Below, piece by piece: positions 1-64,000 of a stretch of 64,000 nucleotides of DNA. The notes under the pieces were generated by a model, which searched no databases, had not been told where the DNA came from, and saw nothing but the letters and a program-made list of their open reading frames with translations. The stretch lies in the IMG/VR virus record IMGVR_UViG_3300021963_000021, positions 186,001 to 250,000 of that record; one strand, written 5' to 3'. The translations under genes were made by a program, and so were the position numbers. The number at the start of each line of letters is the position of its first letter. The stretch's first letter is position 1.

Positions 1-131
1 TTGACCTCTTTTAGGTCTGGACATTCTTTAAACATTTCTTCAGGTGCGTCTGGAAAAGACATCTTAACAGGTGCTGTAGTCATACAACCTGCTAAGAGTA
101 ATACTGGTAATAAGATTAAAAGTCTTTTCAT
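1..131 (-). CDS. o-spanin (Rz1-like) lipoprotein, partial (runs off window)
   Basis: Not in ORF track. Manual translation MKRLLILLPVLLLAGCMTTAPVKMSFPDAPEEMFKECPDLKEV: signal peptide, LAGC lipobox, Pro-rich; ATGA overlap with upstream i-spanin. Confidence 0.75.
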   Translation of the reverse strand, partial: MKRLLILLPVLLLAGCMTTAPVKMSFPDAPEEMFKECPDLKEV

Positions 132-592
132 TTTTTATCTTTTTTAATTGTTTTCGCTGAGTGATTTAAAATATTAACTGCGTCATCTGGTACTTTACAT
201 TCGGCATTGATGATCACTTCTTTTTCTTTGATTTCTTCTTGTACAACTATTTTGGTATCAGTGATTACTTGGACTCGGTCCTTGTACTCGACAACAATTT
301 TTTCGTTTACCTGTTGTGACTTTTCTTCAGCAGCCGCCACTTGTTTTTCTAGTTCAGCAACACGCTCTCTCCACATTATTTCGACACCATAGCCGCCTTT
401 GAAATACACGCCGGCAGTTAGCAGTAACACACCGATGATCTGGATTGGAGTGCGATACTGATTAACAAATGGTATAAACTTAATGAAGAATCCTGCTAGA
501 GTGCCTACAGCACCGATAAGCAGGACCGTGTTAATAATCCATAGCAAAACGGAATCTGGAATTAAACTGATCATCCAGCCTATCTGCCCCAT
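128..592 (-). CDS. i-spanin (Rz-like) inner-membrane protein
   Basis: N-terminal TM segments, long coiled coil, C-terminal ECKVP..AV..LN; directly followed by a lipoprotein gene. Confidence 0.65.
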   Translation of the reverse strand: MGQIGWMISLIPDSVLLWIINTVLLIGAVGTLAGFFIKFIPFVNQYRTPIQIIGVLLLTAGVYFKGGYGVEIMWRERVAELEKQVAAAEEKSQQVNEKIVVEYKDRVQVITDTKIVVQEEIKEKEVIINAECKVPDDAVNILNHSAKTIKKDKK

Positions 593-593
593 C

Positions 594-1334
594 TTAGACT
601 CCTGATATTCTAATAGTCATAGCTCGGTTGCCGTTTTCTAATACAAAGGCTTCACCGTATTTGTTAATATTAAAGTCGCCTAATAATTTTGTTAACCATA
701 AAGATTCAGCTGTGCTCTTGGTATCAATCTTAAGTGTTTCAGTTAGATCTTTTTGTATGTCGTCCTTGGCTCCGAACTTAACTATATCAAAACTAAACTT
801 CATACCGAATGGTTTTGTTATAGTAATTTTGTTGCCTTCGACAACTATTGAATCCTTGTATGTCTTTCCAAAGAATCGTGTAATTCCATCAACACGTTTT
901 GATTCCATCATAGTTTCATAGTCTAGCGCAGATGTTGGAACAATGCGGTTAATGTTTTCTTCGTTTAGATCATGTGAAGCAGTGCTTCTGTAATACTTGA
1001 ACTTCCACTCTTTGATATTAGTCAGTCTAGTAATACCATCGACTAGTTCGTGGATGTGTTCAGCTAGCTTAGGGCTTCTGGCTAATTCTACGAATACATG
1101 ATAGGTTCCTTCACGATCTTCGCCGGCGCTGACATCAGCGTCTAATACAAAGCCGTACCCTTTTTCTATAAATTCCATCATGTCTTTGGCAGGTGCTCTA
1201 TCTCTAGCTCTAAAAGACAATACGCAGACATCTCTGTCTTCGCCCATCTTGCTTTGGAATGCGTCAATTTCAAAAACATTGAACAGCATATCTTCTAAGT
1301 CATTAGGTCTTAGACCTTCTCTTAGTACTCTCAT
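594..1334 (-). CDS. hypothetical phage protein
   Basis: 246-aa ORF coupled to neighbours; no motif recognised. Confidence 0.6.
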   Translation of the reverse strand: MRVLREGLRPNDLEDMLFNVFEIDAFQSKMGEDRDVCVLSFRARDRAPAKDMMEFIEKGYGFVLDADVSAGEDREGTYHVFVELARSPKLAEHIHELVDGITRLTNIKEWKFKYYRSTASHDLNEENINRIVPTSALDYETMMESKRVDGITRFFGKTYKDSIVVEGNKITITKPFGMKFSFDIVKFGAKDDIQKDLTETLKIDTKSTAESLWLTKLLGDFNINKYGEAFVLENGNRAMTIRISGV

Positions 1335-1849
1335 TATACTTCTCCCTCTACAGGTTCAGTTGTGCCTTGCTGTGCTTGGGTCATTGGCATATCTACCTTG
1401 GGGATATCTTTGTCTACTTGATTTGTCTTGAGATCTCTGTAACCCTTGTTGATATCGAACATTAGTTTCTTAGGCATATGGATTTCAACGATCCATATAG
1501 GTTCGCGGTCGATCTTACCTTTTTTAGTTCCTGGTCGAATATCGTCGGGAGTTTTAATCTTACGAACTTTAGAAAGTTCTTCTTGTTTGTACAGCACTTT
1601 ACAGCCGTAATCTAACAAACGCTTCCCGCCCTGCGGGTTTGGCATTTTTTTAAGTGGCCACATAAAGCTACAGGTGACCCAGTATCTTGAATCTTTTGGA
1701 CCCGCAACAAGCTCTCCGTCGATCCAGTTTTCGTAAACATACAGATCTAGCTCGTCTAACACACGCTCGAAATCCTTCAAAATACTCAAGCTGGTAGTAG
1801 AACCATATATGTTTTCGATGTTTTTTAGCACTTCTTTGATATCTTGCAT
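1334..1849 (-). CDS. hypothetical phage protein (start revised to MQDIKEV)
   Basis: GAGGA RBS before ATG at 1849 and TAAATA motif at 1870-1875. Confidence 0.6.
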   Translation of the reverse strand: MQDIKEVLKNIENIYGSTTSLSILKDFERVLDELDLYVYENWIDGELVAGPKDSRYWVTCSFMWPLKKMPNPQGGKRLLDYGCKVLYKQEELSKVRKIKTPDDIRPGTKKGKIDREPIWIVEIHMPKKLMFDINKGYRDLKTNQVDKDIPKVDMPMTQAQQGTTEPVEGEV

Positions 1850-1996
1850 AGGTGATTTGTCCTCACAAGTATTTATTTCGATCAAAAAGTTATCATAAGT
1901 TATTATATTTTTAAAATGGTTGTAAATATCTGTGTGTTCGGCAACGGCACAAACGGTTTGGGCCCGTGCCTAGCACATCAATAGGAGGCTTACCCT

Positions 1997-2737
1997 TTGA
2001 GAAAAAACCGAAAAGCAGCTAGAAATCTAGCAGTGAAAGAAGTCGATAACGTAGTTCCGTTAAAGCAATTCCTACCAAGGAAGAAAAATAGAGTACTGAT
2101 ATATCCTAAAAACCTCAGTCAAGAAAACTATCTCCTAAAACTCCAAGAAGCTAAAAAACATATTGTATTTGCCGTAGGGCCTGCGGGCACTGGTAAAACT
2201 ATGTTGGCTTGTCAACAGGCAGTGCGCCTATTTCAAGAAGGAGAAGTTGATAAGATTGTTGTAACTCGACCCGCTGTAAGCGTGGATGAGCAGCATGGAT
2301 TCCTACCAGGAACTCTACAACAGAAAATGGAACCTTGGACAAGACCTATTTTTGATGTCTTTGAGGAATATTATTATGCCAAGGAAATTGAGACTTTTGT
2401 CAAAGAAGGAGTGATTGAAATAAGTCCGCTAGCATATATGAGAGGACGAACATTTAAGAAAAGTTTTATCATTGCTGACGAGATGCAGAACGCAACTCCG
2501 AGCCAGATGAAAATGCTGCTAACTAGACTAGGGGAAGGTTCACGTATGGTAGTTACCGGGGACCTACAGCAAGCTGATCGACCAACACACAACGGTTTGC
2601 TGGAATTTTTAAAACTATACGATAATTTTAAAAATCACAGGTACATTGATGTATGTCATTTCACAGTCGCAGACGTGGAAAGACATGAAGCAGTCAAGGA
2701 AATACTTGCGATCTATAAAGAAATTGAAGGGGTATAA
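1997..2737 (+). CDS. phoH: PhoH-family ATPase
   Basis: GPAGTGKT Walker A, TRPAV, RGRTF, DEMQN, RLGEGS, TGDLQQ; TTG start after AGGAGG. Confidence 0.95.
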   Translation: MRKNRKAARNLAVKEVDNVVPLKQFLPRKKNRVLIYPKNLSQENYLLKLQEAKKHIVFAVGPAGTGKTMLACQQAVRLFQEGEVDKIVVTRPAVSVDEQHGFLPGTLQQKMEPWTRPIFDVFEEYYYAKEIETFVKEGVIEISPLAYMRGRTFKKSFIIADEMQNATPSQMKMLLTRLGEGSRMVVTGDLQQADRPTHNGLLEFLKLYDNFKNHRYIDVCHFTVADVERHEAVKEILAIYKEIEGV

Positions 2738-2747
2738 AACAAGAAGT

Positions 2748-3071
2748 CTACTTTTTTAGATATTGAAGTTTGCCTGGGACACCGTCCCAAGCATTAGCAT
2801 CAGGCAGTGGCTCTTTTTTAATTGTTAAATTGGGCCACTGACCGGATAATTCTTTGTTGAGATCAAACCAAAACTTGACATCAATGTCAACATTGCTGTC
2901 GGGAACAATGGCATCTACTGGGCATTCTGGTACACAGACTCCGCAGTCGATACATTCGTCTGGATTGATGGCCAAGAAATTTGGGCCTTCATAGAAACAG
3001 TCAACTGGACATACTGTGACACAGTCTGTATGTTTACATTTGATACAGTTTTCTGTAACTAGATATGCCAT
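2748..3071 (-). CDS. fdxA: 7Fe ferredoxin (FdxA/FdI type)
   Basis: [18 protein letters not shown] and [12 protein letters not shown] motifs. Confidence 0.93.
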
Positions 3072-3991
3072 TAACCGAACAACTTTGACAAGCGGATTAA
3101 AGTTGCGGAGAGATTTATTTCAGGATCCACAATAACACCGTGGTCTAAAAGTCCTTGTTTGACAATTAAGATAGCCTGATTTTGCTTTTCTTCATTACCG
3201 AAGATACTTGGATTATCATACAACCAACGATATACTTCGACCATTTCTTCAGCACGTAGTTTGCCACACAGCAGTTTTCTTGCTTCTTGGATCTTTCCTG
3301 CCTTAAACAATTCAACCATTTCAAACTTCCATTCGACATCGCCTGCGTCTGCTTGATTAGGCTGTGCCAACTTTAGTTCGTGTACATTTTGCTGTACAAG
3401 ATTGATACACTTACGAAGATCTGGATATGTGCTTGACACGTATACATCTAATGTTTCGAGATCAAACTCAACTTCTTCGGTTACTAAGATAGTTGCTACA
3501 CGGGCAATGAATTCAGTTTGATCAATCTTGTCAAATTGGAACTTTTGACAGCGACTTTGGATAGCATCCATGATCATCCAAGGTTTGTTACAGGTTAAAA
3601 TGAACCTTGCTGTCTGATGATATTCTTCCATAACCCCGCGAAGTGCTGCCTGCGCATTATGTGTTAGATAATCAGCCTCGTCTAGCAGCACAACCTTGAA
3701 CGGACCAAACGGGATCATCTGTACAAAGTTTGTGATTTTCTCACGAACATCGTCTACAGAGTTAGTACGTGATGCGTTCAGTTCGAGGATGTCGTATTCT
3801 TCAATGCCAATTTCATTGATTAGCATTTTTGCCATTGTGGTTTTGCCAATGCCTGGAGGCCCACTTAGCAATAAGTGTGGAATGCTCTTGTCTTTGATCC
3901 ACATCTCTACGATTTTCTTTTGATGATCATCACGCCAAACGTATCCGTCTAATGTCTTAGGGCGATACTTTTCTACCCATAAATCTTTCAT
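3071..3991 (-). CDS. sliding-clamp loader ATPase subunit (RFC/T4 gp44-like)
   Basis: [28 protein letters not shown] motifs. Confidence 0.92.
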
Positions 3992-4422
3992 TGTGTTAGC
4001 CCTTTGTTAATTTCTGCTGCTACTACTCTTTGTCTTAGTTCTGTTGTTGAGAAGTTATGCTCACGTTTATTGAAATATAATTCAATATCTCTCATTTCAC
4101 ATTCCCAACGCCCTGTGAAATCTTTTTCCATATACTCTTGTCCTAGTATTCTAACATTAATAGTATAAGAAAGCAAGATGTTTACGAGATCTTGTTCTGT
4201 TTCGTAGACAAGAATTTCGTCGACATACTTACAGGCTTTGAGTTGTTCGTAGCGTTCAAAGACACTTTGGATAGGTTTGTTTTTAGTATCCGGTCTATCG
4301 ATGGTAGGATCAGTTTGTAGGCCTACAATCAAATGATCGCATTGTGTCTTTGCTTCTTTGAGCATCATTATATGCCCAGCGTGGAACAAATCAAACGTTG
4401 AACAGGTAAACCCTATTTTCAC
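3988..4422 (-). CDS. cytidylyltransferase (TagD-like, HxGH family)
   Basis: TFDLFHAGH, LIVGLQTD, ERYEQLKACKYVDEI, STTELR. Confidence 0.85.
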   Translation of the reverse strand: MKIGFTCSTFDLFHAGHIMMLKEAKTQCDHLIVGLQTDPTIDRPDTKNKPIQSVFERYEQLKACKYVDEILVYETEQDLVNILLSYTINVRILGQEYMEKDFTGRWECEMRDIELYFNKREHNFSTTELRQRVVAAEINKGLTQ

Positions 4423-4661
4423 ACCATTTCCTCAACGATGCCTAGAACTTCTGCTAGGGCTAGACAAACACCTGCCATTAACAAGTTACCAGAAATTAAA
4501 ACAACGGCTCCGATAATTCGAATACCGCTTTTGGCAAAACTGATATACTTGTGTTTGACAGGATCAGGAATCTTTACTTCTGGTGTTTCTTTTTTAATAA
4601 CTGCGTCTAGTCTGCTTCTAAGATCTTTCATGATCTCTATATTTTGTTCATGGTCATTCAT
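4419..4661 (-). CDS. small hypothetical membrane protein
   Basis: 80 aa with hydrophobic C-terminus; overlaps both neighbours. Confidence 0.55.
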   Translation of the reverse strand: MNDHEQNIEIMKDLRSRLDAVIKKETPEVKIPDPVKHKYISFAKSGIRIIGAVVLISGNLLMAGVCLALAEVLGIVEEMV

Positions 4662-5079
4662 ATAAAATCTCCTCGGATAGATATCTTTTTAATTCTTTGT
4701 CTGTGGGTTTCACAGTATAATTCTTTTTGAAAAAAATCTCGTAGCTGTCACTGCCGTATTTGCCAATGCCATATAAATCTGTAGCATCGTCGCCGTCCCA
4801 GAATAGATAATCAAAGCTCATTTTTCTCAGTCGTTGTTCTCGGACATTAACCATGCCCAGCGACTTGATAACTTCCTTGACATCTTCGGGTCTACTGCTT
4901 AGATATGCTTTAGGACTAGCCCATCTAGAAAGAAAATCGGGCAGTACTTTTTTAACAGGTTTCCTGCCGGTCTGATTAAGCATGATGACAGACACCATAT
5001 GCTCCCATCCTCGGATCCAAGGATCGCTGGATGTTAGCTGTTGTTGTACCATTAAATCGTCTTTAAGAGGCTGAGTCAT
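4654..5079 (-). CDS. HhH-GPD DNA glycosylase, MBD4-like
   Basis: W..MVSVIMLNQT, LGM...R, LYGIGKYGSDSYEIF, PTDKEL..Y parallel the MBD4 catalytic domain (LHGIGKYGNDSYRIF). Confidence 0.75.
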   Translation of the reverse strand: MTQPLKDDLMVQQQLTSSDPWIRGWEHMVSVIMLNQTGRKPVKKVLPDFLSRWASPKAYLSSRPEDVKEVIKSLGMVNVREQRLRKMSFDYLFWDGDDATDLYGIGKYGSDSYEIFFKKNYTVKPTDKELKRYLSEEILYE

Positions 5080-5084
5080 ACCTC

Positions 5085-5114
5085 ATTATACAAAAAAAAA
5101 TAGGGGCCTGTCAA
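5085..5114 (-). promoter_or_regulatory. sigma70 promoter TTGACA-N18-TATAAT
   Basis: -35 at 5114-5109, -10 at 5090-5085; ATG 5 nt downstream. Confidence 0.7.
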
Positions 5115-5124
5115 GGCCCCTATT
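5091..5124 (-). terminator. intrinsic terminator that overlaps a sigma70 promoter
   Basis: AATAGGGGCCT-TGAC-AGGCCCCTATT hairpin followed by a T9 run, just after the MazG-like gene. Confidence 0.8.
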
Positions 5125-5125
5125 G

Positions 5126-5497
5126 TTATTCTTTTGCCAAAAACGGCTTTAAGTCGGGAGGCGTCCACCCCACTGGTTTGAGTACTTTTCCGTCCTCACG
5201 TTTACGAACCTTGCCTGTTTCTGAATCAATCTTGGCAAAGTTTGTCTTCATGACTTCTTTCCAGGCACCTTCAGCATCTGAGCCTAAACTGTGCATAGCA
5301 CCGATAGTTACTACTAGGATGTCTGTTAAAGCGTCTAAAGTTTCTAGTTGTAGCCCGCCTTTTAATGCTTCGGCTAACTCTGCTACTTCTTCCTCGATCA
5401 GTTTACAGTATAGATAAAATTGATCGTGGTTATAGTGATCGGTGGTTTGATCACAGGCCTTCATAAATTTTTCTTGATCTCGAAATGCGTTTGTCAT
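5126..5497 (-). CDS. MazG-like NTP pyrophosphohydrolase
   Basis: EEEVAEL...LDALTDILVV...N.AK...KREDGKVLKP. Confidence 0.85.
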   Translation of the reverse strand: MTNAFRDQEKFMKACDQTTDHYNHDQFYLYCKLIEEEVAELAEALKGGLQLETLDALTDILVVTIGAMHSLGSDAEGAWKEVMKTNFAKIDSETGKVRKREDGKVLKPVGWTPPDLKPFLAKE

Positions 5498-5886
5498 TTG
5501 TTTTCCAGTCTGTATGCGTCTACGGCTTGTTCTACATGAATGCCTTTGTTGATGTTAACTACGTCTTGAGGCTTTTCGTCGGACCACATGATGATAGATT
5601 TATTTTCTACCAATCTAATAGTGATAGTCTCGCCATCTTCTTGTTCGTATTCAATACCACGAGTCCAGCGACCATGCTCAACGCAGATCCAATCACCTAC
5701 GTTAAACTCCTCTTTGTGCTCTGGACCTACTGCCCATACTCGAGCCCACCGAGGATAGATGCCCTCGACTTTACCGTCATCGTTTTTAATAATGATACCG
5801 GTCTGTGTTTTCTGCTCTCCAAAATACATATCTGAAACCATTACCTTATCTTGTAACAGTCTTAGTTTACCTTTAAGAGCAGCCAT
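5494..5886 (-). CDS. groES: GroES/gp31-like co-chaperonin
   Basis: L.DKVMV, KT.TGIII mobile loop, V.AVGP, VGD. Confidence 0.8.
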   Translation of the reverse strand: MAALKGKLRLLQDKVMVSDMYFGEQKTQTGIIIKNDDGKVEGIYPRWARVWAVGPEHKEEFNVGDWICVEHGRWTRGIEYEQEDGETITIRLVENKSIIMWSDEKPQDVVNINKGIHVEQAVDAYRLENK

Positions 5887-6122
5887 TATTTGTCCTCGGC
5901 TTTCTTAACCTCAGCAGAGTCTGCTTTAACAGCACGTGGATTTCTAGCGTAGTAATCATTCATAATTTCTTCGCGAGTCTTTACGACTCTTCCACCTGCG
6001 CCTAGCTCGTCACCACGAGCATTTACACGAACATTACCCACTGCTGGAGTTAGTTCGTTAACTAGGGCTAGTTTTTCCATATCAACTTCTTTGCCCTGCA
6101 TGCTTTTATAAGTTCTACCCAT
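5886..6122 (-). CDS. hypothetical protein
   Basis: 78-aa coupled ORF with RBS. Confidence 0.55.
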   Translation of the reverse strand: MGRTYKSMQGKEVDMEKLALVNELTPAVGNVRVNARGDELGAGGRVVKTREEIMNDYYARNPRAVKADSAEVKKAEDK

Positions 6123-6597
6123 TATTTCCTCCTTTGAAGAATTCTTCTATTGGCAAGCTATATTTAATACTATCGATCTTATGTACCCCTATCAAATAGA
6201 GTACGTAACTGGCTACTGAACTACCTCGACCTACACCCCAAACTATGTTATTAGCTCTAAGGGTATCAACTAGGTATTTTATAGCTTTTAGCACGTCGAT
6301 CATTTCGTGCTGCTTATATAGATTTATCTCATCTATTAATCTTTGATAATTTTCTTTTGGACATTTTTCAATAAGGAACGCTTCTATATCCATGTCCTGA
6401 TAATCTTTTGGAATAAACCAATCTCTGTTTTTTGGAATTTCAGTAACAGGCATTGGATAGGTTAACTTTTCATCAAAGCAGCGTTTGATATAAAGTTCTA
6501 GGTCGTTGGAAATCTCAGATACTATAGCACCTTCAATGGCGCTAGGACCTCGTTTAAGTATACCGATTATTAGGTCTTGATCTGTATTACTGAACAT
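6115..6597 (-). CDS. DNA polymerase III alpha (DnaE)-like fragment
   Basis: Y.RL..E, GVGRGSSVASYVLYLIGVHKIDSIKY matches the DnaE GxGRGSxxGSxxxYxLGITxxDP motif; only 160 aa. Confidence 0.75.
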   Translation of the reverse strand: MFSNTDQDLIIGILKRGPSAIEGAIVSEISNDLELYIKRCFDEKLTYPMPVTEIPKNRDWFIPKDYQDMDIEAFLIEKCPKENYQRLIDEINLYKQHEMIDVLKAIKYLVDTLRANNIVWGVGRGSSVASYVLYLIGVHKIDSIKYSLPIEEFFKGGNNG

Positions 6598-6829
6598 TAA
6601 TCAATTGATCCAAGTCTTTATCTAGTTTGTTATTACTGTCTGTCATAGTTTGACGATGTCGTCTTGCTAATTCTTCTCTATATATTGTAACAAACATATT
6701 GACTTGTGTCAAGAGATCATAGTTCCCCAAACGTTGCGCTTGGAAGTATTTTTTGGTCAATTCTTGTAATTTAAGCTCTAGCTCAGCATCTTTTAATACA
6801 GTTAGATCTGGAGCAAAAGGGTGTATCAT
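6587..6829 (-). CDS. hypothetical protein
   Basis: 80-aa helical ORF in operon. Confidence 0.5.
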   Translation of the reverse strand: MIHPFAPDLTVLKDAELELKLQELTKKYFQAQRLGNYDLLTQVNMFVTIYREELARRHRQTMTDSNNKLDKDLDQLINVQ

Positions 6830-6830
6830 A

Positions 6831-7427
6831 TTATGAGAATGAACCTAGGTAGTTCATGAACAGCACTTTATCGCCATTGGTTCTGGCTCTAACAATGATT
6901 TCGATTAGAACTGGATTTCCTAAAGCTTCAGTGGCGCCAGTTACTGTTACACTGGTTGGAAAGTTTGAACTTTTCTTAATAGGAATTACACCGTCGGTGA
7001 AAAATGTAGCAGTTCTTGTTGTTGCGCCAATGGCATTAAGTTCCAAAATCATTCTAGAAGAGTTAGCATCGGGTATACCGTCAAACTCGAATTGAACATT
7101 TCGATCTAACACTAATAATTGATGGTCACCGTTGCCAAAGTCTAGAGTGAACAGGGCTGTATTGCTAGTTCCGCCATCAAGTACTTTGTGGGAATTCTGT
7201 CTAAGCACAGCATTAGAAATTTCCTGACCACTGAAATCTCCGCCATTTTCTGTGGCTTCAACTTGAAGACCTGCGGTCTTTGCCTGTAACGCACCAATTT
7301 CTGTAGATGCTGTGTTAAAGGCATTTTTGATAATGCCGAAATTATCACGGAAGCCTTGTGTGTCGTTGTCTATCCCGGCTTTTGGATATGTTTCGTCAAT
7401 TGTTGTGTAAACTATGTTGCTGCTCAT
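6831..7427 (-). CDS. putative virion/baseplate protein
   Basis: G.DNDTQGFRDNF..IK.AF N-terminal motif; structural gene context. Confidence 0.55.
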   Translation of the reverse strand: MSSNIVYTTIDETYPKAGIDNDTQGFRDNFGIIKNAFNTASTEIGALQAKTAGLQVEATENGGDFSGQEISNAVLRQNSHKVLDGGTSNTALFTLDFGNGDHQLLVLDRNVQFEFDGIPDANSSRMILELNAIGATTRTATFFTDGVIPIKKSSNFPTSVTVTGATEALGNPVLIEIIVRARTNGDKVLFMNYLGSFS

Positions 7428-10003
7428 TATACTTTTTCTCCACGTTGCGGAAATGCTAGATATTTATCCTCTATAATTCCGTCGACAGAATCTATGATAT
7501 AGCGGTCTACATCAAAGTCTATCGTTTTAAAATCAAATTCGCTGTTTTTTATTCTTAATATAATTTCGTCTGCGTAGCCCGGTTTTACAAAACAAATAGG
7601 AATCGCACTGACAAATCCTGGTTCTACATACCCGTTTTCTTGTATGCTACGCATCCACAGCGGCAAATAGGTGCGATCTCGTTGACCAACACCTTTTATA
7701 CGTTTTCGCATATTTTTAATACTGTTTGGAAACACTCTTTGGTGATCCTGGTCACTGACTAACGGAATATCGCTGTCAATTTTTTGTGCTGTTTGATTAA
7801 CTAACACAGGACTATTAATCTTGTTTGGTAATTGTACTGTTCTAGAAATACTCTTTCCGTTTTTTATCAATGGGTCTAAGACATCTACATATACAACTTC
7901 GTAGATTATTTCTTGAGTAGTTTGATCTTTGCCCACAGCTTTTTTAACATCACCAAAAATAAAACGCTTTCTATAATGGTTTCTGCTCATTGCCTGTACA
8001 AAGGTTTCTGACATTTCACTTTCTATACCAGCATATGCCAGCATCTTAAGTTCGTCTTGAACTCCAAATGCTGGGTCGCCATATCTATAGATCTTTTCCG
8101 GAGCAAAAATCACGTTATTAGAAATAAAGTCATTCCAGCTATCACGTTTAGATTTTTTCTGTAATACCTTAAAGTACATATTACTATAGACGATATCTGC
8201 TATACTAGAAATCTTAATTTGAAAAGTCTTTGAGCTTTCTGTGTAGTTAAAGATATCTTTGGCACCTACTACAAATGTGTAAGTTCTATCAAAATCTGTT
8301 AATTGGTTATCAAAGGTAACATTGTAATCGCGATCTGAACTGCCATCCCAGTTATAGAATCTTGTTATACCTGGCTTATCGATAGAACCGATTTGATTTA
8401 CCTTGCCAATGATTTCGCCTGTTGACAGCAATTTTAACCCTGGAGGCAATTCGCCGGATTCGTGTTTGTATAAAACAAGTCCGCCTCTAAGTTTAGACAC
8501 TGCTTCGACATAGAGTTGACTGTCTTTGTTTGGAGATATGCTGCCTAACGCTTGATTACTGAGCCATTCTATTCCACTTTCGATTTCACCGATAACGCTT
8601 AGTTTAAATGTTCTTGGTGTTGAAGCTCTAGTGCCGCTGGTATAGTTAGCAGTAGCAGTCACAGTGAAAATGTAATCTTTGGTAATTCTAGGCTGGTAAG
8701 GTAATTTACCTGTTAGCTCACCGGTGATAGTATCAATAGTTAATCCTGGAGGAACAACGCTGTCGTAGCCAAATATAATTTCAGAATCAATAGATATTCT
8801 AGAAGTTACGTTTGGATCGACATAAACTCTATATCTATAGTTGCTTCTAACTTCTAGGGTTGAATCTAATTTTTCTACGTCTACTATTGTATATGTTCCT
8901 AGCGTACTGTCTGTATAGTCGTAGACATCAGCTATGGCAAACTTTTGATTTTTTCTAGGAATACCATAGTTACCTTTGGCATCTTTAGACATTACAACTT
9001 CTATATACGCATCGTTATCTCGAGCTAATCTAGTAGTGATACCTTTGAACTCTGGGTTTATAGTTTCTACCTTGTAGGAAATGTACCCAGGCAGCGATGG
9101 CGGATCATATACTTCTAAGTATACAGTCGCATAGTTATTGGCACGTCTTAGTCCTAGATTAGATTCTGTTATCCATATAGGATTTCTAACATAGGTATTG
9201 TCCGCACGGAAGATACCTGTACCTACCTGCATTATGGTATTATCTGATCTTAGGAAATCTTCGCTGACTACATAGATTTGAAATGTTCTACGTGTTTCGT
9301 TTATACCGTCTGTGGCTGCTACAGTAAATTGATAGTAACGTGTTAGTCTTCTAGGAAAGTTTGTTTCGTCAAAATAGTCATAGAGTCTATCGTCAAACGT
9401 AAAACTATCAAAACCGTTGACTGGTCTGGTTCCTAGATCGTATGGTGCTGCATCGAAAAGATTCAGATCATAGTTACCGCTGTATATTCTATAATCTAAG
9501 GCAAATATAGGATCAGTAAACCCGCTGATACGCCCAGTATTAGTTAGTGTTAGACCTGGCGGCAATTCGCCACCGTTATATGGAATGTAATATTCAATGG
9601 TATCACCAGCTGGTAAGTCTGGATCTAGTGCTATTAATTGGAAATCTACTTTGTCGTTATCTAAAACAAAAAATGTAGAATTAGGTCCTACAGGTAGCAG
9701 TCCTTCGTTGGTCGCCCATACAGGGCTGTCACTGCCTTCGACTGTGATGTTAAAGGTTCTGTCTTTGCTTTCGACACCGTCATTGGCTCTAACAACAAAT
9801 CTTGAGATCGTTGTTTTTTGTACTTCTAAAGGAGTACCGTTGATTACGCCATTGTCGATCCTAAGACCTCTAGGTAAAGAACCAGCCTGAAGAGAGTAAG
9901 TTACTGTACCCGCAGTTGATGTTGCTACTAACGCAATATTTTGTATGTCGCGTTCGTTAATGGTCCCTAGAGAACCAGATACAGTAATCCATTTTAGTGA
10001 CAT
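7427..10003 (-). CDS. baseplate wedge-like protein with Ig-like repeats
   Basis: Repeated G.LP.GL.L...G.I.G Ig-like motifs; 858 aa; structural context. Confidence 0.6.
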   Translation of the reverse strand: MSLKWITVSGSLGTINERDIQNIALVATSTAGTVTYSLQAGSLPRGLRIDNGVINGTPLEVQKTTISRFVVRANDGVESKDRTFNITVEGSDSPVWATNEGLLPVGPNSTFFVLDNDKVDFQLIALDPDLPAGDTIEYYIPYNGGELPPGLTLTNTGRISGFTDPIFALDYRIYSGNYDLNLFDAAPYDLGTRPVNGFDSFTFDDRLYDYFDETNFPRRLTRYYQFTVAATDGINETRRTFQIYVVSEDFLRSDNTIMQVGTGIFRADNTYVRNPIWITESNLGLRRANNYATVYLEVYDPPSLPGYISYKVETINPEFKGITTRLARDNDAYIEVVMSKDAKGNYGIPRKNQKFAIADVYDYTDSTLGTYTIVDVEKLDSTLEVRSNYRYRVYVDPNVTSRISIDSEIIFGYDSVVPPGLTIDTITGELTGKLPYQPRITKDYIFTVTATANYTSGTRASTPRTFKLSVIGEIESGIEWLSNQALGSISPNKDSQLYVEAVSKLRGGLVLYKHESGELPPGLKLLSTGEIIGKVNQIGSIDKPGITRFYNWDGSSDRDYNVTFDNQLTDFDRTYTFVVGAKDIFNYTESSKTFQIKISSIADIVYSNMYFKVLQKKSKRDSWNDFISNNVIFAPEKIYRYGDPAFGVQDELKMLAYAGIESEMSETFVQAMSRNHYRKRFIFGDVKKAVGKDQTTQEIIYEVVYVDVLDPLIKNGKSISRTVQLPNKINSPVLVNQTAQKIDSDIPLVSDQDHQRVFPNSIKNMRKRIKGVGQRDRTYLPLWMRSIQENGYVEPGFVSAIPICFVKPGYADEIILRIKNSEFDFKTIDFDVDRYIIDSVDGIIEDKYLAFPQRGEKV

Positions 10004-10013
10004 TCATAATCCC

Positions 10014-11426
10014 TTACCAAGAAGTACCAGATACTGCTGATCTCTTCCAGATGTTAGCTATTCCGTCGTAGCTGGCTGTACACACATATATGTAATTGCC
10101 GTCAGCGAAAACCATGCCTTCAACATCGCCTGGCTCTCCGATTGACGCTGAAGGTACAGCATGTCTATATGTCGCTCCAGTTTCTGCTGGATTATAGAAT
10201 TTGATAGTCTCACCGTTTGATGTTGCTCCTGCCGATACTGAGAATGTTTCAGTAGTAGTGATAACACCGCCGATAGCACTGGCTACAGTTCTTAATGACA
10301 CGCCAGGTAAGCTGAACACCGCACCTGCTCTGATACCATCTGTGCTAGCAACTGTGAATGTAGATCTAGATGCTGGACCAGGAACAGCACCATTAAGTGT
10401 TGTAGTTACTGGCAGTTGATTAGCAATCCCGCCTTTGACCTGCATTCTGTGTGATGAACTATCTACAGAAATTGTAGGTATGTTGCCCTCAGGAGTATAT
10501 GGCCAATCTCCCATTTGTATTCTACCACTACCGCCTATGAATAGGTTTCTAAATGGTGTTTGGTCGTATCCCACATCCCAAGCACTAGCAGTTGACGCAA
10601 CTACGTGATTTTTAATAGTACCGTTTAAGTTGACACTGTTTTCGTTTCCGTCAATAAGTGCGAACCCGCCTAGACCTGAATCATTTGGAAACACGCTACC
10701 GTGAAGGTCACCATAGAATTGACCATTGAACGCACCTTCTCCGCCGGATCCTGTGTCGCCGACAGTTACACCTGATGAAGATTTTAACAGGCCTGTAAAT
10801 TCGCCTACTACAGCTCCTGCTACGTTACCTGCTACGTCACCTGTGACATTACCTGTGACATTGCCTAATAGATTTCCTGTAATACCTGCGCTAGCAGATA
10901 TAGTGCTTGTTTCAATTGGGCCAACAACCTTTCCGGTTAGACCATCTAAAAGCTGAACGGAGTTATCAGCAAATACTGATCCTTTAACATCGCCTTCGTG
11001 GAATCCCATGGTGTCAGCGTTGACTTGTCCAGCTTCAACAGTGTCAGCATAGATTGTTCCCCATCTTTTAGTGTCTGTTCCTAGATTGTATGTGCCGTCA
11101 TTGTTTGGAATCAAACTACTTGAAATGTCTGCGGCAAACACAACTTCGTCATCATTGCCAGTTCCTAAGGTGATGTTGCCGTCTGCTGTGATATTGCCAG
11201 ACGCATGTATGTTACCGGTAATGTCTATATTACCAGTACCGACGATGTCGTTGCCACCTAAGTCAATGTCACTAATAAGCTCGCTTCCGCTAGCTATTAG
11301 TTTTCCACCGACTGATCCATCACCAGCGTAAATGGCTCCCTGATCTGTTACGTAGATCAGTTCTCCTTCTAGCGGTGTATACGCTGCTAATTCAGCTGCG
11401 GTTCCTCTTTTTAATCTTAGAGCCAT
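10014..11426 (-). CDS. tail fibre protein (Mtd_N-like N-terminus)
   Basis: MALRLKRGT..E.....P..GE..Y.TD start; Gly/Thr/Val-rich shaft. Confidence 0.6.
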   Translation of the reverse strand: MALRLKRGTAAELAAYTPLEGELIYVTDQGAIYAGDGSVGGKLIASGSELISDIDLGGNDIVGTGNIDITGNIHASGNITADGNITLGTGNDDEVVFAADISSSLIPNNDGTYNLGTDTKRWGTIYADTVEAGQVNADTMGFHEGDVKGSVFADNSVQLLDGLTGKVVGPIETSTISASAGITGNLLGNVTGNVTGDVAGNVAGAVVGEFTGLLKSSSGVTVGDTGSGGEGAFNGQFYGDLHGSVFPNDSGLGGFALIDGNENSVNLNGTIKNHVVASTASAWDVGYDQTPFRNLFIGGSGRIQMGDWPYTPEGNIPTISVDSSSHRMQVKGGIANQLPVTTTLNGAVPGPASRSTFTVASTDGIRAGAVFSLPGVSLRTVASAIGGVITTTETFSVSAGATSNGETIKFYNPAETGATYRHAVPSASIGEPGDVEGMVFADGNYIYVCTASYDGIANIWKRSAVSGTSW

Positions 11427-11438
11427 TCTATTTCTCCG

Positions 11439-12119
11439 TTATATGTTACCTAGGTCTAATTCTGTTTCACTTGGATACACTATAGTACCAAAGTCAAAAT
11501 CTATGTTAGAAAATAAAAATTGAAGAGCATTTTGTGTGATTCCGGTTATACTTCCAAAATCGATGTCAAATACTCCTCTTGCTATATTTTCTCCGCCGAA
11601 ACCGTATATGTTTCCTTCATAGTTGTTAGCGGTAATATCTCCATTGATATTGATATCACCTGTACCTGTGATATCAAAACCATTTAATTCTAAATCGGAA
11701 GTTAGTGTATTGATAGGCGATGCTTCAATAGTTATAACAGTGCCTGAACGGGTTACTGTTACGTTATCACTTCCTTGTAAAGTTAAACTTGTCGTTGGGC
11801 TAGTAGCCGCTACCGTTCCGTTAGAAGTAACGATCTGACTAAAAATATTTTGTAACGGCGATTCGATAGTTATATCGTTGTCGTTTTGCGTGACTGTTAC
11901 ATTGCTACTACCTTTGATAGTTCTAAGTTCTAGCTCGGCTAATGTTTTTTGTTTAAACACTTCAGCACCGTCGCCGATGTTTACACCTATAACTCCTAGT
12001 TCGTTATACAAATCTCTGAAAAGATTGTTAACTTTACCGAATGCAGATCGTAGGTCATCGCCTAAGCCATCGTTAACTTGGTTTCCTAGATTCGGTAGTA
12101 ATGATTCATTCACAGCCAT
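11439..12119 (-). CDS. baseplate protein with T4 gp9/gp10-like N-terminus
   Basis: NDGLGDDLRSAFGKVNNLF motif. Confidence 0.6.
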   Translation of the reverse strand: MAVNESLLPNLGNQVNDGLGDDLRSAFGKVNNLFRDLYNELGVIGVNIGDGAEVFKQKTLAELELRTIKGSSNVTVTQNDNDITIESPLQNIFSQIVTSNGTVAATSPTTSLTLQGSDNVTVTRSGTVITIEASPINTLTSDLELNGFDITGTGDININGDITANNYEGNIYGFGGENIARGVFDIDFGSITGITQNALQFLFSNIDFDFGTIVYPSETELDLGNI

Positions 12120-12156
12120 GTTTTCGCCCTATATCCAATATTTATCAACTGTTCCA

Positions 12157-14805
12157 TTATCCTTTAGCCCTTATTTTTGGACGGGGGTATACACTGCCCG
12201 TAGCGGGTCTATACTGGTAGTTTTTCTTAGGAAATACGTTACCTGTAAGAGGTCTTTCTTGAGGATAATATAGATACAGATTAGCACTGCCTTGTAGATC
12301 TGTAGTATTTGTGGGACCGCTTGGTCCTATTTGTGTTAACTGATTTGATTTAGCATAGGCCAGCAAATAGTTCTTAGCCTGTGCTTGATTCATGTTAGGA
12401 TAGATTTCTAGAGCACATGCTAATACTCCGCAGACCTGCGGGCTAGCCATACTAGTTCCACTTATTTTACCTAGATAGTAACTAGAAGATCTAGGGTCAG
12501 TTGTGCCCGAAGGATACGAACTTATGATATAAGTGCCGGGAGCATAGATATCAGTTCCCGGACCGCAGTCTGAATAGGATGCTTTAACTTCGGTAGATGT
12601 GATATCTACAGAACCCACGCAGATGGTATTGAGATTGTAATTACCACCGGCAGCTATACTGTCGTTGGCTGTTGGGCTACTTCCTCTCATATAATAATAT
12701 ACTTGTCCGGGATATCTAGCTGACATTTCAAAAGTGTTATCCCAGTCTGGGCCACCTGGCAAATCGTGTTTCCATTTTCCATTGCCGGAAGCACCTACAT
12801 ATAGTATACCTTCTGCCTGTGCGTCTTCTACGTCTGCATCCAGCGCAGCTACACGAGCAGGGATACGTTGACCGGCTATGAATCCCCAGGCATTGAGTTG
12901 TTCTGTGGTAAAACTACCTGCGCTAGATTTATTTGCGTTAGCGCCTACTTGTAGGTCGATACGATTCACTGAGTTTTCATAGAATATGTATTCTGCTACC
13001 ATAGTAGGACTTCCTAGAGTTCCACCTATTCCGTTTGTACCTTCAATTCTTACACGGAATGTTCGATCAGGAGTTACTCCGGATGTACCGTAGTAAATGC
13101 GTTGTACTGAATTATCTGCGGCTGTTAACATTATCTTAGGATAGTTAGGAGTTGAAGGACTTATACCACTGTATACATTAGACCCGCCGCCAAGCGTTAG
13201 ATAAAAGTTAGTGCCGACATAAATTTCACTGTATAGGGTACCTAGATATGAAATGTTGAATGGCAATGACAACTGCCAATATCCGTCATCGTTGTTGCCC
13301 ATAGTAGGAGTAGTCGACACAGATAACCCTGTAGTTGATCCTAATGAGTTAGATATGGGAGACACTGTGGCAGTAGCTGTGCCGCCAGGCACTGATACTG
13401 TGGCATTCATAGCTACAGCAGTTACTGGGTTTTCAACAGTGGCATTGTCAATGATTGACACGAACTCGATAGTATATACTGCTGTGTTAGGCAATGCTAC
13501 AGTTTGCTCGATGATCAGTTCAATGTCTCCACCGGAAGTAGATGTTTCTGGGCCAGCTGTGTAGGCGTTGATAACTGTAGCACCTTGTTTGATATTAATG
13601 CCTAATGTCATTGTGGTGGTGCCATTAAACCCGCCTGTGGCAATATTATTGAGCACACTTAAGGTACAGGGTCCTTGAACAGTTGTTGTATATAAGTTAT
13701 CTGGATTTTGATCACCTAGATAGGAAAAGGAAACCTGTCCTCCGTCCTGTGTCCACGCAGCAGGCTTTGATAATATCCTAGAGCTTGCGTCCACGATCGA
13801 CCCTGTTGTGGTAATTCGATTACCGGCATTTTCTAAACCGACTAGATCAGCTAGTTTTGCGTTAGCTGTGTATACTCCACTGAGGCCAAGATATGTAAAA
13901 CTCCCTGTAGGTGCGTATCTTGTTCCTCGGTATGTGACTGCGGTGATATCATTGAAACTCCATTCGTTAGCAAAGATACTCATACCCCAACTGTTGTTTG
14001 TCACTGTTGGGTTTTTTCTACCTGTATTAGGATTTATGCTTTTGTTAGCATGAAACTGTCTTACATAATCCATGACATATGGAAAGTTGTAATTTGCTCC
14101 ATCACCTGCTAGATAATAGATATTATAGATGTTAGCATCTCTAGCCCAACCTTGTGTGTTGCCTGCTACAGTACCTGCTACGTGAGTCGAATGTGAGCCA
14201 GTGCCATACACATAATTAGAAGCTGCGGTTCCTTTAACAACAGGATCATGCTGTCCCCAATTATATTGTACGGTTCTTGTACCGCCTGTACCGTCAGCAT
14301 TGACCGCGAATTCTGGGTGGTTCCAAACTATTCCGTTCTCGTCAACGACAACAACGTCGACATTTTTTCCTGTGGCATTAAGAGTTACAGTACCAGTTTG
14401 CGTAGTAGTTCCGTCTGAACCCCAACCTGATCGTTGCGCACCTTCTGTACAGCGAAGTAACGCAAAATTTTTCATCGTGCTAGATGTAGAACTGGATTTA
14501 TTCCAGTTTGTTGATGTTTGTGTGTATCCGGTAGTGCCTGCGCTGATGCCTCGGTATCTTGGATGTATTTCTACTGATCTTATTCTTGGATCATTTTTTA
14601 ACTGTTCAGCTTCCCAGTCAGTGAGCCAATAATGTGTGTTTCTACTGCTGGGCCTACGTTCTGCCAGCAGTATAGATCTAGTCAGCTCAGTGTTAGGTGG
14701 AGCGATTCCTTGGGTTTCGAGTTCATTATAAATGTCATCAATGTCTAGCATATCGTTTACTGTAACGATATATTCTTTGACCTTGATATAATCTTTTAAA
14801 GACAT
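12157..14805 (-). CDS. subtilisin-like S8 serine protease with large insertion
   Basis: Triad motifs VVVVD, HSTHVAGT and SGTSMASPQV; prodomain-like N-terminus. Confidence 0.9.
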   Translation of the reverse strand: MSLKDYIKVKEYIVTVNDMLDIDDIYNELETQGIAPPNTELTRSILLAERRPSSRNTHYWLTDWEAEQLKNDPRIRSVEIHPRYRGISAGTTGYTQTSTNWNKSSSTSSTMKNFALLRCTEGAQRSGWGSDGTTTQTGTVTLNATGKNVDVVVVDENGIVWNHPEFAVNADGTGGTRTVQYNWGQHDPVVKGTAASNYVYGTGSHSTHVAGTVAGNTQGWARDANIYNIYYLAGDGANYNFPYVMDYVRQFHANKSINPNTGRKNPTVTNNSWGMSIFANEWSFNDITAVTYRGTRYAPTGSFTYLGLSGVYTANAKLADLVGLENAGNRITTTGSIVDASSRILSKPAAWTQDGGQVSFSYLGDQNPDNLYTTTVQGPCTLSVLNNIATGGFNGTTTMTLGINIKQGATVINAYTAGPETSTSGGDIELIIEQTVALPNTAVYTIEFVSIIDNATVENPVTAVAMNATVSVPGGTATATVSPISNSLGSTTGLSVSTTPTMGNNDDGYWQLSLPFNISYLGTLYSEIYVGTNFYLTLGGGSNVYSGISPSTPNYPKIMLTAADNSVQRIYYGTSGVTPDRTFRVRIEGTNGIGGTLGSPTMVAEYIFYENSVNRIDLQVGANANKSSAGSFTTEQLNAWGFIAGQRIPARVAALDADVEDAQAEGILYVGASGNGKWKHDLPGGPDWDNTFEMSARYPGQVYYYMRGSSPTANDSIAAGGNYNLNTICVGSVDITSTEVKASYSDCGPGTDIYAPGTYIISSYPSGTTDPRSSSYYLGKISGTSMASPQVCGVLACALEIYPNMNQAQAKNYLLAYAKSNQLTQIGPSGPTNTTDLQGSANLYLYYPQERPLTGNVFPKKNYQYRPATGSVYPRPKIRAKG

Positions 14806-14806
14806 A

Positions 14807-15946
14807 TTAGCTCTCTAGTTGTATCACTGTGGTTGTAACTGTGATAGTTCTGGTCGATCCGCTTAGATTTGTTACTGCTGCGTAGATATTCGTTGTTGGT
14901 GTAGCATCGTCATTGTATCCTAGCACACCTGGTGAAAGTATCACAGTTTCTGAACCGGCTGTGATAACTTCCGCAATAACCCCTGCTCCTGCGCTAGGAT
15001 CAGTTCCTTGACTTCTGCTAGCGTCTGCTGTTCGTGCTGCGTCAGTGATGTAAAATCTAACCCATGCTGCTGCGTTGGTGTTTATTTTATACATCATGTA
15101 TGTTTTGTAACCTGTTATGGTTATATTGCCTGTGGCATTATTTGCCAGTGAAGCTGTAGTGCCACCGGCTGGAACTCTTGAACCTAGACCAGTCCCGCCA
15201 CCACCACCTGTTACTGTGGTAAAACTAAATCCTCCCGAGCCGTTAGTAGTCAGTACCTGTCCTACTGATCCGTCGGTTATACCTAAATTTAAAATACTTG
15301 TCGGTATTGTTGGTCTTCCTGATAGATCGCCGTATGCTCCGCTAGTAGCCACAGTAGCCAATGATGGTCTTCCTGATAGATCGCCGTACACACCTGATGT
15401 TGCTACAGTGGCCAATGAAGGCCTGCCAGATAGATCACCATATGCTCCGGACGTTGCTACTGTAGCAAATGTAGGTTTTCCAGATACGTTAGACCATGTT
15501 AAACTTGCTGATGTTATAAAACCAGCACCGTTAGTTAACTGATTAGTATTGGTCGGGATCGTAGGTGCTCCAGATACACTTGACCAATTCACTGTACCTG
15601 TCCACGCAGTGCTCTGCTGACTGCTATCTGGAAAATTTAAAGTATCTGCTGATAAGTTACCGACTGTGAGACTTCTGGTAGATGTATTACCTCGAGTTAA
15701 TACAGTATCTATAGTGTCAGTACCGCCCACAACTGCTATAGTTGTACTAGTCCAGGTGTTGGATTCTGGATCCCAACCTATAACATCATTGATCGATGTA
15801 CCGTTTGTTATTCCGAGATCTTCAATAGATTGCGGAATATCAAAATTATAAACTTCTTCAAAGTTGTCGTTTATATCTGATACTGCTAATCGAAGTTTAT
15901 CCCATGTTAAAGGGGGACTGCCTGGGGATATGATTTTTTTAGTCAT
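14807..15946 (-). CDS. tail fibre-like protein
   Basis: N-terminal LR.A...IN.NF motif, 18-aa repeats, Thr/Gly-rich. Confidence 0.6.
   Translation of the reverse strand: MTKKIISPGSPPLTWDKLRLAVSDINDNFEEVYNFDIPQSIEDLGITNGTSINDVIGWDPESNTWTSTTIAVVGGTDTIDTVLTRGNTSTRSLTVGNLSADTLNFPDSSQQSTAWTGTVNWSSVSGAPTIPTNTNQLTNGAGFITSASLTWSNVSGKPTFATVATSGAYGDLSGRPSLATVATSGVYGDLSGRPSLATVATSGAYGDLSGRPTIPTSILNLGITDGSVGQVLTTNGSGGFSFTTVTGGGGGTGLGSRVPAGGTTASLANNATGNITITGYKTYMMYKINTNAAAWVRFYITDAARTADASRSQGTDPSAGAGVIAEVITAGSETVILSPGVLGYNDDATPTTNIYAAVTNLSGSTRTITVTTTVIQLES
15311..15470 (-). repeat. 3 x 54-bp coding tandem repeat (ATVATSGxYGDLSGRPSL)
   Basis: gatagatc recurs at 15321, 15375 and 15429. Confidence 0.85.
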
Positions 15947-18900
15947 TATACTCTTCCTACGACGATTTCAATTGTACCAATTCTATCGCTGTCATAATCT
16001 TCCAGCGCCTTGCCGATTATTGTACCTGGGCTAGCAACAGTACCTGCTGATATCGCAATACCTGCGATACCGCTGGCAACTATTAGATCGCCTTTCTTAA
16101 CTTTACCTACTACCTTAGTTGGAACACGACCTTGTAGTGCTACGCAGGTCCTTGTGCCTTGTTGTTCGGAGTTTAGAACAAACGCAGGATTAGTTGTTAC
16201 TACACCGGCTACTCTAGTTGTTGCGGCTTCGTTGCACAGTGTAATCTCAGAGTCACCGCCGAACATTACTACAGTTCCGGGCTCGTATTCTTTGTCTGAA
16301 GCATACCACTCTGCTAAGTCAGCCCAAGTAGCACTCATTCTAGACCCAGCATTTACGTTCCAATAACCAGAAATGTACCCGTTGGTTAATACACCGCCTG
16401 TGGTTGTTGACGCAAGTGTACCGCCTTTGACGTCAATGACACCGTTGGTTAGTCCGCCAGTATCTGTGAATCTATGTTCACGAGCAATGTATGAAGTATA
16501 CTGTCTAGCTGATGTTGAGCCATCATTTAAACGTATACCTGAACCACCATTGCCGTTTCTTACTAATGTGTAGTAGGAACCAGTCGCGCCGTCGTCTAAC
16601 ACTCTAGTCAATGATGAAGTAGTAGTTGAGTTGACTGTGAAGTTAACCCCGTCACCGGCATTGATCCCACCGGTTAGTGTTATCGATCCGCTGGAAGTAA
16701 CACCCGTGGTAGTCAATGCTCCTATAGCAATTTCACCGCTTGGGCCACGTTGTACGATAGTATTATTAGCATTAGAGCTGCCATAGGTCACAGTGGTAAA
16801 TTTACCTGTACCGGTTCCTGTTGACGACCTAACAACAACACCGATACTTGGAACTTCAGCTCGACTTAGTCCGTCGGCATCCTCGACAATAGTTCTAGCG
16901 TCAATTGGTACAACAGCACCTGTTGGTGTTCCTGTTGTTGGAACACCTCGACGACCTAGTACCTTTGTTACTGTGCCAGACAGTGATGTTTGGTCTGTGG
17001 CATCATACACGCTAGGATCGATGTGAGCAAGTTTAGCTCTTGATATACCTGTAGTAGTTGATGTTGCGTCTTTTAGTGCTAGGAATCCGTTGACAATAGT
17101 AAACTCTGTGTCCTTGGCGCCTGACAGCATACCATATAGTCTTACTTTTGCTGAGCCACTGATTACACCACCGCCGGATGTATTTGCTGGAATATCAAAA
17201 GTATCAGTTGTTACGTTTGAAATTTTCCAGTCACCGTTGATCGCAGTTACAGTAGTTTCACCAGAAATAACAACTACGTTGTTGTTGCTAAATCCGTGAC
17301 CAGCAGCAGTTATCGTGGTAGACACTGTGGTATTTGCTGTGTATGCTGTTACACTATATCCGTCTGCTGTAGTTGCTTTCGCAGTGTTCAACGCAAGTTT
17401 GTGTTGACCAATCGCAGCATCGTAATTAATATCTGCGTCGACAATAGTGTTGTCATTGATTGTGGCATTGATAGTTGTACCACTTCTAGTAAATGTTAGA
17501 TATCCGCCGACTGTGGCGTTGGTAAAGTTTGCTCCAGTGCCAGTAAACACTAATATATCTGAATTAGATACACCGTATGTTGGCGAGCCTGTTTCTGGTC
17601 TCCAACCAGATGGACCATCTTCTAAGTTAGCCATCTTCATGAAGAATCTTGGAACAGCTTCTTCACCGCCTGCTATACCCTGTCTCGGTTGTGGTAAGTT
17701 AAGCACACGGTTGTCGTCCATGTCCAAGTTGCCCTTCATAGACAACTCACCGTTCAGTGCTAGGTAACCTGGACCAATCAGTCCGTCAGTTACACGCACA
17801 CCAAAGTGTGATAGACCTAAACGTCTATCGATATATGTTCTTGTAGCATTTTCTGTTGGCACTGCCTGTGAGTCTGGAAGTCCAGAACCTCCCAATGAAG
17901 TGTCATTAGAGAATTCAGAAATTTCTTGACCTTGACGTAGACGTAAGCTGTCAATACCGCGCAAGTTAATGCTAGCATCAAGAGTTACCTGTCCAGTACC
18001 TTGGTCAACAGCAAAGAAGTCACCGACTCGGAAGTTACCTGATTGGTCAGTGCTTACAAAGAACACACGTCCTTTGCCCTTTTCAATTACTTGATTTTCT
18101 TTGTCCGGAGTGTTAGCCGGAGGTCCAAAGATGTTATTTGGATAGTTAGTATCAGCATAAGAGCCAGTACCGATATCTAAGAAATCGTGTCCTGTTGCTC
18201 TCATAGTTGAAATATTAACAGTAATATCACCGACAGCACCTGCTCTGATACCAGAGTTTAATGTTAGGTTACCGTTGCTGGCATTAACTGAATATGTTAG
18301 ACCACCTAACACCTGTAGAGAACTTGTTCCGCCGCTGAACACACCGAACCCAGTGCTGTCTAGCGTCATAGTCAATGCTGAATCTGTGTACAGCGCAAAA
18401 TTGGTATCGGAAGTGACTACTACAGCCATAGAGCCGCTGGCATCACTTAATCCGTAGACTGTGCCGCCTGTTGTGGCAGTTATCTTAATAGTGCCAGCAC
18501 CTACGGTATGAATAATGTATGTTTCATTGGCAACGATGCCGCCAAACACTACACCTGAGAACACAATTCTTTGACCAGCAGCCAGCCCTGCAGTTGAACT
18601 AACAGTGATATTATCTGTAGATGCTACAGTAGCTGTGGCAGTTATGCTGTAGGTCAACGGATTCACATAATAGGTGTTACCGTTTAACTGAGTCATGCCT
18701 GTAACACCGGTAAACTTGATTCTTCTACCAGCATTTAGATATTGCTCAGTTGATGTTGTGATAACGCAGGGATTGGCCTTGGTAGCTGCTGATACTGTGG
18801 CAGTTCTAGTTACCGCTAACGGATTTGTTAAATTCCTAAAGGTCAATACGCCAATTGGGTTATTTGGATCTGCTGAGTTTACATCATAACCTGTGATTTC

Positions 18901-21900
18901 ATAGACAGAATCTTGATAACCGAAAATATGTCCACCTGTGCCAGTAGTAGATCCGTCGTAGATCGCAGCACCTGTGATAGGATAAACAACACGTTGGCTG
19001 TCTACGAATGATAGTGTCTGTACGGCAATCTGATCATCACCTGTGTTGCCAGACCATGTTGGAACAGTAAATGATGTACTGCCTTCTAACACTGGTAGGT
19101 TAACGTAGTTGTATCCATCTTTACTGCCTACAATAACATCTGCGGTAACTGCGTCAAGTCCTTCGTATTGTGTAAAGCTAAGAACACGTATGGTGTTGGT
19201 TCTATCCTCGTTAAAGATCAGCGCAGTAGAAGGTCTTGTGGCAACGATTTCTTCCTTGCCAGCTATAACAAGTTCTTCGTTTTGACGTATGATTACAGGT
19301 TTACCATTTGGTATGTCGATAGCTAGACCAGTCTGTCCTGTGACTAATCCTAAGCCCAGTGAGCAAACACCGTCTGGTAAATCTTGTGTACTAGCGGTGT
19401 TGATAACGTAGGTCTTAAGACCAAGACGAGTATTGCCGCCTGGATCACCGGTGTGATCGATATCAACAAACGAACCACTTCTTGGAACATACTGATAGTT
19501 GGACACATATAGTGTCAATTCGCCCTCGGCATTGGTTAAATCTAACCCTGGATTTGTATATGCGCTGGCCGTCTGTATCAGAGGGAATTTCAATGATACT
19601 ATGTCTGGAACTTCGTTGGGGTCAGCACCTTCTGCTTTTAGACCGTAGAACCCGTGTGCTGATGAACCGTTCAACGCACGAATCTGCGCACCGTTCAACG
19701 CATACATCGCTGTGTAGCAATAGTAGGTAAACATTGACACAGATTCGATCAAGCCGTTGTTCATAGCAAAGATGCCATAGCCCATGTCGTTGACCTGCGT
19801 AAAGTCATTGCCTAGCATCGACTTGTTACCAGCAGTACCGATAATAATCTTACCACGTCCGTTGCTGACAAAGTCTACAACTGTGGCCTGTATGTTACTG
19901 ATTTCAGCAACCACTAAGTTTCTTGCGCCCTGTAGTGTGGCACTTTGACCTGTGATAGTTGGGTTGACTGTGGCAGTGGCAGTATCATAGTCGCCGTCGG
20001 CAACATAATCTATCAACACATCTGTTAGTGTGTTTGTTCTTGTAGTTTCACTAGCAGATGCTGCTGGTAGTGCTACGTTTTGATTTAATATGTTTCCAAC
20101 TGACTTAGTCCACGATGTGTTGTCGTTGACAACTACATAACCTAATACAGTTTTTAATCTAGCTAAGGCAGCAGCAGTCTTTGCTTCTTGACCTAGGATA
20201 ACAGTTCCACCTGTTGCTAGTGCGCTGTAATAGGCTTCGGCGGCATTCTTGGTTAAGCTGTTGCCACTGTAAAGTATATCATAACACATCGCATCGATGA
20301 TATATCCTACGTCTCTAGAGCAAGCCGCTCCGTCGATGACATCTGAAGATGTAAATGGAGCAATGTTACCTGCTTTTTGTACATTAATCCAAGCAATAAT
20401 TTCTGCTTGAATAAACGCCTTGTTAGCAATTAATATATCCTTGGCCTTGACTTTGTTGTCAGTGCCGCTCATTCCTGTCGGTGTTGGATATGTTATAGCA
20501 GGAACAGATGCTGTTCCATTTTCTATAATATCTCTGATCAGCAACATTCTATCGCTGATTGTATTTCTAGCAGCAGAATATGTTCCTGGGTTTAGAAGTT
20601 TCTTAGCTTCTTCTTCAGCTTTGATGATAGCATTAAGCGTAGCAGTTAACTGATTTGTTGTAACATCAACGGCATATGATCTTAGATATGCTCTTCCTGC
20701 GTTGATAGATTGGAAGTTAGATCCTAACACCATGTCATATAACACAGCATTAACAATCAAGCCAACGTCACGAGAACAATATGTTTCATCATAGGCAGCG
20801 GCAGTTGCTCCGTAGAAAGGAGTATCTAACACGCATTCGTATTGTGGATAGATGCCTGGAACATCTGCGGTATTGCCATCTTGAACTAGTGTTTGGATGT
20901 AACTGATCGCGGTGTTTATGTTATCCGTGATGTTGGCATCAAGTAGATCTTGAGCTTCTAGGTCAATGTCAGTGGCCTGTTGGAACGCAAGTTTGTGTCC
21001 GGTTCCTGTGCCAATACTGGTTATGTTAATTTCAATAGAAGTGTTAACTTCTTTTTCTCTGGCAATCACCAGTTCCAGCGAACGATATAGTTGTACAGTG
21101 TTACCATCAAGCACATAGATGTAATATGTGCCACCGTCTGTTAGCGGACCTTCTGTAGCAGACATTGGTGTGCCACCTTCTGCTGTGTAAACAACTCTTG
21201 ACCCGTTGGTAAAACTATGACCAGGTATAGATATAGAGTTTGTTACTAAGCTAACATCGTTGATAGGATTGAATATTTTAGAAGTTCTTAAAACACTTGG
21301 TGGATCGTTGTTAACGATCTGTGTCATCAAATATTTGCCATACTCGATCGCATCAATAGTTTCGTCGACTTGATCAGCTGGGAATACACGACCAGATTGT
21401 CTAAAGTGTGCGTGACCTGCTCTTAGTGAGTTATTAAAATCACCAAACAAGTCGATAGACACAGCATCAACGATAAATCCAGTGTCACGCTTACACAGTG
21501 CTTCGTCGTAATCTAAACTTGGATAAACTGTATTGATGTATTCTATAACTTCTGATTGTATAAGTTCTTTGTTAGACTGTAGCAGTGATTTGGCTTTATA
21601 GATTTTTTCGCCGTATCTTACAATAACTTCTATGATATCAAAACAATTTCCAAGCACAGTTTCAGCAAGGTCACCGTCAGTGATTGATGGGATGGTTGTC
21701 TGTACTACTGTTCCTACTGCTGGCCATAGATCTTGATTGATTACATAGGTTGCGATTTCTTTGGCTTTAGCTATAGCGTCAGCAGTCTGCGATACCTGTC
21801 CAGATACTACAGTTGCTCCGTTGTTGAAATACAAACGACCTGCTTGTGTACTGTTAATGTAACCGCCATAAAGCACATCTTGTACAACAGCATCGACAAT

Positions 21901-24180
21901 AAGTCCTACGTCTCTATAACATTTTGCTTCGTCATATTCTAGACCAAGAAATTCACCGTTGATCCAAGCGATTGTTTCTGATTGAATAAATGCTCGGTTC
22001 TGTTCTAGCAGTACCTTAGCGCCGAAATATTCAGTTTCGATTTTGTTAACAAGTGTGATACGATATAGTTCGCCGCCCAGCACAAAAGAGTTAGGTAACT
22101 GTGGTTCGCGAACTAGACCACCTATGATAATTTTTTCTGTACTAGTGCCTACGCGGCCTAGTAATATACCTTCTAGGTTTCCTGAGAAGCCGTCGACAAA
22201 CTGACCACCAGCAAATTGTTTTTCGTTGATGCTTCGTGAGAAGCTGGTACCTGTTTGGCAGTAAGGTGATTTAGATCCGATCTGACTGTTTGGATCAAGC
22301 ACCATCATGAATCCGCCATGACCTTGTACTGTTAGGTTTCTAACAATAGTAGCGTCACCGCATAGGAACACGTCCATCTCATTGTTGTCTAACGGTCGGC
22401 TTGAATAGTCTAATGGATCTGTTAGATAGTGATAACCGTATTCGTATTTGGCAGCACGTAGGCCGTCGATGATTTGATCTCTACGGAAATACAAACGTGC
22501 CCAAGGACTTTGGCTAACGCCTTGTTTTGGTCTAATAATAGCACGACGGAATTCACTACCACGTAATGAAACGTTAGGAGGAATTCTTAATGGAAAGTTT
22601 TCATAGTAAACACCAGATTCTATTTCAATAGTAATCTGTATGTCTTTAACTGGCTCACCGTATTCGATAATTTCATCGTTTTCAAATACGCCACTGATCA
22701 ATTCAATATCAAAAATCTCACGGCCAAACGAGTCTCTAGAACCGTTGTGGCTGATAATTTTAGCAACAGCACGTGAGTTTAGACCTCTTAGACATTGACC
22801 TTCACGAAGATCGTCATCAAAGTCTGATCCTTTGTTGTCTGTTTCTAACAATAGTCTTGGTAGGAATATCTCAACAGTAGGAATTACGTCGTAGCCCGAA
22901 CCACCTCTTGCGATAGTGACTTCTTTGATTTCACCGCTGATTTCTGTAACGTAGGCCTCTGTGCCGCCACCAGTTCCGCTGCTGGTAACAATAACCGAAG
23001 CGCCTGAACCATACCCGGAACCACTGTCTGTTACTATGATACTGGTAACTGTAAATCTAGCAGAGATGCTAGCAGTGCCACTACCGCTACCACCTACAAG
23101 ACCTATATTATCTAAATCATCTGGTAGTAGAGAATATACACCCTGTTGCTCAATGGCTACCTGTGTGATGCTTCCTGCGAAGTCCTTTGCTACAACACGT
23201 AGCAGAGCAGGGACAATAGCAGTACCGCCGCTGATACCAAGTGTATCGCCGATTTCGTATCCAGTACCGCCTTGAATGATAGAGATTAATGTATCTGGAT
23301 CGAGACCTAGTCTTGCTTCAGCAAGCGCACCTGCGCCAGACAACGGAGATTCAATAATATCAAACAATGTACAATTTTCTGTACCGTTATTGAATGTAAG
23401 TATTTTTTGGTAAGGTCCTAGTTCGATTGGAGCATCGTTGACTAGTTCTTCTGCTAATTCGCAGGCACGTTGTACACTTCTAAATGCTGTAGACCAAAAA
23501 CGACCTTTTGCGCTTTCTGGAATATCTGTGCGATAATCTTGACCATTAGTAGTAACGTAGATGTTTGTGATACTGCTGAAAGTCTTTGAGTCAACGTAGG
23601 ATTTTGTTGAAGCAACTAACCCGCCATAGTTAACGTCATCAGAGTCTACAGGGTTACGTGAAAGCACTAACGGTCCAGTCATTGTGCCCCAAGATGGACT
23701 AGTAGCACCTGTTTCTGGATTTACAGCATCAACACCTGCTAGGCTTAACTTACCGTCTACATAGCCTTTTGTAGCTGCGTCAGTGTCTACAGAACCTTCG
23801 GAAAGATTAGTAATACGTTTAAAGTTAGCATTAAGATTGGCAGCTAGTGTTGGGTTTCCATCGTTGATCAACGCAGATGCTAATGAGCTAAAACTAATAA
23901 CACCTGGAATAGTTTGGTTAATAACGATGGTAGCATCACCACGTAATTCTTTGAACAACAAGCGTTCGTTGTCGCCGTCGACAACTAACACTTTATTGGT
24001 ATCTGTTGTTAGGTACTGCCCAGGGGTATCGTCTAAGCCGATAAAGCTAAGAGCGCCTTCTTGCCCTAGTACAGCATATAATTCTTGGAAGTTGTCGTTT
24101 ACTTTTTTAAACGAATCACGTATACTATCACCGGTACCGTCGTTGCCTTCGACTCCGATGTTTATTTCTTTTCTTGACAT
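15946..24180 (-). CDS. giant (2744 aa) baseplate/tail-fibre protein
   Basis: gp9/10-like N-terminus NDGTGDSIRDSF.KVN.NF, four CxRD repeats, FCCH-like beta modules, C-terminal ADLAEWY chaperone-like domain. Confidence 0.7.
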   Translation of the reverse strand: MSRKEINIGVEGNDGTGDSIRDSFKKVNDNFQELYAVLGQEGALSFIGLDDTPGQYLTTDTNKVLVVDGDNERLLFKELRGDATIVINQTIPGVISFSSLASALINDGNPTLAANLNANFKRITNLSEGSVDTDAATKGYVDGKLSLAGVDAVNPETGATSPSWGTMTGPLVLSRNPVDSDDVNYGGLVASTKSYVDSKTFSSITNIYVTTNGQDYRTDIPESAKGRFWSTAFRSVQRACELAEELVNDAPIELGPYQKILTFNNGTENCTLFDIIESPLSGAGALAEARLGLDPDTLISIIQGGTGYEIGDTLGISGGTAIVPALLRVVAKDFAGSITQVAIEQQGVYSLLPDDLDNIGLVGGSGSGTASISARFTVTSIIVTDSGSGYGSGASVIVTSSGTGGGTEAYVTEISGEIKEVTIARGGSGYDVIPTVEIFLPRLLLETDNKGSDFDDDLREGQCLRGLNSRAVAKIISHNGSRDSFGREIFDIELISGVFENDEIIEYGEPVKDIQITIEIESGVYYENFPLRIPPNVSLRGSEFRRAIIRPKQGVSQSPWARLYFRRDQIIDGLRAAKYEYGYHYLTDPLDYSSRPLDNNEMDVFLCGDATIVRNLTVQGHGGFMMVLDPNSQIGSKSPYCQTGTSFSRSINEKQFAGGQFVDGFSGNLEGILLGRVGTSTEKIIIGGLVREPQLPNSFVLGGELYRITLVNKIETEYFGAKVLLEQNRAFIQSETIAWINGEFLGLEYDEAKCYRDVGLIVDAVVQDVLYGGYINSTQAGRLYFNNGATVVSGQVSQTADAIAKAKEIATYVINQDLWPAVGTVVQTTIPSITDGDLAETVLGNCFDIIEVIVRYGEKIYKAKSLLQSNKELIQSEVIEYINTVYPSLDYDEALCKRDTGFIVDAVSIDLFGDFNNSLRAGHAHFRQSGRVFPADQVDETIDAIEYGKYLMTQIVNNDPPSVLRTSKIFNPINDVSLVTNSISIPGHSFTNGSRVVYTAEGGTPMSATEGPLTDGGTYYIYVLDGNTVQLYRSLELVIAREKEVNTSIEINITSIGTGTGHKLAFQQATDIDLEAQDLLDANITDNINTAISYIQTLVQDGNTADVPGIYPQYECVLDTPFYGATAAAYDETYCSRDVGLIVNAVLYDMVLGSNFQSINAGRAYLRSYAVDVTTNQLTATLNAIIKAEEEAKKLLNPGTYSAARNTISDRMLLIRDIIENGTASVPAITYPTPTGMSGTDNKVKAKDILIANKAFIQAEIIAWINVQKAGNIAPFTSSDVIDGAACSRDVGYIIDAMCYDILYSGNSLTKNAAEAYYSALATGGTVILGQEAKTAAALARLKTVLGYVVVNDNTSWTKSVGNILNQNVALPAASASETTRTNTLTDVLIDYVADGDYDTATATVNPTITGQSATLQGARNLVVAEISNIQATVVDFVSNGRGKIIIGTAGNKSMLGNDFTQVNDMGYGIFAMNNGLIESVSMFTYYCYTAMYALNGAQIRALNGSSAHGFYGLKAEGADPNEVPDIVSLKFPLIQTASAYTNPGLDLTNAEGELTLYVSNYQYVPRSGSFVDIDHTGDPGGNTRLGLKTYVINTASTQDLPDGVCSLGLGLVTGQTGLAIDIPNGKPVIIRQNEELVIAGKEEIVATRPSTALIFNEDRTNTIRVLSFTQYEGLDAVTADVIVGSKDGYNYVNLPVLEGSTSFTVPTWSGNTGDDQIAVQTLSFVDSQRVVYPITGAAIYDGSTTGTGGHIFGYQDSVYEITGYDVNSADPNNPIGVLTFRNLTNPLAVTRTATVSAATKANPCVITTSTEQYLNAGRRIKFTGVTGMTQLNGNTYYVNPLTYSITATATVASTDNITVSSTAGLAAGQRIVFSGVVFGGIVANETYIIHTVGAGTIKITATTGGTVYGLSDASGSMAVVVTSDTNFALYTDSALTMTLDSTGFGVFSGGTSSLQVLGGLTYSVNASNGNLTLNSGIRAGAVGDITVNISTMRATGHDFLDIGTGSYADTNYPNNIFGPPANTPDKENQVIEKGKGRVFFVSTDQSGNFRVGDFFAVDQGTGQVTLDASINLRGIDSLRLRQGQEISEFSNDTSLGGSGLPDSQAVPTENATRTYIDRRLGLSHFGVRVTDGLIGPGYLALNGELSMKGNLDMDDNRVLNLPQPRQGIAGGEEAVPRFFMKMANLEDGPSGWRPETGSPTYGVSNSDILVFTGTGANFTNATVGGYLTFTRSGTTINATINDNTIVDADINYDAAIGQHKLALNTAKATTADGYSVTAYTANTTVSTTITAAGHGFSNNNVVVISGETTVTAINGDWKISNVTTDTFDIPANTSGGGVISGSAKVRLYGMLSGAKDTEFTIVNGFLALKDATSTTTGISRAKLAHIDPSVYDATDQTSLSGTVTKVLGRRGVPTTGTPTGAVVPIDARTIVEDADGLSRAEVPSIGVVVRSSTGTGTGKFTTVTYGSSNANNTIVQRGPSGEIAIGALTTTGVTSSGSITLTGGINAGDGVNFTVNSTTTSSLTRVLDDGATGSYYTLVRNGNGGSGIRLNDGSTSARQYTSYIAREHRFTDTGGLTNGVIDVKGGTLASTTTGGVLTNGYISGYWNVNAGSRMSATWADLAEWYASDKEYEPGTVVMFGGDSEITLCNEAATTRVAGVVTTNPAFVLNSEQQGTRTCVALQGRVPTKVVGKVKKGDLIVASGIAGIAISAGTVASPGTIIGKALEDYDSDRIGTIEIVVGRV

Positions 24181-24214
24181 TCTAAATGCTCCGGTAAGTA
24201 GACCTTTACTGAAA

Positions 24215-24250
24215 TATTTAGCCCAAAATTTTATAAGCCGAATGTAAATA
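24215..24250. promoter_or_regulatory. divergent T4-type late promoter motifs (TAAATA)
   Basis: TAAATA on minus 24220-24215 and on plus 24245-24250, each just upstream of a start codon. Confidence 0.55.
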
Positions 24251-24254
24251 CCTT

Positions 24255-24542
24255 ATGTATCTACGTCAAGAAACCAGAACTCAGGAATATGTTAGGTCTA
24301 GTAAGCTAGGTAAAGAACATGTCTATAAGAGAGATAAAACAGTAGCTATCTTTAGATGCGATAACTGTGACGGTCCGTTTGAAAGAGATCTCAAGAATAT
24401 AGATCACAGACGTTTGAGCAACAACTATTTTCACTGTTGCCCAAACTGTGATGCTAAACGATTTGCCCAGAAAAAGTCTATAGATAGGAAAAAGATCTGG
24501 GATATGCCAGCTAGCAGTACGCTACCTGTTAGTAAGTACTAG
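24255..24542 (+). CDS. small Zn-ribbon-like protein
   Basis: CDNC and CCPNC pairs. Confidence 0.55.
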   Translation: MYLRQETRTQEYVRSSKLGKEHVYKRDKTVAIFRCDNCDGPFERDLKNIDHRRLSNNYFHCCPNCDAKRFAQKKSIDRKKIWDMPASSTLPVSKY

Positions 24543-24859
24543 ACTTTGAAGCTTTCACCGCAACCGCAACGTGCGGTTTCGTTAGGATTATTAAATTCAA
24601 AACCTTCATTAAGTCCGTTTCGTACCCAGTCCATTTTAAGGCCTGCTATATAGACCATACTCTTGGCATCTGTATAAATTTTAACACCATGACTTTCCCA
24701 AACATCTTCTAGTTCGTTGGGTCGGTCGACATATTCTAAAACATAAGAAAGGCCCGAGCAACCAGTGGTTTTTACACCTACTCGTATACCTAGGCCTTTG
24801 CCTCTACGTTCTAATTGTTGTTTTACTTTTTCAGCTGCTAGTTCTGACAGCGTTATCAT
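24539..24859 (-). CDS. iscA: Fe-S assembly A-type carrier IscA
   Basis: TTGCSGLSY and CGCGESF motifs. Confidence 0.95.
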   Translation of the reverse strand: MITLSELAAEKVKQQLERRGKGLGIRVGVKTTGCSGLSYVLEYVDRPNELEDVWESHGVKIYTDAKSMVYIAGLKMDWVRNGLNEGFEFNNPNETARCGCGESFKV

Positions 24860-25232
24860 GTTTTTCTCTATAATCCTTTACTGCTGCTTTAATCGCATCT
24901 TCTGCCAATATGCTACAATGTATTTTGACCGGAGGTAGGGCGAGCTCTTCTGCAATCGCAGAATTCTTAATGCTTCCTGCTTCGTCAAGAGTCTTACCTT
25001 TGAGCCATTCTGTAACAAGAGAGCTAGACGCAATTGCCGACCCGCATCCGTAAGTTTTGAATTTAGCATCTTCTATAATACCGTTATCGCTGACTTTGAT
25101 CTGTAATTTCATTACGTCCCCACACGCAGGTGCGCCAACCATTCCGGTACCTACATTAGTATCAGACTTATCAAAACTGCCCACATTGCGAGGATTCTCA
25201 TAATGATCAATTACCTTATCACTGTAGGCCAT
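24831..25232 (-). CDS. iscU: Fe-S scaffold IscU
   Basis: YSDKVIDHYENPRN, APACGD, KTYGCGSA, LPPVKIHCS. Confidence 0.97.
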   Translation of the reverse strand: MAYSDKVIDHYENPRNVGSFDKSDTNVGTGMVGAPACGDVMKLQIKVSDNGIIEDAKFKTYGCGSAIASSSLVTEWLKGKTLDEAGSIKNSAIAEELALPPVKIHCSILAEDAIKAAVKDYREKHDNAVRTSS

Positions 25233-25234
25233 AC

Positions 25235-25351
25235 TTACTCCTTGCTAAAAAATCCTTTTATTTTAGCTTCAAGAGTTTTGGCCCAATCCGGTTGTGGAAA
25301 ATGCCACCCAACAAATGCTCCTACTAAACCCCAAAATAGAATTTCTAACAT
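25235..25351 (-). CDS. small membrane protein (38 aa)
   Basis: AGGAG RBS; MLEILFWGLVGAFVGWHFPQP. Confidence 0.55.
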   Translation of the reverse strand: MLEILFWGLVGAFVGWHFPQPDWAKTLEAKIKGFFSKE

Positions 25352-25415
25352 TTTATTTCTCCTTTTTAAACTGCTGTACATATATTTAATAAATATTCCA
25401 CAAGGGAGATTTACT

Positions 25416-25649
25416 ATGTTAAAACTATTAGCCAAACTTTTTGGTGCCAAACCAGCTGCTCCAGCAGAAGCAGAAGCTCCATATAAAGTAGAAGCTCCGG
25501 CGGTTAAGGAAGAAGCGCCTGCTACTCCTGTCGCTGAAAAAGCAACGCAAGCGGTTGTGGAATCTATTGCTCCAGCTAAAAAGCCACGTGCTAAGAAACC
25601 AGCTGCTCCAAAGAAACCTTCAACTCGTAAACCGAAATCAAAGGCCTAA
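25416..25649 (+). CDS. Ala/Pro/Lys-rich histone-like protein
   Basis: GGGAG RBS, TAAATA upstream, basic KKP repeats at the C-terminus. Confidence 0.55.
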   Translation: MLKLLAKLFGAKPAAPAEAEAPYKVEAPAVKEEAPATPVAEKATQAVVESIAPAKKPRAKKPAAPKKPSTRKPKSKA

Positions 25650-26663
25650 TCTTTTAGCTTCTTCGTAGAGTGCGAACGATGCTAGATTTTTAGCCTTGCT
25701 TTCGCACATGATATCGAAGTTTTCTCTAAAACTCAGAGCCCATTCATTAGCTGCTGTATTCCAGTAGAAGTTTGAGTGTGCTCTGAGTTTTGCTTTCTTA
25801 TGACCGCTTTCTAAGAGGGTCTGAAGAGCGGGACGGGTGTCTCCGGAATGTTCTCTAAGTACGTCTTCCCTAGAAACAGAATAGTGTATGACAGGGCGAT
25901 TACCACGCCAACTGTCACTAATCCTTTTAACACGATCGTCAGTTGCTTCAATATATTCTCCGGTTTTAATCCAATGGTGATGTATGTCTAACACTAGAGC
26001 ACAGTCATTGACTAGTTCAATGCTGTCTTCGATGCCCCAGGTCATTTCGTCGTTTTCGATAGTAAGTGTGTTACGAGCTTCGGGCGTCATACGAGCCAGC
26101 GCAGCACGTATTCCCATTGGGCCTTGTCGGCCTGCGATATGAACGTTGATTTTAAAGTCTTGAAACGTTTTGCCAAATCCCATCCAGCGAGCCATGTCCA
26201 CATGATATTCAAACTCCTCTATTGATCGATTTACAATATCTGGGTTATCAGATGCCAGGACAGTAAACTGACCAGGATGAAAAGACAACCGTACATTCCT
26301 CTCGCGAGCCACAGCCCCCACTTGCCCAAATGCTCTCTCGCAATAGGCTCGTACATCGGAACGCCGCCAATAGCTGCCCCAAGTAGGCTCAGTGTAGACA
26401 GGAAGTATATCGCTGCTGAGTCGTACCATTCTAAGATCTTCATCTTGTTCTCCTACCAGAGTAACAAGTTTACGAACAGCTTCTATGTTGGATTCCATTA
26501 AATCCCATAGTTTCTGTTCCGCAACATCCCTGGTTTGTCTATTTAACCAGGCTACAGTAGTGCTGCCAGTATTATACTGTTTACAGTTGTCCTTCTGCTT
26601 GATGCCGTCTATTTGACTAGGACCGTCGATCCACTTACAGGCAAAACCTATTCTTTTGGGCAT
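25638..26663 (-). CDS. uvsE: UV damage endonuclease UvsE/UvdE
   Basis: IGFAC, RLSSD, SFHPGQF, INVH, LTIENDE, VLDIHHH, IHYS, DIMCESKAK. Confidence 0.92.
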   Translation of the reverse strand: MPKRIGFACKWIDGPSQIDGIKQKDNCKQYNTGSTTVAWLNRQTRDVAEQKLWDLMESNIEAVRKLVTLVGEQDEDLRMVRLSSDILPVYTEPTWGSYWRRSDVRAYCERAFGQVGAVARERNVRLSFHPGQFTVLASDNPDIVNRSIEEFEYHVDMARWMGFGKTFQDFKINVHIAGRQGPMGIRAALARMTPEARNTLTIENDEMTWGIEDSIELVNDCALVLDIHHHWIKTGEYIEATDDRVKRISDSWRGNRPVIHYSVSREDVLREHSGDTRPALQTLLESGHKKAKLRAHSNFYWNTAANEWALSFRENFDIMCESKAKNLASFALYEEAKRLGL

Positions 26664-26833
26664 TCTGGATTTTCTTTTTTAGATATGCTGAATGACCCAT
26701 TACCTAGGTCTTCCCACGTTAATGTATCACCAAAATCCCAACCCATCTGATTCAACAGATCGGGAGGAAGCGGCAACATTAAGTCGCCGGTGTCTGGATC
26801 TTCTTCAATAAAAACTGTATAGTTGTTCTTCAT
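26648..26833 (-). CDS. AbrB/MazE-like small DNA-binding protein
   Basis: L.LP.P.DL...MGW..GD.L.W; TTGCTA-N17-TATAAT ends 6 nt before ATG 26833. Confidence 0.55.
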   Translation of the reverse strand: MKNNYTVFIEEDPDTGDLMLPLPPDLLNQMGWDFGDTLTWEDLGNGSFSISKKENPECPKE

Positions 26834-26878
26834 AGTCTTATTATACACTGGTTGATCTAAAATAGCAATATATATTAT

Positions 26879-27706
26879 ATGATCTTTAACTCGTTTCGTC
26901 AACATGGTGCGTTAAACAGTCCGCCGATATTTGATGCCTTTGAAGCAGGCCTGGGAAGAATTGGGCATACAGTTGTTCAAAATCAAATGAATTCGGACGC
27001 TGCTATAATTTGGTCAGTGCTATGGCACGGTAGAATGAAACAGAACAGAGCTGTATGGGATCATTATCGACAACAGAACAGACCCGTTATTGTTCTAGAA
27101 GTCAGTTGCCTACAGCGTGACCACACATGGAAGATTGGCATTAACGGAATCAATGCTGGCTCTTATTTTGTTCCAGCCCAAGTTGATGATACTAGAATTA
27201 AAAAGCTAGGCGTGTCATTACAGTCTTGGCGGCAAGGTGAGAATATAGTTGTTTGTCCACAACACGGATTCAGTCATCAATGGAGAGAAAATCCCAGTGT
27301 TGATGATTGGCTAAGAAATACTATAACGCAAATCCAGCAGCATACTGATCGACCGATAATAGTTAGACCTCATCCTAGATTTCCAGTTAACCTAAAAAAT
27401 ATCACAGTCAGCAAAGCACCATTCAAACAAGATCTGTTGAATGCCTGGGCAGTGGTTAATTGGAACAGCAACCCTGGAATAGAATCTATAATACAGGGTG
27501 TTCCTAGTTTTGTTGGGCCTGATAGTCTTGCTGCGCCAGTTGCGAATACAAATTTAGCTGATATTGAAACACCACAGATGCCTGATCGAACTCAATGGCT
27601 CAACGAACTGGCTTGGACAGAATGGACCATTGAAGAAATGGCCGCCGGCATACCTCAGAAATTATTAATTGATCAAATCCAATTATCGACGATAACAGGA
27701 TCTTGA
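26879..27706 (+). CDS. glycosyltransferase-like/polysaccharide-modifying protein
   Basis: IIVRPHP, VVNWNSN.GIESII.GVP resemble capsule-biosynthesis GT-B proteins. Confidence 0.5.
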   Translation: MIFNSFRQHGALNSPPIFDAFEAGLGRIGHTVVQNQMNSDAAIIWSVLWHGRMKQNRAVWDHYRQQNRPVIVLEVSCLQRDHTWKIGINGINAGSYFVPAQVDDTRIKKLGVSLQSWRQGENIVVCPQHGFSHQWRENPSVDDWLRNTITQIQQHTDRPIIVRPHPRFPVNLKNITVSKAPFKQDLLNAWAVVNWNSNPGIESIIQGVPSFVGPDSLAAPVANTNLADIETPQMPDRTQWLNELAWTEWTIEEMAAGIPQKLLIDQIQLSTITGS

Positions 27707-28368
27707 ACAGCATGGACTGGCGGGTTTCCATGGAATGCTAACACAGCACAGCCGTTGGGTATTTCTGGATTCCTAACAGTTTTGAAAAAACTGTTTTTAC
27801 CAAGTCCGTGTAACTCGTCCCTAGTCCTAACTTCCCATTTATAACTGAGAATCCACTGTTCGGGAAAGAATTTGATCTCTCCACCGTAGATGCTCCATAT
27901 CCAATCTTGATCACCATGGAGCCGTTTGGCCTGTCCAAAGTTATTTTCTAATTTGTCCCATATGTCGTGATACTTGTTAGCAGGCCAACGCATCACAGCA
28001 CTGCCTAGTTTTTGGTATCCCGGTCTAAACACACGACCAACATCCTGTAGTCCTACAAAATGTGAAGCCATGTAAGTGACAAAATGATCTATGTTATTGA
28101 CGATAACCATATCTAGATCAAAATATAATATGGTATCTCCGTCGGGAAAATGTCCGTGTTTAAAGATGTAAGGTTTGTACCACCAACCATCAATAGGCAA
28201 TTTAGGTAGATCTATGATCTCTATATTATCGTTTAGATCTTTTCTATCTTCTGTGAAGCAGATAAAACGATGAGGCATCGTTAGATGCCTCCGTATCATA
28301 TTGTAGAGTTTGTTTACGTATTCTGGACCATATTTGGTTCCATGTTTTAGACAAACGACATTTAACAT
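27673..28368 (-). CDS. GT-A fold glycosyltransferase (GT8-like)
   Basis: YFDLD DxD motif, GDQDW, FHG.P. Confidence 0.7.
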   Translation of the reverse strand: MLNVVCLKHGTKYGPEYVNKLYNMIRRHLTMPHRFICFTEDRKDLNDNIEIIDLPKLPIDGWWYKPYIFKHGHFPDGDTILYFDLDMVIVNNIDHFVTYMASHFVGLQDVGRVFRPGYQKLGSAVMRWPANKYHDIWDKLENNFGQAKRLHGDQDWIWSIYGGEIKFFPEQWILSYKWEVRTRDELHGLGKNSFFKTVRNPEIPNGCAVLAFHGNPPVHAVQDPVIVDNWI

Positions 28369-28526
28369 TACCAGTGCCTTATGACGCCTGCTATGATGAA
28401 TGCGTTTGTAATAAGATATGAAAGAATTATAAATGTGCGAACAAGTGCTACCATATCAGCTTCCTGACTTGTAGCACCAGATTTCTCACCAAGGGCCTTG
28501 GCCCAAATTCTCCAGATATTACGCAT
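28368..28526 (-). CDS. small membrane protein (52 aa)
   Basis: Not in ORF track; MRNIWRIWAKALGEK...RHW, coupled at both ends. Confidence 0.6.
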   Translation of the reverse strand: MRNIWRIWAKALGEKSGATSQEADMVALVRTFIILSYLITNAFIIAGVIRHW

Positions 28527-29089
28527 TAGCCCTCGTAGATTGCCGAATTGGCTCCGTGCTCAAACACTTCGACTGATTTTACACGAACACCTGGATTGAC
28601 AGGATAACGAGATTTGATAAATGAATCATCACTTAATTGAGTTCCGTGTTTCATAGTATCTAACAATTCAGTCATTTTTTCGTAACACATTTTAGCAAAC
28701 ATTTCACAACCAACTCCTGGCACAATGCGCAAATCGCAAATGCCTTGTCGACGATATGGCTCTACCTGTACACGATCTGGCTTACCGTCGTGTTCTGGAT
28801 TTGAGCTCCAACCTGACATTTCTTTGAAACGATCTAGCATTGGATCGTCTTCTGCGATTACCAAAGTATGATCGAACATATGATCTGCCCATTCTTTGAA
28901 CAGTTTAAGACCGCCAAAGTCCATACACCAGTTTTTATCATCTAGTGTTTCGCTTTCAAAGATTAATCTGATACCGATTGAGTATCCGTGTAGTGTTGAA
29001 CAGTGAGAATGAGTCGCTCTCCACTGCCTAAAGCAGCAACTTAAACCCCTATCGTTGCCGTATGTTTTTGTTGAATAGAACTTAGCCAT
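28526..29089 (-). CDS. queD: 6-carboxytetrahydropterin synthase QueD
   Basis: HSHC..LHGY, DFG.LK, FDH, V.VFEH..NSA.Y. Confidence 0.88.
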   Translation of the reverse strand: MAKFYSTKTYGNDRGLSCCFRQWRATHSHCSTLHGYSIGIRLIFESETLDDKNWCMDFGGLKLFKEWADHMFDHTLVIAEDDPMLDRFKEMSGWSSNPEHDGKPDRVQVEPYRRQGICDLRIVPGVGCEMFAKMCYEKMTELLDTMKHGTQLSDDSFIKSRYPVNPGVRVKSVEVFEHGANSAIYEG

Positions 29090-29120
29090 CTCTTGCCTCC
29101 TATGCTTATGAGTAAGTTTG

Positions 29121-29168
29121 ATGACATGCAGAATGTTTATAGAGGGTTGAATGCCATAGAAGTCCTCT
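29121..29168 (-). promoter_or_regulatory. candidate preQ1-I-like pseudoknot in the queD 5' UTR
   Basis: AGAGG/CCTCT stem followed by ATAAA; loop ATGGCAT complementary to downstream ATGTCAT. Confidence 0.4.
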
Positions 29169-29190
29169 TTGTGTCTGTGTATGTTTAATA

Positions 29191-29781
29191 TTATACTTGA
29201 AGATATTTATAAGTCAATAGCTCTACGTTGATTTTTTTCCATTTCTCGGGAATAATCCAATTTTCAGAATTGTATATTTTAAATCTTATGTTTGGAAAAC
29301 ATTCAAATACTTTTTCAGTTTGATGTATCCAGTAAGATGGATCTATGGCATGTGCGTCTGCTTTAACATAATTGCCGGTGCCTTTGTATATATTATTGAC
29401 TTTCTTGTCCGTGTCGTAGAGATCGAACCCTAACAGCCAAACTTCTTCAGAGGCTAGTTGAGCAGCTAACAATACAGCGTATGGTCCACTGCCCCAGTGA
29501 AACGCTTCGTCTGCTCTAAGATCGCCGCTGTATGGTAAATCAGGTACTGCTTTTACTTTTGAATCAGTGAAATGACTTAACCACATAGATCTTGTGTAGA
29601 TATTTTTTATAGGAGTTGGCAGTGCTTCTTTGACCATCCTGCGATCAACACAGACTAAATGATCAACTGTATGATCTCTAGCTATGGCGTTACAGCCCAC
29701 GGACGTGTGATTATCAAGAATGGATTTGAGATCTATAAGGGCTCTGCTTTCCCCGTTACCGATTGCTAATACTGCCGACAC
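29191..29781 (-). CDS. DUF115/sialyltransferase-like protein
   Basis: IGNGES, GCN, GFDL motifs. Confidence 0.45.
   Translation of the reverse strand: MSAVLAIGNGESRALIDLKSILDNHTSVGCNAIARDHTVDHLVCVDRRMVKEALPTPIKNIYTRSMWLSHFTDSKVKAVPDLPYSGDLRADEAFHWGSGPYAVLLAAQLASEEVWLLGFDLYDTDKKVNNIYKGTGNYVKADAHAIDPSYWIHQTEKVFECFPNIRFKIYNSENWIIPEKWKKINVELLTYKYLQV
29204..29211 (-). promoter_or_regulatory. T4 late promoter consensus TATAAATA
   Basis: Exact match upstream of the queD leader. Confidence 0.65.
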
Positions 29782-29782
29782 T

Positions 29783-31219
29783 TTAGCCTATGATGCCAAA
29801 AGGTCTCCAATCACCTGGTGTGCCAGTTCTTGTACATACCCAACCTACTGGTTGACCAGTTTTAGGATCTGTATTCCACATGATGTCACCTTTGTTAAAG
29901 TTACCGTTTTGTGGAGCCTGCTCACCGTAGGTCTGGAGCTGGTTCTTGAATTTGATGGCTCCATTGACATGTAGGTCTACGCTAGGATCCGGAGAGTTTA
30001 CTCCGATAGCTACCTTGCCATGTACTGACACCTGTGTCGGTGATTGTGTTTTATTGCCTAGTGTAATGTTACCGTTGTTGTGTACAGTCACTCTAGCAAC
30101 TTCGTCGGTTTTCAATAGTAGATCGTGATATCCGTGTACACCGACTTCTGCCTGTGACTGCTCGTTGATGTCTAATTTTAACTCAACGCTATTTGCTGAC
30201 AATGAGAAACGACCGGTTGGTGTTAGGTCGCCCATCCATAATCTTTGGGCAGTAGGATCAAAGAACAGGTAATTGTCAAAGTTAACATCACCTAGAACTG
30301 TTAGATTTTTTAATTGGCCTAGTTCTGTTATACGACTTTTACGCACAGTTGGGCCTAGTTCTTGTGCTGTTAGTATATTGATGTTGTCGATCATAAAAGC
30401 ACGATCACGGCCTAGATTGATGCTTTCTGTAGATGTTATTCTATTGCCAGTGTCTAGCACAAATTGTTTTAATGAACCGCTGCCGCTCCAAACCATGCCT
30501 CGACCTTCTAACGGGTTTCCAGCTGATGCTTTAAACTCAATAGGACTGGTTCTTTCTATTCTAATGTCTGCGGAAAGTTCTTGTACTTCTAATTTATTGG
30601 CTTTTAAAAGGCCAGTAACGTTGATATTTTCTGCTGTAAGATCCTTTTCTACAACAGTAGAACCGGAGATATTTTTAACGGAAATAGTGTCTACAAACAC
30701 TGCTTCGTCTTTGATTACCAGTTTATTAGTAGTTGCTTCGTCCTTGATACCAGTGGAAGCAAAGTTCATAATAGACCCGCCCTGGATCAAATTACCACTG
30801 AGCGTTCTTTGGGGAATACGTTTGATTAAATCTGCGTAGTTAATATCAACATTGGCTCTTAGGGTTCCGGATACTGTTAGATCTTGTAAAACAGTCATAG
30901 TGTTTGCTACAACGTTTTCTTCTACAGTAACTGATCCTTTTATGTTGGGAATTCTAGCAGATCGAATGTCTGCGCCTTCGTCGGTTATGCGTATTACCGT
31001 ACCTGTGGCAGAATCTTTTATTCCCGAACTGGCAAAATTCTTAACAGTTCCACCGCTAATTTGGTCGCCAGATATGGCTCCATAGGGTATGGATTTTACT
31101 ATTTCTGAGGTTTTTGAAAGCACAGTTTCTAATGTTACGCTTTCCGAAGATGTTCTTTCTACGGATTTTAGCAGTATTTTTAAACTGTCTAGAGCTTGAT
31201 CGATGTCGGTTTGTTTCAT
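29783..31219 (-). CDS. virion structural/tail-associated protein
   Basis: Duplicated ISG..I.GG...NFAS.GIKD module; C-terminal GD..WN..P..G...GW.C motif. Confidence 0.55.
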   Translation of the reverse strand: MKQTDIDQALDSLKILLKSVERTSSESVTLETVLSKTSEIVKSIPYGAISGDQISGGTVKNFASSGIKDSATGTVIRITDEGADIRSARIPNIKGSVTVEENVVANTMTVLQDLTVSGTLRANVDINYADLIKRIPQRTLSGNLIQGGSIMNFASTGIKDEATTNKLVIKDEAVFVDTISVKNISGSTVVEKDLTAENINVTGLLKANKLEVQELSADIRIERTSPIEFKASAGNPLEGRGMVWSGSGSLKQFVLDTGNRITSTESINLGRDRAFMIDNINILTAQELGPTVRKSRITELGQLKNLTVLGDVNFDNYLFFDPTAQRLWMGDLTPTGRFSLSANSVELKLDINEQSQAEVGVHGYHDLLLKTDEVARVTVHNNGNITLGNKTQSPTQVSVHGKVAIGVNSPDPSVDLHVNGAIKFKNQLQTYGEQAPQNGNFNKGDIMWNTDPKTGQPVGWVCTRTGTPGDWRPFGIIG

Positions 31220-31227
31220 AGTACCAA

Positions 31228-31257
31228 TATTTATCCTTATCCTATATACAATAAATA
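31228..31257. promoter_or_regulatory. divergent TAAATA late promoter motifs
   Basis: Minus 31233-31228 and plus 31252-31257, upstream of the two structural genes. Confidence 0.55.
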
Positions 31258-31276
31258 CTAGGTATGAGGACGAGAG

Positions 31277-34200
31277 ATGCCATTAACTAATATTTTTAAC
31301 CCGTCTACAGCGGTTAACACAGGTACGAACGAAATAACTATTGCCGGACATGGATACCTCCCAAACCAAGGAGTTTTGTATTCTAACGGTGGCGGCTCCA
31401 GCGTGGGCGGGCTAGTTGATGGCTACAAATACTATGTGATTTATATCAACGCCAATACTATACAATTGGCTAATACTGAGGACGAAGCAAGAAACAACAT
31501 AGCTGTCGATCTGCTTTCTACTGGAGCAGGAACGACACATACATTAATTGAAACAAACATATTTCCTAACAGCGCAGCCTATTACGATTTCTATAGAAGA
31601 CTGAGACTGGTGGGAGATGGGTTACCCATAGAAGGTGTAACACTAGAAGCAGACAGTGTTCGAGACAGCCTAACTTTGGTCGCTGGTAATAACATCACAT
31701 TAGAATGCGACACAAATGACATTGCTCTAGATCAATTTACGATCAATGCTCCAAACTATGATTTAAAATTCCTAACAGGAACCAGCGATCTAAGACTTTA
31801 CAATGATGCTGGCCTGGACGAGACTGTGACCTTTAAAGCAGGTACAGGCGTTGCTATCACTCACAACAGTCTAACTGAAATTGAATTTACCAGCTTTGGT
31901 GTTACAGAGTCTGACACACTGGAATCAGTTACTACTCGCGGAAATATCACAAACAACAGACTAGTAATGAATAACATCACAGTAGCTGAGGTTATTTCTA
32001 CTCCGGGCGTCGATGGTGTTAGCGGAATATCGGGATCTAAAATCGGTACTACCAACATCAATACTACAGGTGACGGTACTCTTGATAATGTTCTTCGTTT
32101 TGCTAACACGATAACTTCTAGCAGTGATCCCGCAGAAACTATTACAATAAATTTTACTGTGCCTAACGCAGGTACAATGAGCTATTCGGCGAGCTATATC
32201 GCTGAAAGTGCGATGTTGACTTCTGGCGATGTAACACTACAAAGACAAAATCCTAGTACATTGGTTTGGACTAACTTAGATTCTCAAAGCGGCACATTGG
32301 CCAGAACTGGATATGACGTACAAGGTATCTATGCCGAGCTGAGTTTCACTCCTGTAAATTACAGAATAATTTGGAACTGGACTGGCAATACTTCTTTTGT
32401 TAGATTGGCTTTTAACATCTACTTTGAAGTTGAGCCTGTAGCCGGATATGAATTAATTAAAACAACTACAGAAACAAAACATTTAATTTTGGGAGTCGAT
32501 GACGGCTCGATAACTGTACGCGGCCCTGCGACATTCACAGGATATATCGACACAGAAGGTCTACGCATCTACGAAAACAACATCGTAGGCACAAACTCTA
32601 ATGATGACATAGTCGTTGACCTGAATGGAACAGGTGCTCTAGAACTTAGAGCCACTACATTTAAAACAGATCAAACGACATTTAATTTGATCAACACTGT
32701 GGCAACCACAGTCAATGCTTTTGGTGCTGCTACAACAATCAATGTTGGCGCAAATACAGGTACGTTAACAATTGGAAACCCAACAGTTGTTGGTACACAA
32801 GCAACTCAGAATCTTTACAACACTGTGGCAACTACTGTAAACGCATTTGGTGCTGCGTCTACTATCAATGTTGGCGCAAACTCCGGAACTATCACGATTG
32901 GTAATCCTACACTAGTTGGTACACAGACAACACAGAATGTCTACGACACCGTGGCTACTACTGTAAATGCCTTTGGAGCCGCAACAGCGATAGACATAGG
33001 TGCTAATACAGGCACGATTACGATTAACAATCCTACATTGGTAGGTACACAAACTACTCAAAATGTCTACGACACTGTGGCAACCACAGTTAACGCATTT
33101 GGCGCAGCTACAGCTATAGACCTCGGTGCTACTACTGGTACATTGACTATTAACAATCCCACAGTAGTTGGTACTCAATCTACGCAGAATCTTTACAACA
33201 CAACTGCTACAACACTAAACTTCGCAGGAGCAGCATCAACTATAAACATGGGTGCTAGTGGCGGTGGCGGCACGATGACCATTAGAAACGACAATGTCGT
33301 GATGAATGGAGATCTACAGATTCAAGGTGGTGATATAACCACTAACCAAACATCATTCAATCTACTCGATGGTACAGCAACTACTGTTCAAGCATTTGGT
33401 GCTGCTACAACATTAACTTTTTCGACAGCGGGCGGAACTACAACAGTTAGAGGTAATGTAGTAATCAATCAAGACCTACAGGTCAAAGGTGGTGACATTA
33501 CTACCAATGCTACTACATTTAATTTACTAAACACCGACGCAACGACTATCAACGCTTTCGGTGCTGCGTCTACTATCAACTTAAGAAATCTTGTTATAAC
33601 ATCAAGTAACACGATAGACTCTAGCGACAGTTCTGGAATCACATTTATACCGTTAGTAACATTTAACAGCGACATTGTGGTCGAAAATGATCTAACTGTT
33701 AACAGAGCGATGACAATTGGCACTAACTTGACAGTCACTGGCGACTTGACTGTTAATGGTACAACTGTAACATTAAACACATCGACCTTAGATGTAGAAG
33801 ATCTCAACATAACAGTAGCCAAAGGCGCAGCTACAGCAGCAGCGGCTAACGGCGCAGGATTAACTGTTGACGGGGCATCAGCAACACTAACTTATGCGTC
33901 AGCCGACGATAGTTGGAATTTTAACAAATTATTGAAAGCTACAAGCCTACAAGGCACTCCAGTTGGAACTACCACAAGGGCCGCAGGTAACTTTACTACC
34001 TTAGATGCTAACGGTGATGTAACGTTAGGCGACGCTACTGCTGATACTATCACAGTTAATGGAAAATTTGCTAACGGTACTATACTTCGAGCAGGTACTA
34101 CTGCTACTAACACATTGGCATTAGCTGCCTACGACACTGACACTGGTCCAGCTTGGACTAATTTAATAACATTAACTTCTAGTACAACACCTACACTAAC

Positions 34201-35020
34201 ACTAACATCGACAGGTGTTGGTACTATCAACAACATGAGCATAGGTGCTACTACAGCATCTACAGGTAGATTTACGACATTGAATGTTGTTGATACAACT
34301 ACTACTGCTTATAATTTAAGCCTGGCTTCTACATCATCTACAGCATTAACAGCTGACAGAGCGTTAACGTTTGATGTTGTAAACGCAGCTAGAACAATCA
34401 AGTTAGCAGGCAACGTTGATCTTGCCAATAACTTGACCACTGGTGGTGCTGTTACGTTCTCTGGAGCGTTCTCGTTTACAGGAACGTTATCAAACAATAC
34501 GTCAGTGACATTTCCAACGACAGGAACATTGGCAACCACAGGTAACCTGAGTCAGTTTGCTGCTACGACATCTGCTCAACTGCTCGGTGTTATCAGTGAT
34601 GAAACAGGTAGCGGATCTTTAGTATTTGGCACATCGCCGACTATAGCCACCCCAGACATTACTTTTAAGAATGCCGCTGTTACAGGGGACGCAGACTATG
34701 CGTTCGATGCTTCTGCTACCACTGTGGCATCGTGGATAGCAAACTTTACGACAACACGAACTCTTATCGTTTCAAATCTAACCGCAGGCAGAATGGCAAA
34801 GGTCTATGTAAGAAACACCAACGGTACAGCAAGACTGATCAACGTCACTGCTAGCACAACGGCTGCTGGTCATGTGGCAGTAAACTTAGCTGGAAACTTT
34901 GTAGGTGCCAATGCTGCTGGACAAGTAAGTGCTACTGGAGTAACATTAGTTGCCACCAGCGGTACTGCTGTTATCACAGTGTGGAACGCCGGCGGCAACC
35001 TAGTTGGTATGGTTAATTAA
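31277..35020 (+). CDS. long tail fibre protein (1247 aa)
   Basis: Thr/Gly/Asn-rich with 42-aa repeats; N-terminal module shared with the 2744-aa protein. Confidence 0.7.
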   Translation: MPLTNIFNPSTAVNTGTNEITIAGHGYLPNQGVLYSNGGGSSVGGLVDGYKYYVIYINANTIQLANTEDEARNNIAVDLLSTGAGTTHTLIETNIFPNSAAYYDFYRRLRLVGDGLPIEGVTLEADSVRDSLTLVAGNNITLECDTNDIALDQFTINAPNYDLKFLTGTSDLRLYNDAGLDETVTFKAGTGVAITHNSLTEIEFTSFGVTESDTLESVTTRGNITNNRLVMNNITVAEVISTPGVDGVSGISGSKIGTTNINTTGDGTLDNVLRFANTITSSSDPAETITINFTVPNAGTMSYSASYIAESAMLTSGDVTLQRQNPSTLVWTNLDSQSGTLARTGYDVQGIYAELSFTPVNYRIIWNWTGNTSFVRLAFNIYFEVEPVAGYELIKTTTETKHLILGVDDGSITVRGPATFTGYIDTEGLRIYENNIVGTNSNDDIVVDLNGTGALELRATTFKTDQTTFNLINTVATTVNAFGAATTINVGANTGTLTIGNPTVVGTQATQNLYNTVATTVNAFGAASTINVGANSGTITIGNPTLVGTQTTQNVYDTVATTVNAFGAATAIDIGANTGTITINNPTLVGTQTTQNVYDTVATTVNAFGAATAIDLGATTGTLTINNPTVVGTQSTQNLYNTTATTLNFAGAASTINMGASGGGGTMTIRNDNVVMNGDLQIQGGDITTNQTSFNLLDGTATTVQAFGAATTLTFSTAGGTTTVRGNVVINQDLQVKGGDITTNATTFNLLNTDATTINAFGAASTINLRNLVITSSNTIDSSDSSGITFIPLVTFNSDIVVENDLTVNRAMTIGTNLTVTGDLTVNGTTVTLNTSTLDVEDLNITVAKGAATAAAANGAGLTVDGASATLTYASADDSWNFNKLLKATSLQGTPVGTTTRAAGNFTTLDANGDVTLGDATADTITVNGKFANGTILRAGTTATNTLALAAYDTDTGPAWTNLITLTSSTTPTLTLTSTGVGTINNMSIGATTASTGRFTTLNVVDTTTTAYNLSLASTSSTALTADRALTFDVVNAARTIKLAGNVDLANNLTTGGAVTFSGAFSFTGTLSNNTSVTFPTTGTLATTGNLSQFAATTSAQLLGVISDETGSGSLVFGTSPTIATPDITFKNAAVTGDADYAFDASATTVASWIANFTTTRTLIVSNLTAGRMAKVYVRNTNGTARLINVTASTTAAGHVAVNLAGNFVGANAAGQVSATGVTLVATSGTAVITVWNAGGNLVGMVN
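32693..33196 (+). repeat. 4 x 126-bp coding tandem repeat plus degenerate copies
   Basis: Unit starts at 32693, 32819, 32945, 33071 and (degenerate) 33197. Confidence 0.9.
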
Positions 35021-36228
35021 GCTACTTTAAGTAGGACTGTATCTTCGTTGATACGTCCGTTGAGCTTGATGTCTACGGCTTTGATATCTTCCAAGAATTT
35101 ACGAAGTGCTACCTTGCCAGCTGCTTTGAACTCTTTGATCTGTTCTTCGGGCTTACGTAGAGTTTTCTGTACGCTCTTAACTTCGTCAAACCCAATCAAC
35201 GAAGTACCCTTAACACGCAGTTCACCATAGGCTGCGGCCACATACTTGCCTAACTTACGAGTTTTAGTGTTAAACACCCAAAGCTCTTGACTACCGATGA
35301 TATCCGCAGGGTTAATCGAAACCAGCTTGAGCTGCTCGTCAGTTTTCTTGAACTTCATCTTAGCAACCAACTTGTCCTTAGGCACAGCTTTCTTAGCACG
35401 TGGCTTGCGATTGACTTTGCCTTCCTGCTGAAGCATGTCACAGGCGCTGATGATTTCCTGATAGAAGTCATGTAGTTTCTTGATCTGTTTCTTAGACAAC
35501 CAAGAATAGCCTTCTTTGAGCTGCTCGTCTTTGCCTGCCATAGCTTCAACGACTTCGTCGAAAGGACGCTGATAAAGATCTTTGATTACGCGAGCATGAG
35601 CACCTTTACATTCCTTGCCTTTGAGCAAGTTAACGATCTTGATAGCCTTTGGATCAAACCCTTCAGGATCTTTTAAGAAGTTGTCATGAGCATCTTCGAT
35701 CTCTTCAGTCATCTTGAAAGCAGCTTCACGAAGACGGTCTTGGATACTAGGTTGAGGAACGCTAGAAACTTCTTTCTTTTCTTCCTCGGGCTCTTTGATA
35801 GTCTTGCCACGTTCAATGGCTTCGACGATTCGCTCTTTAAGAAACACAGTCACAGGCTTTAGATCGCCCATAGTACCAGCAAGCTCTGCCCAATAAATTG
35901 CTTCTTTCTCGTTGAAGTCTGGCATACCGGTGCGTAAGCAACGAGCAATTATAGCAGCCTGGGTAAGATTAAAAGCACCAACGGCTTTAACCAAACGAAT
36001 GTCTTCTGCGGAATATTTGTTTTCCTTCATCCACGCATACAGGTCAGGCAGTAGGTCTGCTACTTTATATTCTGCGTAGTAGTAAGCAACAGCATTGCGA
36101 CGGAAGCGATGAAATTCTTCACCAGTCATTTTCTCCCAATCAGCCCACTTTGGATCAGGATTATGTCCACGACGAACACCTGCTGATACAGAAACTTTCT
36201 TGGGGGTGGATTTGGTTACAGCCATCAT
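35017..36228 (-). CDS. hypothetical protein (403 aa, Lys-rich)
   Basis: AGGAG RBS and its own sigma70 promoter. Confidence 0.65.
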   Translation of the reverse strand: MMAVTKSTPKKVSVSAGVRRGHNPDPKWADWEKMTGEEFHRFRRNAVAYYYAEYKVADLLPDLYAWMKENKYSAEDIRLVKAVGAFNLTQAAIIARCLRTGMPDFNEKEAIYWAELAGTMGDLKPVTVFLKERIVEAIERGKTIKEPEEEKKEVSSVPQPSIQDRLREAAFKMTEEIEDAHDNFLKDPEGFDPKAIKIVNLLKGKECKGAHARVIKDLYQRPFDEVVEAMAGKDEQLKEGYSWLSKKQIKKLHDFYQEIISACDMLQQEGKVNRKPRAKKAVPKDKLVAKMKFKKTDEQLKLVSINPADIIGSQELWVFNTKTRKLGKYVAAAYGELRVKGTSLIGFDEVKSVQKTLRKPEEQIKEFKAAGKVALRKFLEDIKAVDIKLNGRINEDTVLLKVA

Positions 36229-36259
36229 ATGCTCCTATGCTTAGTTAAACAATACTTAT

Positions 36260-36288
36260 ATTATATGCTCAAACGAGCAGCTTGTCAA
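36260..36288 (-). promoter_or_regulatory. sigma70 promoter TTGACA-N17-TATAAT
   Basis: Perfect consensus. Confidence 0.8.
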
Positions 36289-36479
36289 CCGGCTTCTAAA
36301 CGGGCAACTTCTTCAATATCGCCATCTTCGGATTCTTTATAGATCACTACAGCCAAAGCGCCTTGGCCTAAAAGACCTTCTGCTATATCACGGGCTTGTT
36401 TTTCGCTAGCTGTAGTTTCGATTAACTCTTGATGCCCAATTTCGTCTTCTTCCCAAACTTCAAATAGAATGTAGCTCAT
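36285..36479 (-). CDS. hypothetical protein
   Basis: 64-aa acidic ORF, coupled. Confidence 0.5.
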   Translation of the reverse strand: MSYILFEVWEEDEIGHQELIETTASEKQARDIAEGLLGQGALAVVIYKESEDGDIEEVARLEAG

Positions 36480-37003
36480 TTGTCGTTATCATCCCACGGG
36501 ACTGGAATCCAGCCCAGTTTATAAAGATCCTCTCTAATTTCTTCAGTCACAACACCTTCTGGCACATAGCCTTTGACACCTTCGGCGTCTCCGTTGCCTA
36601 AGCCATCACCTATGCCACTACAATACCAATCAATGTAGTCGCCTTGCTGTCGCATGTTAGCAACAATGCCGCCTGCTGATCTCCAAGAGCAACTCCAAAG
36701 TTCTTCTTTCAAGATTGGCATGACCTCTAACTTTTGGAACTGCATATTACACATGGCCGCATACAAATTTTGGGCATAGGCATCACTGGCACGTGCCTTT
36801 TCACAGATCCAGTCAGTGCTTCGGAGGCACCATTCCATATCTTCGGGGTGTGATTGTTCTGCCCACTGATCATCTTCGTTGAGTACTTTTTCAAACCAAT
36901 CTAGATAATTTTGATTTGGTTCTTCTCCCTTTTCAGCGCAGCGTTCGACATACCCTTCCTTTTGAAAGGTATGCCGCTGTGGGCTTTTTGAAACTTTAGA
37001 CAT
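36476..37003 (-). CDS. hypothetical protein
   Basis: 175-aa coupled ORF. Confidence 0.6.
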   Translation of the reverse strand: MSKVSKSPQRHTFQKEGYVERCAEKGEEPNQNYLDWFEKVLNEDDQWAEQSHPEDMEWCLRSTDWICEKARASDAYAQNLYAAMCNMQFQKLEVMPILKEELWSCSWRSAGGIVANMRQQGDYIDWYCSGIGDGLGNGDAEGVKGYVPEGVVTEEIREDLYKLGWIPVPWDDNDK

Positions 37004-37227
37004 CAGTGTAGTTCAGGAGGTTGAAAAGTTTTGACCTGATCTCTGCTGTTAGAGATAGCTTCTATGATACGATTGAACTCGTCGTTAGACAAGGCAGTTT
37101 TGTAGATACTGAGAGCCTGGGCCATCATGATACCAGCAATAGCCATAGCATTGTTTTCATTGACTTTTTGGCCGGTAAATTCCATGTAGTCGTTGTACAG
37201 CATCTCTAGTTCTGAATCTTCGATCAT
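37003..37227 (-). CDS. hypothetical protein
   Basis: 74-aa coupled ORF. Confidence 0.55.
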   Translation of the reverse strand: MIEDSELEMLYNDYMEFTGQKVNENNAMAIAGIMMAQALSIYKTALSNDEFNRIIEAISNSRDQVKTFQPPELH

Positions 37228-37430
37228 TTAATTTGTTCTTTCTGTTTATACTGTCTTTTGAGCCACCACTTATAAATGGCCCAATACTCATCTATTTTAT
37301 AAGGTCTCTCACCGTATGTCAAGTGTTCTTCACAATTTTCTATCCAAATATTGTGAACCCATTTTCGGAACGGGCTGACAATCGGAAGGCTTAGGTGGTC
37401 GTCCCCAACAGTATTCACATTCTTCATCAC
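37224..37430 (-). CDS. hypothetical Trp/Tyr-rich protein (start uncertain)
   Basis: 68-aa ORF overlapping the upstream Cys-rich ORF. Confidence 0.45.
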   Translation of the reverse strand: MMKNVNTVGDDHLSLPIVSPFRKWVHNIWIENCEEHLTYGERPYKIDEYWAIYKWWLKRQYKQKEQIK

Positions 37431-37539
37431 CGCATTTCTCCTCTAACCATTTATCACAGGTTGGACAATAGTGAGCATCAGCTGTTTCTTCATAGAGATT
37501 TGGTCCGCCGCAATCGGGACAGGTCTTGTTTAAGTCCAT
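37330..37539 (-). CDS. Cys-rich Zn-ribbon protein
   Basis: CPDC, CPTC, C.DEECEYC. Confidence 0.5.
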   Translation of the reverse strand: MDLNKTCPDCGGPNLYEETADAHYCPTCDKWLEEKCGDEECEYCWGRPPKPSDCQPVPKMGSQYLDRKL

Positions 37540-38363
37540 AGACCGTGACGCACTTTGATTAATCGAATCATCATTTGTTCGTCTTCTTTCTCGTAGTCGG
37601 CTTCAATCTTACGAAGCAACTTGTGAGCTTTGTCGCTCATTTTTTTGAGTTCGGGACTCTTGTCGTTGCTCCAGCTTAGGCGACCACCGTTGGCTGCTCG
37701 ACTTGCTTCACAATAGTCAGACCAACCACTTGCTTCATATGGGTCTGGTCTGTTGCGGTAAGTTTGTGTCCACCAGGTGTACAGATCTAGGATTTCTTGT
37801 GCTTTGATAGCTTGTGGTGTAAGTTGACCTAGATTTTTTGAATCAGGACCGACTTCATCTTCCTTCCAACGTAGGTTGCGTTGCCATTCGAGATTGTCTA
37901 ATCCTGCCTGTGGACAGCGCCATGTGCGTACACGCCACCAACCGACTGCCCACCAAGGCATGTTGTACTTAGGTCTTTCTTCGGGACTCCATGCTAGATG
38001 CCACCATGCTAGTTCGACTTCGACAAAGTCTTGTAGTTCGTTAAACAGGCATGGTAGGAATCTATTTCCCACATCACACCACACACCGGGCTCAATGTCG
38101 CGAGGGTGAGCGGTAAGAGCATTTGTTTTGGTAATGAAACGATTATTGATGTAATATTTTACAGCATAAAGTTTGTCCGGCACAAAGTAGACAACTTTTT
38201 GTAAGATGTCTAATCCTTCTTCTGCTAACCACCAACGAATGGGATATGCGGCTTTGGCTCTGGCTTCCCATTCGTGCCATTCTTCACTGGTGCCACACTT
38301 TAGCTTCGTGGTTCCACGTAGCCAGTCAGCAAATTTTGAACAGGTCCAATAATGGTTGCGCAT
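37530..38363 (-). CDS. hypothetical Trp-rich protein
   Basis: 277-aa ORF with its own promoter. Confidence 0.65.
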   Translation of the reverse strand: MRNHYWTCSKFADWLRGTTKLKCGTSEEWHEWEARAKAAYPIRWWLAEEGLDILQKVVYFVPDKLYAVKYYINNRFITKTNALTAHPRDIEPGVWCDVGNRFLPCLFNELQDFVEVELAWWHLAWSPEERPKYNMPWWAVGWWRVRTWRCPQAGLDNLEWQRNLRWKEDEVGPDSKNLGQLTPQAIKAQEILDLYTWWTQTYRNRPDPYEASGWSDYCEASRAANGGRLSWSNDKSPELKKMSDKAHKLLRKIEADYEKEDEQMMIRLIKVRHGLWT

Positions 38364-38390
38364 GTTATTTCTTTCGAGTGATTAAACTTA

Positions 38391-38419
38391 ATTATATGAT
38401 CTTTGAAAAACTTTGTCAA
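38391..38419 (-). promoter_or_regulatory. sigma70 promoter TTGACA-N17-TATAAT
   Basis: Perfect consensus. Confidence 0.8.
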
Positions 38420-38625
38420 GAGGCGTCAGTCTTACCCCATTTGATTTTTAACCAAATTCTTTCATGTATATAATAATCTACACTCAAAAGAATATGTAAG
38501 ACTGTGGCGAAACCTGTAGCCTGTCCAATACTGCCTGTGAATAGATAGGTATAGAATATTGTGAATAACCATGCCGTGATACGATAGCTGATCATTCGTG
38601 CGATAGTTCTTTTATGTGTTTCCAT
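38416..38625 (-). CDS. DUF2061-like membrane protein
   Basis: ETHKRT.A..ISYR, YY.HER.W..I.WG. Confidence 0.7.
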   Translation of the reverse strand: METHKRTIARMISYRITAWLFTIFYTYLFTGSIGQATGFATVLHILLSVDYYIHERIWLKIKWGKTDAS

Positions 38626-39005
38626 TATATTTTCCTCTGGTATCCTGCTAGATTGAGTAACACGCTGTATTGCTCGTAGGCTTTTCTTACAGCTTCGTTA
38701 GTTTGTCTAAAGTGAGATTCTTCTCTTTCTTTTTCCATTAGCATATCGAACAGGTCTCTAGGAGCATCGGCTCTTCTATGATTAAAGAAACGATTCTCCA
38801 TTTCTACTAGAGTTTTTAATCTGCTTTCCGGAATTTGTAGAGTATAGAGTTTTTCAGTTTGATACTCGATCATGTCATCTCTAATGATCGCAGCATTTGT
38901 GGGCTCAGTGAAAAAAGTCGGAGGATGGTATCTAGCATACCTCCCTGTGTCGTTTACTATTTTTACTTCGTAGTTTTTACAAAAGTCTTGTAGATCTTGT
39001 TTCAT
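38625..39005 (-). CDS. hypothetical protein
   Basis: 126-aa coupled ORF. Confidence 0.55.
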   Translation of the reverse strand: MKQDLQDFCKNYEVKIVNDTGRYARYHPPTFFTEPTNAAIIRDDMIEYQTEKLYTLQIPESRLKTLVEMENRFFNHRRADAPRDLFDMLMEKEREESHFRQTNEAVRKAYEQYSVLLNLAGYQRKI

Positions 39006-39493
39006 TAATCCCTCTTAAGGATATCCATGAGCTTTTGCTTTTCTTCGATATCTTTGACCATATCGTCATACTGCTTTTTTAAATCTCTTAGCTTGTCCCA
39101 TTTTTCTTCAAGATCGGGCCTGCCGTATAAGATAGCCAGTCGTTCTTCCATCTTGTCCATGAACTCTTTAAGACTCTTCCTGCCGATTTTAATATCAGCA
39201 CTTTCGTCTAGATCGAGACCATCGCCAGTGATCTTTACAGTTCCGTTGCTATTACTAACGCCTGTACCGGTAGTAGACCATTGGACTGGGCTATAGGTAA
39301 ATGATGTACCTGTGCCAATGGTATAGGTTGTACCTGAACCGTAATAAGGAGATGATGTAACAGTACCACCAACAGTAGAGCTAGCACTTCCTGAATACTT
39401 ACCTAGGTCTATAGTAATAGGAGAAATCGTATCGGTAGTGTTATCGCTACTGCTGATGGTTATGATATCATCCGTGAAAGATGATTCGGCCAT
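39005..39493 (-). CDS. hypothetical protein (start revised to MAESSF)
   Basis: Ser/Thr/Gly-rich N-half and coiled-coil C-half. Confidence 0.5.
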   Translation of the reverse strand: MAESSFTDDIITISSSDNTTDTISPITIDLGKYSGSASSTVGGTVTSSPYYGSGTTYTIGTGTSFTYSPVQWSTTGTGVSNSNGTVKITGDGLDLDESADIKIGRKSLKEFMDKMEERLAILYGRPDLEEKWDKLRDLKKQYDDMVKDIEEKQKLMDILKRD

Positions 39494-39500
39494 ATTTTTC

Positions 39501-39695
39501 TTACTTGGCTTTCGCTTCTTTGCGGGCATTCTTCTCTGCTGTGATTTCATTTCTGCGAGCCTTCACTAGCTTACCTACTTCGGCTAACGCCTTACGTGAA
39601 CGTGTACCTGCTGCTGAGTTACCACCTGTGAACTTGGCATCTTCTGCTAAGAAAGATTCAAATGCTGATTTTAATGCTTCTACTGTGTTTGACAT
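39501..39695 (-). CDS. histone H1-like Hc1 family protein
   Basis: F..E..KF..GN.AAGTR.RKAL.E..K..K..R.EI. Confidence 0.75.
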   Translation of the reverse strand: MSNTVEALKSAFESFLAEDAKFTGGNSAAGTRSRKALAEVGKLVKARRNEITAEKNARKEAKAK

Positions 39696-39738
39696 AATAA
39701 TTCCTTTTGTTTATGTGTCTTTTACTTATGATACTAAT

Positions 39739-39849
39739 TGGTGTGGCCGGTAGGATTCGAACCTACAAAGACGGCGGCTATGCCTGTGTCCCTTTCCCGG
39801 GTGCGTTTCACAACGGACTGGAGGTCTACCATGTTCCACTCACGGCCAC
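39739..39849 (-). ncRNA. tRNA-like RNA (111 nt) lacking a canonical anticodon arm
   Basis: GTGGCCG/CGGCCAC acceptor, A73, CCA, GTAGG-TTCGAAT-CCTAC T arm, Leu-like D arm, 54-nt central insert. Confidence 0.7.
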
Positions 39850-39910
39850 AATAATAGTGTAACACAATACTATGTAGTAGAACAAGACACCGGCATAGAA
39901 ATTATAGCCA

Positions 39911-39935
39911 AAAGAAAGCCCGCCGGAGCGGGCTT
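39911..39935 (-). terminator. intrinsic terminator after ahpD
   Basis: AAGCCCGC-TCCG-GCGGGCTT followed by TCTTTT. Confidence 0.8.
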
Positions 39936-39940
39936 GAGTT

Positions 39941-40453
39941 TTAAGCGTTTAATACTTTTGCCAAACTGTTAATCACTGCGGCAATACGACCAATGTCACG
40001 AAGTTGGTCAACAGAGTAACCTTCCTTCTTGAGTGTTTCATAATGCGCCTTAACACAGAAATGGCACTTGCCAACGATGCTGGCAGCTAGACTATAGGAC
40101 TCAAAACGAGCCTTAGTTGTGCCGCCATGATTAGCAATAGCGTTCATGCGCAGTTGCGGAGGTATACCTTCTAAATCGCCGCCGACCATTTCAACATATG
40201 GGTACCATACATTGTTCTGTGCCATTAGCGAACCTGCGGTCATAGCAGCATCACGTTCTTTCTCATCAGTAATGTTGCTCATGATATAAGAAATTAACTT
40301 TCCGTTACCAGTTGACATAGCAGCGGCAAGTGCGCAACCTTCTGCTTCTTCTACTGGCAGTGTGCTACGTTTGATAACAGCATCCAGATTTAGTTTTGTG
40401 TCCTTGGCATATTCTGGCAAGCCTTCTTTAAGTGCGTCTACCCACTGTGTCAT
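39941..40453 (-). CDS. ahpD: alkylhydroperoxidase AhpD
   Basis: LPEYAKD.KLNL, MAQNNVWY, CHFCVKAH. Confidence 0.9.
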   Translation of the reverse strand: MTQWVDALKEGLPEYAKDTKLNLDAVIKRSTLPVEEAEGCALAAAMSTGNGKLISYIMSNITDEKERDAAMTAGSLMAQNNVWYPYVEMVGGDLEGIPPQLRMNAIANHGGTTKARFESYSLAASIVGKCHFCVKAHYETLKKEGYSVDQLRDIGRIAAVINSLAKVLNA

Positions 40454-40863
40454 CGTGTCTGTTCTCCTAGAATTTTATAACCCTTCCCAGTAGGATGGAT
40501 TCCGTCTTTGCTCATATGTGCTTCAGGCCTTGGAAGAACTGTGTCACCGTATTCTTTAGCAATGCGTTCGATAGCATCTTGAGGTATAGGCTTACGTTCT
40601 TTACCAGGACTGATCCAAAAAACACGATCAGCTTTTATTTCTGATCGCATCTTTCGTAGCTCATGTTCGGTTTTTACACCTTTATGATCGTTGGCACCCA
40701 AACTTACAATTACGGTCTTAGAGGGTTGAGCAGAAGCCTTGGCTAGATAATCTTTATTCCATTGCCAACTATTCCATCCACCTTTAGCATAACTTACACA
40801 TTCGGGACGAGCCATCGAAGTTCCAACTGCGATGCTGTCGCCAATAATCATACAATCGAGCAT
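40450..40863 (-). CDS. SGNH/GDSL hydrolase
   Basis: GDSIA, LGAND, DGIHP...GY. Confidence 0.85.
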   Translation of the reverse strand: MLDCMIIGDSIAVGTSMARPECVSYAKGGWNSWQWNKDYLAKASAQPSKTVIVSLGANDHKGVKTEHELRKMRSEIKADRVFWISPGKERKPIPQDAIERIAKEYGDTVLPRPEAHMSKDGIHPTGKGYKILGEQTR

Positions 40864-41402
40864 TATAGGGTTTCTCCTCCGACTGTGCGGTTACAAGCAC
40901 ATAGTTCGCCAGTTTGTAGCGCATCCAATACACGAAGTGTTTCTTCTGGGCTACGACCAACGTTCAAGTTGTTGACAGTAACGTGTTGGATAACGTTGTC
41001 TGGGTCAACAATGAATGTTGCGCGAAGTGCAGCGCCTGCTGGCCAATAAAACACGCCTAGCTGATGTACCAGACTCTTTTCACTGCGCTGTGTGTCAGCA
41101 AACTGAGTATGTGTGATCTTTTGTAGATCTGCGTGTGCTTTCTGCCATGCTACTTTACAGAACTCATTGTCTGTGCTACCTGTGAGCAATACAGCGTCAC
41201 GGTCAGCAAAGTCTGATGTAAGTTTGTCATAGGCTACGATTTCTGTAGGACATACAAATGTAAAATCCTTTGGGTAGTAAACGATTACTTTCCACTTGCC
41301 TTCAAATGACTTTTCGGTAATGTCAAAGAAAGCATCTTCTGGTTGTCCAGGCTTGACACCTGTGATTACAAACGGTTCTAATTGATCGCCAACTGTTTTC
41401 AT
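40863..41402 (-). CDS. ahpC: peroxiredoxin AhpC (AhpD-partnered type)
   Basis: YPKDFTFVCPTE and GELCACN. Confidence 0.95.
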   Translation of the reverse strand: MKTVGDQLEPFVITGVKPGQPEDAFFDITEKSFEGKWKVIVYYPKDFTFVCPTEIVAYDKLTSDFADRDAVLLTGSTDNEFCKVAWQKAHADLQKITHTQFADTQRSEKSLVHQLGVFYWPAGAALRATFIVDPDNVIQHVTVNNLNVGRSPEETLRVLDALQTGELCACNRTVGGETL

Positions 41403-41454
41403 TTTATCTCCTTGTGTGTGTTGAAAACTATACAGAACATAATATTCTATGTTC

Positions 41455-41532
41455 TAATTGTACATTTATTTAAACTATTAATCAAGCAGATTAATAGATT
41501 TTTTTAAAAAATATTTCTATAACGCTTATTGA
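41455..41532 (-). promoter_or_regulatory. ahpC promoter (TTGATT-N17-TACAAT) with OxyR-like box and palindrome
   Basis: ATTG-N7-CAAT-N7-ATAG at about 41532-41517; CTATTAATC/GATTAATAG inverted repeat at 41475-41497. Confidence 0.45.
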
Positions 41533-41537
41533 AAAAA

Positions 41538-42110
41538 TCAATTACGATCGGTGTAATTGTAGTTGACCATAATGCCCCAACTTTCTTCTAGACGTTTTGA
41601 GCTTTGGTCAGCATTGAAATTCACAGACTGTAATTGAGCACCATTGCCAAGATGGAAACGAGCAACTGGATCTTTGCGTGTTTCTATAAACTCGCGGATC
41701 TGTTCTTCTGTCGGAACTTCGCTAAAATGCTTGCGAAGACTTGGAATAGGACTCAGCGTATATAACTGTTCGATGCCTTCTCTGCGGCAATATCTGAGAG
41801 CTTCTTGTATGATGTCAACGCCCACGCCCGCGGCTGCTCCGGGTAAACGGAACACGGTATAGAACATAGCTACTAGTTTTTGTTGACTTGGAGTTAGTAT
41901 GTCATTGACGCTGCGATTCATATGATCAGAGAGTTTGGCGCAGACTAGTGCCATTGGAGTACCTTGTTCTTCTAACGCAAATACAGTTCGACCGTCTACT
42001 AAACGATCTTCAATGGATATTCCTGGATGTACAGGATCCAATTCTAAAAACTTCAACCATTCTGAGTTAAACCCAGGATCACCAAGACGAACTAACATTT
42101 TATTCTCCAA
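41538..42110 (-). CDS. malonyl-CoA decarboxylase catalytic-domain-like protein
   Basis: TLSPIP, DPVARFHLGNGA, N..AD.S....ESWGIMVNY.Y. Confidence 0.75.
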   Translation of the reverse strand: MENKMLVRLGDPGFNSEWLKFLELDPVHPGISIEDRLVDGRTVFALEEQGTPMALVCAKLSDHMNRSVNDILTPSQQKLVAMFYTVFRLPGAAAGVGVDIIQEALRYCRREGIEQLYTLSPIPSLRKHFSEVPTEEQIREFIETRKDPVARFHLGNGAQLQSVNFNADQSSKRLEESWGIMVNYNYTDRN

Positions 42111-42146
42111 TCATAATATGCGTATTTATTCATAGGAATAAAAACC

Positions 42147-42172
42147 AAAAAAAAAGGACCCGAAGGTCCTTT
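42147..42172 (-). terminator. intrinsic terminator
   Basis: AAAGGACC-TTCG-GGTCCTTT followed by a T run. Confidence 0.85.
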
Positions 42173-42181
42173 GAACCTACA

Positions 42182-42394
42182 TCATTTTGATGATAGCAGA
42201 TCTTGAGCTTGTCGTACTTCGTTTTCTAAGTACTCAATTCTTGCTGCCGCTTCGTCTAACAAAGTGGCTATTTTATCTGGTGCGCCTTCTTCTACGCTCT
42301 TACGACCAGGAATTTGTCTCCTAATTTCAGCTCGCTTACGAAGTCGAAACACCAGACTCTGCTCGCTAACGGGCAGGTGGCTTTCATCTTTCAT
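42182..42394 (-). CDS. hypothetical protein
   Basis: 70-aa coupled ORF. Confidence 0.55.
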   Translation of the reverse strand: MKDESHLPVSEQSLVFRLRKRAEIRRQIPGRKSVEEGAPDKIATLLDEAAARIEYLENEVRQAQDLLSSK

Positions 42395-43281
42395 ATCCTC
42401 TCCATAAAGTTTCTAACCCAGGCCAGACGAGCTTGCTCGTCCATGGCTGTGTATTCAACAATGTTGGCACGGATAGCATCTACTAGTGGATAGTATTCTT
42501 CGTCTAGTTGGTGCTTGATATCTTTGTTCAAGTCCACTAACTTGTCTGTACGTGGATTGCGAGCAACCCATTTTGAAGTCAAGTAGTAAGGGCTCTTGAT
42601 CTTAGCACTCACACCATCTTCTGTATAGAATACATAACCTTCGTGTTTACATTCCTTGGCCATTGCTGATAGTCGTGCCATGTTAGTTGTTACACTTTCT
42701 GGCACAAAGCATCCTAGCACACGACTCATTTCCATTAACATGAACGGATCATGTTCGACTATAGAGTTCCATTTGTTTTCACGATAGCCTAGGATGTACA
42801 TGCCTTCCTTTTCAGGAACGATATGCGGGTCGTTACGGTGAACGCACTCAAACATAAATGTATATCCTTGCCAACGATCACACAAGTCAAAATACTTTGT
42901 TTCGTCGATCAGTTCACGTGCCATTTTAACATAGTCGCTGTCTGTGCTACCAGTAGTAGACACCAACAGTTTGCCGTTATGATAAGTCATAGCAACCATG
43001 AATCCGTTGACTTTACGAAATGCTGTAACTTTGGTTTCTGGAGCAAGCACTGGTGCTTCCTTTTCGATGCCATAGTTATAGATTTTAGTAAATGGGTATG
43101 TCACTAGATTGAAGTCAGTGTCTACAATGGATCCACGACATTCCGCAATAAAGGGATTCCACAGACTATCGTAGAACACTTTCTTCTTGTATTTGAGCAC
43201 GTAGATACCTTCACCAGCTTCTTTCATATTAACTAGGTTGCTGGTTTCTACATACTCCTTCAGCTCATCTTTAAACATCAT
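42391..43281 (-). CDS. T4 Rnl1-like RNA ligase
   Basis: ECRG, FTKIYNY, motif I KVNG, STTGS, FE, EGYV, KIKS.YY. Confidence 0.85.
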   Translation of the reverse strand: MMFKDELKEYVETSNLVNMKEAGEGIYVLKYKKKVFYDSLWNPFIAECRGSIVDTDFNLVTYPFTKIYNYGIEKEAPVLAPETKVTAFRKVNGFMVAMTYHNGKLLVSTTGSTDSDYVKMARELIDETKYFDLCDRWQGYTFMFECVHRNDPHIVPEKEGMYILGYRENKWNSIVEHDPFMLMEMSRVLGCFVPESVTTNMARLSAMAKECKHEGYVFYTEDGVSAKIKSPYYLTSKWVARNPRTDKLVDLNKDIKHQLDEEYYPLVDAIRANIVEYTAMDEQARLAWVRNFMERI

Positions 43282-43739
43282 GTTCTCCAGATTTCTTTAT
43301 AGCCTTCTTCTTCAGTTGGCCATTCAAAATTATCAATCATGCTGCGGACAACATGATCGGGGATTGATTTGCCAGGGCGGCTAGCCAAACGACGAGCGTG
43401 TTCTTCGGCAGACGGAGTAGGAAAGACCACAGCGATGTGCCAGTAGTCGGGTAACATACGGAACTTTCTAGCACGACTTTTTACAGTTGTGTTAGTTTGG
43501 TCCCAAATGATATCTCGACCTGCGGCCCTAGCACGAACTACAGCGCGAGTCATTAGACGAACAGCACGTGGCATTACTTCGTCAAAGACTTCGTTGTAGG
43601 TCTTGCCTAGGCGTTTAGCAAACTTTTCTACATAGACATCGGTGGAAATATATTCCATACCTACTGCCCAGGTTTGGCCTGCCAGCCATGTAGTTTTGCC
43701 ACTAGCCGGCACTCCAACTAAAATATATGCTTTAGCCAT
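43278..43739 (-). CDS. polynucleotide kinase-like P-loop kinase (AAA_33)
   Basis: GVPASGKTT, ISTD, IWDQTN, R...R...IP. Confidence 0.85.
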   Translation of the reverse strand: MAKAYILVGVPASGKTTWLAGQTWAVGMEYISTDVYVEKFAKRLGKTYNEVFDEVMPRAVRLMTRAVVRARAAGRDIIWDQTNTTVKSRARKFRMLPDYWHIAVVFPTPSAEEHARRLASRPGKSIPDHVVRSMIDNFEWPTEEEGYKEIWRT

Positions 43740-44280
43740 GATGTGATTTTACCTCTCCGGTCATTGCGTCTGCGATTGCACGTTCCATAGTAACAGCGAT
43801 CATTCCTGTCGCATCCATGCCCATATCACGACAGCGATAACGTTCCATTCCACTGGTACCACCGTGTAAGTGTCCGTGGAAATGAACAGCACCTCTGTGC
43901 ATTTGATCCCATTCAGCGATAGGATAATGGAACATAACTACCCTAGTTTTTTCATATGTCATACACAAGTACGGATGTACTTCTGCGAAACAACTACGAA
44001 ACACAGGGTCGTTTAACAATTTGCGATCGTGGTTGCCCTCGATCAAAATTTTTGTACCATTTAACCGACGCATGATGTTTACTGCTTTTGCCGCAGGCAA
44101 GAACGCAACATCACCTAATATGTAGACTGTGTCTTCCGGAGCGATAGTGTTATTCCATTCCAACACCATTTGCTCGTTCATATAGTCTACATCGTTGTTA
44201 AATCTTGCTCTCGACTGTGGACAGAATTTCATGATATTGGCATGCCCAAAGTGTAAGTCACTGGTTATCCATGTAGTCAT
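43732..44280 (-). CDS. calcineurin-like metallophosphoesterase
   Basis: SDLHFGH, LGD, GNHD, HYP, HGH.H. Confidence 0.9.
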   Translation of the reverse strand: MTTWITSDLHFGHANIMKFCPQSRARFNNDVDYMNEQMVLEWNNTIAPEDTVYILGDVAFLPAAKAVNIMRRLNGTKILIEGNHDRKLLNDPVFRSCFAEVHPYLCMTYEKTRVVMFHYPIAEWDQMHRGAVHFHGHLHGGTSGMERYRCRDMGMDATGMIAVTMERAIADAMTGEVKSHHG

Positions 44281-44303
44281 AATTCGCCCTCTTTATATTT
44301 CAA

Positions 44304-44675
44304 TTATTTCTTTAAAGCTTCTAGGGTAGCAAGCATTGAAGCCCATTGTGTGCTCGGGTCTACACCTTCATTGAAGTTGTGTAGCGCCATTAGGGTTTCA
44401 AATTTGCCTTCTGGAACCTTAAAGAAAATGTTAGCATAGGTACAATCGAAGTCGTCATCGGCGTCATGGCTGTACCAAGGGTGTTCTGACATTTCGTCAA
44501 AAACATCTTCGTAACTTTCTCGGTTACCGCCACCGTTGCGAGTATGAACAACGATATAACCATCTTCTAAATAGACATTTCGAAAACGACCGAAGTCTTC
44601 TCGAGTCTTACCTAACAGAGACAAAATTTTGTCAGTGTCAGGATTCATACCAAACAGCATATTGTACAATGACAT
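44304..44675 (-). CDS. hypothetical protein (start revised to MSLYNMLFG)
   Basis: AGGAG RBS before 44675. Confidence 0.55.
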   Translation of the reverse strand: MSLYNMLFGMNPDTDKILSLLGKTREDFGRFRNVYLEDGYIVVHTRNGGGNRESYEDVFDEMSEHPWYSHDADDDFDCTYANIFFKVPEGKFETLMALHNFNEGVDPSTQWASMLATLEALKK

Positions 44676-44688
44676 ATCGTCTCCTTTC

Positions 44689-45204
44689 TTAGTCCCAATC
44701 TTCCTCACGTTGCGGAGGAACCCAAATTTTCTTGTTGCCAAGCTCGTCGTATTCAAAAGCAACACCATTAATTGTGTGAGGCTCGTTTTCGTCATACGTC
44801 CAACCAAGCACTTTCATCATCTTGTGTTTGACCATTAAGTTGGGGCTACGAAAGACTTCAGTATCACGGAAGCCCATCATTACGCCGACTTCGCAGACAG
44901 CACCCGAACGACAAACACCAGCAACACAATGTACAACAACATTCATTCGTTGTTCCATTGCGTGTTCTAGCAGTCTCACTAGTTGTTCTGCTTGCTGATC
45001 AGTGACTTTGAATTCTTCGCCCCATTTGTCATCTCGTTCTAGATCTAAGAACTCAAACTGATGAGTTTCTTTGAACTGATGCCTAGGAGTAGGAAACTCC
45101 ATAGCAGGATCTACGATCTGTATCAACATAGAGTTGATACCAGCATCAATATGATGACCTTTCGGAATGTCTGCCAACGCTACGTTTTGTATCCAAGGAT
45201 TCAT
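44689..45204 (-). CDS. dual-specificity/tyrosine phosphatase-like protein
   Basis: VVVHCVAGVCRSG CX5R loop; GGAG RBS. Confidence 0.85.
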   Translation of the reverse strand: MNPWIQNVALADIPKGHHIDAGINSMLIQIVDPAMEFPTPRHQFKETHQFEFLDLERDDKWGEEFKVTDQQAEQLVRLLEHAMEQRMNVVVHCVAGVCRSGAVCEVGVMMGFRDTEVFRSPNLMVKHKMMKVLGWTYDENEPHTINGVAFEYDELGNKKIWVPPQREEDWD

Positions 45205-45206
45205 TG

Positions 45207-45884
45207 TTATCTCCATAGTAAGTCAAAGTTACCTTTGAGAACAGTAGAACATTTTGATCTACAACCAGTTAAATGATCTTGAACAGAGTCATCTTGGAAT
45301 CGGTAAGTGCGGATTTTATCTCCACGCATACCTGATCCTACCTGTTGGCGTCTATCACTTGCTATACTATTATTATACGATCTTTTGAGTTCTAAGTCAA
45401 TGCGCTGTTGTAAAGTTGCCATAGCTTCGTTGTAGCTATTTTGGCGACTTCGGCATTCGGCTTTGGCTATTATACCTGTAGGAAGGTGTGTGATGCGGCA
45501 GCTATTTTGGTGCTTGTTCCGAAATTGTCCACCCGCTCCTGTACCGCTGTACCATTCGATCTTGAGATCGTTTTTGGTAACAGCAACAGAGTCAGGATCT
45601 GGAGACCCGTCTATGACAGCGACGGTAACAGTTGAAGTGTGGACACGACCTTTTCGTTCGGTCGGAGGCACTCGCTGGATACGATGACCACCGGGCTCAT
45701 TATCTAAGCCTGATAGATCTACACCCTCTACAAGTATCGAACACTCGCCAGGACGTACATCTATCAGGCGGGTAGTTCAACCCAGTTTATTTCCTAGTTT
45801 TTGGTAAGCGGTCGCGAGATCACTTACGAATAGTTTACTATCTTCGCCGCCTTCTGCGGCACGGATTTCAATAGTGCGTTTCAT
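45207..45884 (-). CDS. prfA-like: class I release factor homologue (RF1-type PxT, GGQ; lacks domain 1) with in-frame UGA at codon 36
   Basis: MKRTIEIRAAEGGEDSKLF...KLG*TTRLI...GGHRIQRVPPTERKGRVHTS...GAGGQ...KIRTY; TGA at 45779-45777, same frame on both sides. The ORF track shows only the downstream part. Confidence 0.85.
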
Positions 45885-46099
45885 GGTTTTCTCCTTTTAT
45901 ACCAACTGTACTTGTCACCATTTGGTAACAGACCGTTGTTAACAGAATCGGCGCCAAAGACGCCGACTATTTCCATACCGTCACCGTTTATGGTAACAAG
46001 TATGCCTAATTCTTTTGCGAAAGCCATTGCTTCCGATAGATCTTTTACTGCTTCCACACAACCTCTACCCGTTGTGTCATTCCATTTTACTTCATACAT
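45881..46099 (-). CDS. hypothetical protein
   Basis: 72-aa coupled ORF. Confidence 0.5.
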   Translation of the reverse strand: MYEVKWNDTTGRGCVEAVKDLSEAMAFAKELGILVTINGDGMEIVGVFGADSVNNGLLPNGDKYSWYKRRKP

Positions 46100-46110
46100 T
46101 CTTTATTTAT

Positions 46111-46188
46111 TGGCCTGCCCGGAGGGATTCGAACCCCCGACCCACAGCTTAGAAGGCTGTTGCTCTAATCCTGCTGAGCTACGGGCAG
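46111..46188 (-). tRNA. tRNA-Arg(TCT)
   Basis: Cloverleaf, loop CTTCTAA, CCA. Confidence 0.95.
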
Positions 46189-46193
46189 AAATT

Positions 46194-46269
46194 TGGAGCG
46201 GGAGACGAGTCTCGAACTCGCGACATCTTGCTTGGAAGGCAAGTGCTCTACCAACTGAGCTACTCCCGC
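46194..46269 (-). tRNA. tRNA-Gly(TCC)
   Basis: Loop CTTCCAA, CCA. Confidence 0.95.
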
Positions 46270-46275
46270 AATGTC

Positions 46276-46479
46276 TTAGGTTGGAAAATATTTTTCCATA
46301 ACTTCCAATTTGTCCATATACTCAGCAATCTGAGCGACTTCTTTTTCGATAGCATCCATAATATCACTGTGTTCGTGGATTGCTGTTGGGTTGTTCAGCA
46401 TCACTTCGACATTCATTTTATGTTTAGTGATGTGTGATCGAAAGTGTTCTTTCGATGCTTCAATGAGTTCTTTACGCAT
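46276..46479 (-). CDS. hypothetical protein (start MRKELIE)
   Basis: Coupled to the upstream ORF stop. Confidence 0.55.
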   Translation of the reverse strand: MRKELIEASKEHFRSHITKHKMNVEVMLNNPTAIHEHSDIMDAIEKEVAQIAEYMDKLEVMEKYFPT

Positions 46480-46736
46480 TATGAGTTCACCGTTTCGCTG
46501 TTTTGCTTCGAATTCCACTCTTGTTTGGCCTTTTGATAGGCGTCTTCGCTTAGGCCATGCCAACCAATACAGTCGCCTGTAGGACTACGACCACAACCGC
46601 AAGTACCTTTTTTCATATCTTCAACTTTTGGAGTCACTTTGTCTTTCCTAAAAATTAAATCGTAATTGTTGTTAAACGCTTTCGATGATGCTCTTGATTG
46701 TATAGCATCACCAGTTATATCGTTTCTTGCTACCAT
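46479..46736 (-). CDS. CDGSH-like Fe-S motif protein
   Basis: CGCGRSPTGDCIGWH (3Cys-1His). Confidence 0.55.
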   Translation of the reverse strand: MVARNDITGDAIQSRASSKAFNNNYDLIFRKDKVTPKVEDMKKGTCGCGRSPTGDCIGWHGLSEDAYQKAKQEWNSKQNSETVNS

Positions 46737-46752
46737 CTACATATCCTCAAAT

Positions 46753-46831
46753 TGGTCCGGGAAGTGGGATTCGAACTCACGATCTCCTGCTCCCAAAGCA
46801 GGCGCTTTAAGCCAGACTAAGCTACACCCGG
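46753..46831 (-). tRNA. tRNA-Pro(TGG)
   Basis: Loop TTTGGGA, CCA. Confidence 0.9.
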
Positions 46832-46835
46832 AAAT

Positions 46836-46909
46836 TGGTTGCGGGTCCTGGAATCGAACCAAGGACTAGAGCTTATGAGACTCTCGAGATACCCCTTCTC
46901 CAACCCGCT
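46836..46909 (-). tRNA. tRNA-Met(CAT), initiator-like
   Basis: Loop CTCATAA, unpaired 1:72, fMet-like D arm. Confidence 0.8.
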
Positions 46910-46916
46910 ATAAACC

Positions 46917-47492
46917 TTATAGGATTCCTTCTTTGGTCAGTGTTGCTACTGCTTCATCGCTTAGAGGAATCTCTGTCTTAATGTTAAGTTCAAGGACTTC
47001 GTCATTGATCTTTTGTTTCTGCTTGCGTAGATTGCTAAGTTCAGTCTTGAACTTGTCAATGTCTCCTGTGCTGAGCACAGAAGTGTCTACGGTATCACTG
47101 TAGCCGTAAATGCTACGACGACTAGTTTCGTTCTTGTCGTTGCGTATCTTATCCAACTTGCCGTTGATTACGACCAAGTCAGCGACTGGTGCGTGTCTGA
47201 CCATTGCTTCTAGCTGACTGATACGCTTGTCAATGAAAGCCGCACGAGTCAACAACAGGTCGATTCCGCTCTGGGCGTTTGCCGCACCTACTAGGCCGCG
47301 GATGTTATATTGCGCAGCCAACAACAGGCCACGACGCTGATCGTTTTCCAACAGCTTCTTGTTGGCAGCATCAATTTCGGCCTTTGCGTCCTGGAACTCA
47401 TTAAGCTGGACATCCAACTTAATATCGATATTTTTCAAAGCATCGCTGATGCTGTTCTGGACTACGTTTGCTTTACGAAGAGTGATGTTCAT
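46917..47492 (-). CDS. hypothetical coiled-coil protein
   Basis: 191 aa with its own promoter and AAGGA RBS. Confidence 0.65.
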   Translation of the reverse strand: MNITLRKANVVQNSISDALKNIDIKLDVQLNEFQDAKAEIDAANKKLLENDQRRGLLLAAQYNIRGLVGAANAQSGIDLLLTRAAFIDKRISQLEAMVRHAPVADLVVINGKLDKIRNDKNETSRRSIYGYSDTVDTSVLSTGDIDKFKTELSNLRKQKQKINDEVLELNIKTEIPLSDEAVATLTKEGIL

Positions 47493-47515
47493 GTGTTTTT
47501 CCTTATGATTTATCT

Positions 47516-47544
47516 ATTATACTGCCTTGACATGCTGTTGTCAA
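47516..47544 (-). promoter_or_regulatory. sigma70 promoter TTGACA-N17-TATAAT
   Basis: Perfect consensus. Confidence 0.8.
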
Positions 47545-47545
47545 C

Positions 47546-47816
47546 AAAAAAATGACGGATCGGTAAAAGGTCAAGTAATAGACCGGACAATAGACAGTGG
47601 AAGGTTTGTAATCTTCCTATGACAATGTACAAGGTACAAAGCACAGAGGTCTATATATTTCCGATTAACAAATGACATTCTATTAGGGATCGGATCACAT
47701 AAACACGGACAGTTTTCAAGACTGTTTGCGTTAAGTTCGGATTAGGCTTGGAGCCTAAGCCATTTTGTCCATCCTCATCTACCTTTTACTTCACCGGCTA
47801 GTTTTAATAAACTAGC
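47546..47816 (-). ncRNA. candidate structured ncRNA (about 270 nt)
   Basis: Nested long-range stems and several hairpins; no ORF on the minus strand. Confidence 0.5.
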
Positions 47817-47821
47817 AAAAC

Positions 47822-47897
47822 TGGTGCCGGTTGTCGGATTCGAACTGACCACATCCGCCTTACAAGAGCGGCGCTCTACCTAATGAGCTAAACCGGC
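47822..47897 (-). tRNA. tRNA-Thr(TGT)
   Basis: Loop CTTGTAA, CCA. Confidence 0.95.
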
Positions 47898-47920
47898 ATA
47901 AAACTATATATCAAACAACT

Positions 47921-48012
47921 TGGCGGAGATAGTTGGATTCGAACCAACGGTAGAGTTTAACCCCTACGACGGTTTAGCAAACCGCTGCCTTCAGCCACTC
48001 AGCCATATCTCC
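47921..48012 (-). tRNA. tRNA-Ser(GCT)
   Basis: Loop TTGCTAA, long variable arm. Confidence 0.95.
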
Positions 48013-48016
48013 GTAT

Positions 48017-48106
48017 TGGCGGAAGCGGTGAGATTCGAACTCACGGAACATTTCTGTTCGTCGGTTTTCAAGACCGGTGCAATCAGCCAGACTCTGCCAC
48101 ACTTCC
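48017..48106 (-). tRNA. tRNA-Ser(TGA)
   Basis: Loop CTTGAAA, long variable arm. Confidence 0.95.
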
Positions 48107-48111
48107 ATAAA

Positions 48112-48187
48112 TGGTAGGTCCTGACAGTCTCGAACTGCCGACATCCGCCGTGTAAAGGCGGCGCTCTACCAACTGAGCTAAGGACCC
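48112..48187 (-). tRNA. tRNA-Val(TAC)
   Basis: Loop TTTACAC, CCA. Confidence 0.95.
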
Positions 48188-48269
48188 AAAAGATCTATTC
48201 TGAAACACACTGGCTGTTGCTTGTCATTGTCTTTAACTACCTCTCGGTGGCGGTAGACCAATGTGTTTT

Positions 48270-49165
48270 AGAATAGTGTTAAGACTGAGATTACATCTTA
48301 ACCATAAGCACCTCTAGCATTACCGTACACCTTGCGAGCATACGTTCTCTAGATATCCACTGAGCCCTATTGCTAGGTATCCCAGTCTGCTTACAGTATC
48401 GCCGTTTTAAGTCAGGCAGTAGACTTGACGCCATATGCTATTCTACACCATCTATCCCGTTAACCTTGCGAGCTATTCGAGTGCGCTAACACTCTACGAA
48501 ACTTCCAGTATAAACTAATGTCACCTTGCGAGCTTCATTAGACTTGATTGTGTTACCACTCAAGTATTAGATACTTTTCACATATGACCGAGGCAGTCTT
48601 TGCGTTTTTGTTTAATGGCTGGAGTTGAACCAGCAACATTCTGTTTAATAGACAGACGATCTACCATTGATCTACATTGCAACCTACCGTGATGAGCTAC
48701 CTCTGTTGCTGTATACTCTTTTGGAATACACAATACAACTCACCACATACCTTTCCTCTCGCGGAGTAATCAGTGATGTTTCACGACCAGTGTCCTGCGT
48801 CAAAACAGTCCACCGCCCATTTACATTGCGCTAAAGCCCTTAGGAGCGACCCCTCGGACAATAACACTACCCTTTCTCATACCAGTTAATAAGTTGGTTT
48901 TGTATGGAAGTCAGCACCACCTGTTACTTTTCACGCACCCTGGTTCCCTTGCGGGCCAGTCGATACGCATTCTTCCCCATACACTTACTTGGCTGTTACA
49001 TCCACCGGTTTTGTCAGTGAACGCATCCTCACGGATGTGAGCAGGCTTGTTTACACGAACCATTGCTGGCGCTAGTATGTAGGCATTCTAGCTTTGGGTC
49101 GATCGCTCGACTTATTCTTCGTAGACGGCGGACCGCCTACAGGATGATAAACCACCCTAGAATTT
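48270..49165 (-). ncRNA. large structured ncRNA, GOLLD-like
   Basis: About 0.9 kb with no long ORF inside a tRNA array; repeated GCAA-capped hairpins and long-range stems. Confidence 0.55.
48611..48681 (-). pseudogene. tRNA-like domain (anticodon ATT) embedded in the large ncRNA
   Basis: Perfect D, anticodon and T arms; two acceptor mismatches; no CCA. Confidence 0.7.
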
Positions 49166-49251
49166 TTAAACCATATAAAAACACACTCACGGACATGGCT
49201 TGTTGGATGCAGCCTGCCTAACCGAACCAACTTCGGCAGTGTGTTTTTATA

Positions 49252-49335
49252 TGGTGCCCCAACCGAGACTTGAACTCGGACGCACTAGGCACTGGCTTCT
49301 AAGACCAGCGTGTCTACCAATTCCACCATCGGGGC
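49252..49335 (-). tRNA. tRNA-Leu(TAG)
   Basis: Loop CTTAGAA, long variable arm. Confidence 0.95.
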
Positions 49336-49393
49336 AATGTTTGTCTAACAATGTTAAAGAGCGTTACGCTGTTTTGTTTAACAGCATATGTAT

Positions 49394-49422
49394 ATTATAT
49401 CTTCTAACTGCCGCTGTGTCAA
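49394..49422 (-). promoter_or_regulatory. internal sigma70 promoter TTGACA-N17-TATAAT
   Basis: Perfect consensus upstream of tRNA-Leu(TAG) and the large ncRNA. Confidence 0.8.
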
Positions 49423-49452
49423 CACATTCTGGACATATTAGAAAATATTTTT

Positions 49453-49526
49453 TGGTGCCCAGACCAAGAATTGAACTTGGAATAATCGCTTATCAAGCGA
49501 CCGTTATACCATTTAACTATCCGGGC
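49453..49526 (-). tRNA. tRNA-Ile(GAT)
   Basis: Loop TTGATAA, CCA. Confidence 0.93.
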
Positions 49527-49535
49527 ATATTGAAT

Positions 49536-49750
49536 TTGTTGTAGTAGTGCCACCATCGTTATTGGCACCATTCACCTGGATTAACAAAGCCCGGGCAGGA
49601 CTCGGTACGTCACTTGGGATACTAGTCCAGTTAGCAACCAATCTGCGCCGATCTTCCGATCAGCCGGGAGTTGAACCCGTCCCCTTCTACTATTTCGGTA
49701 GTTCGAACTTACCTAGATAGCGTGACATTCTCTTGCTGACACTACAACAA
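49536..49750 (-). ncRNA. candidate structured ncRNA (215 nt)
   Basis: 10-bp terminal stem, two T-loop-like hairpins, GGAA tetraloop. Confidence 0.55.
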
Positions 49751-49754
49751 AACT

Positions 49755-49829
49755 TGGCTCCCCAGGGTGGGATCGAACCACCGACAAACGGATTAACAGT
49801 CCGCTACTCTACCTCTGAGCTACTAGGGA
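49755..49829 (-). tRNA. tRNA-Asn(GTT)
   Basis: Loop CTGTTAA. Confidence 0.95.
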
Positions 49830-49835
49830 ATAAAT

Positions 49836-49910
49836 TGGTGGAGGATAGCGGAATCGAACCGCTGACTCAAGCGTGCAAGGCTAGTGTTTTCCCAATTAGA
49901 CTAATCCCCC
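49836..49910 (-). tRNA. tRNA-Ala(TGC)
   Basis: Loop CTTGCAC. Confidence 0.93.
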
Positions 49911-49914
49911 AAAT

Positions 49915-49990
49915 TGGCGCCTCGTAGGGGAGTCGAACCCCTGTGTTCCGCTAGACAGGCGGGCATAATAGACCGTTATATGAACGAGGC
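49915..49990 (-). tRNA. tRNA-Asp(GTC)
   Basis: Loop CTGTCTA. Confidence 0.92.
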
Positions 49991-50000
49991 AAAACTTGTT

Positions 50001-50076
50001 TGGTAGCAGTAGTTGGACTCGAACCAACGATAAACACCGTATGAAGGTGCCGCATTAGCCGCTATGCTATACTGCC
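50001..50076 (-). tRNA. tRNA(CAT), elongator Met or Ile2
   Basis: Loop TTCATAC, paired acceptor. Confidence 0.85.
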
Positions 50077-50080
50077 ATAT

Positions 50081-50225
50081 CCATTTAGAAGTAACACAGT
50101 TTACTATTCTCTTGCTACCGAATGTGTAGTACCTTACAGGTCTACGTTACTAGTATCATCGGCTTTCCGCTTCGAACAAGGTTAGGTCTGATCATGACCC
50201 GACGAGCTGTGTTACTACTAAATGG
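50081..50225 (-). ncRNA. candidate structured ncRNA (145 nt)
   Basis: 18-bp terminal stem with one mismatch; multibranch interior. Confidence 0.55.
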
Positions 50226-50228
50226 TAA

Positions 50229-50305
50229 TGGTGTGCCCTCTGGGATTCGAACCCAGGACCCTCTGATTAAAAGTCAGATGCTCTAACCTACTGAGCTAAG
50301 GGCAC
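50229..50305 (-). tRNA. tRNA-Lys(TTT)
   Basis: Loop CTTTTAA. Confidence 0.95.
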
Positions 50306-50360
50306 AATCGTTTACCAGATTTACCATCATCTCCCATGGTAATTTCCTCCTTAAAAAACT

Positions 50361-50436
<76 letters not shown>

Positions 50437-50442
50437 ATTATA

Positions 50443-50518
50443 TGGTACACGGTACGGGAATCGAACCCGTCTTTCCGCCTTGAAAGGGCAGCGTCCTCAA
50501 CCGATAGACGAACCGTGC
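50443..50518 (-). tRNA. tRNA-Glu(TTC)
   Basis: Loop CTTTCAA. Confidence 0.95.
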
Positions 50519-50546
50519 GTAAAAAATTTTCAATTGTCAAAGAACG

Positions 50547-50623
50547 TGGAGCACAGGGTGGGACTCGAACCCACGAATCAACAGTTTTGCAGACTGCGCC
50601 ATTGGCCTCTCTGGTACCTGTGC
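50547..50623 (-). tRNA. tRNA-Cys(GCA)
   Basis: Loop CTGCAAA, U73. Confidence 0.95.
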
Positions 50624-50637
50624 GTTAAAGTCTATCA

Positions 50638-50666
50638 AGTATATGATAAATCAAACAGCTTGTCAA
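50638..50666 (-). promoter_or_regulatory. internal sigma70 promoter TTGACA-N17-TATACT
   Basis: Near-consensus, upstream of tRNA-Cys. Confidence 0.75.
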
Positions 50667-50751
50667 CTACTATTTTAGGTTTTTGTCGATGATGATCATC
50701 AAAACCGCTAACATGATTAGAACTGCCAATGCCCCATGTGAGTCTCCTTGT

Positions 50752-50825
50752 TGGTGCTCTAGCCAAGAATTGAACTTGAAATTCAGTCTTACCAAGACTG
50801 TGTTATACCATTTAACTACAAGAGC
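50752..50825 (-). tRNA. tRNA-Thr(GGT)
   Basis: Loop TTGGTAA. Confidence 0.93.
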
Positions 50826-50826
50826 A

Positions 50827-50905
50827 TGGTACCCCTGCTCAGATTTGAACTGAGAACAACTTCTCCTTTTGAGAGAGACGACTTTACCAATTTGTCCACA
50901 GGGGC
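50827..50905 (-). tRNA. tRNA-Leu(CAA), short variable arm
   Basis: Loop CTCAAAA; variable region of only about 7 nt. Confidence 0.8.
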
Positions 50906-50911
50906 ATACTT

Positions 50912-50987
50912 TGGTGCTGCCTCCTGGGATCGAACCAGGTTCCTCGGTTCTTCAGACCGGTGCTATGACCACATCAGCTAAAGCAGC
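50912..50987 (-). tRNA. tRNA-Phe(GAA)
   Basis: Loop CTGAAGA. Confidence 0.93.
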
Positions 50988-50997
50988 ATTTAATCTT

Positions 50998-51072
50998 TGG
51001 TGGATCTTGTAGGATTTGAACCTACGACCAACAGCGTGTCGAGCTGCTACTCTACCACTGAGCTAAAGATCC
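50998..51072 (-). tRNA. tRNA-Val(GAC)
   Basis: Loop TCGACAC. Confidence 0.9.
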
Positions 51073-51073
51073 T

Positions 51074-51147
51074 TGGGGTGAAACCGGGAATCGAACCCTG
51101 TCTACCTGTTTCACAGACAGGTGTGCGACCACTACACTAGTAACACC
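51074..51147 (-). tRNA. tRNA-His(GTG)
   Basis: Loop CTGTGAA, G-1:C73; some stem mismatches. Confidence 0.85.
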
Positions 51148-51152
51148 ATTAT

Positions 51153-51229
51153 TGGCCGGCCCGGAGAGACTCGAACTCCCAACCTCTAGTTTCGAAGACT
51201 AGCACTCTAATCCATTGAGTTACGGACCG
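51153..51229 (-). tRNA. tRNA-Arg(TCG)
   Basis: Loop CTTCGAA. Confidence 0.93.
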
Positions 51230-51235
51230 ATAACT

Positions 51236-51309
51236 TGGCTGGGGATGATGGATTCGAACCACCACAGACGGAATCAAAATCCGTAGTCCTACCATTAGAC
51301 GAATCCCCA
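51236..51309 (-). tRNA. tRNA-Gln(TTG)
   Basis: Loop TTTTGAT. Confidence 0.93.
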
Positions 51310-51313
51310 ATAT

Positions 51314-51387
51314 TGGCACCGGACCAGAGACTCGAACTCCGACGAACGGTTTTGGAGACCGTCATGCTGCCATTACATCAGCCCGAT
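51314..51387 (-). tRNA. tRNA-Trp(CCA)
   Basis: Loop CTCCAAA; D stem ATGT/GCAT gives U11:A24. Confidence 0.93.
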
Positions 51388-51388
51388 A

Positions 51389-51742
51389 TTATTTGATTGT
51401 GTCGTACCGAGTATCTTCGGTTTCGATAAAGTTGACCATTCCAACAGAGATATGATATCCTTCTGTTTTCATAGCTTGATATGCTTTTTGATACACGTCT
51501 GATTCTAAGAGATTCTTTTGAAAATCTCTAGCTTTAAACATGTCTTTAGAAAAGAAGTAGACGTTTTCTACTTGTGTTGTAGCATCCCAATCCCATGACT
51601 GCTTATCTTCTATAAGCCCTTGTTCTACACAGTCTTTTAGAAACGCAACGAATTCTAAGGAGATATCTTCTCTAAAGTTGATATCATCTTGGGTCTGAAA
51701 TTCAGCTCCGTAGTAAATTTGCTGTATTTGTGTAGCTATCAT
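51389..51742 (-). CDS. hypothetical protein inside the tRNA array
   Basis: 117 aa, AAGGA RBS, TAAATA motif upstream. Confidence 0.55.
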   Translation of the reverse strand: MIATQIQQIYYGAEFQTQDDINFREDISLEFVAFLKDCVEQGLIEDKQSWDWDATTQVENVYFFSKDMFKARDFQKNLLESDVYQKAYQAMKTEGYHISVGMVNFIETEDTRYDTIK

Positions 51743-51768
51743 GATTGGGATCCTTTTAGCTATTTATC

Positions 51769-51855
51769 TGGTGGAGGAAGTAAGATTCGAACCTACTAGT
51801 CCCTAAGAAAACAGATTTACAGTCTGCCGCACCCCTCCAACTGTGCCGTTCCTCC
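51769..51855 (-). tRNA. tRNA-Tyr(GTA)
   Basis: Loop CTGTAAA, long variable arm. Confidence 0.95.
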
Positions 51856-52100
51856 ATAATAAGTTACGCACTCATAGTCTATGACTACCTGTCCTTCCAG
51901 TCAACGGAAGTAGAATGCGTGTATTGAAATGCTCTCCGCTACGCTGTCATGCCCGTTCCAAGGGTCAAGAGAAAGCATTTTAATACGCTACCATTTATAC
52001 TCCTGCGTTTTCGCCACAGTTTCATCCGGTAGGCCGCCCGTTTGCTGGATGTTTAACGTGCCCAGCGAGGTCCTCGTTACCTCTTTTTCACACGTAGTAC

Positions 52101-52137
52101 AAAATGAAAAACCCCAGGGTTTCTAATCCTGGGGTCC
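52101..52137 (-). terminator. attenuator-type intrinsic terminator ahead of the tRNA array
   Basis: ACCCCAGG-ATTAGAAAC-CCTGGGGT followed by TTTTCATTTT. Confidence 0.85.
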
Positions 52138-52159
52138 TTTGGGTAAGTTTGTGTTGCTT

Positions 52160-52297
52160 TTACGCTACACGATCCTCCCGGGACCCCTGAATCTCTGGTG
52201 TACGATCATTTGATAGACTAATCGCAGACCAATAAGAGGGCATAAAGCCGCCTTGTTTGGCTGAGCAATATTGTCTATGAAGTGATGTCGTTTTCAT
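52160..52297 (-). CDS. putative leader peptide (45 aa, contains all 20 amino acids)
   Basis: Not in ORF track; MKTTSLHRQYCSAKQGGFMPSYWSAISLSNDRTPEIQGSREDRVA*; AAGGA upstream; contains the antiterminator strand 52192-52181. Confidence 0.65.
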   Translation of the reverse strand: MKTTSLHRQYCSAKQGGFMPSYWSAISLSNDRTPEIQGSREDRVA

Positions 52298-52348
52298 TTG
52301 ATTCAAAATTTCCTTAAAAGTTACACGTTATCTCTAACGCATGTCCTT

Positions 52349-52459
52349 ATTGTACATTTATTTAGCCTGCTTGTCAACCCCTATTTTTCTTTCTGGAAAA
52401 ATTTCTGGTCTTCTTACAAACTATGCTTCTATTATATGTTCTTTTTATTTATGTGTCAA
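52349..52459 (-). promoter_or_regulatory. tandem sigma70 promoters
   Basis: TTGACA-N17-TATAAT (52459-52431) and TTGACA-N17-TACAAT (52377-52349). Confidence 0.85.
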
Positions 52460-52488
52460 TTAAAATATACCCAGATTATGTGGCATTT

Positions 52489-53061
52489 TTACAACATTTG
52501 GCTAACATCTTCGTTGAACCTTATGGTAGCAACGACCCTTAGTGTGTCATAGGGATTGTGTACACCATGCGGAACATTGATGCGTAGTATAGCAGGTTTT
52601 GTTAGTTCAAGTCTATGGACTTCTCTTACCGAACTGTGTGAGTTGCCTCCGCAGTCATAGACTGGATAGAACACATCTGGATCGTCATTAACCTTTTCGT
52701 AGAACAGTGTTGTGGTGCCTTCGCAGTGTTCTAAAGGAAAATTCATAGCAAAGGTTGGTTCGTACAAAGTCCAATCTTCGTCTTTGGCATCAATGTGAAT
52801 GAATACTGACTCAGGATTAGCAGGGTCTGTGATTTCCATACTGTTCTTTGGAATACAGAAAAAGATCAATTGTCTAATAGTAAGATTAAAGTTGTCCTTG
52901 AGCATCTTGACCAGGTCAGGAAGTTCTCTTTCGACTTCATCAGGGAAGTGGCACCACCAAAGAGTGTCGGTGTTTCCTTTGGTATTGCGAAAATCAATCA
53001 ATGCCTGTCTATGTTTTTCAAAGTCAGGTATGTTTATAAATTTTGAATATTTCATTCCCAA
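52489..53061 (-). CDS. 2OG-Fe(II) oxygenase/cupin-like protein
   Basis: IHID...NFP...HGV...R.VATIRF. Confidence 0.55.
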   Translation of the reverse strand: MGMKYSKFINIPDFEKHRQALIDFRNTKGNTDTLWWCHFPDEVERELPDLVKMLKDNFNLTIRQLIFFCIPKNSMEITDPANPESVFIHIDAKDEDWTLYEPTFAMNFPLEHCEGTTTLFYEKVNDDPDVFYPVYDCGGNSHSSVREVHRLELTKPAILRINVPHGVHNPYDTLRVVATIRFNEDVSQML

Positions 53062-54188
53062 ACGTGTGCGCCTTTTTTAGGTACAGCAAAATTCAAATAA
53101 GTTTCAATTTTAGCTAGATCTTCTTTGGTTTTCAACGAGCATAGTTCGTTAGCAAAGTGTAATTCAACACCCAAATCTAATGCTAGTTGTAGAAGTTCAC
53201 TTCTACGCTCTACATCGTCGGTTAAACAGTACATGCTACACAGCACAATACCATCAGGGCGTTCTTTTATGTAGTGTTCTAGACCAGGTTGCCAGTCCAT
53301 ATGTTCGTTTTCAAACTCATAGCTGTTGTAACTGATCTTGTTTTTGACACAATATGGTTCTATAATGGCACGCTGCATTGGTAAGGGGATGTCTTTTGAA
53401 AACTTAGAATTCCAGCCAGCATAGGTAATAAAGCTCTTGCCAGTGTAGTCACCGGTCTGTGTTACTTCGTAGTCGCCAGGCAAGCGCATAAAGCCCCCAG
53501 GCAGTCGACGACCCCATTCTTCGCCTTCGATAAGGATACGCATATCCATACTAACACGAGTGTAGCCTTCTTCGTTGTTGACATTTCCGTGTATGTGTTC
53601 TTGGAAGAACAAATGACTCTGACCAGGTTTGAGTGTAACTGGCCATGCGTGTTTTAAACACTCATCTTCAAACTGTTCGAGACTCCACTTTTCAGCTAGT
53701 ACACGTTTAGTGACTTCTCTACTGATATCCAGATCCATCATCCACATGGTGTTAGTGCCTTTAGCTTCTGTAAAAGGTGTCCAAATGGTTCGGCAACCAC
53801 GACCATTGCCAACAAAGATACCTTGGTGGAAGGCCAACCTACGACCAACTTTGGCCTGCTGTGGAATCACTACACGCAGAGTTCCTTGGCGTTGTATCAT
53901 GTAACGTTTGTTTTGTATACGTTGAGGTACAATACTTTGAGCAAACTCGTCAAACAGTTCCATAAAGTCTCTGCGTGAACAGGCATTTTGAACATGCTGG
54001 CTGACTTTAACAATCTCGGGAGGAGATAAAACTTCGTGTAGTGTCTCTAATTCTTTGACCTGTGGTGCGACTTCTTGTACGATCGACAGGGCCCATGCCG
54101 GCCAGTTGTACTTGTTTACATCATAGTTAAGGGTTTTATTATCCCAATGTTCCTGTAAAGGTGTTAAAGTTGCCATTCTATTCTCCAT
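53052..54188 (-). CDS. 2OG-Fe(II) oxygenase fused to a small alpha/beta domain
   Basis: FHQG, LKPGQ..LF..EH.HGN.NN.EGYTRVSMD.R; C-terminal DGIVL.S domain. Confidence 0.6.
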   Translation of the reverse strand: MENRMATLTPLQEHWDNKTLNYDVNKYNWPAWALSIVQEVAPQVKELETLHEVLSPPEIVKVSQHVQNACSRRDFMELFDEFAQSIVPQRIQNKRYMIQRQGTLRVVIPQQAKVGRRLAFHQGIFVGNGRGCRTIWTPFTEAKGTNTMWMMDLDISREVTKRVLAEKWSLEQFEDECLKHAWPVTLKPGQSHLFFQEHIHGNVNNEEGYTRVSMDMRILIEGEEWGRRLPGGFMRLPGDYEVTQTGDYTGKSFITYAGWNSKFSKDIPLPMQRAIIEPYCVKNKISYNSYEFENEHMDWQPGLEHYIKERPDGIVLCSMYCLTDDVERRSELLQLALDLGVELHFANELCSLKTKEDLAKIETYLNFAVPKKGAHVWE

Positions 54189-54200
54189 ATATGCTAATTA

Positions 54201-55301
54201 TCACAAGGAATCACCTTGGACAAAATTTTTAATTTCAGATACTGCTGCTTGATTTAGTAAAGTCGATTCTCCGCACTGGTGAGCGCACCTATCTAATCTA
54301 TTACAATTAGTCCAACTGTCTTTTATCTCGTTGAATATTTTACTGTTGACGATGTCTGATAGGGCTGTGTGATTTAAATCAATGCTTTTTAGCCCACCAT
54401 TGTTTTCTATCATTTCAAATAGTTTAGCTCTGTCTGGGTGAAGCTCGGGTTCGTAGCCATAGAAACGATCCAACAGCCATCCGCAGGGCAACACATAGCC
54501 TTCTGCTGACACACAGACTAGTCCAGTTTTCTGTGCCATACAATTTATGTTAGTGTTCTTAAGGTACGAATCGTAATCGCCAAATTTCTCTACGATTTTG
54601 TCATAGACATCATAGCCTCTGTTGAGGTATTTTTTATCAGTGGCAGGTTTAAGCCATCTTATGATTTTGTTATCCTTGTCGTGTACAGGACTTGCGTCTA
54701 TTTTTTTATGTGTTTTATCAATAAATCTAGAAGTGAACTTGACTACGAATCCTTTGAATCCTAATTCAGTACTGAGTTTTCTTGCTGCGTTGACTTGATG
54801 TTCATTGTGCTGGAATACGATATAACTCCATACAGCGTTGCCGCCTGCTTGTATAAAGTTGCGAGCGTTGTCCATAATTTTATCAAAGTCTGTGCCTATC
54901 CTGTAGAGATGATTAGTGTCTTCGAGACCGTCTACGCCAAAAAACACAGTATCCTGCGGTCTAAGAGTCTTGGCTAATTCTTTCCACCAAGCACTACTGC
55001 GAAGGCTTCCGTTAGTTCTTATGGTTATCTGTGCCTGAGACACAGAGTGAAAGTGTTTAACGATATCTATTAGATCAGGATGTACACAGGGATCACCGTA
55101 GGTGCCACACAATCTTATTTCTTTCATGTGTGCTAGTTCTTTTTCTTTGAACTTTTCTCCAATCCATTCAAGGCTGAGATCCACTAACGGTAGTGTAGGC
55201 CAAGTTTTTCCTCCATAGTAATTTCTAATACATTGAGGACAAGACGCATTACACCTTGTAGTGAGTTCAAATTCTATCTGTGTTAGTTTATCGTAGAACA
55301 T
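54201..55301 (-). CDS. radical SAM protein with C-terminal SPASM-like domain (start MFYDKL)
   Basis: CNASCPQC, GTYGDP, RTNG, DGL, C-terminal Cys cluster. Confidence 0.9.
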   Translation of the reverse strand: MFYDKLTQIEFELTTRCNASCPQCIRNYYGGKTWPTLPLVDLSLEWIGEKFKEKELAHMKEIRLCGTYGDPCVHPDLIDIVKHFHSVSQAQITIRTNGSLRSSAWWKELAKTLRPQDTVFFGVDGLEDTNHLYRIGTDFDKIMDNARNFIQAGGNAVWSYIVFQHNEHQVNAARKLSTELGFKGFVVKFTSRFIDKTHKKIDASPVHDKDNKIIRWLKPATDKKYLNRGYDVYDKIVEKFGDYDSYLKNTNINCMAQKTGLVCVSAEGYVLPCGWLLDRFYGYEPELHPDRAKLFEMIENNGGLKSIDLNHTALSDIVNSKIFNEIKDSWTNCNRLDRCAHQCGESTLLNQAAVSEIKNFVQGDSL

Positions 55302-56356
55302 TAACTGTAGTCTAGTAATTCGCCACGACGTCTTAGGTCTAATGTGGTACAATGAAAGCCGCCTGACAAAGTACTGGCGTGCCGCATAGGCAATGGAATC
55401 ACATCAAAGCCGCGTGATTCTAACATTTTAATCAACGGCAACTGCTCTTTGCCTACCATTATTGTTTTTGGATCTACACTTAGTACATTCATGCCTATGA
55501 ATCTACTGGTAGTTGCTAGTCCACCCGGGCACCATTTGCTCACAGGTATTTCTACAACATCGTCAAAATATATTTTGTCCCACTTTTCAAATATTTTAGG
55601 ACAGTTATTGGGATTTACCCTAGAGGAGTTTAATAACACAGTGTGATCGTTCAGTGGAATGATGGTACTGTCAAAGTGTCCGAAACTATAAATGTGTTCA
55701 GCCATGTGTATTCTATAGCCCAATGGTTCTAACAGATTCTTTAACCACTTCATACCCCATTTATTTCCTGTGTTAGAAATTTGAAACAGAATGTCTTTGC
55801 CTAATCTCACACAGTTAGGAGCATCAAACACTGGCTCTAAATCTCTCAGTGTTGGTTTTGATAGGTCTTCAAAGGTATAACTCTCATCAGGCAGTATAGG
55901 TTTAGGTGCCGACACCCAAGCACATCCGTCTTTGATTGCGTCTAACATGATATCGTGATAGGCCCTTGTTTCAAAATATCTAGCTCGCATACAACTAGGA
56001 GTTTCTATCATGATGTTGCCTAATGGCAGTAACAGATCTCTGGGGCACCAAGTATGATACCCAGAAGTCTTCCAATCAGGAGTGCCGAATTCAGCATCGT
56101 GATTTATGTCTTTAGGTCTATGTACAATAACTCCTAGAGACTTTAGTGTGTCAGACATGACTTCTAGATCTTCATTAGCTTCGTCTATCAGTGCTTTTGG
56201 AAATGGTCCTTCTAGTCCTTTGATCTGTTCTTGTGAATATTCAGTGTAGACCATGCTGTGTGTACTGATGTCAATGTTGGCCATGCGAGCACCAGTGGCT
56301 GTGCCGACAATAATTTCCTCTAACGGATCCCAATGATTGTGACTGGATATTTTCAT
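55301..56356 (-). CDS. amidinotransferase (glycine/inosamine-phosphate, StrB1-like)
   Basis: WDPLEEIIVG, CPRD, FDAPN, HFDST, GGFHC.T.D. Confidence 0.9.
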   Translation of the reverse strand: MKISSHNHWDPLEEIIVGTATGARMANIDISTHSMVYTEYSQEQIKGLEGPFPKALIDEANEDLEVMSDTLKSLGVIVHRPKDINHDAEFGTPDWKTSGYHTWCPRDLLLPLGNIMIETPSCMRARYFETRAYHDIMLDAIKDGCAWVSAPKPILPDESYTFEDLSKPTLRDLEPVFDAPNCVRLGKDILFQISNTGNKWGMKWLKNLLEPLGYRIHMAEHIYSFGHFDSTIIPLNDHTVLLNSSRVNPNNCPKIFEKWDKIYFDDVVEIPVSKWCPGGLATTSRFIGMNVLSVDPKTIMVGKEQLPLIKMLESRGFDVIPLPMRHASTLSGGFHCTTLDLRRRGELLDYS

Positions 56357-56357
56357 G

Positions 56358-57509
56358 TTACTCCTTTACTGTAACTAGATGGGTAAAACTTTTCTGTTTA
56401 AACCATCTTGTTAATTCTTCTTCTGTTATGCTGTAATTATTAGATAAAAAATCTAATAGGCTGTTGTTTCTTTCTGCTTCTTTAACAAATATGTTAAAGT
56501 TATGTTCTATGTCATTACGTATAGCTGCTTTATTTTGTTTTATACTTTGTAAGAATACTTCTGTGTTTAACACTATTAGATCAAAGCGATTGTTTTCGTT
56601 AGATAGATGTCCATACGGGAACATATATTCTTCAAATGTCCTTAATCCTTTTGACACTAGATATTGATATTGTTCTACTTCGCCTGCGAAAATAAAAGGA
56701 TGTCTGTTAACCACAGTGCGCCATGTCTTTTCTGTTAGAAATTTATAATCTGTAGCAGGCGGGTAAGCATTGCCTTCGGATATGATACTGAAACAGGTGC
56801 CGTAAAACACACTGGGATCTATCCAACCAGGATTTTGACACCAATCAGTTTCGTGTATTTTAGTTTCTAATAGCTCTGCTGAGGATAGCCTAGAGTAATC
56901 TTTGGCTGTTGAATACAGATCGTCTATGGATCTATCACAGTCATTTAAGAATTGATCATAGTTATACATATCAGCTAAGGCATTTCTACACCATTCTTTA
57001 TCTGACTCAGTCCAAGGAGGGAAAAAACTATACTCTGATCGATTCAGCAGGCCGCTGTTGTAGAATTTACTCAACAATACTATTCTATTTGATCTAGATG
57101 GTACGCCACCTAGGAACAAAAACTTTTCTGCTGTTGGATTCCACGTAGCAGTTTCTTTGTTATTGTAGCTTTGATAGACCATGTTTAAGTTGAAATCCCA
57201 AAACATGATCTTATAGTTTAGATTTCTTTCGTCTAACTTGTGTTGATAGTCATCGCACATGCCTACAATCAATACAAGATCATTTATATTTTTTGAATAG
57301 CAATAGTCTTGTATACGCTGTAACAGAGAATAGTATTCTTCGTTGTCTTTGTATAAGAATCCGTCAACTAACATTAGACCAATAATAGAATCGCAGCCTT
57401 CTTGGCTGGCAATATCTATTTCTTTTAACACTAGGTCTTTGGTTAGGTCTAAAATGTCTACAGATTTGGTAGTATATAACACTTCGAAATTTATTATCTT
57501 AGCTTTCAT
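56358..57509 (-). CDS. hypothetical, glycosyltransferase-like protein
   Basis: R..R..LL, FSIISE, TEKTWR, HPFI..G, GLRTF. Confidence 0.45.
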   Translation of the reverse strand: MKAKIINFEVLYTTKSVDILDLTKDLVLKEIDIASQEGCDSIIGLMLVDGFLYKDNEEYYSLLQRIQDYCYSKNINDLVLIVGMCDDYQHKLDERNLNYKIMFWDFNLNMVYQSYNNKETATWNPTAEKFLFLGGVPSRSNRIVLLSKFYNSGLLNRSEYSFFPPWTESDKEWCRNALADMYNYDQFLNDCDRSIDDLYSTAKDYSRLSSAELLETKIHETDWCQNPGWIDPSVFYGTCFSIISEGNAYPPATDYKFLTEKTWRTVVNRHPFIFAGEVEQYQYLVSKGLRTFEEYMFPYGHLSNENNRFDLIVLNTEVFLQSIKQNKAAIRNDIEHNFNIFVKEAERNNSLLDFLSNNYSITEEELTRWFKQKSFTHLVTVKE

Positions 57510-58410
57510 CTATGCTACCTAGGTGTAAAAATTTATGAAAGCTGAGTCTATTGGTATTTCCGCCTCTGTTGTATTCTTCCCAACCTGCTCCGCCAATGCC
57601 GAATAACACTGTACTGCTAGGATCAACTTTTAATTGTTGGCAAAATTCTAATTGTTTTTGTTTATAACGATCTGGTATAAAGTCTGGGCTGAATGTTTCA
57701 ATGAATTTCTTTCCTATATATGCGCCTAGACGGTTAACATATTTGCTTTTGTTCAGAACAAACATACTGTCATCATCATCTGTTTTAGTTAGACGCATAC
57801 CGACTCGAGCATGAGCAATAGGAAATGTTTTTGATAGACTAAACACTACGTCAGTTATACAGTTATAACTTAGATCAAACTCAATACCTGAACAAATTCC
57901 GTAATAAGCACAGTCTATTAACACAGGAATTTTCAACTGCTCACACTGTCTTAACACTTCGGCATGTCTACTATGTTGATTTCCGGTGTCGGCAAATGGT
58001 ATAGATATTACTACAGCATCGTTAGCGTCTAAAGGAGAGTTCTCGATGTGCTGCCAGTTGGGCCAACTGTTACGCCAAACCAATTGATGATACATATATT
58101 CGCCTTTGAAACATCTAAATCGTCTGGTATTGTTTTTCATGTAAAACTTATCAAATGATTCAGTGGTTCCGTTTGAATAACATCTATAGGTAAAATTATC
58201 CAAACCTTTGAAACTGTTTTTAGTACCAGATTTAATCCAATCTAAATACTCCGAACAGAAGTTGCCGACAACATTATCATCGTCCAACACATCGTGTACA
58301 TGTTGGAGTGATTCATTAAGCACAGCCATAGTATCAGAATCTCTAATAGCAAAAGAGTTTCCAAATTTTAAATGGCGCTTGTCCATAGGCAATTTTTCTT
58401 CACGGTCCAT
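57499..58410 (-). CDS. PLP-dependent aminotransferase-like protein (start uncertain)
   Basis: LIDCAY, FSLSK, RVGMR. Confidence 0.7.
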   Translation of the reverse strand: MDREEKLPMDKRHLKFGNSFAIRDSDTMAVLNESLQHVHDVLDDDNVVGNFCSEYLDWIKSGTKNSFKGLDNFTYRCYSNGTTESFDKFYMKNNTRRFRCFKGEYMYHQLVWRNSWPNWQHIENSPLDANDAVVISIPFADTGNQHSRHAEVLRQCEQLKIPVLIDCAYYGICSGIEFDLSYNCITDVVFSLSKTFPIAHARVGMRLTKTDDDDSMFVLNKSKYVNRLGAYIGKKFIETFSPDFIPDRYKQKQLEFCQQLKVDPSSTVLFGIGGAGWEEYNRGGNTNRLSFHKFLHLGSIDES

Positions 58411-58449
58411 ACTTGTAGTTATCTGCGCTGTTATTGTATAACTACAAGT

Positions 58450-59208
58450 ATGATATCGCAAGAAGCACTAGATTTTTATAAAAAGAACAAAGACCTGAAA
58501 TGGCGGATGTATCCGATCCCTGAAAATCTAACCACGGATATTGAAAAGGCAAATTGGATACTAAACGAAGCCGAGTTTGGTTGGATAGAATTAGATCTAT
58601 CTATCGATCTTGCTGGCTGGCAATTAGAAGCAGGTCAGTGTCGTGACTATTTTGTTGCCCACAGAGAAAACAGTTCTCATGGATGGCGCAGTTGTTGTAT
58701 ACATGGTATAGGTATTGATAAAACCGGTGCGTGGACCAACTACGGTTATACCGACGAAGCAGACGTTCCTTACCGATGGACTGATCTAGCATACCGAGCT
58801 CCCCAGGTAACCAACTTCTGGAGGAATAATTTCCCTGCTGTTGATTACCGAAGGATTCGATTTATGGATATCATTCCAGGTGGATCCATTAATCCACACA
58901 GCGACAGACCCGGGAATCTACCAGGCGAAGAAAACTTTGATGCTTTGACGTTTGGTGTTCCTGTTAACATAGCCGTGTTACATCCAGAAAGCTGTCACAT
59001 GGTACTAGAAGGATTTGGCACTGTGCCATTCCAAGAAGGTCAAGCATTTATTATCAACATACGACACAGGCATTCTGTGATTAATTTTTCAAATAAACAT
59101 CGTGTACACGTTATCGGCCACAGTAAAGGCTACGGTAAACGGTTAGAAGATTTTGCTAGTCTAGTAGTCAGGAGTTATCAGAAACAATATGAACATTATA
59201 AAGTATAA
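58450..59208 (+). CDS. Asp/Asn beta-hydroxylase-like 2OG-Fe(II) oxygenase
   Basis: IRFM...PGG.I.PHSD, HSVIN, R.H.I. Confidence 0.75.
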   Translation: MISQEALDFYKKNKDLKWRMYPIPENLTTDIEKANWILNEAEFGWIELDLSIDLAGWQLEAGQCRDYFVAHRENSSHGWRSCCIHGIGIDKTGAWTNYGYTDEADVPYRWTDLAYRAPQVTNFWRNNFPAVDYRRIRFMDIIPGGSINPHSDRPGNLPGEENFDALTFGVPVNIAVLHPESCHMVLEGFGTVPFQEGQAFIINIRHRHSVINFSNKHRVHVIGHSKGYGKRLEDFASLVVRSYQKQYEHYKV

Positions 59209-60400
59209 TAGAAATAACGAAAAAAAGAATGTAGTCTATTGTATGGTAGATAATTCTCGTGAATTCTCACCCAGAATTAGACAGATAATAAAAAACATAG
59301 CCGACTATACTGTGTCTAATCTGTATATAAAAAATATAGATCTCTTACAGGGAGAAGATGAAGATATACTTTTAGATATTGCCTGTGATTCTGGATACGA
59401 TCACGCTGTGGTGTTCAACATAGGAACAGAGTTTATAGGCGGCAGTGGCTTCTTTAATGTTGTTGAAAATCTAGTCCAGCAGGATTATTTTATAGCAGGG
59501 CATATACTAGACAGAAAAGATGCTTACTATGAACTACACCATCAGTGTTACATTGTTAATCTGCGCTACTATAAACGATTAGGCAGACCGGAGGTAGGTA
59601 ATCAAGAGCTAGGTGCGCAGCATCGTCAATGCGAACCCTGGAGAAGTCCAGAAAACTATCATGATGATTATACACCTATTTGGGTCTCCGGTGGTGACGA
59701 ACATAAAACATACAATCATAAACTACACGGCTGGAATATACTAGGTATAGCCTTTGAAGAAGATTACAAAGTTGTGGTATTCGATGATGAACTAAGACAA
59801 CACAAACGACATCACTATCCTGAGTCTAATAAGGATTTTAATAAATCCCTACAATGGTTACATTTTAGACAGAACTACTGTGCCAACGATTTTGTACATA
59901 CGGAAAACACTGATTTAGAACACGACATTGGAGTTAGTGATCTACAGCAATTAGTAATACCAGCCAGTGGAACTATGTATACAGATCTCTTGGTCGACGG
60001 AGGATCTGTAATAATGTATGATTACAATCAAAATTCTCTAGACTATTGGAATGAACACTCCCCGTCTGATTATCAATTAAAAAGAGTAGATCTATTAGGA
60101 GCAGAGTTTGACCTCGATGATTTATTCGATACCAGCATACCAAACACACTTATCAATCTAACAAATATTTTCTGTTATGAAGGAACCTGTGCGTTCGCAG
60201 ACATTGACTACAGAGTCTATAAAGAAAATCAACTGTTGGAAAAATTACAGTCACAATGCCCAGACGTATTTGTTAATTTTACAAATAGAGCAGCCATGGG
60301 ATTTATCGATGATTTGAAGTTGTTTGGGAAAGCCAAGGATTTTGAGTTGACAGATTTAAAGAAGGCCTTTAAGCCGACATACTGGTTTTTAAATCGCTGA
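59189..60400 (+). CDS. hypothetical protein (403 aa)
   Basis: Coupled ORF within the enzyme cluster. Confidence 0.55.
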   Translation: MNIIKYNRNNEKKNVVYCMVDNSREFSPRIRQIIKNIADYTVSNLYIKNIDLLQGEDEDILLDIACDSGYDHAVVFNIGTEFIGGSGFFNVVENLVQQDYFIAGHILDRKDAYYELHHQCYIVNLRYYKRLGRPEVGNQELGAQHRQCEPWRSPENYHDDYTPIWVSGGDEHKTYNHKLHGWNILGIAFEEDYKVVVFDDELRQHKRHHYPESNKDFNKSLQWLHFRQNYCANDFVHTENTDLEHDIGVSDLQQLVIPASGTMYTDLLVDGGSVIMYDYNQNSLDYWNEHSPSDYQLKRVDLLGAEFDLDDLFDTSIPNTLINLTNIFCYEGTCAFADIDYRVYKENQLLEKLQSQCPDVFVNFTNRAAMGFIDDLKLFGKAKDFELTDLKKAFKPTYWFLNR

Positions 60401-61523
60401 TTGCTTTATTGAAAAACTGTTGACTTTCTGACCAACTCGGGACATGTTGATAGTTTTCTATGTAGTTATGTAACCACGGATTCAAATCTTTTAGATCTTC
60501 GCTGCGTATTTCATTTAGCTTTCTATGAAAATTTATAAAGTGTCCAAACAGATCCTCTCCGTCTTGATCCATATAATTTAATACCTGTTCGTTGTTTATA
60601 TAAGATCTAACAGCGTCTTTGAACTCTTTAGGTGTATTCTTTAAACTTAGAAACACAGGATATTGTATTACCTGATGTGTTCTAATAAACAACGGATAAT
60701 AGTCTTTTATAAAATCGTCTAGTTCTTGAATCATGTTAGCATTATAGACACTGACTGCGCTGTGTATCATAATAGTTGAACTATTCAAAGGACGATGTCT
60801 AGCAAGGTCGTGCCAAAAGTTCATCACATCTACTACATTATCAAAGTTAGATCCTGATCTAATTACATTGTTTAATTTTCCATAGGCATCTATGCTGAGG
60901 GCTATTTTTATTTTCTTGGCACCTTCAACGGCTTTTAGCACATTACCACTTGGGATAGTAGTACAGTTAGTGCTCATTGATAACGTAATATTATCTAACT
61001 GTGGTAAGGATCCAAGAAACTCGTCAACATCATTGCTAATCGTAGGTTCGCCGCCATAGATATCTACCATCTCTATTTTGCTGATATCTAGTTCTTTGTA
61101 GATGGTATTTTTGTGATACTTCTTGTCGCTTAAGGTTTGTCCATAAAGAAGTTTCTCTTCTTCGTACCAAAGATGACTGTAAGGACTAGCACAGCTACGA
61201 CATTTGAGATTACATACATTGTCAAAAAATATTTCAGCAATCTTTAGAGTGTCAGAGGTATCAACACCAAACTCATCTATGGTCTTTTGACGCATAGATC
61301 TCATACCAGCAGCTTCCTCGGCAGGGCACTGGCAACCTATACCGTGCTGACCATTTAACATACGCTGTCTAAGATCTTCCATATACTTTCCTTGTCGCAC
61401 TTCTTGTATAGGAATTATCTTTTGAAACGGTCCCGAGTCCATGTATTGTCCACAGGGCAGAACTGTGTTATTGGCCTGTAAACTTATACCATTAAATGGA
61501 TACGGGCAGTAGGTGTTGCTCAT
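60369..61523 (-). CDS. radical SAM protein with N-terminal twitch/SPASM-like domain
   Basis: CNLKCRSC, GGEPT, STN, SIDA. Confidence 0.9.
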   Translation of the reverse strand: MSNTYCPYPFNGISLQANNTVLPCGQYMDSGPFQKIIPIQEVRQGKYMEDLRQRMLNGQHGIGCQCPAEEAAGMRSMRQKTIDEFGVDTSDTLKIAEIFFDNVCNLKCRSCASPYSHLWYEEEKLLYGQTLSDKKYHKNTIYKELDISKIEMVDIYGGEPTISNDVDEFLGSLPQLDNITLSMSTNCTTIPSGNVLKAVEGAKKIKIALSIDAYGKLNNVIRSGSNFDNVVDVMNFWHDLARHRPLNSSTIMIHSAVSVYNANMIQELDDFIKDYYPLFIRTHQVIQYPVFLSLKNTPKEFKDAVRSYINNEQVLNYMDQDGEDLFGHFINFHRKLNEIRSEDLKDLNPWLHNYIENYQHVPSWSESQQFFNKAISDLKTSMSA

Positions 61524-62014
61524 AGGTATTCTGTTACCAACAGCATGATCCTAGGAGTATGTCCGATGTTGGCAGCACCGTGTATATCAGTAGGGTCGTC
61601 GAACTCAAACAAATCGCCTTTTTTGTAATTGTTAATTAACTGATCTTTGTAGATGAATACATGACCGGCTTCGTAGTCTTGTAAAGGCATCCAGTATCTT
61701 TTACAGGGTTTATCGTGTGTGTGAGGATCGGCATGTATGGGCATAAACTGTCCGGGCATCATTTTTGTAAACCAACAGTGCGAAGGACCCTGACACCAGG
61801 GTGGGAACATTTTAATGTTTAAATCTTTTTCTTCATATACCCACCAGTTTACTGCTGTTAGATCATACCCGGCTTCTTTAGCTCTAGCATATTCAGCAAC
61901 TTCTTGTGCGTATGCTGGCGGCCAATCTCTAGGTCTTGCTTGACCTTCTTTTTCTAATATGGCTGTAATCCAAAGATCGTTGATCCAGCGGGCGTAGTTG
62001 TTTAACAGTTTCAT
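61520..62014 (-). CDS. 2OG-Fe(II) oxygenase-like protein
   Basis: PGQFMPIHADPH, HGAANIG..PR. Confidence 0.7.
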   Translation of the reverse strand: MKLLNNYARWINDLWITAILEKEGQARPRDWPPAYAQEVAEYARAKEAGYDLTAVNWWVYEEKDLNIKMFPPWCQGPSHCWFTKMMPGQFMPIHADPHTHDKPCKRYWMPLQDYEAGHVFIYKDQLINNYKKGDLFEFDDPTDIHGAANIGHTPRIMLLVTEYL

Positions 62015-63150
62015 GTCTTAAGACCTCTAATCTGATCTATGAAAAATATTTTACTATCTACTCTATTAGGATTCTGTTTTTTGTATTGTTCTATGTATTC
62101 GTAGAACAAAGGATTTGCGTCTTTTAATGTTTCTTGCCTCAGAAAATCTAACTTGGTATGTGCGTTTATAAAATGCTCGAAATGATCTTCGGCATCTTGA
62201 TCTAAGAAATTTAAAATCTCAGCGTATTCATTGCCGTATGCTTCGACGATGGGTCTGATTATCTTTTTATAATCAGCAGGCAAATGATTGATAGAAAGAT
62301 AGTTAGGCCACATCAGCAATCTTCTGGTATGTTTGAATCTAGGAAAATTCGTTTCGGTGAATGTTTTTATAGGTGCTAAAAGATTAACATTATATGCGCT
62401 GACTGTGGTATGTAATTGTATTTCAGTTAGCCCAGTTCGTTGATCAAATAGACTGTCAAACACTTTCATGATTTCGCAAGACGACTCAAAATCAGCACCA
62501 CTTCTAAAATAATCGTTGATGCCTCCATGACCATCTATACTCAATGTTATCCAAAGGTCTTTGGCTCCCCTAAAAATTTCCATCCATCTCTCTGAAGGGA
62601 CCACTGTACAATTCGTGGATATTCCTAGGAAGATATTTTTAAGTTTTCCCTGCTGTAACAAATCATACATGAAGTTTTCGGCTTTTTTGCTTAGGAGAGG
62701 TTCTCCTCCTGAAAGATTAATTTCAGCCAGTTCACTGTAATCTAAATTTTCTTGATATGTGCTAGTGACATACTTTGTGTCAATGAAAGTCTCACCGTAG
62801 AGTTCTTTTTCATCTTCAAATATTAAATGGCTGTTAGTGCTGACACAGCCTCTACATTTGAGATTACACACATTGTCAAAACTGATGTCTAAAACTTTTA
62901 GTTTAGATTTGTAGGTAACACCATATTTTTTAATATAGTCAGTACGTCTAGAATCTTTACCATGCTCTTCGTCATGGTAGCATTGAGCGCAGTTGGGAAC
63001 ACGCTCTCCATTGATCATTGCCTGTTTTACTTTTTCAAAATCTACAATGCCTGTGATTTCGTCGTGTGCCCAATAGCAACAGGGTGCTACTAGATTAGGC
63101 ACTACATTAAGACCGATCCACGGAAATGGACAATATGTATTAGAAGTCAT
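62011..63150 (-). CDS. radical SAM protein, paralogue of 60369-61523
   Basis: CNLKCRGC, GGEPL, STN, SIDG. Confidence 0.9.
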   Translation of the reverse strand: MTSNTYCPFPWIGLNVVPNLVAPCCYWAHDEITGIVDFEKVKQAMINGERVPNCAQCYHDEEHGKDSRRTDYIKKYGVTYKSKLKVLDISFDNVCNLKCRGCVSTNSHLIFEDEKELYGETFIDTKYVTSTYQENLDYSELAEINLSGGEPLLSKKAENFMYDLLQQGKLKNIFLGISTNCTVVPSERWMEIFRGAKDLWITLSIDGHGGINDYFRSGADFESSCEIMKVFDSLFDQRTGLTEIQLHTTVSAYNVNLLAPIKTFTETNFPRFKHTRRLLMWPNYLSINHLPADYKKIIRPIVEAYGNEYAEILNFLDQDAEDHFEHFINAHTKLDFLRQETLKDANPLFYEYIEQYKKQNPNRVDSKIFFIDQIRGLKT

Positions 63151-63965
63151 TAATAACTACCTAAGTTTCCTATGCCGATTTTATTTCTAAAATCGTCTGT
63201 GAATTTACAATCAATCCTTAGACCATATTCTTGCTCTAGGCTGTGTTCCCCGCCATGCCAATCTTGATCATTCCAGAAAGCAGCGTGTGAGTTCACATAG
63301 TGCTTATCTTGTGTGTCTGGATCCCATATATAGAATCCACGTTTTGTACGATATCTAATGTGTATAAATTCGTTGTTATGTGGTGTATAGTAGTCGTTCT
63401 CGAATACACCATTCTTGGCATCTAGATCTCTGTGTTCAAATGCCTTGCCGTTGTGATCGCATAAGAAGAATATCACACGACCTATTCTGTCTATGATATT
63501 CTGCTGCTGTAGATTTTCCACCCAACGTACTACGTTAGGAAAATGTTGGCTTTCTTCGGTCTTTTGGCGTTCGGAATTACGTTCATTCCAATCTCCCTCA
63601 TTCCACAAGAAGTAATATATGTAAGGGTCATTGGCACCTAGTGCTGATTTAAGATATCTAGTAAACAGATTTCTTTGTTTGTAGTCTTTGAAATCTTTAG
63701 GGTATATTTCTTTTCCCTGTACTTTGATAGGATGGTCGTCTGCTAATGCTAGGTATTCTTCATGTGCTTTGTATATTGGTTTCCAGTCCCATTTGTAACT
63801 GCCACGGCTTTGATCAAAGCCCGGCGCCATCCAAGTTCCTTCTTTGGCATAATCTCTAGCCAACGCAAGGCCTTTACATATCTCAGGATGTAAATCTATG
63901 AACCCTTGTATGTCCAAATAAGGGTCTAAATTAATATAAGGGTGTCCACCAATACCGCGAATCAT
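63150..63965 (-). CDS. 2OG-Fe(II) oxygenase-like protein
   Basis: EHRD, DQDWHG, LRID. Confidence 0.55.
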   Translation of the reverse strand: MIRGIGGHPYINLDPYLDIQGFIDLHPEICKGLALARDYAKEGTWMAPGFDQSRGSYKWDWKPIYKAHEEYLALADDHPIKVQGKEIYPKDFKDYKQRNLFTRYLKSALGANDPYIYYFLWNEGDWNERNSERQKTEESQHFPNVVRWVENLQQQNIIDRIGRVIFFLCDHNGKAFEHRDLDAKNGVFENDYYTPHNNEFIHIRYRTKRGFYIWDPDTQDKHYVNSHAAFWNDQDWHGGEHSLEQEYGLRIDCKFTDDFRNKIGIGNLGSY

Positions 63966-64000
63966 ACAACTACTTATTCGCTATATACGATATGAACAAC

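What the first reader, a model, noticed from the sequence alone, without database searches (positions are those of the whole stretch)
52489..63965. Biosynthetic-type cluster: 3 radical SAM, 5 oxygenase-like, amidinotransferase, aminotransferase
About 11.5 kb of tailoring enzymes sit in a phage. Aminotransferase plus StrB1-like amidinotransferase is the chemistry used to make guanidino-cyclitols and sugars (streptidine pathway). The product could be a modified virion glycan, a DNA/RNA hypermodification or a small molecule. No precursor peptide or scaffold enzyme is evident in the window.
Basis: partly seen in the sequence, partly recalled or inferred. Interest (0 to 1): 0.7.

Follow-up and report, generated by a model that had tools for sequence, protein, structure and literature searches.

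The report
Phage guanidino-sugar and radical-SAM tailoring island
A 364-kb T4-like freshwater phage carries a 26-kb island whose conserved core (aminotransferase, StrB1-type amidinotransferase, glycosyltransferases) most likely builds and transfers a guanidino-modified sugar, an expanded case of a phage module noted in 2010 with no function assigned in any paper I found.

Summary
The cluster is real, sits in a phage, and is larger than reported. The 12 ORFs at 52489-63965 are the first part of a tightly packed ~26-kb island that runs ~14.6 kb past the window end. The island holds 9 of the genome's 12 radical-SAM hits.

- **Confirmed in the window:** 3 radical-SAM enzymes, a StrB1-type amidinotransferase (profile E=2e-113 to 1BWD, catalytic residues invariant) and a fold-type-I PLP aminotransferase.
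- **Partly confirmed:** only 3 of the 5 "oxygenase-like" genes have HMM support.
two "unknown" genes fold as glycosyltransferases, one GT-B and one GT-A fused to a methyltransferase-like domain.

In 26 related viral loci the amidinotransferase keeps the aminotransferase (21/26), a small cupin (17/26) and the GT-B (16/26) beside it. The radical-SAM and oxygenase cassettes shuffle. Similar modules occur in Synechococcus phage S-SCSM2R and Campylobacter phage CP220.

The best reading is a nucleotide-sugar to keto to amino to guanidino-sugar pathway with transfer to an unknown acceptor. No cyclitol synthase, DNA-hypermodification enzyme or convincing precursor peptide was found. One 2OG oxygenase has HxG in place of HxD, so it is either a halogenase or an AspH-like 2-His hydroxylase. 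I rate it a new variant of a known but uncharacterised kind.

The parts
52489..53061 (-). 190-aa protein of unknown function, last gene of the minus-strand operon. The probable start is at 53055.
   Evidence: ORF. No Pfam, NCBIfam or PHROG hit. Only a weak language-model lead to cupin/2OG clusters, 0.90-0.91. Three orthologues in related loci.
53052..54188 (-). Two-domain protein. The N-terminal Fe/2OG oxygenase domain has HxG (H121-Q-G123 ... H200, R211). The C-terminal domain is LIC12192-like ('sporadic carbohydrate cluster').
   Evidence: TIGR04324 E=1.4e-18 (res 38-218) and TIGR04323 E=1.3e-11 (res 266-365), both below the family cut-offs. A weak profile alignment to the PtlH hydroxylase places G123 where PtlH has Asp. 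All 22 viral homologues have FHQG; 5 bacterial homologues have HxD.
54201..55352 (-). Radical SAM enzyme of paralogue family A. The probable true start is ATG at ~55301. It is a paralogue of genome gene 258329-259330.
   Evidence: PF04055 53.6 bits. CX3CX2C at residue 34. 32% identity to the second copy. Best NCBIfam hits are SPASM-type maturases far below their cut-offs. Homologous to CP220 radical SAM genes, E=5e-16. Start.
55301..56356 (-). StrB1-type L-arginine amidinotransferase (pentein fold), the anchor gene of the conserved core.
   Evidence: Family profile against PDB: 1BWD StrB1 E=2e-113 over residues 3-351, then HsvA, SxtG and AGAT at ~1e-75. Invariant D107, R126, D178, H227, D229, C336. 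52 related viral loci. A virus-specific clade in the tree.
56358..57509 (-). GT-B fold glycosyltransferase with no sequence-family hit, lying between the aminotransferase and the amidinotransferase.
   Evidence: AF2 model pLDDT 90.8. All Foldseek and VIA matches are GT-B enzymes, top Z 11.7 to 10 (T4 alpha-GT, Rickettsia GT, PimB', T4 beta-GT), which does not discriminate the acceptor. Present in 16/26 relatives next to the core.
57499..58461 (-). Fold-type I (class I/II-like) PLP-dependent aminotransferase. The probable start is at 58410 or 58386.
   Evidence: Invariant D183..Y186 and S208-x-S210-K211. Weak HisC/AspAT/CobD hits. Structure matches PF00155 clusters at TM 0.70-0.91. Within 6 kb of the amidinotransferase in 21/26 relatives.
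58408..58452 (.). Divergent 40-bp control region between the two operons, with a perfect 15-nt inverted repeat that covers both start codons.
   Evidence: Both RNA runs drop to ~0 depth at 58376-58542 while the DNA runs stay flat. The repeat is not conserved in relatives.
58372..59208 (+). Asp/Asn-beta-hydroxylase-type cupin Fe/2OG oxygenase with a canonical H176-x-D178 ... H triad. The probable start is at 58450.
   Evidence: PF05118 31.7 bits, above the 22.6 cut-off. Conserved triad. Present in 11/26 relatives, always divergent from the core operon.
59189..60400 (+). Two-domain protein: an N-terminal GT-A glycosyltransferase fold (res ~10-227) and a C-terminal class I SAM-methyltransferase-like Rossmann domain (res ~226-384).
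   Evidence: AF2 pLDDT 85. VIA top matches are the PBCV-1 capsid-glycosylating GT A64R (Z 11.0), STIV A197, the LH3 GT domain, ColGalT1 and Mimivirus R699. The C-domain matches EgtD, NodS and SgvM at Z 8-9.
60369..61523 (-). Radical SAM enzyme with an N-terminal twitch domain (N_Twi_rSAM family member).
   Evidence: NF033640 209.5 bits against a 170 cut-off. PF04055 36.8 bits. CX3CX2C at 104. 39% identity to 62011-63150.
61520..62014 (-). Small cupin oxygenase (164 aa) with H94-x-D96 ... H145. In relatives it is the commonest downstream neighbour of the amidinotransferase.
   Evidence: PF05118 21.9 bits, just under the cut-off. hhalign 99.9% to island cupins g259324 and g260950. Triad. Neighbour counts.
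62011..63150 (-). Second N_Twi_rSAM radical SAM enzyme.
   Evidence: NF033640 205.8 bits. PF04055 33 bits. CX3CX2C at 95.
63150..63965 (-). Conserved 271-aa protein of unknown function. It is only possibly cupin-like, with H178-x-D180 conserved.
   Evidence: 14 orthologues at 61-94% identity. Language-model lead to an Asp_Arg_Hydrox viral cluster, 0.95. Not backed by Pfam or hhalign.
63992..64000 (+). Start of the next island gene (231 aa), which runs off the window. The island continues to genome base ~264,627 (locus L003).
   Evidence: Beyond the window lie 6 more radical SAM genes (2 of them N_Twi_rSAM at 316 and 408 bits), 3 cupins, a PP-loop-like protein, a sugar-nucleotide SDR (LegB/RmlB-like) and a CSD-2OG fusion. 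ClpP and IF-1 then follow.

Best explanation
The window holds the first 11.5 kb of a ~26-kb hypervariable island in a 364-kb T4-like aquatic phage. The island consists of a conserved core pathway plus exchangeable tailoring cassettes.

The core most likely makes and transfers a guanidino-modified sugar, in four steps:
1. A host nucleotide-sugar is oxidised or dehydrated to a keto-sugar. The LegB/RmlB-like SDR of the island, or a radical-SAM dehydrogenase, would do this.
2. The PLP aminotransferase converts the keto group to an amine.
3. The StrB1-type amidinotransferase moves the amidino group of L-arginine onto that amine, giving a guanidino group and ornithine.
4. The GT-B and GT-A/methyltransferase proteins attach the sugar to an acceptor and possibly methylate it.

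The Fe/2OG cupins and the nine radical-SAM enzymes would act as oxidative or C-H tailoring enzymes. They come and go between relatives and so diversify the product.

The acceptor is not identified. I rank a virion or other protein slightly above a host envelope glycan.

Shown:
- the enzyme families and their catalytic residues;
- the conservation of the gene linkage;
- the presence of similar modules in two isolated phages;
- the presence of these genes in RNA libraries.

Inferred: the substrate class (sugar), the order of steps, the product and its destination.
For: - **Amidinotransferase.** End-to-end StrB1 homology with invariant catalytic residues.
- **Aminotransferase.** PLP-lysine motif and fold.
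- **Glycosyltransferases.** Two glycosyltransferase folds lie inside the core. The GT-A domain's best matches are virus enzymes that glycosylate capsid or collagen-like proteins.
- **Sugar-nucleotide SDR.** It has T-M-E and YxxxK motifs. Its best hits are LegB 4,6-dehydratase (120 bits) and RmlB (101 bits). It sits directly beside the core in several relatives (L040/41, L043, L048, L049, L061).
- **Carbohydrate-cluster domains.** The 2OG/LIC12192 protein resembles the 'sporadic carbohydrate cluster' families.
- **Linkage in 26 non-redundant viral loci.** Aminotransferase 21, small cupin 17, GT-B 16.
- **S-SCSM2R.** The homologous amidinotransferase is embedded among five annotated glycosyltransferases, a DegT/AHBA-type aminotransferase, a radical SAM gene and 2OG oxygenases.
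- **CP220.** The amidinotransferase sits between five radical SAM genes and two NDP-sugar-transferase genes.
- **Soluble enzymes, host precursors.** No island protein has a transmembrane segment and the genome has no sugar nucleotidyltransferase. This fits soluble enzymes working on host NDP-sugars.
- **Fe-S support.** The phage carries two A-type Fe-S carriers, which fits heavy use of radical SAM enzymes.
- **RNA libraries.** Two metatranscriptome runs hold contigs over the core genes, with a shared hole at the divergent intergenic region where DNA runs are flat.
Against: - No product or acceptor is identified.
- The aminotransferase is HisC/CobD-like. All sugar aminotransferases I know of are DegT-type instead.
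- StrB1's own substrates are phosphorylated aminocyclitols, not NDP-sugars.
- The SDR is 15 kb from the core in this genome and is within 6 kb of the amidinotransferase in only 4 of 26 relatives.
- GT fold matches at Z 9-12 do not discriminate acceptors. The top GT-B hits include the DNA-glucosylating T4 enzymes.
- The radical SAM families have no characterised member, so their role is pure inference.
- The RNA evidence rests on assembled contigs, which cannot exclude DNA carry-over.
Confidence: 0.5

Rival explanations
1. The island makes a free small molecule, an aminoglycoside-like guanidino-cyclitol or pseudo-oligosaccharide, as in the streptidine branch of streptomycin biosynthesis. The compound would act on the host, on competitors or on rival phages.
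For: - StrB1 is the closest solved relative.
- From my own knowledge, aminoglycoside clusters also combine aminotransferases, amidinotransferases, glycosyltransferases, SDRs and twitch-domain radical SAM enzymes such as BtrN.
- The authors of the S-SCSM2R paper called the homologous genes 'antibiotic synthesis genes' (PMC12801897).
- An actinomycete (Nocardia, L083) has an HxD homologue of the island's 2OG domain next to a StrB1-like gene.
Against: - No sugar-phosphate cyclase (DHQS-like) and no myo-inositol-phosphate synthase is in the genome.
- No kinase, phosphatase, exporter or self-resistance gene was recognised, and no island protein is membrane-bound.
- The viral amidinotransferases form their own clade, apart from the Streptomyces clade.
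- The bacterial StrB1-like loci share none of the island's other genes.
Confidence: 0.15
2. The island hypermodifies nucleic acid, either virion DNA (a glycosylated or guanidinylated base) or the phage's own 28 tRNAs next door.
For: - T4 alpha- and beta-glucosyltransferases are among the top four structural matches of the GT-B protein.
- The island abuts a 28-tRNA array.
- The island also contains a weak TilS-like PP-loop protein and a cold-shock-domain/2OG oxygenase fusion.
- Campylobacter phages that carry the module are known, from my memory of Crippen et al. 2019, to have fully substituted guanine.
Against: - No thymidylate-synthase-like hydroxymethylase and no TGT/DpdA was found in the genome.
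- No Tet/JBP hit either, but that control did not ring, so the test is inconclusive.
- The GT-B match does not stand above dozens of other GT-B enzymes.
- In relatives the module sits at other genome positions, away from tRNAs.
Confidence: 0.12
3. The radical SAM enzymes and Asp/Asn-hydroxylase-type cupins modify a peptide or protein, as in RiPP-like maturation or post-translational modification of virion proteins. The amidinotransferase would convert Lys/Orn-type side chains to guanidino groups.
For: - The best (weak) NCBIfam hits of several island radical SAM enzymes are SPASM peptide maturases.
- From my own knowledge, characterised PF05118 enzymes hydroxylate protein residues.
- The GT-A domain resembles protein-glycosylating enzymes.
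- A 45-aa ORF (52160-52297, minus strand) with two consensus promoters and a terminator lies right after the operon. In RNA runs its depth is roughly 7-25 times that of the island genes beside it.
- That ORF is conserved, with an in-frame indel, in the nearest relative L004.
Against: - All maturase hits are far below the family cut-offs (20-60 bits against 300-650).
- The 45-aa ORF is found in only 1 of 52 related loci, so it tracks the genome position and not the enzymes.
- No leader/core repeat pattern is visible.
- No collagen-like repeats occur in the proteome.
- I know of no amidinotransferase that acts on proteins.
Confidence: 0.1
4. There is no single pathway. The island is a hypervariable dumping ground of independent auxiliary genes, each acting on host metabolism on its own.
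For: - Outside the core, gene content and order differ in almost every relative.
- Many genes are recent paralogues.
- Published work describes such plastic regions, with glycosyltransferases and radical SAM cassettes, in T4-like marine phages (PMC7029224; PMC5332604).
Against: - The aminotransferase, GT-B, amidinotransferase and cupin core keeps its order and strand over 50-80% protein identity.
- The same functional combination recurs in phages with almost no sequence similarity, S-SCSM2R and CP220/CPt10.
- The genes are packed with overlapping stops and starts, and there is no gap over 40 nt across 26 kb.
Confidence: 0.13

Closest known systems
Radical-SAM + amidinotransferase module of Campylobacter phages CP220 / CPt10 (Timms et al. 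2010, PMC2853527)
   Same: - T4-like myovirus.
- A StrB1-like amidinotransferase (29% identity, E=1e-41, full length) is flanked by five radical SAM genes and two NDP-sugar-transferase-fold genes.
- CP220 radical SAM genes are distant homologues of island families A and C.
- The authors already called it an exchangeable module of unknown function.
   Different: - No PLP aminotransferase, GT-B, cupins or N-terminal-twitch radical SAM enzymes are annotated there.
- The host is a microaerophilic gut bacterium.
- The CP220 amidinotransferase is a very long branch of uncertain placement.
- The island here is about twice as large.
Synechococcus phage S-SCSM2R ORF301-310 ('antibiotic synthesis genes', PMC12801897)
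   Same: T4-like aquatic phage. The gene order is 2OG oxygenase, three glycosyltransferases (one GT25), aminotransferase, radical SAM, glycosyltransferase, small 2OG oxygenase, amidinotransferase (33.6% identity), then GT2. The logic is the same: amine formation, amidino transfer and glycosyl transfer.
   Different: - The aminotransferase there is DegT/AHBA-type, a non-orthologous replacement.
- Only one radical SAM gene is present.
- Its amidinotransferase groups with the bacterial clade, not the viral clade, which suggests a separate acquisition.
StrB1 / streptidine branch of streptomycin biosynthesis (PDB 1BWD)
   Same: It is the closest solved relative of the amidinotransferase: 44% identity to the S. 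griseus gene, E=2e-113, and about the same length (351 vs 348 aa). The chemistry is also an aminotransferase step followed by an amidinotransferase step.
   Different: - The phage has no cyclitol-forming enzyme, kinase or phosphatase.
- The aminotransferase class differs.
- The genomic context differs.
- The viral sequences form a separate clade.
Hypervariable region of T4-like cyano- and pelagimyophages, with LPS-type glycosyltransferases, radical SAM cassettes and Asp/Asn beta-hydroxylases (PMC7029224; PMC5332604)
   Same: - The phage lineage matches: structural proteins are 32-45% identical to Synechococcus T4-like phages.
- The gene families, the plastic organisation and the co-carried Fe-S assembly genes and ClpP all match.
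   Different: - Those papers do not mention an amidinotransferase/aminotransferase core in the passages I searched, and they interpret the genes as O-antigen modification without evidence.
- This phage lacks psbA.
- At 364 kb it is about 1.5 times the size of the largest isolated relative seen here (S-SCSM2R, 244 kb).
Chlorovirus PBCV-1 A064R capsid-glycan glycosyltransferase/methyltransferase
   Same: It is the best structural match of the GT-A domain (Z 11.0). From my memory, full-length A064R also fuses glycosyltransferase and sugar-methyltransferase domains and acts on the virus's own capsid protein using host nucleotide sugars.
   Different: Only 6% sequence identity. The match stands just 1-2 Z units above other GT-A enzymes. 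The virus is eukaryotic. There is no evidence here for a capsid acceptor.
HxG Fe/2OG enzymes: radical halogenases (SyrB2, WelO5, BesD, AdaV) and the 2-His hydroxylase AspH
   Same: The 2OG domain at 53052-54188 keeps the proximal His, the distal His and the Arg. It has Gly where bacterial homologues have the Asp ligand, and this holds in all 22 viral homologues. HxG/A is the published signature of halogenases and also occurs in AspH (PMC11186838 and PMC10947486).
   Different: - There is no detectable sequence relation to any characterised halogenase.
- Halide dependence is untested.

Membership tests
Amidinotransferase (GATM/StrB1) family, pentein fold | Full-length homology to solved amidinotransferases | tested here: met
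   The profile of 13 viral sequences matches 1BWD at E=2e-113 over residues 3-351. HsvA, SxtG and AGAT follow at E~1e-72 to 1e-75.
Amidinotransferase (GATM/StrB1) family, pentein fold | Catalytic Cys-His-Asp and arginine-binding Asp/Arg residues conserved | tested here: met
   D107, R126, D178, H227, D229 and C336 (GGxHCxT) are invariant. They align to the matching StrB1 segments. The identity of the StrB1 active-site residues is from memory of Fritsche et al. 1998.
Amidinotransferase (GATM/StrB1) family, pentein fold | Transfers the amidino group of L-arginine to an amine acceptor | not testable with these tools
   This needs an enzyme assay.
Radical SAM superfamily | PF04055 above the gathering score, plus the CX3CX2C cluster motif | tested here: met
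   Three window genes and six further island genes meet both criteria.
N_Twi_rSAM (NF033640), N-terminal twitch-domain radical SAM | Score above the curated cut-off of 170 bits over the whole model | tested here: met
   Window genes score 209.5 and 205.8 bits. Island genes beyond the window score 316.4 and 408.5. A fifth copy at genome 151.7 kb scores 345.6. The family has no known function.
Radical SAM/SPASM peptide (RiPP) maturases | Equivalog-level score to a characterised maturase family | tested here: not met
   The best hits are 20-60 bits against cut-offs of 300-650.
Radical SAM/SPASM peptide (RiPP) maturases | Co-distributed precursor peptide gene | tested here: inconclusive
   A 45-aa, highly expressed ORF lies at 52160-52297(-), adjacent to the island. 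It is found in only 1 of 52 related loci.
Fold-type I PLP aminotransferase (PF00155-like) | Schiff-base lysine in the S-x-S-K motif, Asp for the pyridine N, and the overall fold | tested here: met
   Invariant D183, Y186, S208, S210 and K211. TM 0.70-0.74 to clusters that are 100% PF00155. HMM scores stay below the family cut-offs.
Streptidine / aminoglycoside biosynthetic cluster | Cyclitol-forming scaffold enzyme (myo-inositol-phosphate synthase or a DHQS-like sugar-phosphate cyclase) | tested here: not met
   PF07994 and PF01761 give no hit in the whole 364-kb genome, and the controls rang.
Streptidine / aminoglycoside biosynthetic cluster | DegT/StsC-type aminotransferase, a kinase/phosphatase pair, and export or resistance genes | tested here: not met
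   The aminotransferase is class I/II-like. No such families were hit among the island proteins. No membrane proteins are present.
Glycosyltransferase, GT-B and GT-A folds | Predicted fold matches solved glycosyltransferases over the whole domain | tested here: met
   GT-B: Z 9-11.7 to more than 40 GT-B enzymes over residues 1-360. GT-A: Z 9-11 over residues 10-227. No CAZy family can be assigned by sequence.
TIGR04324 'sporadic carbohydrate cluster' 2OG-Fe(II) oxygenase | Score above the 150-bit cut-off and a canonical HxD...H triad | tested here: not met
   It scores 67.4 bits. The viral clade has HxG where the three bona fide cyanobacterial members and two weaker bacterial homologues have HxD. 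It is related to the family but is not a member.
Fe/2OG radical halogenases | HxG/A in place of HxD/E, with the distal His and the 2OG-binding Arg retained | tested here: met
   H121-Q-G123, H200 and R211 are invariant in 13 aligned sequences and seen in all 22 viral homologues. The feature is not sufficient, because AspH is an HxG hydroxylase.
Fe/2OG radical halogenases | Halide-dependent C-H halogenation; halide pocket in the structure | not testable with these tools
This needs an assay or a crystal structure.
Phage DNA hypermodification systems (hmC/hmU glycosylation, TET-type, 7-deazaguanine) | Enabling enzyme present: ThyA-like hydroxymethylase, Tet/JBP oxygenase or DpdA/TGT | tested here: not met
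   PF00303 and PF01702 give no hit, with good controls. PF12851 gives no hit, but its control did not ring, so that part is inconclusive.
CP220/CPt10-type radical SAM + amidinotransferase phage module | Homologous amidinotransferase flanked by several radical SAM genes and NDP-sugar transferases in a T4-like phage | tested here: met
   Homology of the radical SAM genes is distant (21-25% identity, E down to 5e-16).

The most novel reading that the evidence does not exclude
A virus-specific enzyme set builds a sugar unknown in biology: arginine-derived guanidino, possibly also halogenated by the HxG Fe/2OG domain and remodelled by N-terminal-twitch radical SAM enzymes. The phage attaches it to its own virion or to the host surface. 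This would be the first function for the radical-SAM/amidinotransferase modules of T4-like phages. If the HxG enzyme uses halide, it would also be the first Fe/2OG halogenase known from a virus.
Probability: 0.2. Interest if true: 0.85.

Novelty: new variant of a known kind. Interest (0 to 1): 0.62.

Why it matters
Clusters of radical SAM genes with an amidinotransferase were noted in Campylobacter phages in 2010. Radical SAM, glycosyltransferase and hydroxylase cassettes have since been seen in many marine T4-like phages. None of the papers I read assigns them a function.

This island ties those observations together in three ways:
- It defines a conserved, virus-specific core of PLP aminotransferase, GT-B, StrB1-type amidinotransferase and cupin.
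- It shows that similar modules occur in two cultured phages, S-SCSM2R on Synechococcus WH7803 and CP220 on Campylobacter. The question can therefore be tested with existing isolates.
- It gives concrete predictions: an arginine-derived +42 Da amidino group on an amino-sugar, ornithine release, and glycosyl transfer.

If the product decorates virions or host envelopes, it bears on host range and superinfection exclusion in abundant aquatic phages. If the HxG oxygenase or the N-terminal-twitch radical SAM enzymes have new activities, they are of interest for enzymology.

Tried and rejected
**Searches that returned nothing**
- Megablast of the 11.5 kb against 50,697 phage records: no match.
- Sequence or profile searches of PDB for the two unknown core proteins: nothing. 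Fold prediction solved them.
- PDB sequence searches for the N_Twi_rSAM and 2OG proteins: nothing useful.
- Rfam on the 52-kb intergenic RNA: no family.

**Leads that were not backed**
- 63150-63965 as a fifth oxygenase: hhalign against the Asp_Arg_Hydrox family gave 0.3% and Pfam gave nothing. It is kept as a lead only.
- 52489-53061: no assignment.
- T4 late-promoter motif TATAAATA: 1 site against 4.6 expected, so it is uninformative.
- The 15-nt inverted repeat at the divergent start codons is not conserved in relatives.

**Enabling or marker genes sought in the genome and not found**
- Collagen-like (G-X-Y)n acceptors: none in the proteome.
- ThyA-like, TGT/DpdA, sugar nucleotidyltransferase, DHQS-like cyclase, MIPS and psbA: none, all with ringing controls.
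- Tet_JBP: no hit, but its control did not ring.
- Transmembrane segments in island proteins: none.

**Other**
- Bacterial StrB1-like loci (80 fetched) do not share the island's neighbourhood. The six closest 'MAG' hits look like phage contigs.
- An all-against-all hhalign of the island families timed out. It was rerun on a subset.
- Complex prediction was not used, because no protein-protein binding is claimed.

Full report
**What is there.** The window is bases 186001-250000 of a 363,943-bp IMG/VR virus record that CheckV rates complete. Its structural genes are T4-like. A baseplate/protease protein is 32-45% identical to those of Synechococcus T4-like cyanophages. The genome has no psbA, so the host is open. 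Near-identical DNA occurs in many freshwater, riverine, estuarine and 'marine' metagenomes from several studies. A 28-tRNA array at 46111-51855 lies just before the finding. Between 52489 and 63965 there are 12 ORFs with overlapping or abutting ends.

**The cluster is twice as long as reported.** Fetching the DNA beyond the window (L003) shows the same kind of genes continuing to about genome base 264,627.
- Six more radical SAM enzymes.
- Three more cupins.
- A weak PP-loop protein.
- A LegB/RmlB-like sugar-nucleotide SDR.
- A cold-shock-domain/2OG-oxygenase fusion.

ClpP and an IF-1 homologue follow. Nine of the genome's twelve PF04055 hits lie in these 26 kb, and all nine carry CX3CX2C. No intergenic gap over 40 nt occurs in the island. 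Its GC content (39.1%) is a little below the genome's (41.2%) but not extreme.

The island is rich in paralogues.
- Radical SAM family A has 2 copies.
- The N-terminal-twitch family NF033640 has 4 copies in the island plus 1 elsewhere, all above the curated cut-off.
- Radical SAM family C has 3 copies.
- The small cupin family has 3-4 copies.
- Two further pairs have unknown function.

**Gene by gene in the window.**
- *Amidinotransferase (55301-56356).* This is the most secure call. A profile of 13 viral sequences matches StrB1 (1BWD) at E=2e-113 from end to end. HsvA, SxtG and AGAT follow at about 1e-75. D107, R126, D178, H227, D229 and C336 are invariant.
- *Aminotransferase (57499-58461).* HMM hits are weak. 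It does have the invariant D..Y and S-x-S-K motifs of fold-type I PLP enzymes and a predicted structure matching PF00155 families.
- *The two genes with no sequence-family hit.* Both were folded from alignments of their orthologues.
  - 56358-57509 (pLDDT 90.8) is a GT-B glycosyltransferase.
  - 59189-60400 (pLDDT 85) has a GT-A domain. Its best matches are the capsid-glycosylating A64R of chlorovirus PBCV-1, STIV A197, the glycosyltransferase domain of lysyl hydroxylase LH3, ColGalT1 and Mimivirus R699. A class I methyltransferase-like domain follows.
- *Oxygenases.* Three have HMM support and two more are only leads; the observation check gives the details.

**Conservation.** The amidinotransferase has 52 related loci in IMG/VR at 38-81% identity. 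I called ORFs in each locus and compared them with the genome. A core recurs in the same order and orientation:
- Asp/Asn-hydroxylase cupin (divergent);
- aminotransferase;
- GT-B;
- often a twitch-type radical SAM and a ~190-aa protein;
- amidinotransferase;
- small cupin;
- the 2OG/LIC12192 protein.

Within 6 kb of the amidinotransferase, 26 non-redundant loci with full flanks contain these genes:

| Gene | Loci (of 26) |
|---|---|
| Aminotransferase | 21 |
| Small cupin | 17 |
| GT-B | 16 |
| Twitch radical SAM | 11 |
| Divergent cupin | 11 |
| 2OG/LIC12192 protein | 10 |
| GT-A/MT protein | 9 |

More distant relatives keep only the aminotransferase and the amidinotransferase, sometimes with the SDR or the 2OG protein. 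Everything else is reshuffled.

In a FastTree of 110 amidinotransferases, the viral sequences form a clade (SH-like support 98). It is separate from a bacterial clade that includes the Streptomyces streptomycin-type genes. The few 'MAG' sequences inside the viral clade sit on contigs carrying phage genes.

**Similar modules in cultured phages.**
- *Synechococcus phage S-SCSM2R.* The homologous amidinotransferase (33.6% identity) lies in a run of genes. The order is 2OG oxygenase, three glycosyltransferases (one GT25), a DegT/AHBA-type aminotransferase, a radical SAM gene, another glycosyltransferase, a small 2OG oxygenase, the amidinotransferase and a GT2. Its authors called three of these 'antibiotic synthesis genes' and left the reason open (PMC12801897).
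- *Campylobacter phage CP220.* The amidinotransferase (29% identity) is preceded by four radical SAM genes. Another radical SAM gene and two NDP-sugar-transferase-fold genes follow it. Timms et al. described this in 2010 as an exchangeable module of five radical SAM genes plus an amidinotransferase, of unknown role (PMC2853527).
- *Metagenomic T4-like phages.* Plastic regions with glycosyltransferases, radical SAM cassettes, Asp/Asn hydroxylases, Fe-S assembly genes and ClpP are reported in marine T4-like phages (PMC7029224; PMC5332604). This genome also has two A-type Fe-S carriers.

The kind of thing is therefore known. In the papers I found, its function is not.

**Mechanism.** Three independent lineages combine amine formation, amidino transfer and glycosyl transfer. 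The aminotransferase is even replaced by a non-orthologous one in S-SCSM2R. This argues for one pathway that puts a guanidino group on a sugar-like scaffold and then transfers it.

The SDR has the GxxGxxG, T-M-E and YxxxK motifs. Its best matches are 4,6-dehydratases and 4-epimerases. From established knowledge of the family, Thr-x-Glu is the dehydratase/decarboxylase pattern. It would supply an NDP-4-keto sugar.

The genome has no sugar nucleotidyltransferase and the island has no membrane proteins. The enzymes would therefore act in the cytoplasm on host NDP-sugars.

I cannot tell the acceptor. The GT-A domain leans towards protein. The GT-B domain is uninformative: T4 DNA glucosyltransferases and lipid or LPS enzymes score alike.

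For DNA hypermodification, no ThyA-like or TGT/DpdA enzyme was found, and the Tet_JBP search was uninformative because its control did not ring.

**An unexpected detail: HxG in the 2OG domain.** The 2OG domain of 53052-54188 carries F-H-Q-G. The PhyH-type hydroxylase PtlH has F-H-Q-D-G at this position (weak profile alignment, E=0.078). Four cyanobacterial homologues, three of them bona fide TIGR04324 members, and a Nocardia homologue have HxD there.

All 22 viral homologues have Gly at this position, and those that cover the distal motifs keep the distal His and the Arg. Loss of the carboxylate ligand is the published signature of Fe/2OG halogenases (PMC11186838). It also occurs in the hydroxylase AspH (PMC10947486). 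The enzyme is therefore either a halogenase or a two-His hydroxylase. The other island cupins have the canonical HxD.

**Expression.** Two metatranscriptome runs hold contigs over most of 54.2-59.2 kb. Both fall to about zero at the 40-bp divergent region (58376-58542), where the DNA runs are flat. This suggests real transcripts, but contig data cannot prove it.

**A highly expressed element next to the island.** The 362-nt gap between the island and the tRNA array has much higher depth in two RNA runs than the island genes to its right, 40-50 against 0-6. On the minus strand it contains:
- the two best sigma-70-type promoters of the region (12/12 and 11/12 matches);
- a 45-aa ORF;
- a strong terminator hairpin.

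The RNA folds with z=-5.2. It is conserved only in the nearest relative, L004. That is weak support for a precursor-peptide reading.

**Verdict.** The interpretation as a sugar or glycan tailoring pathway with guanidinylation is the best supported (about 0.5). The cyclitol, nucleic-acid and peptide readings are weaker but not excluded.

It is a new, expanded variant of a known but uncharacterised phage module. Cultured phages with the same logic exist, which makes a question open since 2010 directly testable.

Noticed in passing
window 52100-52460 (minus strand); ORF 52160-52297: The 362-nt gap between the island and the tRNA array holds two near-perfect sigma-70 promoters (52459-52431 at 12/12; 52377-52349 at 11/12), a 45-aa ORF with an RBS, and a 12-bp GC-rich terminator hairpin (~52138-52102). 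The RNA is strongly structured (z=-5.2). In two metatranscriptomes its depth is 40-50, against 0-6 on the island genes beside it. There is no Rfam match. It is conserved only in L004 (74% aa identity, in-frame indel). It may be an sRNA or a small protein.
   Followed up: partly
window 58408-58452: A perfect 15-nt inverted repeat (CATACTTGTAGTTAT / ATAACTACAAGTATG, 15 nt apart) spans the start codons of the two divergent operons. It is not conserved in relatives, although the ~40-bp divergent gap is.
   Followed up: partly
window 46111-51855: An array of 28 tRNA genes, all on the minus strand, lies directly beside the island. It includes an unusual tRNA-Asn with anticodon ATT.
   Followed up: no
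window 24539-24859 (minus) and genome 176754-177059: Two A-type Fe-S cluster carrier genes (PF01521, 70 and 62 bits). They probably support the many phage radical SAM enzymes. In relative L014 both homologues lie next to the island.
   Followed up: partly
L003 16584-16799 (genome 264584-264799) and L003 16799-17371: A phage-encoded translation initiation factor IF-1 homologue (PF01176, 84.5 bits) lies immediately before a ClpP protease gene at the far end of the island.
   Followed up: partly
L003 14182-14997 (genome 262182-262997): A fusion of a cold-shock (nucleic-acid-binding) domain with a prolyl-hydroxylase-type 2OG oxygenase. This hints at an RNA- or DNA-directed or ribosome-associated oxidation.
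   Followed up: no
L056, L057, L058, L061, L071 (GTDB genome contigs): Contigs binned as Puniceispirillum, Verrucomicrobiales, Gammaproteobacteria and Chloroflexota NAT137 MAGs, or assembled with Synechococcus lacustris Tous, fall inside the viral amidinotransferase clade. Most also carry this module or the phage's genes, so they are probably phage contigs mis-binned into MAGs. The NAT137 genome has 9 N_Twi_rSAM paralogues, 7 of them within 25 kb.
   Followed up: partly
genome 16.4-20 kb (outside the window): A second glycosyltransferase region with one GT2 and two GT25 hits, one of them in a 528-aa ORF that also carries an SDR domain. In relatives L034/L035 the aminotransferase/amidinotransferase module is inserted close to the homologous region.
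   Followed up: no
L083 11842-12588 (Nocardia sp.): A canonical HxD homologue of the island's 2OG domain lies about 0.8 kb downstream of a StrB1-like amidinotransferase in an actinomycete. The oxygenase/amidinotransferase pairing therefore also exists in bacteria.
   Followed up: no
window 15946-24180 and genome 120185-134875: The phage encodes very large proteins: 2744 aa in the window, and 4896, 2608, 2087, 2028 and 1951 aa elsewhere. None has collagen-like repeats. They are candidate fibres or surface proteins and possible glycan acceptors.
   Followed up: no
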